A DNA stretch of 64,000 nucleotides from Arenicellales bacterium (GTDB lineage Bacteria > Pseudomonadota > Gammaproteobacteria > Arenicellales > JAJDZL01), in the NCBI GenBank assembly GCA_965116205.1, contig OZ220493.1, positions 1,547,029 to 1,611,028 on the forward strand. The letters run 5' to 3'. The notes beneath the pieces are model-generated. The model ran no database searches. It was given only the letters and a program-made list of their open reading frames with translations, and was not told the DNA's origin. This document shows positions 1-64,000 of this stretch, piece by piece. The translations under genes were made by a program, and so were the position numbers. Within the stretch, counting starts at the first letter, position 1. Each line of letters starts with the position of its first letter.

Positions 1-1
1 T

Positions 2-481
2 GGCACGCCAGTTGATGATATTCAAACCCTTTCAAAGACCGTTAAGCAAACTGATCCCGGTTCTGATGTTTCCATATCGGTGCTCCGCGGTGGCGACGAG
101 GTGACCCTGCAGGGCACGATTGACCGATTGATGACCGGTGATCCTGAAAACGAGTTGGCCGCCGTTACTGACGCATCGAAGCGTCAGCCGTCAATGGGAG
201 CTACCTTTGCAGCGCTGACTCCGAACCTTCGAGAGAAGTACCGTTTCGACAGTTCGGTACAGGGTGTTGTGGTTACTGATGTAGAAATGAATAGTCCGGC
301 CGACAAAGCAGGTTTGAAAGAAGGCGACATCATCGTTTCCATTAACAATAACGCAGTGCGTTCATCTAGGGACGTCAGTGAAGCATTGCGATCCATCGAA
401 GAGTCTGGAAACTCGAGTGCGTTACTGCTGATTGCCGACGGACAAGGTGAGCAGATATTCATCGTGGTTGGACTTTCATAA
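2..481 (+). CDS. DegP/DegQ (HtrA) serine protease, C-terminal PDZ domains (5'-truncated by window edge)
   Basis: The frame is open from base 2. PDZ motif GVVVTDVEMNSPADKAGLKEGDIIVSIN and the C-terminal ALLLI...FIVV pattern are typical of HtrA. Confidence 0.85.
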   Translation, partial: GTPVDDIQTLSKTVKQTDPGSDVSISVLRGGDEVTLQGTIDRLMTGDPENELAAVTDASKRQPSMGATFAALTPNLREKYRFDSSVQGVVVTDVEMNSPADKAGLKEGDIIVSINNNAVRSSRDVSEALRSIEESGNSSALLLIADGQGEQIFIVVGLS

Positions 482-517
482 CATATTTCTCCTCCTAACC
501 CCTGGGGTTTGTCAGTT

Positions 518-549
518 GCCGGGTTCTTTCAGGGAACCCGGCTTTTTTT
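518..549 (+). terminator. Rho-independent terminator after the htrA-like gene
   Basis: GCCGGGTTC-TTTCAGG-GAACCCGGC forms a 9-bp stem followed by a T run. Confidence 0.8.
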
Positions 550-617
550 CAAGGATGAGTGCAATATGATTAAATTGACACAATGAACTGGAAGACCTCT
601 CACTCAGTGAGGTAACT

Positions 618-1304
618 ATGCGAATTCTAATTGTTGAAGACGATGCCGTCACGCGGCAGTTTATTGTCAAAGGGCTGACCGAGTCGGGGCACATTGCAGA
701 AGTGGCAGAAAATGGAGTGGATGGCTTATATCGAGCGCGTACCGAGGAGTTTTCTGCTCTGATCGTCGATCGCATGTTACCGAAACTCAGTGGGCTGGAA
801 CTGGTGCGTCAACTGCGAGCGGAGAAAGATACGACGCCGATACTAATACTGAGTGCGCTGGGTGAAGTTGAACATCGCGTCGAGGGTCTCAAATCGGGAA
901 GTGATGACTATCTGACTAAGCCATTCTCGTTTGTTGAACTGCTCGCGCGTCTTGAATCAATAGTGCGGCGGGTTGATCGAAGTGAAATAGAAACCCAGTT
1001 GACGGCCGGTCTGTTGAGCATGGACCTGATTAAGCGAGAAGTCAGATGCAAAGGTGAAAAAATTGATCTGCGACCCATTGAGTTCAAGATTCTTGAGGTT
1101 CTGATGCGGGCCGGTGGTCAGCTGGTTACCCGCACCATGCTCTTGGAGCGCGTCTGGAACTATAACTTTGATCCACAGACCAATGTCGTCGACACCCATA
1201 TTTCCCGATTACGATCAAAAATTGACCTGCCGTATGACTATCCACTGATTCATACCATCCGCGGTTCCGGTTACCGGATGAGTCCGCCGGTTGAAAGTGA
1301 GTAA
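618..1304 (+). CDS. OmpR/PhoB-family response regulator
   Basis: Receiver motifs MRILIVEDD, DRMLP and DDYLTKPF; winged helix NVVDTHISRLRSKID...TIRGSGY; RBS GAGGT upstream. Confidence 0.95.
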   Translation: MRILIVEDDAVTRQFIVKGLTESGHIAEVAENGVDGLYRARTEEFSALIVDRMLPKLSGLELVRQLRAEKDTTPILILSALGEVEHRVEGLKSGSDDYLTKPFSFVELLARLESIVRRVDRSEIETQLTAGLLSMDLIKREVRCKGEKIDLRPIEFKILEVLMRAGGQLVTRTMLLERVWNYNFDPQTNVVDTHISRLRSKIDLPYDYPLIHTIRGSGYRMSPPVESE

Positions 1305-1347
1305 CGAGGACGGCGACGTTATTGCCGAGTACAACGGTTGATTTTGC

Positions 1348-2781
1348 GTGGCGTTTTCGATACCAAAATTCTTCAGAAGCTATTCGTTTATTCTGTCGGT
1401 TATCTATGCTTCACTGTTTTGTGTGTCTATTGTCGTCGTTCTCACCATACTGTACTTTTCCTCATTTCAATTTCTCCGTGAACAGACGGATGCGCAGATT
1501 GATCAGGATGTGACCAGAATCATTGCCGGTTCCGACTGGCCAAAAACCGGTACGTTAGACATTCGTAAAATCATCAATTACTTGGATAACCGCCGGCGGA
1601 TTCACTCAATCAGTGATCCATCCGTTTATCTTCTTGTTGATCAGGAGCATAATTTTATCGCTGGTAATCTACACCAGTGGCCTATCAACTTCCCCCGTGA
1701 GTTTGGTTACCGTTCCGAGTTTGTCGCGCAGGTTTACCGCGCCGACAACGCGCTGCAACTGCATACCGTACGCGCCGTCGTCATGCCGGTGGCGCGCACC
1801 GGCTACACATTGCTTGTCGGTCGAGATATTATGGCAATCGAGGCCTTGCGTACGGGATATTTCCGCTTATTCTTATGGAGTCTCGTGGCGACAATTATTC
1901 TCGCCATATTTGGTGCGTATTGGGTTTCCAGAATCGTGTCCAAACGTCTTGAAAGAGTCAACGCGTTAAGCCGCGCGGTGATGGATGGAGATCTGTCGCA
2001 ACGGGTTAACGTTGATGCGAGTGGCGATCAGTTCGATGACCTGGCAGAGAACATCAACCGGATGCTGGAGAGGATTCAGACACTGGTGGAAGCAGTGCGA
2101 AACGTATCCGACAATATTGCACATGACCTGAGATCACCACTGACTCGGTTACGCAATCATCTTGATGAGATTGCCAGAGACTTGACCGGCAAAGATGACC
2201 CGGAACTGGTAGAGGCGCGCGAATCGGTTGACCAAGCAATGGCTGAAGCGGATTCGCTACTGCAGACGTTTGCGGCACTGCTACGTATTGCGCGTTTTGA
2301 AAATCAGCCTTTTGGTGAAACATTCAGTGATGTCACGGTGCAGTTGCTGATCGAAGAGTTGGCTGATCTTTATGCTCCCATTGCCGAGGGTAAAAATATC
2401 CGCCTCACCACGGCCGTTAATCCGAGCACTGCGAAAATATTCGTCGACCGTGATGCACTGGCACAGGCATTGTCCAATTTACTGGACAATGCGCTGAAGT
2501 ATTCGCCGGAAGGTGGGACCATTGAGATCACCGGCAATCACTTGGAAAGAGGCGTTGAAATCACTATCTCAGATCTTGGTCCTGGCATTCCGGTTGAGTA
2601 CCATCAGGAGGTGCAGAAACGATTTGTTCGATTGGGTGATGGTAGTCGTACGACACCGGGTAATGGCTTGGGTCTGAGCTTGGTTGCCGCGGTTGCTCGC
2701 ATGCACAAGGTTGAACTTCAATTCATTAATAACGAACCGGGCTTCCAGGTCTGTATGAGGTATTTCAGAGAGGTGAAATAG
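1348..2781 (+). CDS. Membrane sensor histidine kinase (HAMP-HisKA-HATPase)
   Basis: Two TM segments, H-box IAHDLRSPL, N-box NLLDNALKYS, G-boxes DLGPGI and GNGLGL. Confidence 0.95.
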   Translation: MAFSIPKFFRSYSFILSVIYASLFCVSIVVVLTILYFSSFQFLREQTDAQIDQDVTRIIAGSDWPKTGTLDIRKIINYLDNRRRIHSISDPSVYLLVDQEHNFIAGNLHQWPINFPREFGYRSEFVAQVYRADNALQLHTVRAVVMPVARTGYTLLVGRDIMAIEALRTGYFRLFLWSLVATIILAIFGAYWVSRIVSKRLERVNALSRAVMDGDLSQRVNVDASGDQFDDLAENINRMLERIQTLVEAVRNVSDNIAHDLRSPLTRLRNHLDEIARDLTGKDDPELVEARESVDQAMAEADSLLQTFAALLRIARFENQPFGETFSDVTVQLLIEELADLYAPIAEGKNIRLTTAVNPSTAKIFVDRDALAQALSNLLDNALKYSPEGGTIEITGNHLERGVEITISDLGPGIPVEYHQEVQKRFVRLGDGSRTTPGNGLGLSLVAAVARMHKVELQFINNEPGFQVCMRYFREVK

Positions 2782-2792
2782 CGAAGTGTCAG

Positions 2793-3053
2793 TCAATGCT
2801 TTGGTATTGGCGCTAAGAAAGTGCAATAGTGGGTGGAACGGCCAATGCAGATACATTTGACTTGACCCGCAAAGCGCGGCATTAGAGCTTTGAGAGCATC
2901 AAGGTTATCACCATGTACAATTAATTTGTTGTCGGATTTCCCGCCATTCAATGAGTGTTTAAGATCTGGAATGAGCGGTCGGTAAGTGGGTTGCTCATGT
3001 TGACGCTGATATACCGTCGCCCCTACTGTCTGTCTCGTTTTTGAATGATTCAA
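2793..3053 (-). pseudogene. N-terminal remnant of a type III RM Mod-like adenine methyltransferase
   Basis: YRPLIPD...NKLIVHGDNLDALKALMPRFAGQVKCICI matches Mod N-termini. Similarity stops exactly where the catalytic DPPY motif should begin. Confidence 0.75.
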
Positions 3054-3109
3054 ATACCGGCATCATTTTACGATAATTTTACCGGCTTATTTTTTCGGCT
3101 GAAAATGCG

Positions 3110-4021
3110 ATGTCCATAAACGTATCCGAATTCAACTCACAATACAACTACTGGATTGAACGATTTTTCGAGAATCATAATCCTGATCCGCTGATTATTT
3201 ATTTTTGGAACGCATTTGTGGGTGCATTATCGGTGCGCCTCATTTATACATACAGAAATTGGCATGAGACATCCATTGAAAGCTGCTTTAAGAACATCAA
3301 CGCGGTTGCCTCAGTGATCACCCAGTCCGGATTAGGATTAGGGGAACGGATATACCAATCAATCATCGCTATTGAAAATGAAGTTTGGCATGGCAACCAC
3401 TATAGAGTGGTATTGTTGTGTGCACCCATCGTCTGCGCGGTTGAACAACACAAATCAAATGAACTGCAGACTGGTATCATTGAGGTTATCGAGCAGGCCC
3501 AAAAATCAGACACCGAATTGATCTACCAAGCGCTCAGGCTTACCGCGCCTGCGTCACCTTTAACAGAGCAGTGGCGCGAAGCCATAGAATCTAAGACTGA
3601 TCTATATGCGATCATGAACGCTGCTAGCGCAAGGGACGTGATTGCGCGACAGTATGCATGCGCCTTTATGGATATTTTCAGCAGCGACGTTGTAGAAATG
3701 TATTCGAACCATATCCATAAATTCGGAGTAAAGAATTGGGTCGCTGAGATTTTTCATGCTTTTTCTTCAAAATTTAAAAATGGGCGTTCAGCGTGGCTGG
3801 AAAAAGAAAGAATGACATGGGCCGACGGTGGAATAGATAACAGCCAGTCTGGTGCGCGCAAGTCAAAATTAACTGCTCCGAATCAAACGATCGAGGAAGA
3901 GTCTCGGAATAAAATTGAGATGGATTATAAAGACTTAATACATATCCCAGACATGAGTGCCGATCTGACTGTTGCCGCGCTGTTTGCGCACGGCATTCAA
4001 AATTATGCCAAGTACGCTTGA
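3110..4021 (+). CDS. Divergent CitG-like (triphosphoribosyl-dephospho-CoA synthase family) protein
   Basis: GLGERI, VLLCAP, IYQALRL, AM..A..RD.IARQYA..F.DIF and SADLTVAALF resemble the CitG/Orf7 family. Several conserved motifs are altered. Confidence 0.6.
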   Translation: MSINVSEFNSQYNYWIERFFENHNPDPLIIYFWNAFVGALSVRLIYTYRNWHETSIESCFKNINAVASVITQSGLGLGERIYQSIIAIENEVWHGNHYRVVLLCAPIVCAVEQHKSNELQTGIIEVIEQAQKSDTELIYQALRLTAPASPLTEQWREAIESKTDLYAIMNAASARDVIARQYACAFMDIFSSDVVEMYSNHIHKFGVKNWVAEIFHAFSSKFKNGRSAWLEKERMTWADGGIDNSQSGARKSKLTAPNQTIEEESRNKIEMDYKDLIHIPDMSADLTVAALFAHGIQNYAKYA

Positions 4022-4137
4022 GTTGTAGATATGCATTCTACTCTCGATCAAGGTATGGTAGCTTACAGAGTCATTCATGGTTGCACTTCAACACGACTAT
4101 AAACAACAAAAATTGATCGCTTGTCAAGAGGATACCA

Positions 4138-4530
4138 ATGGCAGAGAAGATAGGTGAAGGTCACCAAGACGTGACTTTAGATCACGAAACGATTACGCAG
4201 CGGCTCACGAAGGAATTACGACACTGGTATTACGAAAATGGCCATATCTGCCGGCGTTACCGGACTGCAGGTTGGAAGGGAACGTTGATGGTGACTAATG
4301 CAGTTGGACATCTGGCCGAAGCATCTTGGCATCATCCGGACATTCACGCGTCTTACTCCGGCGTGATGGTGAAATTGATGAATCACGCGGCCGGTGGTGT
4401 GACGGAAAAAGACTTCGAACTGGCTAGAAAAATTGAACAGACAATTCACTGGCAACCAGGTTTGGAACAAGGTGCATTGGAGGGCACTCCCACCGATCCC
4501 CGCTTTCAGTATATTCACTACGATTCATAG
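4138..4530 (+). CDS. Pterin-4a-carbinolamine dehydratase
   Basis: AEASWHHPDI, KLMNHAAGGVTEKDFELARKIE and the C-terminal extension ALEGTP.DPRF.YI.YD. Confidence 0.9.
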   Translation: MAEKIGEGHQDVTLDHETITQRLTKELRHWYYENGHICRRYRTAGWKGTLMVTNAVGHLAEASWHHPDIHASYSGVMVKLMNHAAGGVTEKDFELARKIEQTIHWQPGLEQGALEGTPTDPRFQYIHYDS

Positions 4531-4561
4531 ACCGCACTGGCCTGATTTGAACTGCTGATCA

Positions 4562-5869
4562 ATGCAGGAATCCACCGACATTGTCCTCAGCTTAGGAGCC
4601 AATTTCGGTAACCGCCGGGCCAATCTTCGCAGTGGGCTTGATCGCTTAAAACAAGTCGGCTTCGTGATTGACAAAATCTCACCGACCGTCGAATCACCGG
4701 CTCAGTTACCACCAAAATCCCCGGCTGAGTGGAATCGCCCCTTTTTGAATCTTGTTACCACAGGTACAACAGATCAAGACTACGACGGTTTTCGGAGAGC
4801 AATTAAAGTCATTCAACAGAACTTCAGTAAACCCGGACAAAGCAAATGGAGTCCGCGGGAATTGGATATCGATATTGTTGCCTGGGGATGGCAGCATTCA
4901 TCATCAAACCAGCGGCAAGTAGAGCCAATCTATACCCGCCCCTACGTGTTGTCACCGTTATTGCACATCGCTCCTAGTTGGCCAGTCGCTCAGAATACAT
5001 TAACCGCGCACGAACTGAGTTTGACCGACCATATCGATTTCCATATTCCTCTGTGGATGGGGATTCTCAACATTACTCCTGATTCATTTTCTGATGGCGG
5101 GCGTTTCAGTCATATCGACGAGGTTCGTCGAGAAGTGGAGCATCAGATCGCAAGTGGTGTACACATCATTGATGTTGGCGCGGAATCCACTCGACCCCAT
5201 GCGGCGGTGTTAAGTGATGACGAGGAGTGGCAACGATTGGCACCCGTGCTTGAGCTGGTTAAAGAAGTCTGTTCGAACTCACCACTTCCACCAGCAATCA
5301 GTGTTGATACTTACCATCCGCGCACTGCTGAACAAGTGTTGCATCTAGGTGTCGACATGATTAATGATGTCACTGGTTTGCGCAACGATCACATGTTGGC
5401 GCTGGCGCGCGACAGTGGGAAAACATTCATTGCCATGCATAGTGTAACGGTACCTGCTGACCCTCAAAAAAATCTCGAGCAAAAGGAAGATGTCTGCCAG
5501 ACTTTTGAGGCTTGGATCAAGGAAGGCCAGCGGCTATGGGAGAAAAACGGTCTTGATTTGGATAAGATCATCGTTGACCCGGGTATCGGTTTCGGTAAGA
5601 GCAGTCTACAATCACTTGAACTGATGCGATCAGTCCAGCGCTTCCGGCGGAGTGGGCACCGGGTGCTGGTCGGGCATTCTAGAAAACGATTTCTTAAATC
5701 ATTTGCAAAGCATGAAAGCGCACAACTGGATTTGGAAACGATTAGTGCTTCAATGAATCTATGTGCGCAGTCGGTTGATATTCTGCGGGTTCACAATGTG
5801 GCGGCGCATGTCAGAGCGTATCTGAGTTGGGCGCATTTGTTAGCCAATAAAGGTGAAGGTGGTGCGTGA
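4562..5869 (+). CDS. folKP: Bifunctional HPPK-dihydropteroate synthase (FolK-FolP fusion)
   Basis: N-terminal LSLGANFGNR, FLN and PRELDIDI (HPPK), then MGILNITPDSFSDGG, DVGAESTRP, DPGIGFGK, GHSRKRF and LRVHNV (DHPS). Confidence 0.92.
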   Translation: MQESTDIVLSLGANFGNRRANLRSGLDRLKQVGFVIDKISPTVESPAQLPPKSPAEWNRPFLNLVTTGTTDQDYDGFRRAIKVIQQNFSKPGQSKWSPRELDIDIVAWGWQHSSSNQRQVEPIYTRPYVLSPLLHIAPSWPVAQNTLTAHELSLTDHIDFHIPLWMGILNITPDSFSDGGRFSHIDEVRREVEHQIASGVHIIDVGAESTRPHAAVLSDDEEWQRLAPVLELVKEVCSNSPLPPAISVDTYHPRTAEQVLHLGVDMINDVTGLRNDHMLALARDSGKTFIAMHSVTVPADPQKNLEQKEDVCQTFEAWIKEGQRLWEKNGLDLDKIIVDPGIGFGKSSLQSLELMRSVQRFRRSGHRVLVGHSRKRFLKSFAKHESAQLDLETISASMNLCAQSVDILRVHNVAAHVRAYLSWAHLLANKGEGGA

Positions 5870-6028
5870 AGCAAAGTCAATACTAGGTCCTCGGTGCAGA
5901 TCAATGTTCAATTTAAATTTATCACGATGGTAAAGTTTGATACCTTCACTGACAGATATCCCGGAACATAATTCAATCGTAATGGAATTGGAATGTATTC
6001 CAGTTTTTAGGAACTACCATTCTAAGCT

Positions 6029-7702
6029 TTAACTAGCAAAAAATTTGGCGAGGTCTTCATCACTTGTTGGTTGTTTTCCCTTCCGCCAATCATCTGCAAG
6101 AATATAATCTTTTCCATTTGGCAAGTAACAAAACCAATCCTTCCAACCATTCCTGCTACTTCCGGTGACCCAGCGCGATGCGGCTGAAAAAGAATTGAAA
6201 GATTCATCATTCAACTTTATTTTTCTGTTTACTATTTCCCCTTTAATTTCGCCGAAGCCGTAATACATCTTGATTTTTGTTCCGTTAGGCGGTAGTTGTC
6301 TGGATAGCCGTGTTGGTTCTTCATCAACAGATTTAGATTGATTACACCACCATTCCTCAAAGATTTCCGTCTTTTTTTTGCTCTTGGGATGGCACTCTCG
6401 ATGAACTAGAGCAGCGTTTTTTATTCCTGTTTTTCCGCCCTGTGCATGCGGGATGATGTGATGAATTTCACACTCGTCCCAAGCCACTCGATGATCCTTT
6501 CCGTTCATCTTACACCATTGACAATTTTCCTTATCTCTAAAAAACACGGTTTGGCGCTCTAGGTCAGAAAATGTTCTTTTGGGGTCCAGTTTTTTTGGAG
6601 AAAGTAACTCCAGCATCTCATTTACAAAAAAAGCGTGTCTTCGTCTGATATTGTTAGCTTGGTTGGATTGTGTTTGAGTAAGTTGACCATATTCGTAATA
6701 ATATCGATTGGCTGTCATTTCATGACTCTCACCATTTTTTATATTTTGGGCGGCCTCTGTTCGTCGAGAATCGAATTTGTACAAATTCTCCGCTAAATCG
6801 CGTTCCCATCCTCCGGCATATTCTTTCGATAATTGATTTATAAGCAGAACTAAATGTATCAAATAGTGTCCAAATAGCTTTGGTTTTCCTTGAAAAATGT
6901 CATGTAATTTCTTGCAAATGTCCAGAAAAAATTTTGCTTCATTTGAGTTTTTATCAAAATTCACATTCGAGTGATAAAAGTCGTCAATATATGACGAACT
7001 AATTTCACAAAATTTGCTCTCATTTTGCACTATCCGATAAAGCATAAATATCTGAGCAACTAGTTGGCGACGGTTACTTTCATTGGTAACTTTTGCAACT
7101 TCTTTAAACAGAGGTAACCCATACCATTTATTAACACCACTCTTTCCACCAACCGTGAGAACAAAATCGGTAAAGTTTCCAGGCCAAGAATCCCGTTTAT
7201 CTTGAGGTGTGAGTGGCGTGCCTCCCTGTAAGCGAATAAAGAGATCTCTGATATAGTTTTCATTAGGTGTCTCGATCACATAAACTACCAGCTTATGATT
7301 CATCATTTGGTTCTGGAGGTGTTTAGGTAGTTCGCTAAAACGTTTACCACCCCAAGGACAATCTTCACCTTTGAGGAAATCTGGAAATTTGAAGCCTGTT
7401 TTATGACTCGGATCAAGCAACTCATAGGCATCTTCACAAAAGCTCGTAATAGCATTCAGCCTTTGTTGCCCATCCACAATTTCATAGAATTTATTGCCAG
7501 ACCTATTTGCTAACGTTTTATGAAAATAAAATGCTGGGATTGAATATCTTCGAAATATTGAGTCAATGAACATCTGTTTTTGATTTTTATTCCACCGCAA
7601 TCCACGTTGATATTCGTGATTGATTTTGAGTGTCTTTTCTTTCTCATATTCGAAGAGGTCCTTCACTGTCCATTCGCTATTGACTTCTATTTCTATATCC
7701 AT
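6029..7702 (-). CDS. DUF262 (GmrS/ParB-like) + HNH endonuclease + C-terminal RAMA/DUF4357-like domain; putative type IV restriction enzyme
   Basis: YQRGLRW, IDSI...IP, DGQQRL and LFIRLQGGTPL; CQWC...EIHHIIPHAQGGKT...NAALVHRECH; C-terminal SFSAAS..VTGSSRNGWKDW. Confidence 0.8.
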   Translation of the reverse strand: MDIEIEVNSEWTVKDLFEYEKEKTLKINHEYQRGLRWNKNQKQMFIDSIFRRYSIPAFYFHKTLANRSGNKFYEIVDGQQRLNAITSFCEDAYELLDPSHKTGFKFPDFLKGEDCPWGGKRFSELPKHLQNQMMNHKLVVYVIETPNENYIRDLFIRLQGGTPLTPQDKRDSWPGNFTDFVLTVGGKSGVNKWYGLPLFKEVAKVTNESNRRQLVAQIFMLYRIVQNESKFCEISSSYIDDFYHSNVNFDKNSNEAKFFLDICKKLHDIFQGKPKLFGHYLIHLVLLINQLSKEYAGGWERDLAENLYKFDSRRTEAAQNIKNGESHEMTANRYYYEYGQLTQTQSNQANNIRRRHAFFVNEMLELLSPKKLDPKRTFSDLERQTVFFRDKENCQWCKMNGKDHRVAWDECEIHHIIPHAQGGKTGIKNAALVHRECHPKSKKKTEIFEEWWCNQSKSVDEEPTRLSRQLPPNGTKIKMYYGFGEIKGEIVNRKIKLNDESFNSFSAASRWVTGSSRNGWKDWFCYLPNGKDYILADDWRKGKQPTSDEDLAKFFAS

Positions 7703-8345
7703 AACTTTAATACCTCGAAAAGTGGTGCAAATTTAATTTGGTTTGCTGGTGCGGTAGTATTCCCAACAAATTTTCTATTTTCACATTTTGAAACCTGTCT
7801 ATGTTTCCCCAACAGAATTGAAAATGCATCTTGACAGACTTGATTCAATTCAGGCTGCTTCGATTTTTGTGTAAGTAGCTGATTTTGCTATAACCATGCT
7901 ACTGCTTATTAGCCAAAATATGGGGTGGAATATGAAAACATCAAGTCAGTAGAACATTACACGTGATTCGTTCCTGTCAGATTTGTTTGATCAGTTTCGT
8001 TTCTCCTTGACCCGCTTCAGATGCATTAGGGTATATTTGAGAATGATAAGATCTCAAACCACTCTGAAATTTTTTTCGAGGAATCTGGAGTGCTGTCAAT
8101 ATCGAATCAAATCAGTACTGAAACAAATGTTACCAATAGCCAATAATTGCCCGGCACCATTTGATACGGAGACTGGAAACTTTCACTCAAAATTCTCTCA
8201 ATTCGTAAGCTAGCCAATTTACATGGTGGGTAGATCACTTGCCGGTGGTTTCCCACTCTCATTCCTATTACCGCTATTTGAACATGGGTGAATGCCTGCA
8301 ATTAAACCATTTTGAATGCAAAATAATCCGAAGTAGAAGCAACCT

Positions 8346-10433
8346 TTGAAGATGAGACGACAAGCATTGGAATATCTGCGGACTGCTCTGAAAAAACCAT
8401 CTGCGTCTTTTCGGGATGGCCAATGGGAGAGCATTGAACAGTTATTGATTGGTAAACGAGTTCTAGTTGTACAGCGTACCGGTTGGGGAAAGAGCATGGT
8501 TTATTTCCTCACCACCAAGTTATTGCGTGAACGAGGAGAGGGTCCGACGCTATTGATCTCACCGTTGCTGTCGCTAATGCGCAATCAGATCGAATCAGCC
8601 CAGCGAATCGGCGTCAAAGCCCTCACCCTAAACAGCACCAATACTGACGAGTGGGAGGTGATTCAAGATGAACTGCTGGCAAATCGTGTGGATATCCTTC
8701 TCATTTCCCCGGAGCGTTTGGCCAACGATTCTTTCCGGCAGGATATTCTGAGCAATTTAGTCAAAAATATCGGCTTATTTGCCATTGATGAAGCACATTG
8801 TATTTCGGATTGGGGACACGATTTCAGACCTGATTATCAGCGGATTGAACGTGTGCTACAGGCCATTCCATCTACAGTACCGATTGTCGCAACCACCGCT
8901 ACGGCAAACAATCGTGTCGTTGCAGACGTTAAAGGGCAGCTCGGGCAGAATATCATTGTTCAAAGAGGTTCATTGATTCGCAACAGTCTAAAGTTGCAGA
9001 ACATCAGTATGCCAAAGCAGGTCGCGCGGCTGGCTTGGCTCGCGCAAACTATCCCTACACTTCCCGGCAGTGGAATCGTGTATACCCTGACTCAGCACGA
9101 CGCGGAGCGAGTGACTGAGTGGCTCAGGAACAATCATATTGATGCTGCCGCTTATCATGCGGATGTTGCTGGTCGGGAACAATTAGAATGGCAACTGTTG
9201 AATAATGAAATCAAAGTGCTGGTGGCAACCGTGGCGCTGGGTATGGGTTTTGATAAACCAGATCTAGAATTTATCATTCATTATCAACGCCCGGCATCAG
9301 TCGTGCATTATTACCAACAGGTGGGGAGAGCCGGCCGCGCGGTAGATCAGGCTTATGGCATTCTCCTGTGTGGCACAGAGGATGATCACATTGCCGATTA
9401 CTTTATCCGCCAAGCGTTTCCGCCGCAACAGCATGTCACCGAAATCTTGAAAGCCTTAGATGAATCTGACAACGGACTTTCAGTACCGGAACTGCAGGTT
9501 GCCTTGAATCTGGCGAATGGTCACATTGCAAAAACGCTGAAATTCTTAACGGTTGAATCTCCTTCTCCGGTCGTCAAAATTGGCACCAAGTGGCATGTCA
9601 CAGCCGACGCCGCCACTTATCGAATGGATGAGGAGCGAATGAATGCGATCACTAAAATCCGGTACGCTGAGCAACGGCAGATGCGCGATTACATGCGTCA
9701 TTCTCGCTGCCTGATGAATTTTCTACGAGCCAGTCTAGATGACCCATCGACTATTTCATGTGGACAATGCAGAAATTGCAATCCGGCGTTGCTCTTGGAC
9801 GAAACCTATGATGAACGTCTCGCTAACGAGGCAGCAGCTTTTTTACACCGAAGTTGCCAGCCAATCCAACCAAGAAAACAATGGCCAGTTCGCGACCTAT
9901 TCAAACAATATGCTCTCGGCCCACAGCGCAGAATTGACGAAACTCTGCAACACCGGGAAGGTCTTGTATTGACTATTTGGCGTGAAGCTGGTTGGGGAGA
10001 ACTGGTTGCTCATGGAAAATTGATTACTCATCAATTTGACGATAAATTGGTAACTGCCTGCGTAAGAATGTTACGCAATGTGAACTTTGTCGCGAGGTGG
10101 GTTACTGCGGTTCCATCATTGGAACGCCCTGATTTAGTACCGGATTTTGCTGAGCGGTTGGCAAGCGCTCTTCATTTGCCTTTCATACCCTGTGTTGAGA
10201 AGGTGGTTGCCAATCGGCGGCAGATAGAGATGGAAAACAGTTATCAACAAGCCAGAAATCTTGATGGTGTTTACCGAGTCCCCCACTGTTGCCAACCTGA
10301 AGCATGCCTCTTGGTTGATGACGTAATCATGTCGGGGTGGACTTTCACCGTCGTCTCAGCTTTGCTTCTTCAGGCCGGTTGCTCCGCCGTGTTTCCGTTG
10401 GCATTGGCTTCAAATAAGATGCGAATCAACTGA
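8346..10433 (+). CDS. RecQ-like helicase with C-terminal PRTase domain (PsyrT/RqlH-type)
   Basis: QRTGWGKS, DEAHCISDWGHDFRPDY, ALGMGFDKPD, YYQQVGRAGR, Zn motif CGQCRNC, and PRTase loop LLVDDVIMSGWT. Confidence 0.88.
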   Translation: MKMRRQALEYLRTALKKPSASFRDGQWESIEQLLIGKRVLVVQRTGWGKSMVYFLTTKLLRERGEGPTLLISPLLSLMRNQIESAQRIGVKALTLNSTNTDEWEVIQDELLANRVDILLISPERLANDSFRQDILSNLVKNIGLFAIDEAHCISDWGHDFRPDYQRIERVLQAIPSTVPIVATTATANNRVVADVKGQLGQNIIVQRGSLIRNSLKLQNISMPKQVARLAWLAQTIPTLPGSGIVYTLTQHDAERVTEWLRNNHIDAAAYHADVAGREQLEWQLLNNEIKVLVATVALGMGFDKPDLEFIIHYQRPASVVHYYQQVGRAGRAVDQAYGILLCGTEDDHIADYFIRQAFPPQQHVTEILKALDESDNGLSVPELQVALNLANGHIAKTLKFLTVESPSPVVKIGTKWHVTADAATYRMDEERMNAITKIRYAEQRQMRDYMRHSRCLMNFLRASLDDPSTISCGQCRNCNPALLLDETYDERLANEAAAFLHRSCQPIQPRKQWPVRDLFKQYALGPQRRIDETLQHREGLVLTIWREAGWGELVAHGKLITHQFDDKLVTACVRMLRNVNFVARWVTAVPSLERPDLVPDFAERLASALHLPFIPCVEKVVANRRQIEMENSYQQARNLDGVYRVPHCCQPEACLLVDDVIMSGWTFTVVSALLLQAGCSAVFPLALASNKMRIN

Positions 10434-11710
10434 TGGCAGAGGGATTTTCAACTGAGGATAAAAACGCGATTCTCCTGCTCTGCGGTGTTTTCGGAGACAA
10501 TCGAACCGAAAACCCCCTGTCCGTGCATGAATATTCAATGATCGGACGCTGGCTGATGGACGTGAATTTGTCGCCGAGTGCACTGTTGGAGAAACAATAC
10601 ATGATTGCAGCTGCCAAGCAGACGGGTATTGATAGGCAACGCTTGAAACACCTACTGGGCAGAGGTGTTCAGTTGGGATTTGCTTTGGAAGAGTGGCAGC
10701 GTAATGGGATATGGGTGATTTGCCGGGGCGATGACGACTATCCGATTCGTTATAAACAGCATCTTAAGTTCTTAGCGCCGCCATTATTGTTTGGAGTGGG
10801 AAATCGTTGTCTTCTCGCTGGCGGAGGTCTTGGCATTGTTGGTACCCACAATGTAGATCAGGCCGGCGAAACTTTTACCCGCCAAATCGCTGAACTCTGT
10901 GCTAAGAATGCAATGCGGGTGGTTGCAGGGGATGCCAGAGGTGTTGATCAGATTGCCATGTCCACCGCCCTTGCTGCCGGTGGTGAAGTGATTGGTTTGA
11001 TTACTGAAAAACTCCTGAACAAAAGCGTGGAACGACTATACCGTCGGGCCATTGCTGATGGACGTCTTTTGTTGATATCACCCTATCACCCCAGTGCACG
11101 TTTTACGGCGGGGAATGCCATGCACCGGAACAAATTGACCTACGCGATGGCTGATTATGGGATGGTCGTGAGTACAGAGTACAAAAAGGGTGGTACGTGG
11201 ATAGGAGTTGAAGAGGAACTCAAACGGAAAAATTCAATCCCTATTTTTGTGCGGATAGACCACACCGTACCAAAGGGCAATCGGCATTTGTTAAACCTTG
11301 GTGCAATTCAGTGGCAATGGGTCGACTCAGACAAACGTCACGGCTGGCAACAGGCTTTACAAGATTTGACGACAAAGTCGCGTATCAATCAATCCGAAAA
11401 CTCTCAGATGAGCATTGACTACTCAATGATGGCAGATGAAGGTGTCGCAGATGCAGGTGAAAAATCCGGTTCAGTAGTGACTGAGCATGAAGTGTTCAAA
11501 CAGGAGGCATCCGGCACTGCGTACCATGCTGTTTTACCCCTCATTCTGAAAGAACTAGATGGTGCGACTACAGTAGACGAGCTGGCTCAAACCTTACAGG
11601 TACATAAACCACAGCTCAGAGTTTGGCTGAAGCAAGCTGTGGAGGAAAAATGGATGATTCAAATTTCCACCAATCTATACAAGAAGGCCGATTCAGGTGA
11701 GCAAGCGTAA
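10433..11710 (+). CDS. DprA/Smf-like protein (PsyrA/RqlI-type)
   Basis: DDYP..., PPLLFGVGN, GIVG, ARGVD, LLISPYHP..F..GNAM.RNK and GGTW, with a C-terminal wHTH. It is translationally coupled (TGATG) to the helicase. Confidence 0.85.
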   Translation: MAEGFSTEDKNAILLLCGVFGDNRTENPLSVHEYSMIGRWLMDVNLSPSALLEKQYMIAAAKQTGIDRQRLKHLLGRGVQLGFALEEWQRNGIWVICRGDDDYPIRYKQHLKFLAPPLLFGVGNRCLLAGGGLGIVGTHNVDQAGETFTRQIAELCAKNAMRVVAGDARGVDQIAMSTALAAGGEVIGLITEKLLNKSVERLYRRAIADGRLLLISPYHPSARFTAGNAMHRNKLTYAMADYGMVVSTEYKKGGTWIGVEEELKRKNSIPIFVRIDHTVPKGNRHLLNLGAIQWQWVDSDKRHGWQQALQDLTTKSRINQSENSQMSIDYSMMADEGVADAGEKSGSVVTEHEVFKQEASGTAYHAVLPLILKELDGATTVDELAQTLQVHKPQLRVWLKQAVEEKWMIQISTNLYKKADSGEQA

Positions 11711-11896
11711 TGCCCGGTAGCCGGGCGTTGTGATTGTTTTCCACCAATATTCCCCGTACTCAGATCCAGATGAGTGGCACAGTAAAATGCCGGTCAGTCA
11801 ACTGACAAGCGTCATTGTCAATCTCACTTTGGTGACCAAAAGTTACCGGCCGTGAATCGGACAATCTCCCGGATTTGATGATTGCGCCAGCATCGC

Positions 11897-13024
11897 TTAC
11901 GTCAAGCGAAAGCGGTCGGGCGACAGTCTTGCAAATGGAAAATTGGACGTTGGAAAGGTTTGCGGCGGCTCGGTTCGGGTAATGAGCGAGGTGGCGTATT
12001 GACCGATTGCTGGTGACGTGAAGATGCCATAACCGCCTTGTCCCACCAACCAGAAAAAACCAGGATGCTCTGGTTCCCAGCCGATGACCGGGTCACCATC
12101 CTGAGAGAACGTTCGCAGGCCGGCCCAAGCGTGCGCAATGCGTCTGATTTTGAGCGTTGAAACAGCTTCAAATCGCGCCACTGTGATCGCCTTATCAATC
12201 TCTTCAGGTTGTGCATCACGGGGTGCGCTGGGGGTTTCGTCAATCGGTGACATCATCAGTTGACCGCTTCCAAACTGCTGAAAATAAAGGTAGTCCGGTT
12301 CAACAATGACGAAAGGCAAATCGTCGAACCTAAGGTCTTCGAATGGTTCATCATCAATTACTACGATAGTTCGGCGTTTGGGTATCAGTCCGACGGGACT
12401 GATGCCAGCCAGCTTCGCTATTTCATCGCCCCACGCCCCTGTAGCATTGACTACTATTGAACTCGTATAGGAATGTTCACCGGCAATGATTGTCCAAGTA
12501 TTAGATGCGGAACACGTTATTCTGGTTACTACGCTGTCGGTGAATACTTTCCCACCGCAACTAGTTAGTGTTCTGATATAGAGACTGTGTAGCGCGTGAA
12601 CATCAATGGCGGCCACCTGGGTGTCAAGCACGCCACCGACGTATTTTCCAGCCCTGAGAAACGAAACTTTTTCAAGGCATTCTGTTTCATTGAGCCAGCT
12701 GCTTTTCGGTGGTCGGTCGATGGTCATGGCAATGGACTGATCAACCAAGGTCATGGTTTGGCGAGGATTGAGTACCGATACTTCACGGTCAAACGCCGGT
12801 GATTCAAGAAATGGTCGGCTGAGCGCGCCAAAGGCTCGCATTGAGTCGGGTCCATAAAATGGGGTGTAGAGTGCGGCGCTCCTACCGGTCGTATGGTAAG
12901 CCAGTGAACTTTCTTTTTCCAACAGTGCGACGTTCAATCCATCATTCGCTAAAAACGCGGCGACCGAGGCACCGGCGATTCCTCCGCCGATGACGATCGC
13001 ATCATGGTGATTTTTTGTATTCAC
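11897..13024 (-). CDS. FAD-dependent oxidoreductase (DAO/D-amino acid dehydrogenase family)
   Basis: IVIGGGIAG, YHTTGRSAA, VNATGAWGD, WAGLRTF and FFWLVGQGGYGI. Confidence 0.9.
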   Translation of the reverse strand: MNTKNHHDAIVIGGGIAGASVAAFLANDGLNVALLEKESSLAYHTTGRSAALYTPFYGPDSMRAFGALSRPFLESPAFDREVSVLNPRQTMTLVDQSIAMTIDRPPKSSWLNETECLEKVSFLRAGKYVGGVLDTQVAAIDVHALHSLYIRTLTSCGGKVFTDSVVTRITCSASNTWTIIAGEHSYTSSIVVNATGAWGDEIAKLAGISPVGLIPKRRTIVVIDDEPFEDLRFDDLPFVIVEPDYLYFQQFGSGQLMMSPIDETPSAPRDAQPEEIDKAITVARFEAVSTLKIRRIAHAWAGLRTFSQDGDPVIGWEPEHPGFFWLVGQGGYGIFTSPAIGQYATSLITRTEPPQTFPTSNFPFARLSPDRFRLT

Positions 13025-15067
13025 TTACAGCTGCTGACAAAGGCGCAGTGAATCATAAATGGCCGCATGGATGTTGCGACCGGCCAGCGCATCACCCACT
13101 CTGAATAACTGAAAGCTGCCTGCCGGGTTTACCACTAGATTTTGCGGTGCGCCGCCAACGAGCGCGTCAATATCAATGGTCCCATGATTGCTGGACTGCG
13201 ATTTCAGGTCAAAGTACAACCCATCATTGGGCAGTGTCCCATGTTCCACCACAATCTGTGTTGCTGAAATGGATGTAGTACGCCGGTCGTATTCATTGTA
13301 GAACTGTCCGGTGAGCATGCCATTTTCGCGCGTCAGACTCAGCAATCGTTGGTTGGGTACCATCTGGACACCATGTTGATAGAATAGTTTGAGATAAATG
13401 GGATAATTGGTACCGCCGACTTCCTGAGCAACACTGCGGTCTGGGGTAACCACTTTAACCGCGCCGCCCTGTAGGGCGATAAACTCCGCACAGGAGATGC
13501 CCTGGTGCTGGCCATTGTCGTCGTAGACCAGTACATCGCCGGCCACCGCAGTGATGCCGGTCAGCACATCCCATGTGGTTGCCGCATACTCTTCGCCGGA
13601 ATGTAGGAAAGATAGATTGGGTAGCCCGCCGGTCGCGATAATCACGATATCCGGATTCTCGCTGATGATGTCAGCCGATTCAGCAAACAGATTGAAACGC
13701 AGGTCAACGCTTAACCTTTGTAACTGCGCGTAGCGCCAATCAATAATACCAAGAATTTCTTTTCTGCGTTCTACCTTGGCGGCGATGGCCACCTGTCCAC
13801 CCGGTTGACCGCTTGCTTCAAACAGCAGTACATCATGTCCGCGTTCAGCCGCCACTCGAGCCGCTTCCAATCCAGCCGGCCCGGCACCAACAACCACGAC
13901 TCGCTTTGTGTTACTCGCTGGTGCAATCACGTGCGGCGCAGTTTCTTCACGACCCGTGGATGGGTTGTGAATACACAAGGCTTCGGATCCGACATAGATG
14001 CGATCAATGCAGTAGCCGGCGCCGACACAGGGTCGGATCTGGTCTTCCTGTTGCTGTTCAATTTTTTTCACGATATGAGGGTCGGCCATGTGTGCTCGGG
14101 TCATCCCGACCAGATCGACACAACCGCTGCCAACTGCATGCCGAGCGGTTGCGACATCGGCGATCCTGGCGGCGTGAAGAATGGGTAGCTTCAGTTCTGA
14201 GCGAACTGCCGAAGTAAATTCCAAATGGGGTCCGGCAGGTGTTCCCATATTGGGAATGACGTGCGACAGGCCTTCGTCGGTATCCACATGTCCTTTGATG
14301 ACATTAATGAAGTCGAGTTGACCTGAATCAGTGAGTTGCTTCGCAATGGTCATGCCCTCATCAAATTGCAAACCGCCTTCTAACTCTTCGTCAACCACCA
14401 TACGAATGCCGACAATGTAGTCCCGACCCACTTGGTTGCGAATCTCGTCAATGACCTCGCGGGTGAAACGCAGTCGATTGGCCAGACTCCCACCGTATTC
14501 GTCGGTTCGACGATTGGTGAGTGGCGACCAGAATCCATCCAGCAAATGGCCATAACCTTCGATTTCAACCCCATCAAGATTGCCTTCAAGGCAGCGTCTG
14601 GCAGCGGCACCATAAGCTCTGGCAATACGAACCATATCTTCGCGTTCCATTTCTTTTGGAAAAGAACGATGCGCCGGTTCCCGTACACAGGAGGCCGCAA
14701 TGGTCGGTAGCCAGTCTTCAACGTAAGGCGAAGTACGCCGACCCAAGTGAGTAATCTGGCACATCAGCGCCGCACCATGTTGATGAACCCGTTCCGCCAG
14801 CTGTTGGAAATACGGAATGATGTCGTCGGAACCGGCATATAGATTACCAAAGGCCGGCGGGGAGTCTCGATCAACCAGTGTCGAGCCACCAAACATGGTC
14901 AGCGCAATACCACCTTTGGCTTTTTCCTCGTGATAGAGCTGGTAACGAAGTTTAGGCAGCTTATCGTCAGAGTAGGCCGGTTCGTGACTGGTGCTGATGA
15001 TTCTGTTGCGAAGTTCCAGATGTTTAAGTCTGAATGGTTGCAGGAGAGGATCTTTTGAATGATTCAT
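13025..15067 (-). CDS. NADH:flavin oxidoreductase, N-methylproline demethylase (StcD/HpbA)-like
   Basis: DPLLQPF.LKHL.LRNRI.STSHEPAY, OYE TIM barrel, Fe-S motif RPCVGAGYC.....ALC, VVVGAGPAGLEAAR, and C-terminal RNIHAAIYD.LRL. Confidence 0.8.
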   Translation of the reverse strand: MNHSKDPLLQPFRLKHLELRNRIISTSHEPAYSDDKLPKLRYQLYHEEKAKGGIALTMFGGSTLVDRDSPPAFGNLYAGSDDIIPYFQQLAERVHQHGAALMCQITHLGRRTSPYVEDWLPTIAASCVREPAHRSFPKEMEREDMVRIARAYGAAARRCLEGNLDGVEIEGYGHLLDGFWSPLTNRRTDEYGGSLANRLRFTREVIDEIRNQVGRDYIVGIRMVVDEELEGGLQFDEGMTIAKQLTDSGQLDFINVIKGHVDTDEGLSHVIPNMGTPAGPHLEFTSAVRSELKLPILHAARIADVATARHAVGSGCVDLVGMTRAHMADPHIVKKIEQQQEDQIRPCVGAGYCIDRIYVGSEALCIHNPSTGREETAPHVIAPASNTKRVVVVGAGPAGLEAARVAAERGHDVLLFEASGQPGGQVAIAAKVERRKEILGIIDWRYAQLQRLSVDLRFNLFAESADIISENPDIVIIATGGLPNLSFLHSGEEYAATTWDVLTGITAVAGDVLVYDDNGQHQGISCAEFIALQGGAVKVVTPDRSVAQEVGGTNYPIYLKLFYQHGVQMVPNQRLLSLTRENGMLTGQFYNEYDRRTTSISATQIVVEHGTLPNDGLYFDLKSQSSNHGTIDIDALVGGAPQNLVVNPAGSFQLFRVGDALAGRNIHAAIYDSLRLCQQL

Positions 15068-15608
15068 TACTTTTTTAGTCAGATATAACAGAATTAAATT
15101 GGAATGTTACCATAAATGTTCATCGCATGGTTGAAATTGGAAGTTTCTGGGAAATGAATAGGTGGGAACCATCGACTTTCACTGGATGGGTGTTGCATCA
15201 CTTGATGTATACGTCTCAGTATGAGTTGTTCAGATTTCAAATGCGCTGATGAAGATTGTTCCATATTTTAAGGTTGCCTGAGTAAACACTAAATCTGTCT
15301 CTGCGGCGACGGGAAGATGTTGCGCGAAAAAAATACACTCAAGCCTGAATATCAACCAGTTCATACCGTCGCGCAGGATTCTGACAAGTAGAGAAAAGCG
15401 CCTCAATCGGTCGGTGGAAGCTGTGGTTGCACATTCTAGCGTACTGTCATTCAGTCGTTCTCGCCCTTACTGAGCAATCGCTCCGCCCAACAAATTGAAA
15501 TAAATTAAAATTTGACTCTAAACAACTCCTCAGTTGTTCCTCACTGGACCAGTTCGTCTGAAATATATTGGTCAAATAGCAGAATTATCTCAATTTATCG
15601 TTTTTTAA

Positions 15609-16499
15609 ATGGCTGATTGGATCTTATATAACGGAGAATTGTCCCGTGGTTTGGATTTAGAATTTATCGAACTTGTTGATTCGAATAAAGATTCGGATCA
15701 TGCGGTTCTGATATTGGTTTCAGGAGGTGGAAATGCTGATGCCGCATACAAAATTGGACGATATCTGCAAGATACATATCAGAATTATGACGTGCTATTG
15801 TCTGGTTTGTGTAAGAGTGCCGGAACATTATTGGCCATATCAGGAAATGGATTGATATTTACTCCATACGGGGAACTGGGACCCCTTGATGTGCAGTTAA
15901 CTAAAGAAGATAAACTCGGTGTACAAGAATCTGGACTTGACATTAGTGAAGCTTTTATTTCTATGGAGGGGAGAGCATCAGATTTGTATCATGTTCTAAT
16001 CAATGAGATTTTTTCAGCGTCGAATGGAATCGTTTCGCTTCGAACAGCAATGAAGGCTGCCAGTCAAATGATTTCTGCCTTGTATGGTCCAGTTTTTGCC
16101 CGATTTAACCCGGAAGACGTTGGTGCCAGAGCAAGAGCGATGCGAATCGGCGAAGAATATGCAATTAGATTGAATTCCAAATCTATGAATTTGAAAGAGG
16201 AATTTGTTCAGGAATTATCTCGTTCCTATCCAAGCCACGGTTTTGTGATAGATTTCGCAGAAGCAGAGAGAATGTTCAATAATGTTAGACGGGCCAATAA
16301 AAGTGAAATTGAAACGATAAAATTATTGGGTAAGGTTGCACGTTTTCCATCACCTGAACCACAAATGAAATTTTTATCATCGAATGAGGTTTATCAAAAT
16401 GAGTACGAAGTTGGCGACAATATCAGTTCGCAAGAACAATTCTCAAGAGGAACGAGAAAGAAGAATGGACGAAATACTAAAAAAACAAGCAGAACGTAA
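15609..16499 (+). CDS. SDH_sah / ClpP-fold serine protease
   Basis: SGGGNADAAYKI, CKSAGTLLA, GELGPLDVQ and YPSHGFVI. The region is AT-richer than its flanks. Confidence 0.75.
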   Translation: MADWILYNGELSRGLDLEFIELVDSNKDSDHAVLILVSGGGNADAAYKIGRYLQDTYQNYDVLLSGLCKSAGTLLAISGNGLIFTPYGELGPLDVQLTKEDKLGVQESGLDISEAFISMEGRASDLYHVLINEIFSASNGIVSLRTAMKAASQMISALYGPVFARFNPEDVGARARAMRIGEEYAIRLNSKSMNLKEEFVQELSRSYPSHGFVIDFAEAERMFNNVRRANKSEIETIKLLGKVARFPSPEPQMKFLSSNEVYQNEYEVGDNISSQEQFSRGTRKKNGRNTKKTSRT

Positions 16500-16587
16500 T
16501 GTTCTACAGCCTGCCGGGAGTAGAAAATATAGAGACTGGAATGAAGTAAAACCTAATCGTGATGGTCAACCTCGAACGTGGTTTTGA
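16399..16587 (+). CDS. Small basic protein (62 aa) overlapping the protease 3' end
   Basis: ATG at 16399 is preceded by GAGGT. Sequence MSTKLATISVRKNNSQEERERRMDEILKKQ...RTWF; no recognised family. Confidence 0.35.
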   Translation: MSTKLATISVRKNNSQEERERRMDEILKKQAERNVLQPAGSRKYRDWNEVKPNRDGQPRTWF

Positions 16588-16902
16588 TCGCAACTATAGG
16601 TTTTTTCCTCTAGAAATTCTTTCACAAACTACTGCCCTGTTGTCGGTATCCCACGTTTCGGGACGCGCATTCTAAAATCCCTTTGGTGCGTGCGTCGACA
16701 CAATTTGAATGCTACATTCATGATGATAGATGAGAACCACCTCTAATTTCTCAGTATCGGTTCATTTGATCCTTGTCGACGAATAGCTACACGAAATATA
16801 CAAAAAGATTGCAGAGTACTTAGAATATTGAACGATTGAAATGAGTGCTTGTCGTTCGCTTCGCCAAATCGGTCAATTTAACTCATCTCATAACTCTTCT
16901 TA

Positions 16903-18441
16903 ATGGCAACAGTGTCACGGAAAAAAGACAGACAGCGCCGACACCGGCACACACCGGCGACTATTGAACAATTGCCATTTGGGCAGGTTGAAAACCCGTT
17001 TTCGCCTATTGATATTCTGTCAGCAGAACAACTGCAGAAAATCCATAACACATCACTTGATGTGCTGGAAGACATCGGTATCAACTTTCTATTAGACGAG
17101 GCGCGTGAAATCCTCAAAATAGCCGGGGCAGAGGTTGACAAGGATGGTACCCGTGTGCGTTTTGATCGAAATTTGATCCTAGAATCAATCGCCAAAGCTC
17201 CACCCGAGTTCACGATACATGCCAGGAATCCAGACAGAAATCTGCAAATCGGCGGCAAATGGCTTACGTTTTCCACGGTGGCCGGCCCACCTAATGCCAG
17301 TGATTTACAGAACGGCCGCCGGTCCGGGAACTTCGCAGACTACAGCAATTTCATTCGTCTCGCGCAACGTGCCAATATCGTGCATGCCATTTCCGGTCAT
17401 CCCGTAGAACCTTTGGACCTGCACCCCCAGACCCGTCACCTTGATACGGCGAGAGTGAATTTGACGCTGTCAGATAAAGTCTGCCGGGTCTATTCCCTCG
17501 GTCGTGACCGCGTGATGGATGTACTGGAAATTGCCCGCATCAGTCGTAACCTGAGTTGGGACGCGCTGGCCCAGCAGCCGAGTCTTTATACGGTTGTCAA
17601 TGTCAATTCCCCACTGCAGTACGATATCCCGATGTTATGGGGGATCATTGAGTTGTCTAGGATGAATCAGGTGGTCGTGATCACCCCATTCACCTTGGCT
17701 GGAGCGATGGCTCCGATTACTCTGGCCGGTGCGATTACCCAGCAGAATGCCGAGGCTTTGGCCGGTATCGCGTTCTCACAGATGGTTAATCCGGGCGCGC
17801 CAGTCATGTACGGTGGATTTACTTCAAACGTCGATATGAAAACCGGCTCGCCGGCATTCGGCACCCCGGAATATGTTAAAGCAACATTGATGGGCGGACA
17901 ATTTGCTCGGTTCTACAACCTGCCATACCGCTCTTCCAATGTCAACGCCTCCAATGCTCCTGATGTACAGGCCATCTATGAATCGCAAATGGCGATCTGG
18001 GGCTCGGTGATGGCGCGCGCCAATCTTGTCCATCATGCACTCGGCTGGCTAGAAGGAGGACTGTGCGCGTCGTTCGAAAAATTTATCATTGATATTGAAA
18101 TGCTGCAGGGTATGGTTGAAGTGTTGAAACCGGTTACTGTGGATGACGATTCACTTGGTATCGATGCCATTCGGGAAGTCGGTCCGGGGGGACATTTTTT
18201 TTCGGCGCAGCAAACTATGCAACGCTATGAATCGGAGTTCTATAAACCAATTCTGTCGGATTGGCGAAACTATGAGACCTGGTCTGAAGATGGCGCGCTG
18301 GATGCAACGACCCGCGCCAATCGAATCTACCGACAACTGCTTGACGAGTATCAGCCGCCCGAAGTTGATGCGGCCATTCTGCAGGAGTTGGATGAGTTCA
18401 TTGAAAAAACCCGTCAGGAGCGTCGTCAGACTCCTGCTTGA
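16903..18441 (+). CDS. Trimethylamine methyltransferase (MttB) family, non-pyrrolysine
   Basis: IH..SL.VLE.IG, NVNSPLQYD, TPFTLAGAMAP.TLAG, SNVDMKTGSPAFGTPE, GWLEGGL and VGPGGHF. There is no in-frame amber codon. Confidence 0.92.
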   Translation: MATVSRKKDRQRRHRHTPATIEQLPFGQVENPFSPIDILSAEQLQKIHNTSLDVLEDIGINFLLDEAREILKIAGAEVDKDGTRVRFDRNLILESIAKAPPEFTIHARNPDRNLQIGGKWLTFSTVAGPPNASDLQNGRRSGNFADYSNFIRLAQRANIVHAISGHPVEPLDLHPQTRHLDTARVNLTLSDKVCRVYSLGRDRVMDVLEIARISRNLSWDALAQQPSLYTVVNVNSPLQYDIPMLWGIIELSRMNQVVVITPFTLAGAMAPITLAGAITQQNAEALAGIAFSQMVNPGAPVMYGGFTSNVDMKTGSPAFGTPEYVKATLMGGQFARFYNLPYRSSNVNASNAPDVQAIYESQMAIWGSVMARANLVHHALGWLEGGLCASFEKFIIDIEMLQGMVEVLKPVTVDDDSLGIDAIREVGPGGHFFSAQQTMQRYESEFYKPILSDWRNYETWSEDGALDATTRANRIYRQLLDEYQPPEVDAAILQELDEFIEKTRQERRQTPA

Positions 18442-18461
18442 TTTGATACGGAGAAATTAGC

Positions 18462-20873
18462 GTGCAAAAGACTGCGGAAGTGGTGGTGATCGGTGGTGGT
18501 GTTGCCGGATGTAGCGTGGCTTATCACCTCGGTAAAAGGGGCTGTAAAGATGTTGTTCTGTTGGAACGTTCAGAGCTGACCTCCGGGTCGACGTGGCATG
18601 CGGCCGGGAATACCCATGTGCTACAGGACAATGCGAATCTCTCGAAACTACACTACTACACAATCAAACTGTACCCTCAACTCGAAGAGGAAACCGGTCA
18701 GTCCTGCGGCCTTCATCCGGTGGGGGGCATCTATCTGGCGACGACACCGGCGCGTCATGATCAGATTCGTATCCAAGCATCCAAAGCAAAATACCTGGGC
18801 TTGGAATTTGAGACCATTTCGCTGGATATGGTCCATGAAATGAATCCACTGCTCAATCTTGACGGTGTCATCAGTGCGATGTATGAACACAATGAAGCAC
18901 ATGTTGACCCCAGTGGTGTCGCCAATGCCTACGCAGCTGGCGCGCGTATGAATGGAGTAAAAATTCATCGTAATGCGCCGGTTACGGCGACGACGCAAAT
19001 GCCCGATGGTGGCTGGTTGGTAAAAACGCCACAAGGCCAGGTCCAGACCAAGTGTCTGGTGAACTGTGCTGGATTATGGGGCCGGGAAGTGGGGCGACTG
19101 GCCGGTCTCAATCTACCACTGATGCCAATGGAGCATCAATATCTGGTGACCGAGAGCATTCCTGAAATAGACGCACTGGACCGAGAAATTCCATTGATCC
19201 ATGATAATGATGGTGAATATTACATGCGCCAGGAAGGCAAAGGACTGCTGGTCGGTGCCTACGAGAAAGGTGGCGTCCATTGGGCGGTTGATGGCACTCC
19301 GCTGGATTTTGGCCATGATCTGCTACCTAACGACCTTGATCGCATGTTGGACAATTTCGCGCGGGCGATGCATCGCATGCCGTGCCTCGAAACTGCTGGT
19401 ATCAAACGCATTGTCAACGGACCGATGATCTGGACACCAGATTTGATGCCACTGTTCGGTGAGGTGCCGCAACTCAGCAACTATTTTCTGATCGGTGGAC
19501 TGATTCCAGGGTTCAGTATTGGTGGCGGTCTTGGGTTGATGATGGCAGAATGGATTCTGGATGGACAGCCGAGTCTGGACCTGTGGTCTATTGATGTGGC
19601 GAGATTCGGAGATTGGGTCACCCCGGATTATGTTCTGCAGACGACCGCGGACAATTATGAATCTCGATTCAGAATATTCTTTCCATACGAAGAACGAACT
19701 GCAGGGCGACCGGTGCGAACTCGACCGGTTTATGAGCACCAGAAAAGTAATGGTGCGATGTTTGGGGCGCAATTCGGTTGGGAAGTACCGATGTGGTTTG
19801 CACCCGAAGGTGTGCCACCGGTTGAAACCTTCTCTTTTCGGCGCACCGAATCATTTGCTCCAGTCGGCGAAGAATGTCAGACAGTGCGTTCGGCCGTTGG
19901 TTTGCTTGACACCTCAGCCTATGCGAAGTTTGTCATTCAAGGTCCGCGCGCGGCGGAATGGTTGGATGGACTCACGACCAATACCCTACCGGCACTACGA
20001 CGAATGTCGCTGGCACCCATGTTACATAAAGCAGGAGGAGTGGTTGCCGATTTCACTATCGCACGTTTAGCGGAAAATGAGTTCTTGCTGATCGGTGCCG
20101 GCGTGGCGGAAAACAGTCATTTACGATGGTTTCGCAAAAATGCTTTCGCTTCGGGAGTCAACGTAACCAGTCTATCCGATGATTGGGTTGGTCTGTCAAT
20201 TTCAGGACCCAATTCAAGAGCACTGATGGCCGAGCTGACGGGGGAGGATTTTTCCAACAATACACAGCGATTTCTCTCGGTTCGTCAGCTGCAGGTGGGT
20301 CCGGTTGCAGCTTGGGTGCTCAGAGTGGCATTTACCGGTGAGCTCGGCTTTGAGCTGTATTTTTCGGCAGAGCATCAACTGGAGGTGTTACAGCTGGTGA
20401 TGGAGAAGGGGCGGTCTTTCGGTATTCGACAAATCGGTTCCCGCGCCCTGCTGTCACTCCGATTAGAGAAGAATTATGGTAGTTGGGGTCGGGAGTATTC
20501 GCCGGAATACACACCGCTTGAATCTCGTTTGGACCGATTTGTGAAATTTGATAAAGGTGAGTTTATCGGCCGTGAGACACTGCACAAAGCGGCTGCCAGC
20601 GCGCCCAAGTGGTTACTCACCGGATTTACGATTGATGTAGACGAACAGGACGCCGTCGGTGGCGAGCCGATTTTGTGCGATGGTGAAGTGTCGGGTATTG
20701 TCACTTCGGCTTCTTTTGGTCACACTATCGGTAAGAGTATTGCGCTGGGCTATATTCCGCCGGCTAAACTTAACAGTGAAGAGATCAAAATTGAGATCAT
20801 TGGTGAGGCCAAAGATGCGAGAATCATTACCGAGCCGCTGGTCGACCCTAGCGGTTCAAGAATGCGCAGTTGA
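18462..20873 (+). CDS. Dimethylglycine/sarcosine dehydrogenase-like GcvT-family FAD oxidoreductase
   Basis: VVIGGGVAG, ELTSGSTWHAAG, NGPMIWTPD, FTGELGFEL and SLRLEK, with a C-terminal GcvT folate-binding domain. Confidence 0.92.
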   Translation: MQKTAEVVVIGGGVAGCSVAYHLGKRGCKDVVLLERSELTSGSTWHAAGNTHVLQDNANLSKLHYYTIKLYPQLEEETGQSCGLHPVGGIYLATTPARHDQIRIQASKAKYLGLEFETISLDMVHEMNPLLNLDGVISAMYEHNEAHVDPSGVANAYAAGARMNGVKIHRNAPVTATTQMPDGGWLVKTPQGQVQTKCLVNCAGLWGREVGRLAGLNLPLMPMEHQYLVTESIPEIDALDREIPLIHDNDGEYYMRQEGKGLLVGAYEKGGVHWAVDGTPLDFGHDLLPNDLDRMLDNFARAMHRMPCLETAGIKRIVNGPMIWTPDLMPLFGEVPQLSNYFLIGGLIPGFSIGGGLGLMMAEWILDGQPSLDLWSIDVARFGDWVTPDYVLQTTADNYESRFRIFFPYEERTAGRPVRTRPVYEHQKSNGAMFGAQFGWEVPMWFAPEGVPPVETFSFRRTESFAPVGEECQTVRSAVGLLDTSAYAKFVIQGPRAAEWLDGLTTNTLPALRRMSLAPMLHKAGGVVADFTIARLAENEFLLIGAGVAENSHLRWFRKNAFASGVNVTSLSDDWVGLSISGPNSRALMAELTGEDFSNNTQRFLSVRQLQVGPVAAWVLRVAFTGELGFELYFSAEHQLEVLQLVMEKGRSFGIRQIGSRALLSLRLEKNYGSWGREYSPEYTPLESRLDRFVKFDKGEFIGRETLHKAAASAPKWLLTGFTIDVDEQDAVGGEPILCDGEVSGIVTSASFGHTIGKSIALGYIPPAKLNSEEIKIEIIGEAKDARIITEPLVDPSGSRMRS

Positions 20874-20913
20874 ATCACCACCACTATTAAGAATGTATTG
20901 AGGACTCCAAACC

Positions 20914-21492
20914 ATGAAAACACCTTCAGCAAGCAGTTTTCCTATTCCTGAATTGGGTGATTTACCGCAAGACATTCAGGAACGTATTCTTGCCGTTCAG
21001 GACAAGGCGGGTTTCGTACCCAATGTGTTTCTTGCACTCGCTCATCGGCCGGCTGAGTTTCGTGCATTCTTTGACTATCACGATGCACTGATGGAAAAAG
21101 ACAGTGGATTAAGCAAGGCGGAAAGAGAAATGATTGTGGTTGCTACTTCCGCTGAAAACAACTGTCAATATTGTGTGGTCGCACATGGTGCGGTGTTACG
21201 CATTCGATCGAAACATCCGTTGATTGCCGATCAGGTGGCGATCAATTATCGTAAAGCTGACATCGCCCCAAAACAGCGAGTGATGCTAGATTTTGCGGTC
21301 AAAGTCTGTAATGAATCATCGTCGGTTGATGCGGCGGACTGGCAATCACTGAAAGATGTCGGATTCAACGACGAAGATATTTGGGATATTGCGGCAATTA
21401 CCGCCTTCTTTGGGATGAGCAATCGGTTGGCCAATGTGCTCGGGATGGAAGCCAATACAGAGTTTTATAGTATGGCACGCGAGCTTGATTGA
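20914..21492 (+). CDS. Peroxidase-related AhpD/CMD-family protein
   Basis: GFVPNVF, EREMIVVATS..N.CQYCVVAHGA and FFGMSNRLAN. Confidence 0.92.
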   Translation: MKTPSASSFPIPELGDLPQDIQERILAVQDKAGFVPNVFLALAHRPAEFRAFFDYHDALMEKDSGLSKAEREMIVVATSAENNCQYCVVAHGAVLRIRSKHPLIADQVAINYRKADIAPKQRVMLDFAVKVCNESSSVDAADWQSLKDVGFNDEDIWDIAAITAFFGMSNRLANVLGMEANTEFYSMARELD

Positions 21493-21718
21493 GTATCTTG
21501 GTTCATGCAGGAATGAGAGTTTTCTAGTAAACGTCCATAAAAGTTGAAGAATATGCCTCGCGCGAACGATTACGCGACCGGTGTGGTAAGTCACTATGGT
21601 ACTCATGCTGAAAAACACTCTAGCCTCACTGTGAATTAAGAGGTTCAGCTAAAGATGGAGAGTACCCTTTGAGTTTAAGCTAAATCATGTTGCGGTTCGA
21701 GAAGCCATTGATTTCCGT

Positions 21719-24928
<3,210 letters not shown>

Positions 24929-25030
24929 TTATTCCCTCACTAGGTTAATCCTATGCCAATCCTTGACATCTAAATCAACCGCATACCTCAATTGCACAAT
25001 ATTCGGTAATACCTCAGCTAAAATGGGAAA

Positions 25031-27709
25031 CTAATTTATCACAGGTGAATTCGATGAACAACCTGTCAAGTTTTCCGGCCAAAATAAAGCCAAATCATTC
25101 AACAGTACTGTCTTAAAAGGCAGTCGCAATGTGTGTATTTCTTGATTGACGTAATCACGTGCTGTTTCAAGCCATTTCAACATTACATCACTTGAAACTG
25201 AGGTGTTTGGTTGAATAAATTCTTTTCGAAGTGGTTGAATTCGATTCAAATAATTCAATAGATGCATATCACGTAGCAATGAATGGCTACCATCATTTCC
25301 ATCTGTAACTCCAACAGCAATTTTTCGTAAGTGACCCGAACGACTGGTCACTGCATCTTGAATACTGAATACAGCCAGTGGATAAGTGGCATCTCGTAAC
25401 AATGTAAGTCCACTATCTATATCTGTTGCCTGCGACAATGCTTGATCAAATACTTGATGACCAACTCCCACTATGTGATCGACTTTCTCTGTATTGCGAG
25501 TTTGTCGGTGAAATTTCAGATTGTTGTAACGTCGTCTCACACCTGGAGATTTGCGCCATTCTTCCGGTGTTTCGAAGCTGTAGGAACCATCGGAACGGTC
25601 TGGTCGGCGATGATTCTTGTGAAGTGCCCAATAAAAGAACTTTTCTAAATCTGGCAAGTCTGCCTTTGGAACATCATTCAACTGCGTAAGATCAAAACTT
25701 TGGCAATGTCCAAACATTTCTATTACAGCCTGTATTGCGGATTTTCCACCCAAGCTTCTAGTTTTGGTGTCGAACCACCCATCCAGTCGTTCGGGGGGAA
25801 TGGTTTGCCCTTCTGAAAACAGTTTGTTGTAAATATTGGAATCTGCCATACCAAGAATCATTTGCATTAGATCCTCAGGTTCATTCATCGCGTGACTGAG
25901 TGCCATCGTGATGCTTGCTAACCGATCCTCCAATTTTTCCCAGATTCTATATTCAACTGTATTCGGGTTACGTATGGTGACAACATCAACTGGATAATTT
26001 TGCCCATATCTGTTCAATCTTCCGACGCGCTGATGAAGTCTCATTGGATTCCATGGCAGGTCGACGTGAATTAAAGTGTGACATTTTCCTTGTAGATCAA
26101 TTCCTTCATCCCCCGCTTCTGTGGACACAAGAAATCTGATCTTGCCTTGATTGAAATTGTCCGCGGTACGTTCTCGATTTGCAGAAAGTGAAGCCTTTTC
26201 TCCGGATGGTAAGGACACTTCGCTCAAACGGTCATCTCCGTTGATGAAACCTACACTCTCTTTACCGAAATTCTTCATAAGGGTTGAAACTATCAAAGAT
26301 TGAGTCGCCTTAAATTCCGTAAACAGTAGTACGGAACGATCATTGAACTCACGATTGATGATTTCAGAAATGCGCTGAATTTTGCTCTCCTCCTTTACCA
26401 ACTCAGCGGCTTCAAGCAATGTACTAAGGTGTGACAGCTCGTCATTCAGGAGTTTAAATTTTCGCTTGTTGCTCCAATGAAGCAAATGGTCAAAAATTTC
26501 AACTTCTTCTTCACTGTCGTTAAACGAGCCTATACTTGCTTGATCTTGCAATTCATTGGCTATTAACTTGATTTCATTTATCCGTTTCTTCAGAGTTGCG
26601 CGGATCGCAGCTACTGAACTTGATGCTATTTTTTGTATTGCGATCAACACCAACGTTACCTCTTTCGCCGCTTGTTCATCTAACCCTGAAGCATAAGCTT
26701 TTCCTTCAAGAATGAACTGAGTTAACAGGTCATAGAAGTTCTTTTCATTATCAGAGTAATCATAAATTTCAGGACGATTGTTTACGGGCTGGAACAATTT
26801 ATTGCCATCCATGTCTGTTACTTTTTGCTTGAAGTTTCTGATCATCACATTCTGGAGTTTCGGTAGCTGTATACGATCCGGGATTTGAGGACTGAAAGCT
26901 TCCGGCTGAAGCAGTTGCATCAGTGACCAAAACCCGTGACGCTTACCACGATGCGGAGTGCCTGTGAAGAAAAGACATGATTGGACGAGTTGTTTTGCCA
27001 TCAACTCCTCAACAAGTTTATAACCCCTTGTTTTACCCGCGTGTTCCTCAACATTGAGATGATGTGCTTCATCGACGATAAGCATATCCCATGCAGGGGC
27101 ATCTAGCAGTCGTTCGCGTCGACTTCTGTGGTCCATGCGCATGGTGGGAAGAGATGCAATAACTTGATTATGAGTGTTCCAGAAGTCAGCTCTTGGGCGG
27201 TCTATCGCGGGGTGATACACTGATGTTCGTATGTCGAACAATCTTCGCAACTGACCCTGCCATTGTTCTACAAGAGAAGCAGGTGTGAGGATCAAGAGCC
27301 TTCTGACTCTTCCACTTGAAAGTAGCGGCCAGAGAATCAATCCGGCTTCTATAGTCTTTCCCAGTCCGACATCGTCGGCGATTAACTTACGAATAGGCCA
27401 TTGTTGCAATGTGCGGTGACAAACCCAAAGTTGATGTGGTAGGAGTTCAATGCGAGAACGGGAAAACACACCCCATGCGTCGTTTAAAGAACGTATTGCT
27501 GCTGCTTGGGATTTGAGGGTCATATCTAAGGTCGTTGACCAGTGCCGCTTGTTAATCGCATCAGCTACTGACCAGCGTGATGTGAGACTTTCTGTTTCAC
27601 AAGACTCAATGCCATGTTCGAATTGAACGACTACAATTGAACCCTTGTCAAGTAGTACGGTTCCAGTCCCGAAATCTGGATGGTGAACTAGTTGATCTGA
27701 TTGAAACAT
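25031..27709 (-). CDS. SNF2/RapA-like (DrmD-like) helicase with N-terminal Tudor-like domain
   Basis: VHHPDFGTGTV, LLPHQ, LIADDVGLGKTIEAG, DEAHHL, TGTPH, EGIDLQ and DLPWNPMRLHQRVGRLNRYGQ. Confidence 0.9.
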   Translation of the reverse strand: MFQSDQLVHHPDFGTGTVLLDKGSIVVVQFEHGIESCETESLTSRWSVADAINKRHWSTTLDMTLKSQAAAIRSLNDAWGVFSRSRIELLPHQLWVCHRTLQQWPIRKLIADDVGLGKTIEAGLILWPLLSSGRVRRLLILTPASLVEQWQGQLRRLFDIRTSVYHPAIDRPRADFWNTHNQVIASLPTMRMDHRSRRERLLDAPAWDMLIVDEAHHLNVEEHAGKTRGYKLVEELMAKQLVQSCLFFTGTPHRGKRHGFWSLMQLLQPEAFSPQIPDRIQLPKLQNVMIRNFKQKVTDMDGNKLFQPVNNRPEIYDYSDNEKNFYDLLTQFILEGKAYASGLDEQAAKEVTLVLIAIQKIASSSVAAIRATLKKRINEIKLIANELQDQASIGSFNDSEEEVEIFDHLLHWSNKRKFKLLNDELSHLSTLLEAAELVKEESKIQRISEIINREFNDRSVLLFTEFKATQSLIVSTLMKNFGKESVGFINGDDRLSEVSLPSGEKASLSANRERTADNFNQGKIRFLVSTEAGDEGIDLQGKCHTLIHVDLPWNPMRLHQRVGRLNRYGQNYPVDVVTIRNPNTVEYRIWEKLEDRLASITMALSHAMNEPEDLMQMILGMADSNIYNKLFSEGQTIPPERLDGWFDTKTRSLGGKSAIQAVIEMFGHCQSFDLTQLNDVPKADLPDLEKFFYWALHKNHRRPDRSDGSYSFETPEEWRKSPGVRRRYNNLKFHRQTRNTEKVDHIVGVGHQVFDQALSQATDIDSGLTLLRDATYPLAVFSIQDAVTSRSGHLRKIAVGVTDGNDGSHSLLRDMHLLNYLNRIQPLRKEFIQPNTSVSSDVMLKWLETARDYVNQEIHTLRLPFKTVLLNDLALFWPENLTGCSSNSPVIN

Positions 27710-27786
27710 TGTGAGTTTATGGTTCTGATTGAGTTGTAGATCTTTTCTGCATATGCATCGGATGAAAAATTGCGAGCTACATAGAC

Positions 27787-30700
27787 CTACGCAATGACCC
27801 TTCCAAACAGTTGATTATGTTTATCATAATGAGATTCCAAAGTGATGATACGTAGCGGGATATCGTAACTTCCGTTGAATGTTGCTTTCTGAATTCCCAA
27901 GTGGCGCTTCAAGATGTCATAGAGTTCCGGAGAGGTTGATACTTCTTCTCCAAATGTTTCAAAAAAGCGCCTAATTCGCCGTATCGGTGCATACGCATGT
28001 GGTTTGATAAAAGGGGTTTCATCAATTAAACGGTGGTACAGCAACTCTCGGATGACAAAGGGATAACCAACTTTTAAAGTTCTCTTGAGTGATGGTGGGT
28101 CAATACCACCGCCTTGTAGGTGCGGGTTGTTGCGCGGGTCTAGAATCATATCAACAGTGATCACTTTTGTAAACAGACTCAGAGATTGAAAGAGTTCTTT
28201 ATAGTCGTCCAGTCCACGTTTTAACCGATACAATCTGGGGAACTGACTCATCCAAAGTGTCCATTTTTCGTCTTCCTCTTCAATAAACTGTTCAATTATG
28301 TTCATCCACTGGTCTGGTGCTTTGTTAGGGTCAGAGCTTGTAAAAGTATTCCACCATCCTCTCTGTCGACAATCAAGAATAAATTTGCGATGATGTTCTT
28401 CTTTAGTGCGGCCTATACTTTGAAAACTCCCCAATGCAAGTAGCATAAACCACCAAGAATTGTCTTTTTCTGATTTCTGTTGAAATTCTTGCGGATAAAT
28501 TTTCTTTCGGTATTCTGTTAACTCTAAATGTTCATTTTTCTCCCACCACTTGTACAGTCTGTCTAGAGCAGTTTGCAAATCAATGGGTAGTGGAAGCGGA
28601 GGCCCCGGCGGACCGGGGTCCCAGTCTGGTCCTAATAGTCGACGAACTTCTTTTCGCTGGTTTTCGGTCAGTTCGATGGGTAAAGCAAAATTATCAGGTG
28701 GGAAAAATTCCTTCAACCATCTTTTGTTGCGAATCAGTTTAGCAACGTCCACACTTAGGTCGCCTTCTGCAAGATAAACGAGAGCATTGAATCTTGACTT
28801 TTCTGTATCTGCATTCAATACCCACTTCGCAAGCTCTTCCGCCGGCGCTTCCATGCGATTGCGGCAAAATCGAAAAAACTCATTCGCCGATGCCTCTACG
28901 TCTAATGCGTCTACTTTGTAGTAACTGCGATGTAAACGACGCTCCGGTGGCGCTAATCTGTGGCGTAGTAATTCATCATAGTCGCCGCTAGTAATTTGAC
29001 ACGTCAATAGATTTTTTGAGCCAATCCACTTATCTTTATCTGCCTCAGACTTAAACTGAAGTTCATTTAACTGATCGGTGACCTCTTCAGACTTCCAGTA
29101 CTGATGATCTTTGGTTTTGGTCATCAAGTATAAGCGTCCCAACACTTTCGCATCTTTGGGCTTAACCCGGTTGTGTTCCAGATATTTGATAAATGTGGAT
29201 ATTTCAAGGCATTGAAGGTTTATGTTTTTGGTTTTTTTTAGAATGTTGGCGGTTCTTTCTGAGACACAATTTGTGCCTGAATAGTGTTTGCTGAAGTGTT
29301 TCCATGTACTCAATTCTCTGCATATATCTTCATGTAGTAGCAACTTATGTAAATGAAACTGAATATCGTTCAGGCTTGAAAAAGCGCGTAAACAGCCTTT
29401 CAGACCATTGGGTATGGCCTGTTTAAAGTCGCACAGTTTCGCGAGAGCTGTCTCTACGACTACACGCGGCAGATTATCGACGTCCTTTGTTAATGATTTT
29501 TCAGTCAAACCTAGCCAAATACTCTCCCAGAAATCTAGCGGACTAAAGTTGGCCTCCAATCCCAATTTTGATCGGAAATCACACCAATTATTCCGAGAAT
29601 ATTCAAACAAATTTCCCAAGGTATTACCAGCTTGGTTCCCAATTTTCTCGGCTTTATTGACATTGTATTGGATATCTCCTACCAATCGGCCCCGTCCGAC
29701 ATCAATTGCAAAATTGCCATTTAAAACGAAACCAACGTGCGAGACTTCCTGAGTGGGCGTCGTAACCCAAAGGGCAGGTATGTTTTTTGGAATTTGTCGA
29801 TACCCCTTTGGTCCTATGGCGATGAGTAGGTCACCATGTTTGCCTCGTATACACATCGCTTTCGTCTGTTTACTTCCATCAATTTCGATATCAAGATTAC
29901 CCATTTCGACATCAGGACAGATTTGCATTGGTTTCCACTCTGAAACTGTCTTTGTAGTCGAGCTATGAATTTCAATAATATTTATGGCTTTTCCAAAGAT
30001 GCAAAGAATACCTGCAAGGTGTTTAAATTGCTCTAGAATGACTTGCTGCTTGTCTTTTACATTCGGTAGATTAATGAGCGTTCCTGGCAAATTAGTTTTC
30101 CTGCCAAGTTCATTGAGCCGTCTCATTTCTTTGTCCACAATTTCGTTTTTCAAAGGTTGTGGCAACATTCCTGCCACTATGCGGACTGCCAAAAGACCAC
30201 TGAGAATCAAAGGTTCCTCGCAAGCTAGAAATACACTTTTGAAACCAAGTCCAAACTTACCGGTGAGTGATTTTTGATCGGTCTTGTTACTAGCGGACAA
30301 GATGAGCATTTTTTCTAAATCTTTTTCATAATTTTGTTTGTTGTAATTGAATCCTATGAGTGTAGCGTTCACAGGTCTACCCCAATGCGCGAAGGCGATA
30401 CCATTTCTCCACTCTTGTACAGCAAATCGAGATTCTACAGTCTGCTCGAACTGTTTAATTTCCACTGTAGCATCGTCGGCGTTTTGAAATAACTCCATTG
30501 GTATGCTGGATAAATCATATTGGTACTTTTTGAGTTCATTCTTTACTGCTTTCAAGATAGTTCTTTGCACTTTTGGTTTTTTGATACATTCGGCCAATAT
30601 TTCTAGTTTCTTTCGCAATTTACCTCTAATATCTTCTATTTCTTCTTTGTTTTTCTTTGCTGTCTCCGCCTCAGCAAGTTGTCTCCTCAAGCTGTCAAAA

Positions 30701-33700
30701 GCAGTCAAGTGATTTATTAATTGTTTGTTCCTCACGGAGAACCGTTGGAGATAAAATGGAATATTCTCTAAGATGAGTTGACGTGCGGTTTCAATTTCAA
30801 GTTGGTTGCTTTTGTTCAGTTCTTTCCACAACGAATTTAGGTTCACTTTCTGGTCGTGAAGGTCAGAGCAAAGACATTCAGCCGAGTAAAGTAGTATTCG
30901 TTTAAGTTTATCTGCTGACAGTTGAGGGGGGTCAATTTCACGTAACGGAATAACAACGGAATTATCGCTAGTAGAACTCCATAGTAGATTGCCGGCCAAG
31001 ATGGTATCTGGTTCATTATTGAGAGGAAGTGGAATGCGGTCACAGAGAATATTGAGCACCTCCACTTGGTCTTTTTCTTGAACTGTTACTCCCACTCTAA
31101 TACTATTCAGTGCTTCTTCCAGAGACATTCCACCACCACGCATGTCATCCCTACGAGTTGCCCACTTTTTATTTAACTCTCCTACAAACCAGTTAAAGCT
31201 ATGTGGTTTCAGGTATTCGCCGGCTAGGTTTCTCACCGATTGACTGAGCAATGAACACACTGCGCCGATCAAGGGTTTGGGTACAAGAGTTGATTCCCAA
31301 GGTTTGAAATAACATCTCAAATCATTGTCTATAGAACCTAGAAGTTGCTCGAACTTACTATTTGAAATTTCAAGTTTAAGGTTTTTTTCTCTACTGTTGA
31401 TTCGATTTCGGCAAATGAGATTGTTGAGTATAGAGTCTTGATTTCGATCAAGAAGATATTTTCTGGCTATCCCATGGGTATGAGTTCTGGTGCACAACAT
31501 TGTGGACTTGCACCAAGTTTTAGCTTCCGATGCGAGTGATATGTGGGGAAGCTGGGTACCTACCTTTTTGTAATGTTGTTTGACAAGTTGGCAAAGATAA
31601 ATATCGTAGAGAGATTTTCTAGCTTTCCAATCGGTGTCTTCACTACTCAGGAAATTAAGTACTCCAATCAATTTTTCGAAATCAATTGGTTTCGTAAGCG
31701 ATGGTTTTAACCTCTCCCAAGCAATTTCTGGATCGTCGTTTGCTACCATCTGCAACAGTCTCCAACCAGGTAGATTGTTATGCCGTGCCAATATCTGAAT
31801 TTTCTTGTCGCTTGGTTGCTCCAAGATCTCTCCAATGTGATATTTCGGTAAATTTTCAAGTAACACGCACAATTGATCCAGAAAATTTTGAGACCGAGTG
31901 TCAGATACAAACAACTTTCTGACGCATTCCCATGCTTTATGCTCCTGAACTTCAGATTTGATATCATTCGACAAGGCGAAACAAGGTTTTTCATCTTTAG
32001 TTTCTTTTAACACGCGATATTCACTCAGCAGTCGAGAAATTTCGTCGTGAAATTCTCCTTGAATGTCGAATACGTGTAAAGGTTTGACAGGCACTTCGTA
32101 TTCCGTGGGTAACCACGCTGTGTTTTTCACTGAATCTAATAGTGAATTTGGAATTCGGTTAGCCAAATTCATTAGCGCATTGATTATGTGCATCCAATAT
32201 TTCTGTGGTAACTGAAATTTAGGATTCAGCGCTACCTTTAATATTGCTTTGTCGTCAAATGAAGACAACCATTTTTTCTGTTTGTCTGCCTGACTTGGGT
32301 TTTCACTTTGTTTGACTAGAGTTATTTCACCAACCAAAGGATCACTGGTGTCGAAGTCAGGTGGCGCGAGATAAACTTCTATATCGACTGAGGTGCAACC
32401 CCCTTTAACCGTTGTATGCGCGGGTAGCCATTTCCAAACTTCTTCACTTTCAATGCAAGACAGAACTTCGTCTCTTTCTCTAATGCACAGCACCTGAAGA
32501 TCGGGGGCATCTTGCGGTGATTTGTAAATCTTATACAAATCTTCGATTAGTGAGCTCTTATTGATTTCCTTTACAGTTGCCTGAAGCAATAGATATCGAG
32601 GTAAAACATTGACGAGTTCATCTGGAATTACGCTCCACTCTTTATCAAGGTTTAATACCATCCATAATTTCTGCCAAGCAGTACCCAGCTCTCCATCAGA
32701 TTTAAACCAAAGAGTTGAATCAAGGTCATCACGATGAGTTTGTGACCCGTGAAGCAAATACCTTAGTCCACGTAGCGCATCGTCAACTGCCTCAGGATCA
32801 TTCACTTTTTTAAGCATCGCTCGGCGCTCACTAAAGTCTCCAAGTTGGCCCGAATATTTCCCTATCGTTGCCAAACAGGCTACACTATCGTCAGCACTGG
32901 GAAGATCTTCTACATTGCCATGAAATTTTCTATATTCATTGATGCTGATGAGTGTGACTTCACTATCAAGCAAAACTCTTACCAGGGTTGGGGTGATTCC
33001 TAGAGAGTTACTTCTTAATCCGGCTGTAAGTCGAAATAGTGTTTCACTTTTCTGAAATCGATTTAGGGTATTAATATCCACCAATTTGTCTTTAGAACTT
33101 CTAGCGTCCCGTACGTTGATGACGTTACACGTGGGATATTTTTCCAGAAAGTTTCGTAACCCTTCTGTTTCTATGGTATTGAGTAACCCCTCAATTCCTT
33201 TTTTGATTCTAGTTTGCTCGACGTCCAGAGATTGTCGGTCGAACGAATCGGCGAGTGTCGACAGATATTTGTTTAATGTATCCCAACCTGGAATAGCTAT
33301 CCCCTTTTCTTCCGCGTCCATTCCCTTTGGGACGAGCAAAAAAGAATCCAATTTGTTGATCTGCAATAACTCATCAAGATCCTGCTTCCGCAATTTGTCG
33401 GCCAGTTCCAACCTATTTTCCGGTCGAATAAAACTAATCAGTCTTTTAGATTTACTCACCACATGGTGCAAACTTTCTTTATCTAAATTTAGTATTTCAT
33501 CCCTAATCAGAACAATTAACTCATTCTGAACTAATTGGGAATTCAGGTACTGCTCTCCGCAGGAATCAAGAAAATCTTTCAGATAATCCATATGGCCTTG
33601 ATTTCTGAATAAGCCATGAATTTGGGAAAGTAGGCTGACTATTTCCTCTTCCTGCCACTCAAATTTCTGAAGACTCAAATTTGGCGCCGAATAGTCGTAG

Positions 33701-35271
33701 AGTATGAAACCTAATTCGCTCATTTTCGGGAATACTTTCAATGGACGATGCAAGTCAGATTCTGGGGGTTTTGGGATTGGGCGTAGCAAGTGAAAATTAT
33801 TTTGACGAATTAGACGCCAATGCCACTTGTGGGAACCATAGTTTAAGGTTCGTAACCAAGAACCCTCCCGACAGATGTGTTTGTGGAATTTTTTGAAGAA
33901 ATTTGATTGTGAGATGATCGTAGTAAGTAAAAAACAAGAGTCATCGGATAATTTCTGATACTTGGTGTGCTGTTCTATAGCGGGTAACACTAGGGGAAGT
34001 AGAACGATCTGAGACAGTAGTTGATTCCAAGTTTTGTATATTTCTTCTTCGTCTAAAGTTTCGTGATCAAAATACATGGGGGGTTCGTTCAAGCTCTCAA
34101 AGTGTCTGATTTTATTGCGCCCAGAATCTAGAAAAAATTGACCATGAAGAAGCAATACAAACGAATTTTTTGAACCATGCATCTCAAGGTATTCGTAACA
34201 ATGGTCATCCTCTAATGGTAAGAATACAGTCCAAAGAAGGTGAGAGCTGACTTCAATATTATGAGTAGAAGAGATGATTACAGCCGCTTCCGGACGGTTT
34301 TTATCCAGAATTTCAATCTCAGCTCCGGACTCATCGTAATTATGAGTTTTGGGCCAAGCAGGCATTTCTCTCAATTTCAATATGCGGGTATCATCACTTT
34401 CATTCTTCAACCCTGTGAATATCAATGGTTGCTGCAGATTTGACAGCTGGATTTTACCTTGAGCTGTTTCGACACATAAATCGCTGAGCAGCCGAGACCC
34501 TGAAAATTGAACAGCAAAATTGTTGTTTTCCTTTTGTTGTTCAACACGCTCGACGTGTCGAAGAAGTGGTAGAAATTCTGCTATCTTATAGGTGAGTGAA
34601 TTGTCGTTCAAGAATTGCAATTCGGTTTCGGGGGCGTCTCCTGGAAAACGATTGACTATAACACCCGTTGTAATACCTTGTGGCGTATCAAGATGGGCTT
34701 TTTTTCTTAGTGGAAGCCAAAGCAAGAACCACGCACAATTTTTATTTGAGCCACTACTTAATTCTTCACCCTTTAGTTTCAAGCGTTTCCAATCGCCCGA
34801 ATCAATTGCATTCCAGTTGTCATGGTGTTTCGTCTCTTTCCATGGATTAACTCCCCTCATAAAGTATTGTTTTCCATCCCAAGCAACGTAGAAAAAGGCT
34901 TCACATAAATGAAAAACACTCTTTAAACCGAGTCCAAATTTGCCTATGGTGTCTGATTGACCTGCTTTACTACCAATTCCAAATGAACTGATGCCATGGA
35001 CATCATTTTCTTTAAACTCACCGTTGTTGAAGAACCAAAGTCCGGTACCCTTTAACAGTGGATTGGGTGAGTCTGGGAAACCGCAATGTTTACCAAATAT
35101 AAATGTTCGAGCTTTGGCATCGTCGGCGTTTTGGATCAATTCTTTGAGTATAGGAAAACCATTCTGATAACGATTTCGAAGATTGTCACGTAGCAGATTA
35201 ATGAGGTTGACTGTAAGTCCACCAACAAAAGAATTTTCAGTGGGTATTTGTAAATCGGGTTTCTTAGACAC
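27787..35271 (-). CDS. 2494-aa protein with two sacsin-like GHKL/HSP90-type ATPase modules and an unknown C-terminal domain
   Basis: LKELIQNADDA...IGKFGLGLKSVF near the N-terminus, and MELFQNADDA...TGKFGLGFKSVF near 30230-30495. The GTG start has a strong SD (AGGAGGTGA). Confidence 0.85.
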   Translation of the reverse strand: MSKKPDLQIPTENSFVGGLTVNLINLLRDNLRNRYQNGFPILKELIQNADDAKARTFIFGKHCGFPDSPNPLLKGTGLWFFNNGEFKENDVHGISSFGIGSKAGQSDTIGKFGLGLKSVFHLCEAFFYVAWDGKQYFMRGVNPWKETKHHDNWNAIDSGDWKRLKLKGEELSSGSNKNCAWFLLWLPLRKKAHLDTPQGITTGVIVNRFPGDAPETELQFLNDNSLTYKIAEFLPLLRHVERVEQQKENNNFAVQFSGSRLLSDLCVETAQGKIQLSNLQQPLIFTGLKNESDDTRILKLREMPAWPKTHNYDESGAEIEILDKNRPEAAVIISSTHNIEVSSHLLWTVFLPLEDDHCYEYLEMHGSKNSFVLLLHGQFFLDSGRNKIRHFESLNEPPMYFDHETLDEEEIYKTWNQLLSQIVLLPLVLPAIEQHTKYQKLSDDSCFLLTTIISQSNFFKKFHKHICREGSWLRTLNYGSHKWHWRLIRQNNFHLLRPIPKPPESDLHRPLKVFPKMSELGFILYDYSAPNLSLQKFEWQEEEIVSLLSQIHGLFRNQGHMDYLKDFLDSCGEQYLNSQLVQNELIVLIRDEILNLDKESLHHVVSKSKRLISFIRPENRLELADKLRKQDLDELLQINKLDSFLLVPKGMDAEEKGIAIPGWDTLNKYLSTLADSFDRQSLDVEQTRIKKGIEGLLNTIETEGLRNFLEKYPTCNVINVRDARSSKDKLVDINTLNRFQKSETLFRLTAGLRSNSLGITPTLVRVLLDSEVTLISINEYRKFHGNVEDLPSADDSVACLATIGKYSGQLGDFSERRAMLKKVNDPEAVDDALRGLRYLLHGSQTHRDDLDSTLWFKSDGELGTAWQKLWMVLNLDKEWSVIPDELVNVLPRYLLLQATVKEINKSSLIEDLYKIYKSPQDAPDLQVLCIRERDEVLSCIESEEVWKWLPAHTTVKGGCTSVDIEVYLAPPDFDTSDPLVGEITLVKQSENPSQADKQKKWLSSFDDKAILKVALNPKFQLPQKYWMHIINALMNLANRIPNSLLDSVKNTAWLPTEYEVPVKPLHVFDIQGEFHDEISRLLSEYRVLKETKDEKPCFALSNDIKSEVQEHKAWECVRKLFVSDTRSQNFLDQLCVLLENLPKYHIGEILEQPSDKKIQILARHNNLPGWRLLQMVANDDPEIAWERLKPSLTKPIDFEKLIGVLNFLSSEDTDWKARKSLYDIYLCQLVKQHYKKVGTQLPHISLASEAKTWCKSTMLCTRTHTHGIARKYLLDRNQDSILNNLICRNRINSREKNLKLEISNSKFEQLLGSIDNDLRCYFKPWESTLVPKPLIGAVCSLLSQSVRNLAGEYLKPHSFNWFVGELNKKWATRRDDMRGGGMSLEEALNSIRVGVTVQEKDQVEVLNILCDRIPLPLNNEPDTILAGNLLWSSTSDNSVVIPLREIDPPQLSADKLKRILLYSAECLCSDLHDQKVNLNSLWKELNKSNQLEIETARQLILENIPFYLQRFSVRNKQLINHLTAFDSLRRQLAEAETAKKNKEEIEDIRGKLRKKLEILAECIKKPKVQRTILKAVKNELKKYQYDLSSIPMELFQNADDATVEIKQFEQTVESRFAVQEWRNGIAFAHWGRPVNATLIGFNYNKQNYEKDLEKMLILSASNKTDQKSLTGKFGLGFKSVFLACEEPLILSGLLAVRIVAGMLPQPLKNEIVDKEMRRLNELGRKTNLPGTLINLPNVKDKQQVILEQFKHLAGILCIFGKAINIIEIHSSTTKTVSEWKPMQICPDVEMGNLDIEIDGSKQTKAMCIRGKHGDLLIAIGPKGYRQIPKNIPALWVTTPTQEVSHVGFVLNGNFAIDVGRGRLVGDIQYNVNKAEKIGNQAGNTLGNLFEYSRNNWCDFRSKLGLEANFSPLDFWESIWLGLTEKSLTKDVDNLPRVVVETALAKLCDFKQAIPNGLKGCLRAFSSLNDIQFHLHKLLLHEDICRELSTWKHFSKHYSGTNCVSERTANILKKTKNINLQCLEISTFIKYLEHNRVKPKDAKVLGRLYLMTKTKDHQYWKSEEVTDQLNELQFKSEADKDKWIGSKNLLTCQITSGDYDELLRHRLAPPERRLHRSYYKVDALDVEASANEFFRFCRNRMEAPAEELAKWVLNADTEKSRFNALVYLAEGDLSVDVAKLIRNKRWLKEFFPPDNFALPIELTENQRKEVRRLLGPDWDPGPPGPPLPLPIDLQTALDRLYKWWEKNEHLELTEYRKKIYPQEFQQKSEKDNSWWFMLLALGSFQSIGRTKEEHHRKFILDCRQRGWWNTFTSSDPNKAPDQWMNIIEQFIEEEDEKWTLWMSQFPRLYRLKRGLDDYKELFQSLSLFTKVITVDMILDPRNNPHLQGGGIDPPSLKRTLKVGYPFVIRELLYHRLIDETPFIKPHAYAPIRRIRRFFETFGEEVSTSPELYDILKRHLGIQKATFNGSYDIPLRIITLESHYDKHNQLFGRVIA

Positions 35272-35280
35272 TAACTCAAT

Positions 35281-35289
35281 TCACCTCCT
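35281..35289 (-). promoter_or_regulatory. Shine-Dalgarno sequence of the sacsin-like gene
   Basis: The reverse complement of tcacctcct is AGGAGGTGA, 9 nt before the GTG at 35271. Confidence 0.75.
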
Positions 35290-35636
35290 ATTATCTTGTT
35301 TTGTAATTTTGTATGAGTTAAGCCCAGCAGCTACTGAATCAATTGTATTTGACTAAATTGGGCCGATAATCCTTGTTCGCACATAGTAGCATTTGGAGCA
35401 CTGTCGGTATTCAGTCAGAGATTGACGCCTTCAATACCCCCAACAGAACGGATGCATATCGGATCGATTTTAACGATGATTAGAATGACTGCTCTGCCAT
35501 TTCGGTAGAATCCGCTTGATTTTTATATCGCTGAACTACTGACTTGATTCAAAAAAGTTGGTTGTATCTGATCCTCCAAAAGCCTGTATTATGACTTGTG
35601 TATAGCTGAATTGTGCTAAAATTCAATTATTGCTTG

Positions 35637-35674
35637 AAAAAACGAAAGGGGGCGATAAGCGCCCCCTTTCTTTT
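35637..35674. terminator. Bidirectional intrinsic terminator
   Basis: An 11-bp stem GAAAGGGGGCG / CGCCCCCTTTC with loop ATAAG, an A run on the left and a T run on the right. Confidence 0.8.
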
Positions 35675-35704
35675 GTCCTTATCGCATAGCGACAGTATAG
35701 GACT

Positions 35705-35799
35705 GCCCGAGTGACAGAACGGTTAATGTGCGGGGTTTGCAACCCCTGGCTCCACTGGATAATCCAGACTGGTAGCGGGTTCAACTCCCGCCTCGGGCT
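35705..35799 (+). tRNA. Non-canonical tRNA-like gene with long variable arm; anticodon UGC (7-nt loop) or GCA (8-nt loop)
   Basis: Acceptor GCCCGAG/CTCGGGC, U8, D-arm ACA-GAACGGTTAA-TGT, anticodon arm CGGGG-TTTGCAA(C)-CCC, variable hairpin CTGGA-TAA-TCCAG, T-arm GCGGG-TTCAACT-CCCGC, and discriminator U followed by TCA. Confidence 0.7.
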
Positions 35800-36274
35800 T
35801 CATCAAAGAAGTTGTAACGCAACAGATAAAGGAGCCAGTCCACCGCAACCAACCTTTTCTACGGTGATTTATAGCACAAATTATTTGCTGTATGCTCGTT
35901 TTTTCTATCGTCATGGTCTTTCTCAAGAACCGTAGACCTGCGCACTCAACCTAACTCGTAGCAATATAACGTTCTAATTGTTGTCTATCGTTTGTGAATT
36001 TGTCTTTAGTAGGTTCAGACATCCTGAACTTGTCCCATAATGATATCACTATTCGAGATGATGGAACCGTGCCAATGTCGCAGTCGTCGGTGCTCCTAAT
36101 GCCGGCCACTCCATCGCCATGACATTCGGCTACATCGTTTTTTTGGTTCATGAATCTGCGCCAAGTAGCTTTGCCGGCGTCCAGCATCAATGTTTGAGAC
36201 CTTTCGGTGTTGCATGTCTACCCCAAAACAACGTATAAACTCCATTCGTATCAAGGTAGAGTGCATCAGTTATT

Positions 36275-37543
36275 TCAATCTGTTGACGATGGTTCAGCCG
36301 GAATACGCTCCAAACGCAGTATATCATCAATTGATTCTCTCGCTCTGATCACAAAAAATTCATGACCATCAACCAGTACTTCAGCAGGTTTGGGGCGAGT
36401 ATTGTAGTTCGAAGACATCACTGCACCATAAGCTCCGGCATCAAGAACTGCGATAAAGTCGTTGGCTTTGATTGAGAGTGTTCGGTCCTTGCCCAGAAAA
36501 TCACCGGATTCACAAACGGGTCCTACTACATCATAAGTCTGTTCCTTTGTAGATTTTTTCTGCACAGGAACAATATCCATCCAGGCCTCATAGAGCACCG
36601 GTCTGAGCAGATCATTCATGGCAGCATCAATTAGTGCGAAGTTCTTTGTGCCGGTTGATTTAGTGTATTCGACTCTGCTCAGCAGGATGCCGGCATGCGC
36701 GGCTATTGCTCGTCCCGGTTCAATAGAGAGCGGCAATGAACAGTTTCGACGGTTCAATGTATTAAGAATGGTAGTACAGTACTCAGTAATGGTTGGTGGT
36801 TCTTCGTTCTTATAGCGTACACCCAGTCCACCGCCCAGGTCAAGGTGCTTAACGACAATATTCTCAGCCGCCAGCTGCTCGGTAAAATCCAACACTCGTG
36901 CCAGCGCATCGATGATTGGTTCAAGTGAAGTCATCTGTGAACCGATGTGAACTGCAATACCGACGACATCAAGGTTTTTTTCCTGTTGTGCGAATCTGAA
37001 TAGGTCCAGCGCTTCGGTGAAATCAACTCCAAATTTTGCTTCTCGAAGTCCAGTTGAAATATGTGGATGGGTGTTGGGATCAATATCAGGATTGACACGT
37101 ATACTCACCGGAGCTTGACGCTTCAGTGATCGCGCAATGTCGCATATTCGCTCCATTTCTGGACGAGATTCAACATTCAGCGAAAATATTTCTGATTCAA
37201 GCGCGAATCTGATCTCTTCTGCAGATTTGGCGACCCCGGAAAAGATGATTTTCTCAGGTTTTCCACCGGCGCGAATGACACGCTGGAGTTCGCCACCGGA
37301 TACCACATCAAATCCTGAATCCAGTTGTGCCATAAGCGCCAGAACAGCAAGATTGGAATTGGATTTCACTGAATAACAGACCGTTGCATCATGGCTTTGA
37401 AAACCACGGTTGAATTCCTGCCAATGGTGTTCTAAAGCCGCACGAGAGTAAACATAGGTTGGCGTACCAACGGTGTGCGCAATCTGTTCAAGCGAAACGT
37501 TTTCGGCGTGGAGTAGGCCGTTGTGGTAGGTAAACGGATTCAT
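36275..37543 (-). CDS. lysA: Diaminopimelate decarboxylase
   Basis: GTPTYVYS, YSVKSNSN, FDVVSGGEL, HIGSQ, EPGRAI, GPVCESGD and MSSNYNTRP. Confidence 0.97.
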   Translation of the reverse strand: MNPFTYHNGLLHAENVSLEQIAHTVGTPTYVYSRAALEHHWQEFNRGFQSHDATVCYSVKSNSNLAVLALMAQLDSGFDVVSGGELQRVIRAGGKPEKIIFSGVAKSAEEIRFALESEIFSLNVESRPEMERICDIARSLKRQAPVSIRVNPDIDPNTHPHISTGLREAKFGVDFTEALDLFRFAQQEKNLDVVGIAVHIGSQMTSLEPIIDALARVLDFTEQLAAENIVVKHLDLGGGLGVRYKNEEPPTITEYCTTILNTLNRRNCSLPLSIEPGRAIAAHAGILLSRVEYTKSTGTKNFALIDAAMNDLLRPVLYEAWMDIVPVQKKSTKEQTYDVVGPVCESGDFLGKDRTLSIKANDFIAVLDAGAYGAVMSSNYNTRPKPAEVLVDGHEFFVIRARESIDDILRLERIPAEPSSTD

Positions 37544-37664
37544 CAGCGTGGGTGCATGACAGAGAAACTAGCTGAGATTTGAAATGATATGTTCGCAGCC
37601 CGACAGAATGTAGAGAACAAACGGTGTTTAGCCAAACGCCGGGTGTTCCGGTTCTTGTCGTTCC

Positions 37665-37844
37665 TTACCCGTTAGCCGATTTCTGTGTCAGAACCGGAAG
37701 TTCAACGGCAGGAATTGCATATTCGGAATTTTCTGTCGCCGGTGGGGCGATTAACGGACCTTTCCTACCACAGGACGATGATGCCAAGGCAAGGACAACA
37801 ATCAGAGTCAGGAGAACTATTTTGCGATTTAGCTGATCAATCAT
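37665..37844 (-). CDS. lptM: Small outer-membrane lipoprotein LptM/YifL family
   Basis: A signal peptide is followed by CGRKGPL, directly upstream of lysA. The ATG at 37844 was chosen as start. Confidence 0.75.
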   Translation of the reverse strand: MIDQLNRKIVLLTLIVVLALASSSCGRKGPLIAPPATENSEYAIPAVELPVLTQKSANG

Positions 37845-37893
37845 TTCAACTGTACTGGATGGGTTAGGTTCAATACGAGGCAACGAAAAGGAA

Positions 37894-39279
37894 TTATGCC
37901 ACTCTTTTTCTACCGGCTTGCACTGCCAACCGCACCTGTCGCGGCGCTGTTCCACCTACGTGGTCGCGAGAAGCAACTGAATTTTCAGGATTAAGAGTGC
38001 TCAGAGCTTGTTCATCAAACGCCGGGTGAAATTGTTTTATGTCGTTCAGACTGAGTGATTCTAAGGAACGTTGTTGGTCCACACAGTGCCGCACGAGTTG
38101 TCCAACTACCGCGTGCGCGTCTCGAAATGGGATATTCTGTCTCACTAGATAGTCTGCTAAATCGGTGGCAGTGGCATATCCCTCTGCTGTAGCAGCTCGC
38201 ATCCGTTCTCGGTTGGGTTCCATGTTCTGAATCATACGGTGCATGATGTCGACACTGGCAATGATTGTGTCGATGGCATCAAACAGGGCTTCCTTGTCCT
38301 CTTGGTTATCCCGATTGTAGGCCAGTGGTTGAGCTTTCATGAGTACCAACAGTGTTTGCAGATTGCCAATCGTTCGAGCACTTTTACCGCGTACCAGTTC
38401 GGCAATGTCCGGATTCTTTTTCTGGGGCATGATGCTGGAACCCGTCGTGAACTGATCTGGCAGCTGAACGAACTGAAATCTTTCCGACGTCCACAAGATC
38501 AACTCTTCGCCGATTCGAGACAGGTGAACCATGGTGAGTGCCGCGTGGGCGGTGAACTCAATAGCAAAGTCACGGTCGGAAACCGCATCAATTGAGTTGG
38601 CCATGATTTCAGCAAAGCCCAGCTCAGTCGCCGTCATTTCTCGATCAATTGGAAAGCTGGTGCCCGCCAGTGCGGCGGCGCCCAATGGCGACTGATTAAG
38701 TCTTATCCGTGCATCCATAAAGCGCTGTCGGTCGCGGTCAAGCATTTCGAACCAAGCCATGAGGTGGTGACCGAGAGTAATGGGTTGTGCAGTCTGCAGG
38801 TGCGTTAAGCCCGGCATAATCGTCTCGGCTTCGGTCTCTGCGAGGTCAAGTAGTGTTAGCTGAAACTCTTGAATGCTCTTAACGATTCGATCTATGGCAT
38901 CTCGAGTATAGAGTCTGAGGTCGGTTGCCACTTGATCATTTCTTGATCGGCCACTATGAAGTTTCTTACCTGCATCACCAATTTCTTCAGTGAGTCGCTG
39001 TTCAATGTTCATATGAACATCTTCTAGCTGGTCAGACCATTCAAAAGTTCCCGATTCAATTATTTGTAGAATATGCTGCAATCCATTGTGGATTGCATCG
39101 TGTTCTGAGTCACTTAAAATGCCTACTTGGCGTAGCATGCGCGCGTGGGCCATTGAGCCGTCAATATCATGACGATATAGCCGTCGGTCAAATGCAACAG
39201 AGGTACTGAATTGTTCTACCAGTGCGTCAGTAGGTTGATTGAACCGTCCGCCCCAGAGCTTTGGTGAATCGGAACTCAT
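37894..39279 (-). CDS. argH: Argininosuccinate lyase
   Basis: [25 protein letters not shown] and [12 protein letters not shown]. Confidence 0.97.
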
Positions 39280-39617
39280 CGGATGTCGAATTGGTTTTCT
39301 AAATTTTCAGGACAAAATCGACCAATAGTGAGCTGGTAACCTTCCATCAGTGCGCCCCATCGCGGAAACTCGTGATATAGTGCGTCGACTGCGTGTCATC
39401 GGGGGTGTACGATTTCAGCTTCTATTGCCTGACCATCCCTTCATTATAATGATTGAATGTGCTTGCGACGTGTCGCACCTGAGAAAATGATATTTGATTG
39501 AATCTTGTTTCATGCCGAACTTTTTCGCAATCCAATTGATAGATGGTCTCTCTTCCCTGAAACTGACTGTGCAACACGCCCGGTTTTCTCAGATACCAGA
39601 TCGGTAGAGTTCATAAG

Positions 39618-40535
39618 ATGCCGGTCATCCGCATTGGTACCCGCGGTAGTCAGCTCGCACTGTGGCAAGCCAATCACATCGCTGAATGCATCAACAACCG
39701 ATTGCCGGGGATTCAAACAAAAATCATTTCGATCAAGACTGAAGCTGACCGCCGACCGGACGTTCTACTCAGTGAAATGGGTGGCAAGGGCCTGTTCATC
39801 AAGGAATTGGAGCAGGCTCTGCTAGACGGGCGGATTGACATTGCGGTTCACTCGATGAAAGATGTCACCGTAGAATTAGCCGAAGATTTTTATATCGCCG
39901 CCGTTTTACCGCGGGGTAATCCGTACGATGCGTTCGTCTCATCAAAATATCGTTCACTGGCAGAGCTTCCACTAGAAGCTACTGTTGGAACTTGCAGTCT
40001 GCGGCGACAGAGTCAGTTGTTGTCGATCCGACCTGATCTCAACATAGTTCCCGTGCGCGGCAATGTAACGACCCGGCTGAAACGACTGGACCGCGGCGAC
40101 TTTGATGCAATCATTCTGGCAGTATCGGGACTATGTCGCTTAGGGTTAGCGCCGCGCATTACGGAAGTGCTCGACCAGTCACCCCATATTCCATCTCCGG
40201 GTCAGGGTGCTTTGGGAATCGAATGCCGCGCGGATGACCGGCAGTTGATTGCGAATCTGCAGACGCTGGTTGACGAAACGAGCAGTACCGAGGTGCTGAC
40301 CGAAAGGGTGGTGAATGCGAGTTTAGGCGGCAGCTGTCATGTACCAATTGGAGTCCTAGCTAAATGTCAGGGTGATCATTATCAACTATCTGCTTTTGTG
40401 GGCAGTGTGGATGCGAAATCCACGCTTATTGAGACCCTCAGTGACGGCCTTGAAGGACTGACGACCGGTATCGAAGTGGTGGTGGAGAAATTGAATCAAC
40501 GCGGTGCGCAGGAAATTCTTGCCAACCGCATTTGA
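39618..40535 (+). CDS. hemC: Hydroxymethylbilane synthase
   Basis: IGTRGSQLALWQA, GGKGLFIKELE, AVHSMKD, RGNV.TRL and GGSCHVPIG. Confidence 0.97.
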   Translation: MPVIRIGTRGSQLALWQANHIAECINNRLPGIQTKIISIKTEADRRPDVLLSEMGGKGLFIKELEQALLDGRIDIAVHSMKDVTVELAEDFYIAAVLPRGNPYDAFVSSKYRSLAELPLEATVGTCSLRRQSQLLSIRPDLNIVPVRGNVTTRLKRLDRGDFDAIILAVSGLCRLGLAPRITEVLDQSPHIPSPGQGALGIECRADDRQLIANLQTLVDETSSTEVLTERVVNASLGGSCHVPIGVLAKCQGDHYQLSAFVGSVDAKSTLIETLSDGLEGLTTGIEVVVEKLNQRGAQEILANRI

Positions 40536-41326
40536 AGTGTTTAGGCATGGTCGGTCTTGCTGGAGCAGTCGTTCTCATTACGCGACCGGCCGCGTATGCG
40601 GAGTATCTCAACAATGAAGTCAGACGGTTGGGCGGCCGGGGTATGGTATTTCCGACTTTGGCTATTGAGCACTGTACAGATGGATTGGATGAGGAGAGTT
40701 TTACCGGCCATGATCTCGCTATTTTCACCAGCCGAAATGCAGTGGCGGCGGTCGCTGATTATCTTGAACAATCCGCTTTTGAGTGGCCGGTTTCACTGCG
40801 CTGTGCGGCAGTGGGGAACCGAACGGCCGAGGCTGCACGCCACACATTCAACGTTGATAATGTCATAGCTCCTACTGAATACTATGGCGCGTCGGCATTG
40901 ATGGCCCATCAGTCAATACAGAATCTTGTCGGTCAAAAAGTGATATTTTTCGATGGTGGCGGACCACGTAGTGCGTTGCTGGTCTGCATGTTGGAAGATA
41001 AAGGCTGTAAAGTGGTAACGCACGCCGTAGTATACAATCGGGTGCGGCCACCCTCGGATGCAGGTGAGTTACAAGATATTTTTACGCGCGATGGGGTGAA
41101 CTTCGTCGTTCTAACTAGCGTCGAAGCGGCAGAAAATTTGATTGACATGCTTGACAGAGCAGCGGTGGATGCATTAAAACGCGCCGATATGATTGTTTAT
41201 AGCCAGCGAATTGAACAGGCGTTGTTGCAGAGAGGTTTTGATAATACTGTCGTAGCTGACATGCCTTCTGACGATTCGGTCATTGAATTGATGAGTCGAT
41301 TATGGGAACAGCGGGCGTCGCGATAA
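40532..41326 (+). CDS. hemD: Uroporphyrinogen-III synthase
   Basis: VLITRP, IFTSRNAV, AVG..TA, VY.R and LTS motifs; lies directly after hemC. Confidence 0.88.
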   Translation: MKCLGMVGLAGAVVLITRPAAYAEYLNNEVRRLGGRGMVFPTLAIEHCTDGLDEESFTGHDLAIFTSRNAVAAVADYLEQSAFEWPVSLRCAAVGNRTAEAARHTFNVDNVIAPTEYYGASALMAHQSIQNLVGQKVIFFDGGGPRSALLVCMLEDKGCKVVTHAVVYNRVRPPSDAGELQDIFTRDGVNFVVLTSVEAAENLIDMLDRAAVDALKRADMIVYSQRIEQALLQRGFDNTVVADMPSDDSVIELMSRLWEQRASR

Positions 41327-41386
41327 TAGCATTACAGAACAACAATCACGATATTGGTATGATTTGATTGGACAGGAAAAGGTAAT

Positions 41387-42703
41387 ATGGCAGAATCAGA
41401 AGAGCAAATGAAAAAAACGGATAAGGCGACCCACGACAGTGAACAGGTGGTAACGGATAAGGCTGGCTCGACTAATTCTGCTGTCGCCGATTCGATTGCA
41501 TCAGACGATGGTAGTCCGGAGTCCACTCAAAACACTACTAAAACTGCAGCTGAACAAGCTGAAAAAATGGGAAAAGTGGCGCCGGCAGCGACGACAAGAC
41601 AAGAAAAAAATAGTGAGGTACCCACTGACCAAAAACCCTCTCGGCGAAAGCGGGGCGGTGTCATCGTTGCGCTCTTATTGGCATTGATCGCCGTGGGAAG
41701 TTCAGCGTACCTCGGTTATCGCTTGGAAGTGGAAATCGTACCACAGATTGAGAAGGAGCGGACTCGAGTTGATGATCTCGCCAGCAGGGTTCAAGCCATG
41801 CGGGAAAATGAGAAGCAGTGGGCCGCCGAGTTGAATTTCGAGGCACAGGAACTCCGTTCACAGTTCGAACATCAAGCCGGGCAGCTCAGTGAAATGGATG
41901 ACCGACTGACTGCAATAAATGCTGAGTTGGGTCGGGAACTGGATGCTATTATTGAATCGACTGCATCGCTTTATCAGGATTTTGATGCGCGTCCTCAAGA
42001 CTGGGAACTGGATGACGTTTCTCTGCTGTTGCGGGTCGGTGCCAAACAGTTGCAGTTGACTGGTGACCCGAAGGCGATACTACCAATCTGGCAGACTGCT
42101 GTCGACCAGGTTGGACGGATATCGGATCCTAAAATACTGGTTGTTCGCGCACAGTTGCAGAAAGAAATAGCGCTGCTGGAAAACATGTCAGTGGTTGATC
42201 TCGAATTGATATCAACCAATATTCTGCATTTGATTGACGCGGTTGATGATCTGTCCATGCGTACTCCACCGCAGACACTGTTGGTCAATACTGCTGCAGT
42301 GGCTACTGAAGAAGTGGATGTTCCAGAAATGTCGAGTGTACGGGCCATGTTCCAGACCATCTGGATGGACGTGAAATCATTGATTCGCGTTACCCGAGTT
42401 GCAGACTCAGATTCCCTGCCTGTCAATCCAAATCTCCAGAATGAATTGATACAGCATCTCAAACTGTCGTTGGCAGCGGCACAGGTCGCCGCACTGAGGG
42501 AACAGACGGGTGTTTATCGAGCTAACCTTCAGTTCGTGAAATCGGTCATTGCCGACCAATTCGATATGGCCAACGAGTCCGTGGTTGATTTTTCCAACAC
42601 CTTGGACGAACTGTTGGCATTGCCATTGATAGTCCAGTTGCCCGACCTTTCAGGTGCCTACGAGCTTCTGCAGGAGATGCTCAATCGCCCGCCCGCCGAA
42701 TAG
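41387..42703 (+). CDS. hemX: HemX-family membrane protein
   Basis: One TM segment, a coiled coil, DW.L....LLR, L.L.L..AQ.A.L, and position in hemCDXY. Confidence 0.8.
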   Translation: MAESEEQMKKTDKATHDSEQVVTDKAGSTNSAVADSIASDDGSPESTQNTTKTAAEQAEKMGKVAPAATTRQEKNSEVPTDQKPSRRKRGGVIVALLLALIAVGSSAYLGYRLEVEIVPQIEKERTRVDDLASRVQAMRENEKQWAAELNFEAQELRSQFEHQAGQLSEMDDRLTAINAELGRELDAIIESTASLYQDFDARPQDWELDDVSLLLRVGAKQLQLTGDPKAILPIWQTAVDQVGRISDPKILVVRAQLQKEIALLENMSVVDLELISTNILHLIDAVDDLSMRTPPQTLLVNTAAVATEEVDVPEMSSVRAMFQTIWMDVKSLIRVTRVADSDSLPVNPNLQNELIQHLKLSLAAAQVAALREQTGVYRANLQFVKSVIADQFDMANESVVDFSNTLDELLALPLIVQLPDLSGAYELLQEMLNRPPAE

Positions 42704-42706
42704 TTC

Positions 42707-43954
42707 ATGTTGTACATTCTGATTCTTTTTATTCTGATCGGTCTGGTATCGGTGGCGACGGTTTATGTTGTCGACGAACCGGGATACGTACTGTTACAAT
42801 GGGGGGTGTGGCAAGTAGAACTGTCTTTGGTGTTGGGCATCGTGCTGATTGCCCTAGCCGTACTTTTGCTGTTTATTGGACTTGAGGTTTTATCAGGCAT
42901 TGTCAGAGTGCCCGGCAGGCTGGGTCGCTCCTATCGAGGATATCGAGAGCAGCGAAAGTATGCGGCGTCGATTCGGGGTTTACAACAGTTGTTGTTGGGA
43001 AACTGGGCGAAGGCCGAGCAGTTGCTGGACAGTTCGGTGAACTATCTGCCGCAGCCGGTCATCAGTTATTTGGCTGCTGCTTTTGCGGCGCAGCGCCAAG
43101 GTAAAACACTGCGTCGCAACCACTATCTGGCGCAAGCCCGTCAGCTTGATGCGTCGATGCAGGAATTGGTTGCATTAATCACCAGTCGGTTACAGATGGA
43201 CAATGGTGAGTATGCCGAGGCAATTGATGAGTTGAAAAAACTATGTGCAAAGTTACCTAAAAACTCTCAAGCCTTCGGTCTATTGGCCGAGGCGTATGAA
43301 GTCAATGAAGATTGGGAGGCTTTGGAACAGCTATTACCACACCTGCAGAAGTTGCAAATTTACCCATCTGCCGAGTTTACTGAACGGGCTGGTAGAATAA
43401 TGCGACATCGCCTGCAAGCGGCGCAACAACCGACAGAGCTGCAGAAAATATGGAAAAGAACGCATAGTTCAGTGCAAAAGCGGCCCGAGGTGATCACAAC
43501 CTATGTGCAGCGGCTATTAGCATCCAATTGTCATCTGGAAGCCGAAAAAATCATTCGCCATGCACTGGACCGACACTGGAACTCCGAACTGGCTTATCTG
43601 TACGGAATGATTGATGGGCATGTCAATGACCGGCGCTTGTACGACACCGCGGCCAAATGGATTGACCGCCACCCGCAAGATGCGAATCTGCTACTGACGG
43701 TCGGGCGACTGGCACGCCGAGTCGGGTTGACCGAGCTGGCCAAGACCCGTCTTGAAAAATCGATTGAGTTGGGTGCACGCCCCGCCGCGTACGAAGAGTT
43801 AGGACAGTTGTTGGAGGAACAGCATGCCAATGAGCAGGCCTTGCGTGTATACCGCGCCGGGCTTGCTGGGACCGGCTTGCCTCAGGAGAATTTACTTCAG
43901 GCACCGGACGCGGATGGATACAGTGCATCCGACGAGAATTCGAAGGAATCATAA
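42707..43954 (+). CDS. hemY: HemY-family TPR membrane protein
   Basis: PGYVLLQWG.WQVELS, G.W.KAE and TPR repeats; follows hemX. Confidence 0.88.
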   Translation: MLYILILFILIGLVSVATVYVVDEPGYVLLQWGVWQVELSLVLGIVLIALAVLLLFIGLEVLSGIVRVPGRLGRSYRGYREQRKYAASIRGLQQLLLGNWAKAEQLLDSSVNYLPQPVISYLAAAFAAQRQGKTLRRNHYLAQARQLDASMQELVALITSRLQMDNGEYAEAIDELKKLCAKLPKNSQAFGLLAEAYEVNEDWEALEQLLPHLQKLQIYPSAEFTERAGRIMRHRLQAAQQPTELQKIWKRTHSSVQKRPEVITTYVQRLLASNCHLEAEKIIRHALDRHWNSELAYLYGMIDGHVNDRRLYDTAAKWIDRHPQDANLLLTVGRLARRVGLTELAKTRLEKSIELGARPAAYEELGQLLEEQHANEQALRVYRAGLAGTGLPQENLLQAPDADGYSASDENSKES

Positions 43955-44943
43955 AATAGTCTATTGGCGGCAAGTCCTTGATTCGGGAAGGTATGCCGTA
44001 TCTCTTCGATCATAGGCGGTGGGCCACTGGCATAAACTTCATAGTTGGTAAGGTCCGGATAGTGTCGAAGTACGGCTTCATGTACCCAGCCGGTCTCCCC
44101 TTCCCACTGGTCAATGGGCTGCGGTTCCGACAACACGGCAGTGAATTGAAACTGCGTGTGATGTTCAATAGACCATTGCTGTACAAGTGTATGCTGGTAG
44201 AGGTCGCCCAATGCGCGCACGCCCCAGAACAGGTGAATCTGACGCATCGTGTTAGCAGTATTGAATACGTTCTCAAGTATGGATTTGAGTGGCGCGAAGC
44301 CGGTGCCTCCGGCAATCATGATGATGGGTAAATCGGAATCGTGGCGAAGAAAGAAGGTTCCTAGCGGGCCCTCAAAACGCAGAATGTCGCGAATTTTCAT
44401 TGACTGAAAAAGATGAGTGGTGAATCGACCATTGGGTACGTGCCGGACGTGCAGTGTCAAAAGGTCTCCGCCGGGAGCGCTGGCAATCGAAAAACCGCGG
44501 CGTTTGTTGTCGCGCGTAATGACGTCAATATACTGACCGGCAATAAAATGAAAAGAGGTGTCACGTGGCAGGGCGAGTTGCGCTTCCATCACGTCGGGTG
44601 ACAGTTGGTTGAGCCCAATCACTCGACAGGGTAGTTTTTGGATCGCCACACCGGACAGCATGTCGATTTCGGCGACGTGGATTTCGAGGTCTTGGATCGG
44701 GTGGGCGCGGCACAGGAGAACTGAACCACTGGCGATTTCCGCATCGGTCAGCGCAGATCGGTCATAATCTTCGTAAGTGACTTCACCGGAAACCAGCTGA
44801 CACTTGCAGGCGGCACAGGTGCCATTGCGGCAGCTGTAAGGAACTGCAGTGCCTTGACGCAGCAAGGCGTCCAGTATCGTTTCGTTAGTGCGCACCTGAT
44901 AAACGTGGCCGGTGACTTGATTGACGACTTGGAATTCTGTCAT
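43897..44943 (-). CDS. 2Fe-2S / FAD / NAD(P)H oxidoreductase (CDP-6-deoxy-glucoseen reductase-like)
   Basis: YSCRNGTCAACKC, LLC, RGFSIAS, AGGTGFAP and GPPPMI. Confidence 0.9.
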   Translation of the reverse strand: MTEFQVVNQVTGHVYQVRTNETILDALLRQGTAVPYSCRNGTCAACKCQLVSGEVTYEDYDRSALTDAEIASGSVLLCRAHPIQDLEIHVAEIDMLSGVAIQKLPCRVIGLNQLSPDVMEAQLALPRDTSFHFIAGQYIDVITRDNKRRGFSIASAPGGDLLTLHVRHVPNGRFTTHLFQSMKIRDILRFEGPLGTFFLRHDSDLPIIMIAGGTGFAPLKSILENVFNTANTMRQIHLFWGVRALGDLYQHTLVQQWSIEHHTQFQFTAVLSEPQPIDQWEGETGWVHEAVLRHYPDLTNYEVYASGPPPMIEEIRHTFPNQGLAANRLFYDSFEFSSDALYPSASGA

Positions 44944-45016
44944 TTCGAAAACTAAATTGAAGGCTGGAAACCGGAAAATCTGCAGTCACAGGTGAGTCAA
45001 CGATCAATTTTATGTT

Positions 45017-45832
45017 ATGCCTGAATTACCTGAAGTAGAAACTACGGTACGGGGTATCGCCCCACACCTTGAAAATCAAGTGATTACATTAGTGCAGGTT
45101 CGGCAACCGCAGTTGCGGTGGCCAGTACCAGCGGCACTCGCGCAACACGTTGTTGGTCAATCCGTACGCTCGGTGTATAGACGGGCGAAGTATATTCTGG
45201 TGAAGCTAACTGAAGGCCATATCATGCTGCATCTGGGGATGTCGGGCAGTTTACGTTTGGCCGCAGTCGACGAACCGGTCACGCGGCATGATCACGTAGA
45301 GTTTGAAATTGCTGGTCAGAGACGACTGCGATTGCGGGACCCTAGACGATTCGGATGCGTACTTTGGCTTGAAGGCGAGCCGAACGAGCACCGATTGCTC
45401 AGTCATTTGGGTATGGAACCGCTGACGGTGGAGTTTGACGGAAATTATCTGTATCGTAACGCGCGCCAACGCAAGGTGTCGATTAAAAACTTCATCATGG
45501 ATAGTCGTATTGTGGTTGGAGTGGGTAACATCTACGCATCCGAAGCGTTACATAAGGCGCGGATTAACCCGGGTCGCGCCGCTGGACGTATTTCACTGGT
45601 TCGCCAGAATCATTTGGCCATGGCGGTCCGCCAAACTTTGCAGGATGCGATTGTGGCGGGTGGAACGACGTTGCGGGATTTCACAGACGGCAGTGGTTCA
45701 CCGGGTTATTTCAAACACGACCTTCAGGTCTATGATCGGGAGGGGTTGCCATGCTTTGTATGTGGGCAGGCCATTGCGCGACGAGTGATGAACAACCGTT
45801 CGACGTATTACTGTAAACAGTGTCAGACCTGA
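45017..45832 (+). CDS. mutM: Formamidopyrimidine-DNA glycosylase
   Basis: MPELPEVET, HLGMSG, DPRRFG, GVGNIYASE and a C-terminal Zn finger. Confidence 0.97.
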   Translation: MPELPEVETTVRGIAPHLENQVITLVQVRQPQLRWPVPAALAQHVVGQSVRSVYRRAKYILVKLTEGHIMLHLGMSGSLRLAAVDEPVTRHDHVEFEIAGQRRLRLRDPRRFGCVLWLEGEPNEHRLLSHLGMEPLTVEFDGNYLYRNARQRKVSIKNFIMDSRIVVGVGNIYASEALHKARINPGRAAGRISLVRQNHLAMAVRQTLQDAIVAGGTTLRDFTDGSGSPGYFKHDLQVYDREGLPCFVCGQAIARRVMNNRSTYYCKQCQT

Positions 45833-45840
45833 ATCTGGTG

Positions 45841-46254
<414 letters not shown>

Positions 46255-46294
46255 TCAGGATTTAAATTCCTTTGAACCTTTGCGAGTCGATACT

Positions 46295-47089
46295 ATGGCT
46301 TATCTCATTGATATGAAAAACACCACTGTTTACCGTGGTAATCAGAAGGTGCTCAGCAGATTTTCACTGCAACTGCCATTGCACCGGAGTATCGCCATAC
46401 TGGGTCCCAATGGTGCCGGTAAGTCGACATTACTAAAGGTGCTCATGCGCGAACTCTATCCGGTTCGTACTGATGATTCGTGGGTGAAGATCATGGGTAA
46501 TGAAACGTGGAACATCTGGGACCTGCGACGAAGTCTCGGGTTTATTTCGCAGGATCTACAGAATCGGTATTTTGGTTTCGTCGATGGAATTTCCGTGGTA
46601 CTGTCAGGATTTCATTCGAGCGTGGGTATTTATGATCATCAGGAATTTGATCGGCACGCAGTTGACGGGGCGAAACAAGTCATGCGAGATTTGGGAATCT
46701 TGCGACTGAGCAGCAAGCCTTATTCTCTGATGTCAACCGGTGAACAGCGGCGGTTCCTGCTGGCCCGCGCATTGGTCAACGAGCCGCCAACACTGATCTT
46801 GGATGAGCCGACCAGCGGACTTGATATCAATGCTACTTTTCACTATCTGCGGTTGATGCGCAGATTGATTGCACAGGGTAAACAGATCGTTGTGGTTACC
46901 CATCACATTCATGAAATTCCACCGGAGGTGGATTTCATCGTGCTGCTGAAGAATGGTAGCATTACTGCGTTGGGTGACAAAACGCGACTTTTCACTGATC
47001 AGCAACTCAGTCATCTCTACGATACACCGGTGAAAGTTATTTCTGCAAAAGGTTATTTTCAGGTGTTTCCTGACGAAAACATGGCGTAA
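46295..47089 (+). CDS. Orphan ABC transporter ATP-binding protein (ModF-like)
   Basis: GPNGAGKS, MSTGEQRR, LILDEPT and VTHH. Confidence 0.88.
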   Translation: MAYLIDMKNTTVYRGNQKVLSRFSLQLPLHRSIAILGPNGAGKSTLLKVLMRELYPVRTDDSWVKIMGNETWNIWDLRRSLGFISQDLQNRYFGFVDGISVVLSGFHSSVGIYDHQEFDRHAVDGAKQVMRDLGILRLSSKPYSLMSTGEQRRFLLARALVNEPPTLILDEPTSGLDINATFHYLRLMRRLIAQGKQIVVVTHHIHEIPPEVDFIVLLKNGSITALGDKTRLFTDQQLSHLYDTPVKVISAKGYFQVFPDENMA

Positions 47090-47324
47090 GCCAATTGAAT
47101 GGACCGCCTCATGTCCCACAAGCAGAAAGTAATGATCGTGGTACAGGTTGTGTTTGTTCCGGCGAACCCTATCTCAGGCAGTTTGATGTTGTCAGTCGGT
47201 TGCGGAGGTCTCGGTGGTGTCCATGGATCAAAATCACACTATAATTCGGCTGGCGGATTGAGCGATCCGTGTGGCGGCAGATGAATGTCGCTACGATCCC
47301 AATTGTGATGGGCGGGTTGAAAAA

Positions 47325-48365
47325 ATGATAAAAACGGAAGTTGTAGTCGTTGGGGCAGGTCCCTGCGGACTGTTTCAAATCTTTGAACTGGGGCTCTTAG
47401 ATATCAAGTGCCACGTGGTGGATTCCCTACCGCGCACTGGCGGTCAATGTTCAACACTGTATGCCGATAAGCCGATTTACGATATTCCCGGTTACCCGGT
47501 CGTCGGCGCCCAGGAACTCATTGATCGTCTTGTGGAACAAGCTTCGCCATTTGACCCCCAGTATATGTTGGGTCAGCAGGTTACACATGTTGAGAAACAG
47601 GATGATGGTCGGTTTTATGTCAAAACCTCGGCCGGCAATGAGTTTGATGCCGGAGCGCTAGTCATTGCCGCGGGCTTAGGTGCCTTCGACGCGCGACCAC
47701 TCAGAACCCCCGGTGCTGCCAAATACGCTGGAACAAATTTGAACTATCGAGTCGACGACAAACAGCGCTTTCGGCATCAGTCGGTTGCCATAATGGGGGG
47801 TGGAGACTCCGCGCTGGATTGGACTCTGGAGCTGCATAAAATTGCGCAGCGTGTAACGCTGATTCATCGTCGCGAAGAATTTCGAGCACAACCGGCTTCG
47901 GTGGAAAAAATGAAAAAGCTCGCGGAACAGAAAGATGGAACACTCTCCTACCACATTGGTCGAGTTGAAAGCATCATTGAAACTGACGACAAGCTGACCG
48001 GAGTCCGGGTGGTTACGTTTGATGAGGAGCAAACCAAGGTCGACGTTGAATTCGACGAACTGCTGGTCTTTTTTGGGTTGTCACCTAACCTAGGACCGAT
48101 TGCCGAGTGGGGATTAGAACTTGATCGAAAAACCGTAGTGGTTGATACAGCTGAGTCGCAGACCAGCGTCCCGGGAATATTTGCGATTGGCGACGTCATT
48201 ACATATACCGGTAAGAAAAAGTTCATATTGAGTGGTTTCCACGAGGCGGCGATGGCCGCGTTTGGTGTGCAACGTTATCTGTATCCGGAGATTAAGCAGC
48301 GCGTGCAGTTTACCACGACCAGTCCCTTAATGCACGAGCGGTTGAAGGTCGATGGAAACCTGTAG
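47325..48365 (+). CDS. TrxB-type ferredoxin-NADP+ reductase
   Basis: VVGAGPCG, GGQC..LY.DKPIYDIPG, GGGDSALDW, HRR..FRA, and GD...Y.GK.K.ILSGF.EA. No CxxC is present. Confidence 0.9.
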   Translation: MIKTEVVVVGAGPCGLFQIFELGLLDIKCHVVDSLPRTGGQCSTLYADKPIYDIPGYPVVGAQELIDRLVEQASPFDPQYMLGQQVTHVEKQDDGRFYVKTSAGNEFDAGALVIAAGLGAFDARPLRTPGAAKYAGTNLNYRVDDKQRFRHQSVAIMGGGDSALDWTLELHKIAQRVTLIHRREEFRAQPASVEKMKKLAEQKDGTLSYHIGRVESIIETDDKLTGVRVVTFDEEQTKVDVEFDELLVFFGLSPNLGPIAEWGLELDRKTVVVDTAESQTSVPGIFAIGDVITYTGKKKFILSGFHEAAMAAFGVQRYLYPEIKQRVQFTTTSPLMHERLKVDGNL

Positions 48366-48471
48366 GAGAATGGAATCAGCTTGAATTTAATCAATTTGAG
48401 TTGATTGGAGTCGGTGGAAGCAATGAAAATTGATTGCTTTTACGAGGTTCTTTTGAAATATAAGTCAATCT

Positions 48472-49242
48472 ATGCACGAGCAAGAAATACTGTCTATAAC
48501 CATTGACCACCGCAAACCTCTTGAATTGAAAGGATTTACGGCGTCGATGCTGTCTATCGAAAATCAATACAAGAAGTTTTTGTCTGCCGAGGGGATTGGT
48601 GGCGAAGACTACTCCCTCTTCATTCACGAAATTAAGCCCGGAAGCATAGTCATCAATTTCATAAAAGGGGCAGTAAGAAAGTTAATTGAAGATTATGTTC
48701 TTGATAAGTTCGTCGATCTATTCAAAGACAAAATCGAAACGGTAGTGGAACAAAGAATTCAGGATGACATCACTGTACAAAAAGAAGATATCAAAGAACT
48801 ATACGCTATCGCTGATTTCATATCAAACGACTTCAGGTCGAACATGGCCATTCAGGTTCACGTTGGCGACAAGACAACAAAAAATTTTAAAATATCAGGA
48901 ATCGAAGCAAATGCCATAAGAACCGAATGTTTAAGACAGTTAGAAACCAAGGAGCAACCCATCGGCGAATTGATTTCTAATGCTGTCTTACATTGGAAGT
49001 CAGCAGGAGACGAAAGTAAATCGTTGAGCATTGATAAAGGCATCATTGAAGAGATTGATTCCCAGAGAAAAGTTAAGTTGGTTTGTGATGAAGAACTGAA
49101 GCAACAGATGATTTCGGAAAACGATAGAAATCCATTCAACATGTTCTTCATTGTCAATGTAGAAGTAAAACGCATTGCTAGTAAGCCAATCGCTTACTTC
49201 ATCCAAAAAATTCATGGAAGTGGGCAGATTAGCGAAGTTTAG
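48472..49242 (+). CDS. Hypothetical protein (AT-rich insert)
   Basis: 256-aa ORF. No family recognised with confidence. Confidence 0.6.
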   Translation: MHEQEILSITIDHRKPLELKGFTASMLSIENQYKKFLSAEGIGGEDYSLFIHEIKPGSIVINFIKGAVRKLIEDYVLDKFVDLFKDKIETVVEQRIQDDITVQKEDIKELYAIADFISNDFRSNMAIQVHVGDKTTKNFKISGIEANAIRTECLRQLETKEQPIGELISNAVLHWKSAGDESKSLSIDKGIIEEIDSQRKVKLVCDEELKQQMISENDRNPFNMFFIVNVEVKRIASKPIAYFIQKIHGSGQISEV

Positions 49243-49449
49243 GTTGTATTACTTGTGGGGCAATTCATAGGGTTTACTCCAAAATCGTGCGCGTGAGCAT
49301 AAAATCAGACACTTACAGAGCAGTTAATATCGTTTTATCGTTTTAATTCAAAGCGAGACAGCCATTGATGTTCCCTGCGCATACAGTTTTAGAAAAAAGC
49401 CATTCATATTTAAACACGGATTTGTTGCATAAACTCAATTCAACAATGA

Positions 49450-50991
49450 ATGAGAGGAAAAAGCATGTCCGGGAATTTAGATAAAACCCCAATAAAACTC
49501 TATGTTGAGAACTTCGGGCCAATAAAAGAGGCAGAGATTGACCTTCGTCCATTGACCGTTTTGGTTGGGCCTAGCAATACCGGCAAATCTTATTTGGCAA
49601 TCTTAGTTTATGCACTGCACTGCTGTTTTAGGATGCCAGATCGAATACCTGAATTTAGCAGATTCAGGTCGGAAATTCGAAATCTTGGCTCTAAAATCAA
49701 CAGAAAATCAGCAGTGGAAACAATCGTAAATTCTGTACGACAATTTCCCATACAAGCAAATTCAGAAACTTATTTTGAACTGGTTTTACCGCCTGAAGTT
49801 ATTGAGGATATTCGTATAACAGTAAATTCAATAGTGGCAAATTTTTTCAGCTTAGAACTCCGCCGATGTTTTGGGTTAAACGACTCAAACGAGCTAATTC
49901 GTAAGCAAGCAAAATTCGGACTAGTGCGTATTTCTAGTCAAGATGGTTCTGATCTCAAGCGCAATTCAATACAGTACGAGCATGAATTGCGCTTGTCCAG
50001 CGGACAACCGATTGTATCTATAGACCTACCAAATAGGATTTCAATGCCGATTCAGGATTGGGATTACGTTATCAGATCTATTAATCGAATTATTTCCTTA
50101 AAAGATAAACAAAAAGCTGAGAGTTATTACTATCAACAAGCCTATCGAATATTATTATCTGAACTCATAGAACTATCAATCAAGCAAGTTGTTAGGCCTC
50201 TAGTTTCACCTGCTCACTATCTTCCCGCTGACAGAACTGGTGTTATGCATGCACACAAATTAGTTGTAAGTGCCTTGATACAGAGTGCTTCAATGGCCGG
50301 GATAAATCAGCCTCAAGTTGCACCATTATTGTCTGGCGTACTCGCTGACTTTCTAGAGAAACTTATCAAAATTGAACCCTATCTGAAAAGTCAACCAAAG
50401 TCAGAAAGACTCAGTTCAGAAATTGAAAATAGAATTCTAGGCGGGAAAGTTAAAATTCGCAGAGAGTTCAATTACCCAAGCTTCGTTTTTCGGCCGAATA
50501 GTTGGAAAGATGAATTGGCTTTGTTGAATTCATCTTCAATGATTTCAGAGCTGGCTCCTCTTGTGTTGTATCTTCGGTATATTGTTATTGAAGATGACCT
50601 TCTGATCGTTGAAGAGCCTGAATCTCATTTGCACCCAGCGATGCAAGTTGAACTGATGTGTCAACTCGCTAAGGTAGTTAAAGCCGGTATAAGAGTTATT
50701 ATCACAACGCACAGTGAATGGTTGCTTGAAAAGCTGGCCAACATTGTTAATTCCGATAAAATCCCAGAATCTGTTCACTCAACAAACTCTGACGATGCCG
50801 ACTATTGTCTAGATTCAAAGATGGTCGGTGCATGGTTATTTAGCCAAAAGAAACGGCCAAAGGGATCAATTATCACAGAAATTAAGCTAGACGATGAGTC
50901 AGGGCTATATCCATCCGGATTTGATGAAGTCGCATTTGAACTTCACAATGAATACACCTCCATTGCCGAAAAAATAGAGAATGCTCGATGA
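49450..50991 (+). CDS. AAA_15/AAA_21 ABC-type ATPase (OLD/AbiEii-like)
   Basis: VENFGPI, GPSNTGKS, LPADRTG, degenerate signature SSSMISEL, LIVEEPESHLHP and ITTHS. Confidence 0.85.
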   Translation: MRGKSMSGNLDKTPIKLYVENFGPIKEAEIDLRPLTVLVGPSNTGKSYLAILVYALHCCFRMPDRIPEFSRFRSEIRNLGSKINRKSAVETIVNSVRQFPIQANSETYFELVLPPEVIEDIRITVNSIVANFFSLELRRCFGLNDSNELIRKQAKFGLVRISSQDGSDLKRNSIQYEHELRLSSGQPIVSIDLPNRISMPIQDWDYVIRSINRIISLKDKQKAESYYYQQAYRILLSELIELSIKQVVRPLVSPAHYLPADRTGVMHAHKLVVSALIQSASMAGINQPQVAPLLSGVLADFLEKLIKIEPYLKSQPKSERLSSEIENRILGGKVKIRREFNYPSFVFRPNSWKDELALLNSSSMISELAPLVLYLRYIVIEDDLLIVEEPESHLHPAMQVELMCQLAKVVKAGIRVIITTHSEWLLEKLANIVNSDKIPESVHSTNSDDADYCLDSKMVGAWLFSQKKRPKGSIITEIKLDDESGLYPSGFDEVAFELHNEYTSIAEKIENAR

Positions 50992-51464
50992 CAGAAAATA
51001 GTCTTTTGGAACAATTGCGTTCAAAATTTGATAAAAAGTGTCAACTCACCAACAAGATTGTTAGAGAAGGTTGCAAAATTTCACTTGAAAACGCACCAAA
51101 ATCAAGATTAGTCATCAATCTAGACAAACTGCCCTTATCCAATAATCAGTTCCTATGCGATTTTCTTTTCTTTGCTGATGAAGATGTGAGTCGGTTTATG
51201 GTGGTATTGCTGGAGTTAAAACGAGGGAAGTTACATGCAGCCCGCACTCACAAACAACTTAAAGGTGGAGCAGACATGTTACAGAGTTATATTCCAAAAC
51301 ACAGCAAATTCGCGCTTTATGCAATCGTTGCTGTTGGTGGAGCTGTATCAAAATTGGAAAGGCGAAATTTGCGACTTAAGTCCAACCGAATTAAACTTCA
51401 CCATCAGAGCTGTTTTGTCAGTGTAATGAGGTGCGGAGATAGACTTATGGCACAAATCAAATAA
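50988..51464 (+). CDS. Small putative PD-(D/E)XK-like nuclease partner of the ATPase
   Basis: CDFLFF...LLELKRG...A..QL motif, with an ATGA overlap with the ATPase stop. Confidence 0.55.
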   Translation: MTENSLLEQLRSKFDKKCQLTNKIVREGCKISLENAPKSRLVINLDKLPLSNNQFLCDFLFFADEDVSRFMVVLLELKRGKLHAARTHKQLKGGADMLQSYIPKHSKFALYAIVAVGGAVSKLERRNLRLKSNRIKLHHQSCFVSVMRCGDRLMAQIK

Positions 51465-51631
51465 TATGCCCCTAATTTTCCCGCACTGCTACCATCTTTG
51501 GTGTAATTCCAATTAAAGGCAACGAAAACCTCTGTTTCAACCCCTGAGATACTTTGATTATTCATGAAGAATTTTGGTTTTCTTTACATGTGGAACATGC
51601 TCAGTTTAGCAGCATGTGACTAGATTCAGCA

Positions 51632-54142
51632 TCACTGATCATGGAACAGCTCGGACTGCCGTAGTTTCGTTCTACTGCGACTGACTACCGACTGCATCAT
51701 CGCCAATAATTTTTCCAACTCCCGGTCATCGATCAAGGCGGATTTAAAATCTGGATTTCCCTCAATCAGTTCAGGTACTTCACTCCATGGACTGTTCAGA
51801 CGATTGCTGCAGACCATCTCATTCAGGAATCGATAAGTAGTACCTGGATTGACTTCGATTGGTAGTAACCAGTTGTCGGTTAAATTGACGATGCCTAGTT
51901 TTGCGAGAACCGCAAGAAAACTAAAGCTGCCACGACTGTCAATTCGATACCCCAGTACTTGATTCACATCTATCCAAGAAATGGTTGGATGCTCACCAAT
52001 GTATATGGCCAGCGCACAGATGTCTCGGATGGTCGGTAGAATTCGAGTCAGCGGCACCGGTGAGATTGGCAGGGCTAGGAGGCCTTCGTGAGAGATGCGC
52101 GCCCGCCAAGTTTCTTTTTCATCTTCTGAAGCCTGCCACTGGTCTGGATTGACAACGGTGAGTAACGAGGAGTAGGTACTACCGGTCGGTATTTTGGAAC
52201 TCCATTGACACCATTGATGCTCAATCACCGGATGCCACAATGGGTAGGTAATACGGCTCTGTGAGAGCTTGGCATAGATGAAGTATTTAATTTGCATCTC
52301 GCTGGCCAAAGCCGATCGCATGGTCAATTTGCTAGGTTCGTCTAGCATCGGCAGAGTACCGACTATGCCGGGTGCCATACGAATGAAGTAATGGCTGGAT
52401 TTGAGGACCGGAAAGACGCTGTTTGCTGACCACCTGTCCCCAAACCGACGCATGAATTCAGTACGAATTTCCAACAATGGTGCCGGTCCAATCTCATCGA
52501 CCAGATTCGCGATTTCGGCATGCACGGTACCGGGATTAAATTCCTTGTAGTCCGTTAGGCGGAGCGCGGCCACATTGTTGCTGGGTATTTTTTTCGGGAC
52601 TACGCACACCCGCGTGATGGATGCAAAGACGTTGTCATGTAACGGTAAAAACTGATTGGGATATTCGTACAGGCTATTTTTTATATCGCGCATTGAACAG
52701 GTGGTTTGGGGGAAGTGGTGACGGTAGGTGGAACAGATATCACTGAAAGTCACCGGCCCGCCTCCCAAATGGTCAGCGATGGTTTGCACTAGTTCAATGG
52801 CACGCCGTTTGCGGGGCGAGAGTTGTCCTCGGTGCAGGTAATCGTTCCAGATGCCATGACTTTTTCTACTACTCGTGTAGTGAGCCAGAGACCTGACCGG
52901 CACCCCGAAATTGGTTGCGGCTACATCCAGATGGATTGGCAAAGGTAAATCTTCAATAGATTTTTCAATGGTTTCAAAATTTTGCGCCAATTCGATACAG
53001 TCAGTATCTGCTTGAAGGTACAAGTTATCGAAACGGGTAAAGTGCTGTTGCGCGTAATGTGTCGGCGAATGATACAGGCACTGGATGGCCACTCTGATGG
53101 TGGGGTCGAGTTGAACGATATTTCTTTTCAGATCAGTTTGTCTGATACTGCCAGTTGGACCGAGCAATTGGCGTTCGATGACCTTGCGATGGTAATGGAG
53201 CAGAATTTTCAAATAGTTGCGTTGTGGCAACTGAGTCAGTGTATGGATGGCTTTCGTTTCAATCTGATGTACGAACTTGCGCGTCAGATTCAACTGCTGT
53301 GCGATTTTTTTCAGAGATGCTTTTGCTACGGATGGTGTGCCCCAACGTCTGAACAGAATATCTGCTGCCAGATGGGGAATAGTATTGCCAATCATCCGTT
53401 TAACCATATTCTCGGGGCTGAGAATTTCAACATGCCGTTGATTAGCGGGAGCATCCCAAAAATCCAGTACGACTTGCAAAGTGGCTAGGTCAGTCGGGTT
53501 ACTATCCAATTGAATATAGGGTTCGATACATTGCTTGATTTGCTGAACGGTGAGGTTTTGCAGGTTTTTCAGCTGCATAGACAGGAGTTCTGTAGGCCAA
53601 GGCAGATTGAGTGCCTGTGCGGTAAGCCAGATGTACTGCTCATCTAACGTCGAGTGCCGGTTAATCTGTTGGACAATTTCACTCCATGAGGGAACTTCTG
53701 ATGGGTTGGGCGCATAGAGTTCATGCGGCAGGAGTTGATTGGGTGTGGTGTCCGGGAGTTGCGTCAGTCGCTGGCCCAGCAACTGGTCCAATTCGAAGAC
53801 GACGCCACCCGTGAAGCGGGGAATGCCACAATATGTTTTGAATGCTCGGTCCCGGTGATGAACATAATCTCGTAACGTACGATGTGGAAGCAGACCCTGC
53901 TCATTAGCGTTGACTACAGCATTCTTGAGTCGGTTTGATACCTCACTGTTCACAATGAACTGCACCAATGACTCGTTCATCGGGTCGACATCAAAATACT
54001 CAGTTTCGTCGGAGTGGTGAGCTGCCGCTTCGTTTACCGATTCACGCTCTGTGAAAGATGATTGCGACTTTCTACTGGTTATGAGAAATAGTTTTTTTAA
54101 CAGGGTCGACAATCGATTGCTAATGTTCATATGAAAAATCAA
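51632..54142 (-). CDS. Large protein with RNAP alpha-CTD-like and sigma-70 region 4-like HTH domains
   Basis: EVSNRLKNAV...TLRDYV...IPRFTGGVVFELDQLL (alphaCTD-like) and DILFRRWG...SLKKIAQQLNLTRKFVHQIETKAI (sigma4-like). Confidence 0.6.
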   Translation of the reverse strand: MIFHMNISNRLSTLLKKLFLITSRKSQSSFTERESVNEAAAHHSDETEYFDVDPMNESLVQFIVNSEVSNRLKNAVVNANEQGLLPHRTLRDYVHHRDRAFKTYCGIPRFTGGVVFELDQLLGQRLTQLPDTTPNQLLPHELYAPNPSEVPSWSEIVQQINRHSTLDEQYIWLTAQALNLPWPTELLSMQLKNLQNLTVQQIKQCIEPYIQLDSNPTDLATLQVVLDFWDAPANQRHVEILSPENMVKRMIGNTIPHLAADILFRRWGTPSVAKASLKKIAQQLNLTRKFVHQIETKAIHTLTQLPQRNYLKILLHYHRKVIERQLLGPTGSIRQTDLKRNIVQLDPTIRVAIQCLYHSPTHYAQQHFTRFDNLYLQADTDCIELAQNFETIEKSIEDLPLPIHLDVAATNFGVPVRSLAHYTSSRKSHGIWNDYLHRGQLSPRKRRAIELVQTIADHLGGGPVTFSDICSTYRHHFPQTTCSMRDIKNSLYEYPNQFLPLHDNVFASITRVCVVPKKIPSNNVAALRLTDYKEFNPGTVHAEIANLVDEIGPAPLLEIRTEFMRRFGDRWSANSVFPVLKSSHYFIRMAPGIVGTLPMLDEPSKLTMRSALASEMQIKYFIYAKLSQSRITYPLWHPVIEHQWCQWSSKIPTGSTYSSLLTVVNPDQWQASEDEKETWRARISHEGLLALPISPVPLTRILPTIRDICALAIYIGEHPTISWIDVNQVLGYRIDSRGSFSFLAVLAKLGIVNLTDNWLLPIEVNPGTTYRFLNEMVCSNRLNSPWSEVPELIEGNPDFKSALIDDRELEKLLAMMQSVVSRSRTKLRQSELFHDQ

Positions 54143-54300
54143 TGCGCTTAGGAACAGTTTTGCATTGTGTATGATTCAACATTGTCCATAGTTCTGCGAT
54201 TAGGTTGAACTGTGTATGCTTCAATGGCAATGTTTTGGAACTGCGGGAGGCTCGGTCGACGTAGATATGTCGAGTACAACGAGACGGTGATTTCAGTTCA

Positions 54301-55917
54301 TCAACACACATGGTCGCGTATTTCAAGTAAGGTCGGTCGAGTCCCTGCAACCCCCTGTTCAATCAACGCCGGTAGTTTTTCAATATCGTCCACCCGGGTC
54401 GCATGACAACCGAATCCTCGGGCGACGGCGATGAAGTCCGGCATGGTCAGGTCAACGCCAATCGGTGGAATGTTAAGACGCTTGAATTGGTCTCGAATCT
54501 CTGCATAACCATTGTTGTGCCACAGTACGATGACGATCGGCAACTGATGTTCAACTGCGGTGGCAAGTTCCTGAATAGTAAACATCAGACCGCCATCGCC
54601 AATAACACAAACGACCGGGCAGCTCGGCTGACCCAGTTTTGCACCAATGGCGGCCGGCAAGGCATAACCTAGGGTACCGTAACCGGTGGTTGAGGTGAGA
54701 TAGGTGCGCGGCAGACGAGCTGGATAAACATAGTTTCCACTGTAAACCAACTGTGTTGAGTCGGCCGTTACAATGCCATGGTCAGGTAGTGCCTGGCGAA
54801 TTCTATTCCAGATTTCGATGTGCGCTGCAGTCTGCTCGTACCAGTGGTACCGGGTGTCGGCGATTAAGTTTTTGACCATGCGGATGTTGTCTGCCTGGTT
54901 GTTCGCTGAAGGTGACGCCATCGCGTTAAGCAATTTCACTAGTTCAGCTAATGCGTGCTGCGCATTACCGACAATACCAATATCGGGAAGCGCGTTCTGA
55001 TAGAGTTGCGTAGCATCGATATCAATGCGAATCAGTTGACCGTTGAAAGTGATATCTCCACCCTGACTCCAGATGTCTGTTTCTGACAGATGTGTACCAA
55101 TCGCGAGCACGACGTCCGCGTTTTTGACAAAATCCAGTACCGGTGGATGCAGCAGATTGGCGCCGAGACTCAACGGATGATCTTCTGATATCACTCCTTT
55201 GCCGGCAAAGGTGGTGACCACCGGGGCCTTGATGGTCGAGATCAGTTCAGTGGCCTGCATCGCCGCATCTTTACACCCACCACCGAGAATGATGACCGGG
55301 TTCTTGGCACCGGCTAGCTGTTCAGCTGCTTTGACCAGCAGCGTGTGCGTCGCACCGGGCGCGTGTAAAGTACCGGTGGGTATGGGCTGCCAATCAACCG
55401 GCTGAGATAGCCGGTCGATGGGAATTTCTACATGCACTGGCTGTGGCCGTTGGGTATTGAAGACTGCATAAGCCTGAGCAATGACTTCCGGGATCGCATC
55501 GACGGACAGAATAGTCTGACTGAAAGCTGTGAAGTGGGCAGTGAGTTGGCTCTGGGTATGAATTTCGTGCAAATCACCTTGTCCGAGATTCAAACTCGCT
55601 GTTTTGTTGACACTTGAGATGGCCAGCACTGGAATTGAATCGGCATAGGATTGCGCTAGTGCGGTCGCGGCATTCGTGAGTCCCGGCCCGGTGATCAGAC
55701 AACACACACCAATGTTGCCGGTGGCTCGCGCATAACCGTCGGCCATGAAACCGGCGGCCTGTTCGTGCCGAGGGGTAATGTGTCGGATGTTTGACTCAGC
55801 GATGCCGCGGTAAAGTTCGAGTGTGTGCACCCCTGGAATGCCGAATACGAAGTCCGTACCGTAGTTTTTCAGCAGTTGCATGAGTCCGACGCCACAGGTT
55901 CGGGTCTGACGGGGCAT
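54301..55917 (-). CDS. ThDP-dependent decarboxylase, 5-guanidino-2-oxopentanoate decarboxylase (AruI)-like
   Basis: VFGIPGVHTLELYRG, RHEQ.AGFMADGYARATG, GYGTLGYALPAAIGA and GDGG...WHN. The ATG at 55917 has SD AAGGAG. Confidence 0.85.
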   Translation of the reverse strand: MPRQTRTCGVGLMQLLKNYGTDFVFGIPGVHTLELYRGIAESNIRHITPRHEQAAGFMADGYARATGNIGVCCLITGPGLTNAATALAQSYADSIPVLAISSVNKTASLNLGQGDLHEIHTQSQLTAHFTAFSQTILSVDAIPEVIAQAYAVFNTQRPQPVHVEIPIDRLSQPVDWQPIPTGTLHAPGATHTLLVKAAEQLAGAKNPVIILGGGCKDAAMQATELISTIKAPVVTTFAGKGVISEDHPLSLGANLLHPPVLDFVKNADVVLAIGTHLSETDIWSQGGDITFNGQLIRIDIDATQLYQNALPDIGIVGNAQHALAELVKLLNAMASPSANNQADNIRMVKNLIADTRYHWYEQTAAHIEIWNRIRQALPDHGIVTADSTQLVYSGNYVYPARLPRTYLTSTTGYGTLGYALPAAIGAKLGQPSCPVVCVIGDGGLMFTIQELATAVEHQLPIVIVLWHNNGYAEIRDQFKRLNIPPIGVDLTMPDFIAVARGFGCHATRVDDIEKLPALIEQGVAGTRPTLLEIRDHVC

Positions 55918-55921
55918 CTCG

Positions 55922-57145
55922 TCAACTCCTTTCAGCGGAAGGGCGGAAGAGCAGTTTGATGGACGACGGTTTGACAACGGTGAATATGGAAAGTATCGCA
56001 ATCACACCCGCCCCCCAGAAGATGGAATAGGGATCGCCGAGGTCCAATAGCAGGCCAAAGAGTGGCGGTCCAAAAATGCCTCCGGCATTGAAACCCGTAG
56101 TAATCGTACCAAAGACCTTCCCCATATCCTTGGCCGGTGCCAAGTTAGAAATGATGACATCTCGAGACGGTGCGATGAAGCCATAGAAAACGCCGGCTAC
56201 CACCATCGGAATGACCAGTAAGGGCAGAGACATGGGCACCCAAGTGATGAAGAACATGCACAGGGTAACGGCAATGAAACAGTTAACCACGACCCACTCG
56301 TGGTTTTTCCATCGGTGCGCCATAAAACCGGCCCAGAGAATTCCGACGGCGTCGGCAGCCAGAAACAACCAAATGACGATGCCGGCCTGTCCCAATGACG
56401 CATCGTAAATTTGCGTCAGCGCAGCGACGGAGAAATCATAAAGTCCAGTACTGCTCATCGCATAGCCGAGAAAGAACAGCCAACCCAGCAGAATGGGCGC
56501 GCTCATCAGCAGTTTGACACTGCCGGTGCGTTTTTGCGCGACATCTTGAACCGCTTCAGCCTCTGGCAATTGCATGCCGCGAAAGCCGAGGTACAGCCCG
56601 GCGAAAATGACGACCCCCATGCCGCCACACAACATCAGAGCGAACCCCCAGTTCAGGCCGGCGGTAATCATGACAATGATGATCGGTGCAGTAACTGAAC
56701 CGGCCTGTCCGCAGAATGTATGAATGGAAAATGCCTTACCGAGCCGTTCGCGGCGGATTGAGCGGGTGAGTATGGAGTAGTCACATGGGTGATAGACGGC
56801 ATTTGCGACACCCGCCGCAGCCATCAATATGAGGTATCCGGAATAGGTTGAAAACACACCGAACAGCGCCAGTACTGCTGATTCCACCAGCACGCCGGCC
56901 ATTAAAATCCCTCGCGCTCCAAATCGGTCGACGACAAACCCGATGGGCGCCTGACAGATCATCGTCGCAATGCTGAATACCGCGTAGCCGATGCCTAGCT
57001 GGGCATAGCTTACGCCGTAGGCGTCGTAGAGAATCGGAAACAGCAGTGGCAGCAGGAGAAAATAGAAATGCGAAAAAAAATGTGCGGCGCCGACTAAGCC
57101 GACAATCTTTCGCTCCAGTGAATTCATGCGCGTTAGAGCGTTCAT
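55922..57145 (-). CDS. MFS transporter
   Basis: About 12 hydrophobic segments, motif A G..VDRFGAR, and AHF.SHF and YHP motifs. Confidence 0.92.
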   Translation of the reverse strand: MNALTRMNSLERKIVGLVGAAHFFSHFYFLLLPLLFPILYDAYGVSYAQLGIGYAVFSIATMICQAPIGFVVDRFGARGILMAGVLVESAVLALFGVFSTYSGYLILMAAAGVANAVYHPCDYSILTRSIRRERLGKAFSIHTFCGQAGSVTAPIIIVMITAGLNWGFALMLCGGMGVVIFAGLYLGFRGMQLPEAEAVQDVAQKRTGSVKLLMSAPILLGWLFFLGYAMSSTGLYDFSVAALTQIYDASLGQAGIVIWLFLAADAVGILWAGFMAHRWKNHEWVVVNCFIAVTLCMFFITWVPMSLPLLVIPMVVAGVFYGFIAPSRDVIISNLAPAKDMGKVFGTITTGFNAGGIFGPPLFGLLLDLGDPYSIFWGAGVIAILSIFTVVKPSSIKLLFRPSAERS

Positions 57146-57432
57146 AGCTCACTGAACAGTTTGGCGAAGCAGTGGGCGAACCGGCCCCATTGCAGGGGCG
57201 GCAGGTTGCCGATTGGGCAGAGGTGAGTTGGGTTGCTGGTGATCATTCAGTACTCATTACCGGGGGTTTACTGCATGGAAAACTACAATTTGCTTGAGTC
57301 AGTATTCTATTCTATTGCAATGGTTCACAAAGTCAACGGTGGTCAAGACTAGTGTCACGGCATGCTAGAGTGGTACTGCGTTACCACCACCCTGATTACC
57401 AGCTCGGCCGATTCGACTATTATTCAATCGAT

Positions 57433-58461
57433 TCAACGAACGTGGATTTCCAGAATGTCCAAGTCATTCAACACGTGGTCGGGCCCAACCTGTTGGCCGG
57501 CAAACACATTTTTTCCCCAGATGCGGGCAAACTTGAACGTTGTCGCAAAATCTTTGTGAATCTGTCGAGCGACATCAGAAACTTTACCACCGGTTTTCAG
57601 TGTGAAGGGTTTATCGGTATCCGCCGGTTTACCCGGAATTTTGGTGTATACCCGCACGACCTGTAGCTGATTGAATATTATTTGTGGAAAAATTTCCAAG
57701 TTGGTGCCGGTCAGCGCCGATACACCGAAGGTGGGAAAACTATGCGGCAACAGTTCGTTCAAGGCATGCAGTTCGTCGGGTGAGTTGGTCAAATCAATCT
57801 TGTTGACGACGAGAATGGTGGGTAATGTGATGCGAAATGGATCAAAAGTTGGATCTTCCGCTACTTTAGGCTGCTCATTCGCTGCGATCGTGAATTGGTC
57901 GGTCAGACTGACTTTGCGCTGGTCTAATTGCATGATCACCTGCTCAATGTGCTCAATACATTCGGGGTTGGTGATGTCAATCACCAAAAGGGCGGCGTCG
58001 GCGGTCTGCAAAGCGTTGATGACCCACGGTTCAAAATAGTCGTGAGAGATGGGTGGCAGATCAATTAACTGAAAGTGAATATCCTCAAAGGGCATCATTC
58101 CCGGTAACAGAGTCTGGGTGGTAAACGGATAGGGGCCGATTTCAGCACGCGCGCCGGTTAACCGGTGGTGGAGCAGGGATTTGCCAGCATTGGGGGTCCC
58201 GAGCAGCGCCAGTTGCGCCGCGCCTTCGGGTCGTACGGAGTGTGCCGGCCCGGTACGGGCACCGCCTTTGCGCGGCCCGGCCATTTCTTCGGTCAGCATT
58301 TTCATGCGCGTTTTGATGTCCCGCTGCAGATGTTCCGTCCCTTTGTGCTTCGGTATGGTCCGCAGCATGTCTTTCAGGCACTGCAGTTTGTCGGGCAATT
58401 CACGTGCGTTCCGGTAGGCCTGCTCGGCTTTCTTGTATTCGGCGGTTACATTGGTGGGCAT
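57433..58461 (-). CDS. DRG-like OBG-family GTPase with C-terminal TGS domain
   Basis: PKHKGTEHL, GTPNAGKS, YPFTT, DLPP, NKID, RVYTK.PG and ARIWG...GQ.VG.DH.L.D.D. The ATG at 58461 was chosen. Confidence 0.88.
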   Translation of the reverse strand: MPTNVTAEYKKAEQAYRNARELPDKLQCLKDMLRTIPKHKGTEHLQRDIKTRMKMLTEEMAGPRKGGARTGPAHSVRPEGAAQLALLGTPNAGKSLLHHRLTGARAEIGPYPFTTQTLLPGMMPFEDIHFQLIDLPPISHDYFEPWVINALQTADAALLVIDITNPECIEHIEQVIMQLDQRKVSLTDQFTIAANEQPKVAEDPTFDPFRITLPTILVVNKIDLTNSPDELHALNELLPHSFPTFGVSALTGTNLEIFPQIIFNQLQVVRVYTKIPGKPADTDKPFTLKTGGKVSDVARQIHKDFATTFKFARIWGKNVFAGQQVGPDHVLNDLDILEIHVR

Positions 58462-58548
58462 GGAATGCTGATCGGGTCGTTTGGATTGGACTTTTATAAT
58501 ATTATCCTTCGGTTGGTAAAATGACAAATTTGTCGGGAGATCAGAATA

Positions 58549-59241
58549 TTGAGTGACAAGGTTTTTTTGATTACTGGCGCATCAAGTGGTATTGGTGCGG
58601 CGACGGCGCGCGCAGCTGCTGGTCGCGGTTATCGGTTAGTGCTCGCCGCGCGGCGGATTGATCAGCTGATGACACTGCGGGAAGAGTTGGGTGGTCCGGC
58701 GCATGCTTTGGCGGTGCAGTGCGATGTCACGCAATGGGCAGCGCAGCAGGAAATGGTTGGCCAGGCAATTGACCACTTTGGTCGGATTGATGTGGTGTTG
58801 GCCAATGCTGGCATTTACTACCGGGAAGGTGGCTTTGCTGATGGCAATCCGGAACGTTGGTACGAGATGATTCTCACGAATGTGTATGGCGCCGGGTTGA
58901 CGATCCGGGCAACCTTGGCAGCCCTGAAAAAAAGTAAAGGACACATTTTATTGTTGGGCTCGGCGGCGGGCCGCCGACCGATAGCCGGTTCCATGTATGG
59001 TGCAACCAAATGGGCGGTTACGGGAATGGGTTACAATCTCCGGGAGGAACTCCGGGGTACCGGAATTCGCGTGACTAATGTCGAACCGGGGGTAACCAAT
59101 ACCGAAATATTCGGTGGTGAGATTCGAGACAACGCCATGGAACGGGAGGATGTTGCCGACGCCATCTTGTTTGCAGTTGATCAACATCCACGCGTTGATT
59201 TACATGAAATTTTGATGTATCCGACACCGCCGGCAGAATGA
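58549..59241 (+). CDS. Short-chain dehydrogenase/reductase
   Basis: ITGASSGIG, NAG, YGATK and EPG. Confidence 0.93.
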   Translation: MSDKVFLITGASSGIGAATARAAAGRGYRLVLAARRIDQLMTLREELGGPAHALAVQCDVTQWAAQQEMVGQAIDHFGRIDVVLANAGIYYREGGFADGNPERWYEMILTNVYGAGLTIRATLAALKKSKGHILLLGSAAGRRPIAGSMYGATKWAVTGMGYNLREELRGTGIRVTNVEPGVTNTEIFGGEIRDNAMEREDVADAILFAVDQHPRVDLHEILMYPTPPAE

Positions 59242-59630
59242 ATTCGCTCCGTAGTCAGTTTTTTGAGAATGGAATGTTGATGGGGGAGTTGAAGCATGCG
59301 ATTGTATTTTGGCGTTTGATGAGACAACATGGAAAATGGCACGACTCCCCTGCCCCTTTTTTCTGGGTTGCTTGGAAATAACCTAAAAATATCGAAAAAA
59401 TTTCACCGCTGGTTGCCAGCAGTTTAGAGTCGCCTATACCACTTTTTGACCATGGTCAATTGGCAATGAATTTGTTGCCATGGCAAATTCGTAATACGCT
59501 TGAAAAAGGGAGATGGTAGAGTTCAAACTGTGTTCTGTGTTGCCCTAGGGGGAGGAGGTCATCAAGAAAGTGTCGAAGTGATACAATAAGTTGCAGATCA
59601 TCAAAACCGATCAATTTATATTCTAAAGTC

Positions 59631-60092
59631 ATGCCTATCTCCGCTTTCGCCGCCGCCAAGCATATTGGCAAAATGTCAGATTGGTCAAAGTCCAATCTTG
59701 AAATTCAAAAAATTCTTTATATCGCCCACATGCTACATTTGGGGAATTGGCAAAAGCGATTAGTTCAAGAACATTTTCAAGCTTGGGATTTAGGACCGGT
59801 GATTCCGGTGCTGTATCATAAGGCAAAAATTTTTGGCGCTGACCCGGTCAAAAACATTTTTCGGAGTGTGTCGGACTTGGATGGCAGCCAACCAGAAGCT
59901 AAAACACTGCACTCGACTTTTAATATCGTCTGTGGTCATACCGGTGGACAGTTAGTGGCCATTACTCATTGCAAGTATGGCGCATGGTATAAGAATTATC
60001 AGCCTGGTGCCCTGCATGTTGTCATTCCGAATGAAGATATCATTGAAGAATTTAAAGAGCGGCAGAGACGCTATACAGGTAACAACCGGTGA
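59631..60092 (+). CDS. Panacea (DUF4065/SocA/GepA) antitoxin-domain protein
   Basis: SNLEIQKILYIAH, F.AW..GPV.P.LY, QLV.ITH...GAW and I.NE.I. Confidence 0.85.
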   Translation: MPISAFAAAKHIGKMSDWSKSNLEIQKILYIAHMLHLGNWQKRLVQEHFQAWDLGPVIPVLYHKAKIFGADPVKNIFRSVSDLDGSQPEAKTLHSTFNIVCGHTGGQLVAITHCKYGAWYKNYQPGALHVVIPNEDIIEEFKERQRRYTGNNR

Positions 60093-60442
60093 CTGACGAC
60101 GCACTAAATAATAAGCCGAGTGATCAACCGGAAGCTGACGTAACGTTACTTTCATACAACGAAAATAAAGAGGGGAATCAAGTTGAAATACTGTTGAGCT
60201 CACTTGAAAGAGAGAAAGACAATCGGAAAGAAGAAAGATTTCTCTGGATCCTGATATCGGTCATTTTGCTGAATATTACTTTTTTCACAGCAATGGAATC
60301 AATCGTTGGACCGATCGTCATCAGTCTTTTTCAGTTGATTGCTTTTGTTATCCTCGCTCGAAAGATGGGTCAGGATGAGATTGTACAGATCATCGACAGA
60401 TTGGTAAGTTCAGTAGCAATCGCTGCCAAACGAGCCGATTAA
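60089..60442 (+). CDS. Small two-TM membrane protein, candidate PanT toxin
   Basis: GTGA overlap with the panA stop. EKD.RKEERFLW is followed by two hydrophobic helices. Confidence 0.6.
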   Translation: MTDDALNNKPSDQPEADVTLLSYNENKEGNQVEILLSSLEREKDNRKEERFLWILISVILLNITFFTAMESIVGPIVISLFQLIAFVILARKMGQDEIVQIIDRLVSSVAIAAKRAD

Positions 60443-60622
60443 TTCCACTTTCGTAAAAACTTCTCTGATCCAGATTCCAACCCTCTATCGCCGACTGGAT
60501 AGCCACGATATAATTGCCATCTTTAACCGACCGGTGTTCGTTTGGTGCTCGTTTTATCACGTCCTATCATTCCTTGACAGACTCAACTCCGCCGGATGAT
60601 TTTGATTAGAGGTTGTTTTGCT

Positions 60623-60787
60623 ATGCCGCCATGTCCTGTTTGTGATTCTGAAATTGCGCTGGAAGATGATACCATCGTCAGTGAACTGATTGAGTGCGGG
60701 AACTGTGGCGTCGAGCTTGAAGTTACCGATCTCCAGCCGCCAACATTGGAAGTTGCGCCGGATATGGATGAAGACTGGGGGCAGTAA
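60623..60787 (+). CDS. lysW: Amino-group carrier protein LysW (C-terminal EDWGQ variant)
   Basis: 54 aa and acidic, with Zn ribbon CPVC...[10 protein letters not shown] and C-terminus EDWGQ (codon CAG then TAA). SD AGAGG. Confidence 0.93.
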
Positions 60788-60813
60788 ATGCATCGGCTCA
60801 CGGTTCGTTTTCT

Positions 60814-61650
60814 GTGAACATCGGTTTTCTGTACTCGTTAATTCGCCTTGAGGAGAAATGGCTGCTCAAGGAGTTTCGCAGTCGAGCGAATATCAACGTT
60901 ACACTGCTGGACGACAGAGCACTTATTTTTGACTTGGAAAATGTCCCGTCGGTGGATGTTGCATTTGAACGCTGTGTCAGCCACTCCCGCACACTGTACA
61001 GTCTGCAGTTCCTGGAACAGGCGGGTGTACCCTGCATCAATCGCGCTGCAGTGGCTAAAGTTTGCGGTGACAAGATTGAAACGTCCATTGCGCTGGCTGA
61101 ATATGGTATTCCACAACCTCAACTGCGGGTGGCTTATAGTAAGGATGCGGCACTCAAAGCCATCGACGAACTCGGTTATCCGGTGGTCCTCAAACCGGTG
61201 GTCGGTTCTTGGGGTCGACTGCTGTCCAAAGTGAATGATCGCGCGGCGGCTGAAGCACTGTTGGAACATAAACAACTGTTGGGTTCCTATCAGCACTCCA
61301 TCTTCTATATTCAGGAATACATTGAAAAACAAGGCCGTGACATTCGCACTTTCGTGGTCGGCGACGAATGCATCGCCGGCATTTACCGGAAATCTACCCA
61401 TTGGATTACCAATACGGCACGCGGCGCAGTAGCGGTCAATTGTCCAATCACCAACGACATCGCTGAACTGTCACTGGCTTCAGCAGCGGCAGTCGGCGGC
61501 GGAATACTGGCGATAGACCTATTCGAAACTCCGCGCGGGCTTTTGGTTAACGAAGTCAATTACACCATGGAATTTCGTAATAGTGTTGCCCCCACCGGCG
61601 TCGACATTCCAGCAAAAATGGTTGATTTTGTTGTGCATCAATATTCGTAG
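60814..61650 (+). CDS. lysX: LysW-amino acid ligase LysX (RimK-type ATP-grasp)
   Basis: [42 protein letters not shown] and [10 protein letters not shown]. Confidence 0.93.
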
Positions 61651-61659
61651 AGCAGCGCA

Positions 61660-62688
61660 GTGATCAAAGCATCCATTGTTGGTGGAGCCGGGTATGCGGG
61701 TGGTGAACTGATTCGCCTGCTACACGCGCATCCCGACGTTCAACTGCACCAGATCGTTTCGCGCAGTCGCGCGGGTCGATTGATTCATTCAACGAATCCC
61801 AATCTGCGCAATCTGGTAACGCAGAAATTCTGTAGCCCGGAACAACTGACTGTCTGTGATGTATTGTTTTTGTGTCTGCCGCACGGTGAAGCCATGAAGT
61901 CCATCGATCAATATCAGGTGCTGGCACCGAAAATTATTGACTTAAGCGCCGACTTTCGGCTAGACAGTGTCGCCGCATATGAGAAAATCTATGGCAGTTC
62001 GCATCCGCGGCCGGAACTGTTGCGACAATTCGTTTACGGTGTTGCCGAATTGCATAAGGACCGCGTGGCCCAAGCGAATTATGTCGCCGGCGCAGGTTGC
62101 AATGCGACGGCGGTGATTCTAGCATTGTTACCTATCATGCGCAACTGGTCGATTGATTCGGTTGTTATCGAAGTTAAAGTGGGTTCAAGTGAAGCCGGCA
62201 GTCAAGCCAATGTCGGCAGTCATCATCCAGTGCGCAGTGGCGCGGTGCGCTCCTACCGTCCAACCGGACACCGGCATGCTGCCGAAATCAGTCAAGCTCT
62301 CAATATCGAGGCGCTTAGCTTTTCCGCAACAGCCATTGAGATGGTGCGCGGTATCGTTGCCACCTGTCACGTATTCTCTAAGCAGACTTTGCCGGATGAA
62401 CGGACATTGTGGCAGGCCTATCGAGCAATTTACCAAGACGAACCATTTGTCAGAATTGTCAAGAGCCAAGCCGGTGTTCACCGCTACCCGGAACCTCGGC
62501 ACTTGGCCGGCAGTAATTTTTGCGATGTGGGATTCGAACGGGATACGGAAAATAACCGTATCGTCGCGATCAGTGCCCTAGATAATCTGATGAAAGGTGC
62601 GGCCGGTCAGGCGGTGCAGAATATGAATATTATGTATGGTTTGAATGAGCGGGCCGGACTCGAATTCGCCGGTCTCTACCCGGTCTGA
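61660..62688 (+). CDS. lysY: [LysW]-aminoadipyl/glutamyl-phosphate reductase (LysY/ArgC family)
   Basis: GGAGYAGGEL.RLL, DLSADFRL, GAGCNATA, GSSEAG...SHHP.RS, GHRH.AE and DNLMKGAAGQAVQ. Confidence 0.9.
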   Translation: MIKASIVGGAGYAGGELIRLLHAHPDVQLHQIVSRSRAGRLIHSTNPNLRNLVTQKFCSPEQLTVCDVLFLCLPHGEAMKSIDQYQVLAPKIIDLSADFRLDSVAAYEKIYGSSHPRPELLRQFVYGVAELHKDRVAQANYVAGAGCNATAVILALLPIMRNWSIDSVVIEVKVGSSEAGSQANVGSHHPVRSGAVRSYRPTGHRHAAEISQALNIEALSFSATAIEMVRGIVATCHVFSKQTLPDERTLWQAYRAIYQDEPFVRIVKSQAGVHRYPEPRHLAGSNFCDVGFERDTENNRIVAISALDNLMKGAAGQAVQNMNIMYGLNERAGLEFAGLYPV

Positions 62689-62720
62689 ATGAGCAGTTGA
62701 CCGGCGGCTGAGTTGAATCC

Positions 62721-63368
62721 ATGTGCCGTCTACTGGTGGTTAGAAGCGTTACTCCGGTCAGTATGGAATATCATCTCAGACAGTTTGCCCAGACTGCTAA
62801 GGACAGTCCCGAAGATCAGAGTCACGGTTGGGGTTGCGCTTGGTTGGTGGCCGGTCAATGGCAGTTCTATCACCATATCCGGCCCATCTGGCAGGATGGC
62901 TTGGCGCGGTTTCCAGCCAGTGCTTATTTTCTTGCGCATGCGCGCAGCGCGTACCGAAATGAAGGCATTGAGGTGCGTAACAACATGCCGTTCGATGATG
63001 GCGAAAGAGTGTTTATATTCAATGGTGAACTGCAGGGAGTGCGCGTGCGGGAGTACGGTCGTATCGGTGCCGAAAAAGTGTTCAATTTCGTTAAACGATT
63101 TGACGCCGGAGATGTGGCGTCGGCCATTCAGCAGGGCGTTCATCATCTGGTGCGCAAAACCCGCTATGTACGCGCGATGAATTTTGTCATCGCCACCCGA
63201 CAGGAAACCTGGCTGAACACGACCTACAACGAGAACGCTGACTATTTCCAGATGCATCAAAAACGCACCGCTAATACCTGTATTGTCAGTTCTGCTCCCT
63301 ATGCCGAAGACAGCGGCTGGATACCGCTTGACAATCATTCCATTCAACGTATTGAGAGTCCGAATTAA
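62721..63368 (+). CDS. Class II (Ntn) glutamine amidotransferase/gamma-glutamyl hydrolase, YafJ/EgtC-like
   Basis: N-terminal nucleophile MCRLL, HGWG, AHARSA, NNMPF and FNGEL. It is a standalone Ntn domain. Confidence 0.85.
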   Translation: MCRLLVVRSVTPVSMEYHLRQFAQTAKDSPEDQSHGWGCAWLVAGQWQFYHHIRPIWQDGLARFPASAYFLAHARSAYRNEGIEVRNNMPFDDGERVFIFNGELQGVRVREYGRIGAEKVFNFVKRFDAGDVASAIQQGVHHLVRKTRYVRAMNFVIATRQETWLNTTYNENADYFQMHQKRTANTCIVSSAPYAEDSGWIPLDNHSIQRIESPN

Positions 63369-64000
63369 TGATAAAAAGAAAGTCGCTGGCGCAAAACCCC
63401 ATCATCGTGAAGATTGGCGGTGGCAAAGATATCAATATGCGAGGAGTTGCCCGCGACCTCGCCCAACTGAAACAGTCGATGGTTGTGGTGTTGGGAGGCA
63501 ATGCGGCGCGCGATCGGTTGGCGGAGAAACTCGGCATGCCTACCCAGACCCTGAAATCCGTGTCTGGTTACGAGAGTGTCTGGTCAGACCGGGATGCCCT
63601 GGAAATGATAATGATGAGCTATGCCGGGGTAGTGAGAAATCGATTCGTTGAAACCTGTCAGCAATTTGGGGTCAACGCGATTGGACTCAGTGGCGTTGAC
63701 GGACGGCTGATTGAGGGGCGCCGCAATCGCGGCATCCGCGTTCGGGAACAGGGAAAAACGATGCTCCGCCGCGATTATTCGGGTAAACCAACTCACGTCG
63801 AAACTAGACTCCTCAGTTTTCTGCTGGATGAAGGTTTGACGCCGGTCATCACCATACCCATTGTGGACGAGAAAGGGGTGGCGGTTAACGCGGATAATGA
63901 TAATATTGTAACCGTACTGCATCAGTGTCTGCGGGCGCGTCGCATCTACCAGTTGATTGAGGCACCGGGGTTGCTAGCCGACCACCGTGACCCCAACAGT
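63368..64000 (+). CDS. lysZ: [LysW]-aminoadipate/glutamate kinase LysZ (3'-truncated by window edge)
   Basis: Not in the ORF track. The ATG at 63368 (TAATG overlap) reads MIKRKSLAQNPIIVKIGGG...SVSGYES...GVNAIGLSGVDG.L..G.R...DYSGK...AVNADND and is open to the window end. Confidence 0.9.
   Translation, partial: MIKRKSLAQNPIIVKIGGGKDINMRGVARDLAQLKQSMVVVLGGNAARDRLAEKLGMPTQTLKSVSGYESVWSDRDALEMIMMSYAGVVRNRFVETCQQFGVNAIGLSGVDGRLIEGRRNRGIRVREQGKTMLRRDYSGKPTHVETRLLSFLLDEGLTPVITIPIVDEKGVAVNADNDNIVTVLHQCLRARRIYQLIEAPGLLADHRDPNS

Follow-up and report, generated by a model that had tools for sequence, protein, structure and literature searches.

Few families of natural bacterial tRNAs are known to misread sense codons. 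Among the closest to the gene described here are the allo-tRNAs and other irregular tRNAs of Mukai et al. (2017; PMC5389517). According to that report, long-arm allo-tRNAs with non-Ser anticodons insert serine and arrest the growth of E. coli, six allo-tRNA(UAU) species are inactive in translation, and the group was linked by its authors to transposons and toxin-antitoxin systems; the supplements cover polycistrons of irregular tRNAs with a 7/5 fold and could include related sequences. A natural mistranslator of Ala codons is tRNA-ProA, which has A34 and A15:A48 (PMC10404621).

The identity rules against which such genes can be judged are, from PMC9976931, as follows: AlaRS needs G3·U70, A73 is crucial for LeuRS, GlyRS needs C35 and C36, and the CysRS determinants are U73 together with GCA. 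Recognition by SerRS depends on the long arm, whatever the anticodon; G2-C71 and G73 are retained in bacterial Ser tRNAs, and for the E. coli enzyme C2-G71 acts as an antideterminant.

A literature search that included few subscription papers did not turn up class II tRNAs that are borne by IS1595 and have Ala anticodons or an antisense cassette. In type I toxin-antitoxin modules, which occur on mobile DNA, a gene is overlapped by a small convergent antisense unit whose end is a two-way terminator. The layout described below, with its predicted antisense unit, would resemble such modules; here the putative toxin would be a tRNA and not a peptide.

The gene lies in a 64,000-nt stretch of an Arenicellales genome, the whole of which is called the window. 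It is read, tentatively and with somewhat less than even confidence, as part of a left-behind IS1595-type tRNA cassette, its product being a missense tRNA, kept repressed, that would put serine in place of alanine at Ala codons.

A conserved class II tRNA gene

35705..35802 (+): class II (long variable arm) tRNA gene with a 7/5 fold, from the sequence, ARAGORN, Rfam and the family alignment
35738..35740 (+): in-register anticodon UGC (Ala) in a 7-nt loop, from ARAGORN, the family alignment and parsimony
35748..35774 (+): variable region of 27 nt with an 8-bp bulged stem; the hairpin folds in 14/14 family copies

A tRNA-like gene had been described at this position by the first-pass annotation, and the structural features that it listed were all confirmed in the sequence. 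The 7-bp acceptor stem pairs 35705-11 with 35792-98 and has all seven pairs intact, as does the T stem all five (35775-79/35787-91); the D arm has a 3-bp stem with GG in its loop, and the variable region contains CCA-CTGGA-TAA-TCCAG-AC-TGG. The third acceptor pair is C3-G70 and not G3·U70, the discriminator is U73 (35799), and the 3′ end reads TCA (35800-02), CCA not being encoded. The gene also carries G1-C72, C2-G71 and A15·A48. In the isotype check, ARAGORN called 35705-35799 as tRNA-Ala(TGC), and 35705-35802 scored 48.7 bits with the Rfam tRNA model RF00005 (gathering score 29; E 2e-8). None of 200 shuffled sequences folded equally well (z -3.7). For the unmodified RNA the best structure was a rod at -44.4 kcal/mol, against -36.2 kcal/mol for the cloverleaf. 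The tRNA-like gene is real and conserved.

Elsewhere in the source genome (G000; a single contig of 3.33 Mb) are canonical tRNA genes for Cys(GCA) and Ala(TGC, GGC, CGC), and 35705-35802 is therefore an extra tRNA gene; a role as the sole or housekeeping Cys or Ala tRNA was rejected. CCA is encoded in 42 of the host's 45 other ARAGORN calls. Over the whole genome, ARAGORN with default settings listed tRNA-Arg with ACG, TCG and CCT, and neither tRNA-Arg(CCG) nor tRNA-Sec.

Family members and covariation

Searches by BLAST, by a pattern free of the anticodon and by a covariance model (R1) gave a family of 16 copies in 10 genomes: the source genome, 7 of 30 other genomes of the genus, one of the Dehalococcoidia (G243) and one other gammaproteobacterium (G244), the copies in the last two being found by a pattern that required G35. 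Fourteen distinct sequences were analysed, omitting a second G018 copy, different at one base, and the G041 copy, identical to G008c. The 7/5 fold is common to all aligned copies. G1-C72 and U73 are present in all 14 distinct copies, G3·U70 in none and G2-C71 in two, and the variable arm is 23-29 nt long with a hairpin in each. The T loop, the D-loop GG, U33 and A37 are conserved; CCA is encoded in 9/14 copies and absent from 35705-35802, G018 and G008a. The G018 tRNA has 2 acceptor mismatches.

Over 13 copies, 96% of 247 cells are paired and 29 cells are changed on both sides; positions 28 and 42 are among those that covary. The copies are kin and not independent, and kinship inflates the shuffle control, in which 0/500 shuffles scored as high; slid controls paired 29-56%. 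Homologues had been proposed as a check on the gene, and they retain the loop length and the long arm in every distinct copy, with strong covariation.

No wider spread emerged from the searches: a pattern search of other genera of the order matched 0/212 genomes, and 100 kin each of G243 and G244 yielded no further copy. A single scan of genome contigs with a pattern requiring G35 returned mostly canonical Ser tRNAs, and a tree of tRNA cores gave no resolution of Ser, Cys or Leu ancestry. A phage or plasmid origin was rejected: two patterns run on viral contigs gave 0 matches and 2 chance matches in coding DNA, and blastn of phage and plasmid records found no match to the family.

Anticodon register and amino-acid identity

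Both anticodon-arm folds set out in the first-pass annotation exist as described, one a 7-nt loop with UGC and the other an 8-nt loop containing GCA. In the 7-nt loop GCA (35739-41) occupies positions 35-37 and not 34-36. A sequencing slip of TT for TTT at 35736-38, a possibility named in that annotation, was rejected: no indel is present in 8/8 public contigs covering the site (all from one study, of which X1 may be the source sample), and the loop has the same length in 14/14 distinct copies, 35705-35802 included. This family-wide loop length also speaks against an extra-U mutation of a Cys tRNA in the source genome. Two of the eight contigs have CGC as anticodon instead of TGC.

C27 is unpaired with 43 throughout the family; the C27·U43 mismatch is characteristic of the family rather than a mark of decay. 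Out of 70 anticodon-stem cells, 52 are paired with a plain 7-nt loop, 60 with an 8-nt loop, and 63 with a 7-nt loop in which 43 is bulged and C27 pairs with G44; counting Watson-Crick pairs only, the respective values are 48, 50 and 59. On these sequences the 7-nt loop is favoured for the family, with the 8-nt loop as a less likely alternative.

Read in the 7-nt loop, the anticodons of the 14 distinct copies are UGC (5), CGC (4), AGC (3), GAA (1) and GGA (1), so that NGC, the Ala codon box, is found in 12 of them with U, C or A at 34. On a cassette tree made without the anticodon, position 34 changes 6 times by parsimony among the 12 genus copies, the maximum of 33 tabulated positions, and positions 35 and 36 change once each. 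The G014 copy, which was outside the training set of the model, has UGC, the model itself giving weight to NGC.

For the amino acid, Ala and Leu are excluded because G3·U70 is absent (0/14 copies) and A73 is absent, the discriminator being U73 in 14/14. The Ser set is represented by the long variable arm (14/14), and 35705-35802 has neither G73 nor G2-C71; the Cys set is represented by U73, with GCA lying outside positions 34-36 of the 7-nt loop. On sequence grounds Ser is the likeliest amino acid for the family and Cys the second. The copy 35705-35802 would be a poorer Ser substrate than the A2-U71 copies because C2-G71 works against SerRS. The likeliest synthetase ignores the anticodon, yet GC is kept at 35-36 with a free position 34, which therefore points to codon reading; with GC at 35-36, codon reading would mean Ala-to-Ser missense decoding. 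The earlier suggestion of a missense or +1 frameshift suppressor thus survives in part, missense being most likely and a +1 or Cys function with the 8-nt fold possible.

The nearest Ser tRNAs found are array tRNA-Ser(GCU) genes on metagenome contigs (L161-L175). The pattern used there, which also required RGC at 44-46, recovered 15 tRNAs that have the family's D arm and leave C27·N43 unpaired; all 15 are Ser tRNAs with in-register Ser anticodons in a 7-nt loop (GCU in 14, CGA in 1). They share with the family the D arm, the unpaired C27·N43 followed by R44-G45-C46, and the long arm, and 14 of the 15 scanned score 50-67 bits with R1; they differ from it in their Ser anticodon and mostly in a GGA acceptor start with G73 (13/15). 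Two have U73.

Cysteine would be the outcome if CysRS read U73 and GCA at 35-37, or if a slippery stem opened the 8-nt loop (NGCA reading UGC-N); the effect would be Cys at Ala codons or a +1 shift of frame at Cys codons. This is an unlikely reading, though one with several points in its favour: U73 is universal in the family and is, with GCA, the Cys determinant (PMC9976931); host tRNA-Cys is similar in its acceptor and D arm (66% core identity, third-closest of 64 tRNAs); a short-arm Cys-type body with a CGC loop occurs in G243; purine and pyrimidine runs permit both registers (60 vs 63 of 70), G014 having AAAA/UUUUU; and HisRS has been suggested to be able to read positions 35-37 (Mukai et al., PMC5389517). 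It is opposed by the Watson-Crick count (59/70 for the 7-nt loop with a bulge, 50/70 for the 8-nt loop), by the 28-42 covariation and by the presence of the same GC at 35-36 in fixed 7-nt loops of A73 Leu bodies (see below). Furthermore, a +1 shift at UGC is needed by no cargo or neighbour: a search for frameshift-dependent cargo found none, intact transposases exist, and the frameshift in a neighbouring helicase gene sits at ATGGTGAGC.

A promoter-terminator-antisense cassette

35614..35622 (+): predicted extended -10 promoter (TGnTAAAAT), 7/8 matches; a pattern match, not a demonstration of function
35644..35670 (either strand): 11-bp G+C hairpin flanked by an A-run upstream and a T-run downstream, resembling a terminator on either strand
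35675..35703 (+): another conserved hairpin of the leader (GTCCT...AGGAC), abutting the tRNA 5′ end
35868..35876 (-): predicted antisense extended -10 promoter (TGCTATAAA); likewise a pattern match, not function

The sequences that flank the tRNA recur among the genus copies as a cassette. In 9/12 genus copies an upstream -10 motif with 7/8 matches lies 89-104 nt before the tRNA, and the two-way terminator-like hairpin is upstream of the tRNA in 12/12. From the downstream motif a predicted antisense RNA of ~225 nt would cover the tRNA and end at the terminator. This motif reaches 7/8 in 7/12 genus copies (6 of them at 64-70 nt downstream), a level seen in 9% of shuffles and in 1.5% of windows taken at random from the genome; the motif is lacking in G243 and G244, and G018 has a weak one. 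At the 35705-35802 locus the terminator and the two -10 motifs are intact. An Rfam match to sraA (31.8 vs 56 bits) was rejected as being the terminator alone. The terminator and the predicted antisense unit would keep the level of tRNA low, which would fit the expectation for a toxic tRNA.

The 90-nt leader is as well conserved as the tRNA itself (mean identity 72% vs 73%), as might also be expected of a non-translating tRNA mimic with an antisense RNA, uncharged or off the ribosome, that acts as a stress signal, as a decoy drawing in tRNA-directed enzymes, or as a processing or regulatory element of the transposon end. The identity set is incomplete for every synthetase, and some irregular tRNAs are inactive, or charged yet unused (PMC5389517). 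Such a mimic is nevertheless improbable, since codon reading would lead one to expect the observed pattern, position 34 free and 35-36 fixed, and the family retains the T loop, D-loop GG, U33 and A37, and CCA in 9/14 copies.

A small basic ORF (~40-55 aa) lies between IS1595 cargo and the tRNA cassette at L027:7226-7372 (+) and also in L022, L025, L028 and L041; it is conserved and has no NCBIfam match. In G018 the cassette and an AAA-ATPase/PD-(D/E)XK gene are tandemly duplicated 3.06 kb apart (L021:7120-9418 and 10183-12486).

IS1595 context and Leu-body tRNAs

Relatives lie just within the ends of IS1595 elements. An inverted repeat (IR) with ≤3 mismatches is found 132-154 nt upstream of the tRNA in 6/13 copies, is worn in 2/13 and absent in 5/13, 35705-35802 among these; this IR is similar to that of the ISNwi subgroup. 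In six copies an IS1595 transposase or its remnant faces the tRNA, and the relatives' transposase scores 190 bits with NF033547 (cut-off 75). In G243 and G244 the tRNA instead points away from an IS1-like transposase, which in G243 scores 79.8 bits against a cut-off of 100. The view that this is a non-canonical, conserved mobile-element tRNA is supported by this context and by the covariation.

The same slot in complete IS1595 elements is occupied by tRNAs with a Leu-type body (A73). Four complete Leu-body elements have identical IRs and exact 8-bp target duplications (4/4), against 0/2 for U73-body elements with both ends. These elements are L245:4804-7555 (G001), L240:5091-8157 (G024), and L241:771-5393 and L242:5168-8214 (G005); the long-arm tRNA is just within one IR, with CGC, GUC and CGG as anticodons. 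The Leu-body tRNAs have non-slippery 5-bp anticodon stems that fix a 7-nt loop. Ten distinct genus copies carry CGC (four), GGC, GUC, CGG, CAA, CUC and UUA, Ala anticodons thus making up 5/10; R1, a model that favours NGC, detected the first six, and among the 4 found by a second model (R2) only, one has an Ala anticodon.

Other irregular tRNAs were seen in these searches. At L262:1501-1587 (+) in G024, 60 nt upstream of an IS1-like transposase, a Leu-body tRNA with CCA has an in-register UUA (ochre) anticodon and is a candidate natural ochre suppressor. Three irregular tRNAs lie near the IS1-like gene of G243 (L248:6479-6735 (+) and 10754-10829 (-)): a U73 long-arm tRNA with UGC, a Leu-body CGC tRNA in tandem, and the short-arm Cys-type body (U73) with a CGC loop. 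In G003, tandem 114-nt Leu-body CGC tRNAs with a variable region of ~40 nt are found at L243:4892-5005 and 5438-5551 (-).

The locus beside lysA

21500..36270 (no strand): ~15-kb island between a CMD/AhpD-like gene (20914-21492) and lysA (36275-37543)
27787..35271 (-): 2494-aa sacsin-domain protein, its N-terminal part like PADLOC TmtA, divergent from the tRNA

This defence island comprises an EcoRI-type RM pair, a frameshifted helicase, a DrmD-like SNF2 helicase, the sacsin protein and, at the lysA end, the tRNA cassette. In 14/20 kin loci the CMD/AhpD-like gene directly follows lysA, with other inserts in 5 and 1 unclear; here the two are 15 kb apart. A resident gene at lysA was rejected, R1 finding no copy in the other 26 of 27 scanned loci (mostly lysA loci of kin). 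A specific tie of the tRNA to the neighbouring sacsin and SNF2 genes, as had been proposed, is not borne out: relatives have other neighbours, and what recurs is the IS1595 end with the promoter-terminator cassette. A link to Schlafen/AlbA_2 genes, which adjoin 3 copies, was set aside; the source genome alone has 7 members of that family.

No IS1595 transposase was matched by tblastn in the window, and the best terminal IR at the locus has 11/24 mismatches, which is chance level. The locus would be an IS1595 end that has lost its transposase and kept the cassette. In the cassette tree the copy groups with G018 and G008a, of which G008a retains the IR.

It might then be a pseudogene, an orphan IS1595 end whose tRNA is still undecayed. 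The missing transposase and IR would fit this, as would the loss of CCA, the acceptor mismatches in the G018 sister copies and several stem changes in one public contig carrying the locus. Against it, the acceptor (7/7) and T (5/5) pairs are intact, as are the terminator and the two -10 motifs; the tRNA shares 92% and 87% identity with those of G018 and G008a where the flanks are 70-81% identical; and in a sister-strain contig joined to lysA, at the same locus, C2-G71 is replaced by U2-A71, a compensatory change. A pseudogene is therefore judged rather improbable, slightly more so than either the cysteine reading or the mimic. The idea of a decaying mobile-element tRNA accordingly holds for the surroundings (IS end, transposase and CCA lost) and fails for the stems.

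Discussion

The family shares with the allo-tRNAs and irregular tRNAs a long arm, a G73/U73-type discriminator and non-cognate anticodons, and the allo-tRNAs, for some of which Ser mis-insertion is shown, also occur near a transposon gene and toxin-antitoxin systems (PMC5389517). It is set apart from them by a canonical 7/5 fold in place of 8/4 or 9/3, by a 3-bp D stem with a GG loop in place of a long D stem with a tetraloop, by anticodons that cluster in the Ala box, and by a fixed position within IS1595 ends, next to a terminator and a predicted antisense promoter. With tRNA-ProA/tRNA-ProX of Streptomyces it has in common that a non-Ala body bears an Ala anticodon (AGC) and is misannotated as tRNA-Ala, and also A34 and A15:A48, 35705-35802 itself having A15·A48. 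However, tRNA-ProX has a Pro body (C1:G72) and its own ProRSx in the operon (PMC10404621), whereas the family is class II, U73 and mobile, and 35705-35802 has G1-C72 and no synthetase (proSx) among its neighbours. The selC* tRNA-Cys are similar in their long arm and U73 but have an 8/4 fold, GCA or UCA in register and selB*/cysS* neighbours (PMC5389517 and PMC7609411); 35705-35802 has a 7/5 fold, UGC, and sacsin and lysA as neighbours. Membership of the allo-tRNAs or selC*, considered earlier, is thus contradicted by the 7/5 fold. By analogy, the family would work like allo-tRNAs and tRNA-ProA, while being a member of neither.

In the preferred serine reading, transcription would start at the upstream -10 site, most of it would be stopped by the terminator, and it would be countered by the antisense RNA from the downstream -10 site. 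SerRS would charge the tRNA via its long arm regardless of the anticodon, and decoding of GCN codons would give low-level Ala-to-Ser mistranslation; the benefit to the element may be addiction, or a growth arrest triggered by stress or phage. The copy 35705-35802 may be a weakened family member, since CCA must be added and C2-G71 is carried.

A wider proposal, doubtful though slightly less so than the rival readings above, is that IS1595 transposons spread an RNA-only toxin-antitoxin or abortive-defence module. Its toxin would be an Ala-codon-mistranslating class II tRNA, reached more than once on Ser/Cys-type and Leu-type bodies, its antitoxin a cis-antisense RNA, and the cassette would be kept in defence islands after transposase loss.

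A mobile family in which non-Ala bodies keep Ala-box anticodons within a recurrent promoter-terminator-antisense layout hints at a spread of controlled mistranslation by insertion sequences, and opens to direct test the proposal that irregular tRNAs have a part in transposon or toxin-antitoxin biology. The value rests in the family and its cassette more than in the copy 35705-35802. ARAGORN miscounts such genes as tRNA-Ala.

Two further features of the island were seen. The DEAD-type helicase gene at 23894-24928 (-) of the window is frameshifted near 23950, with its C-terminal part in another frame. Between the cassette and lysA, 200 nt at 36010-36207 are 76% identical to G000:35305-35503 and, from the sequence, look like a broken gene fragment or small repeat.
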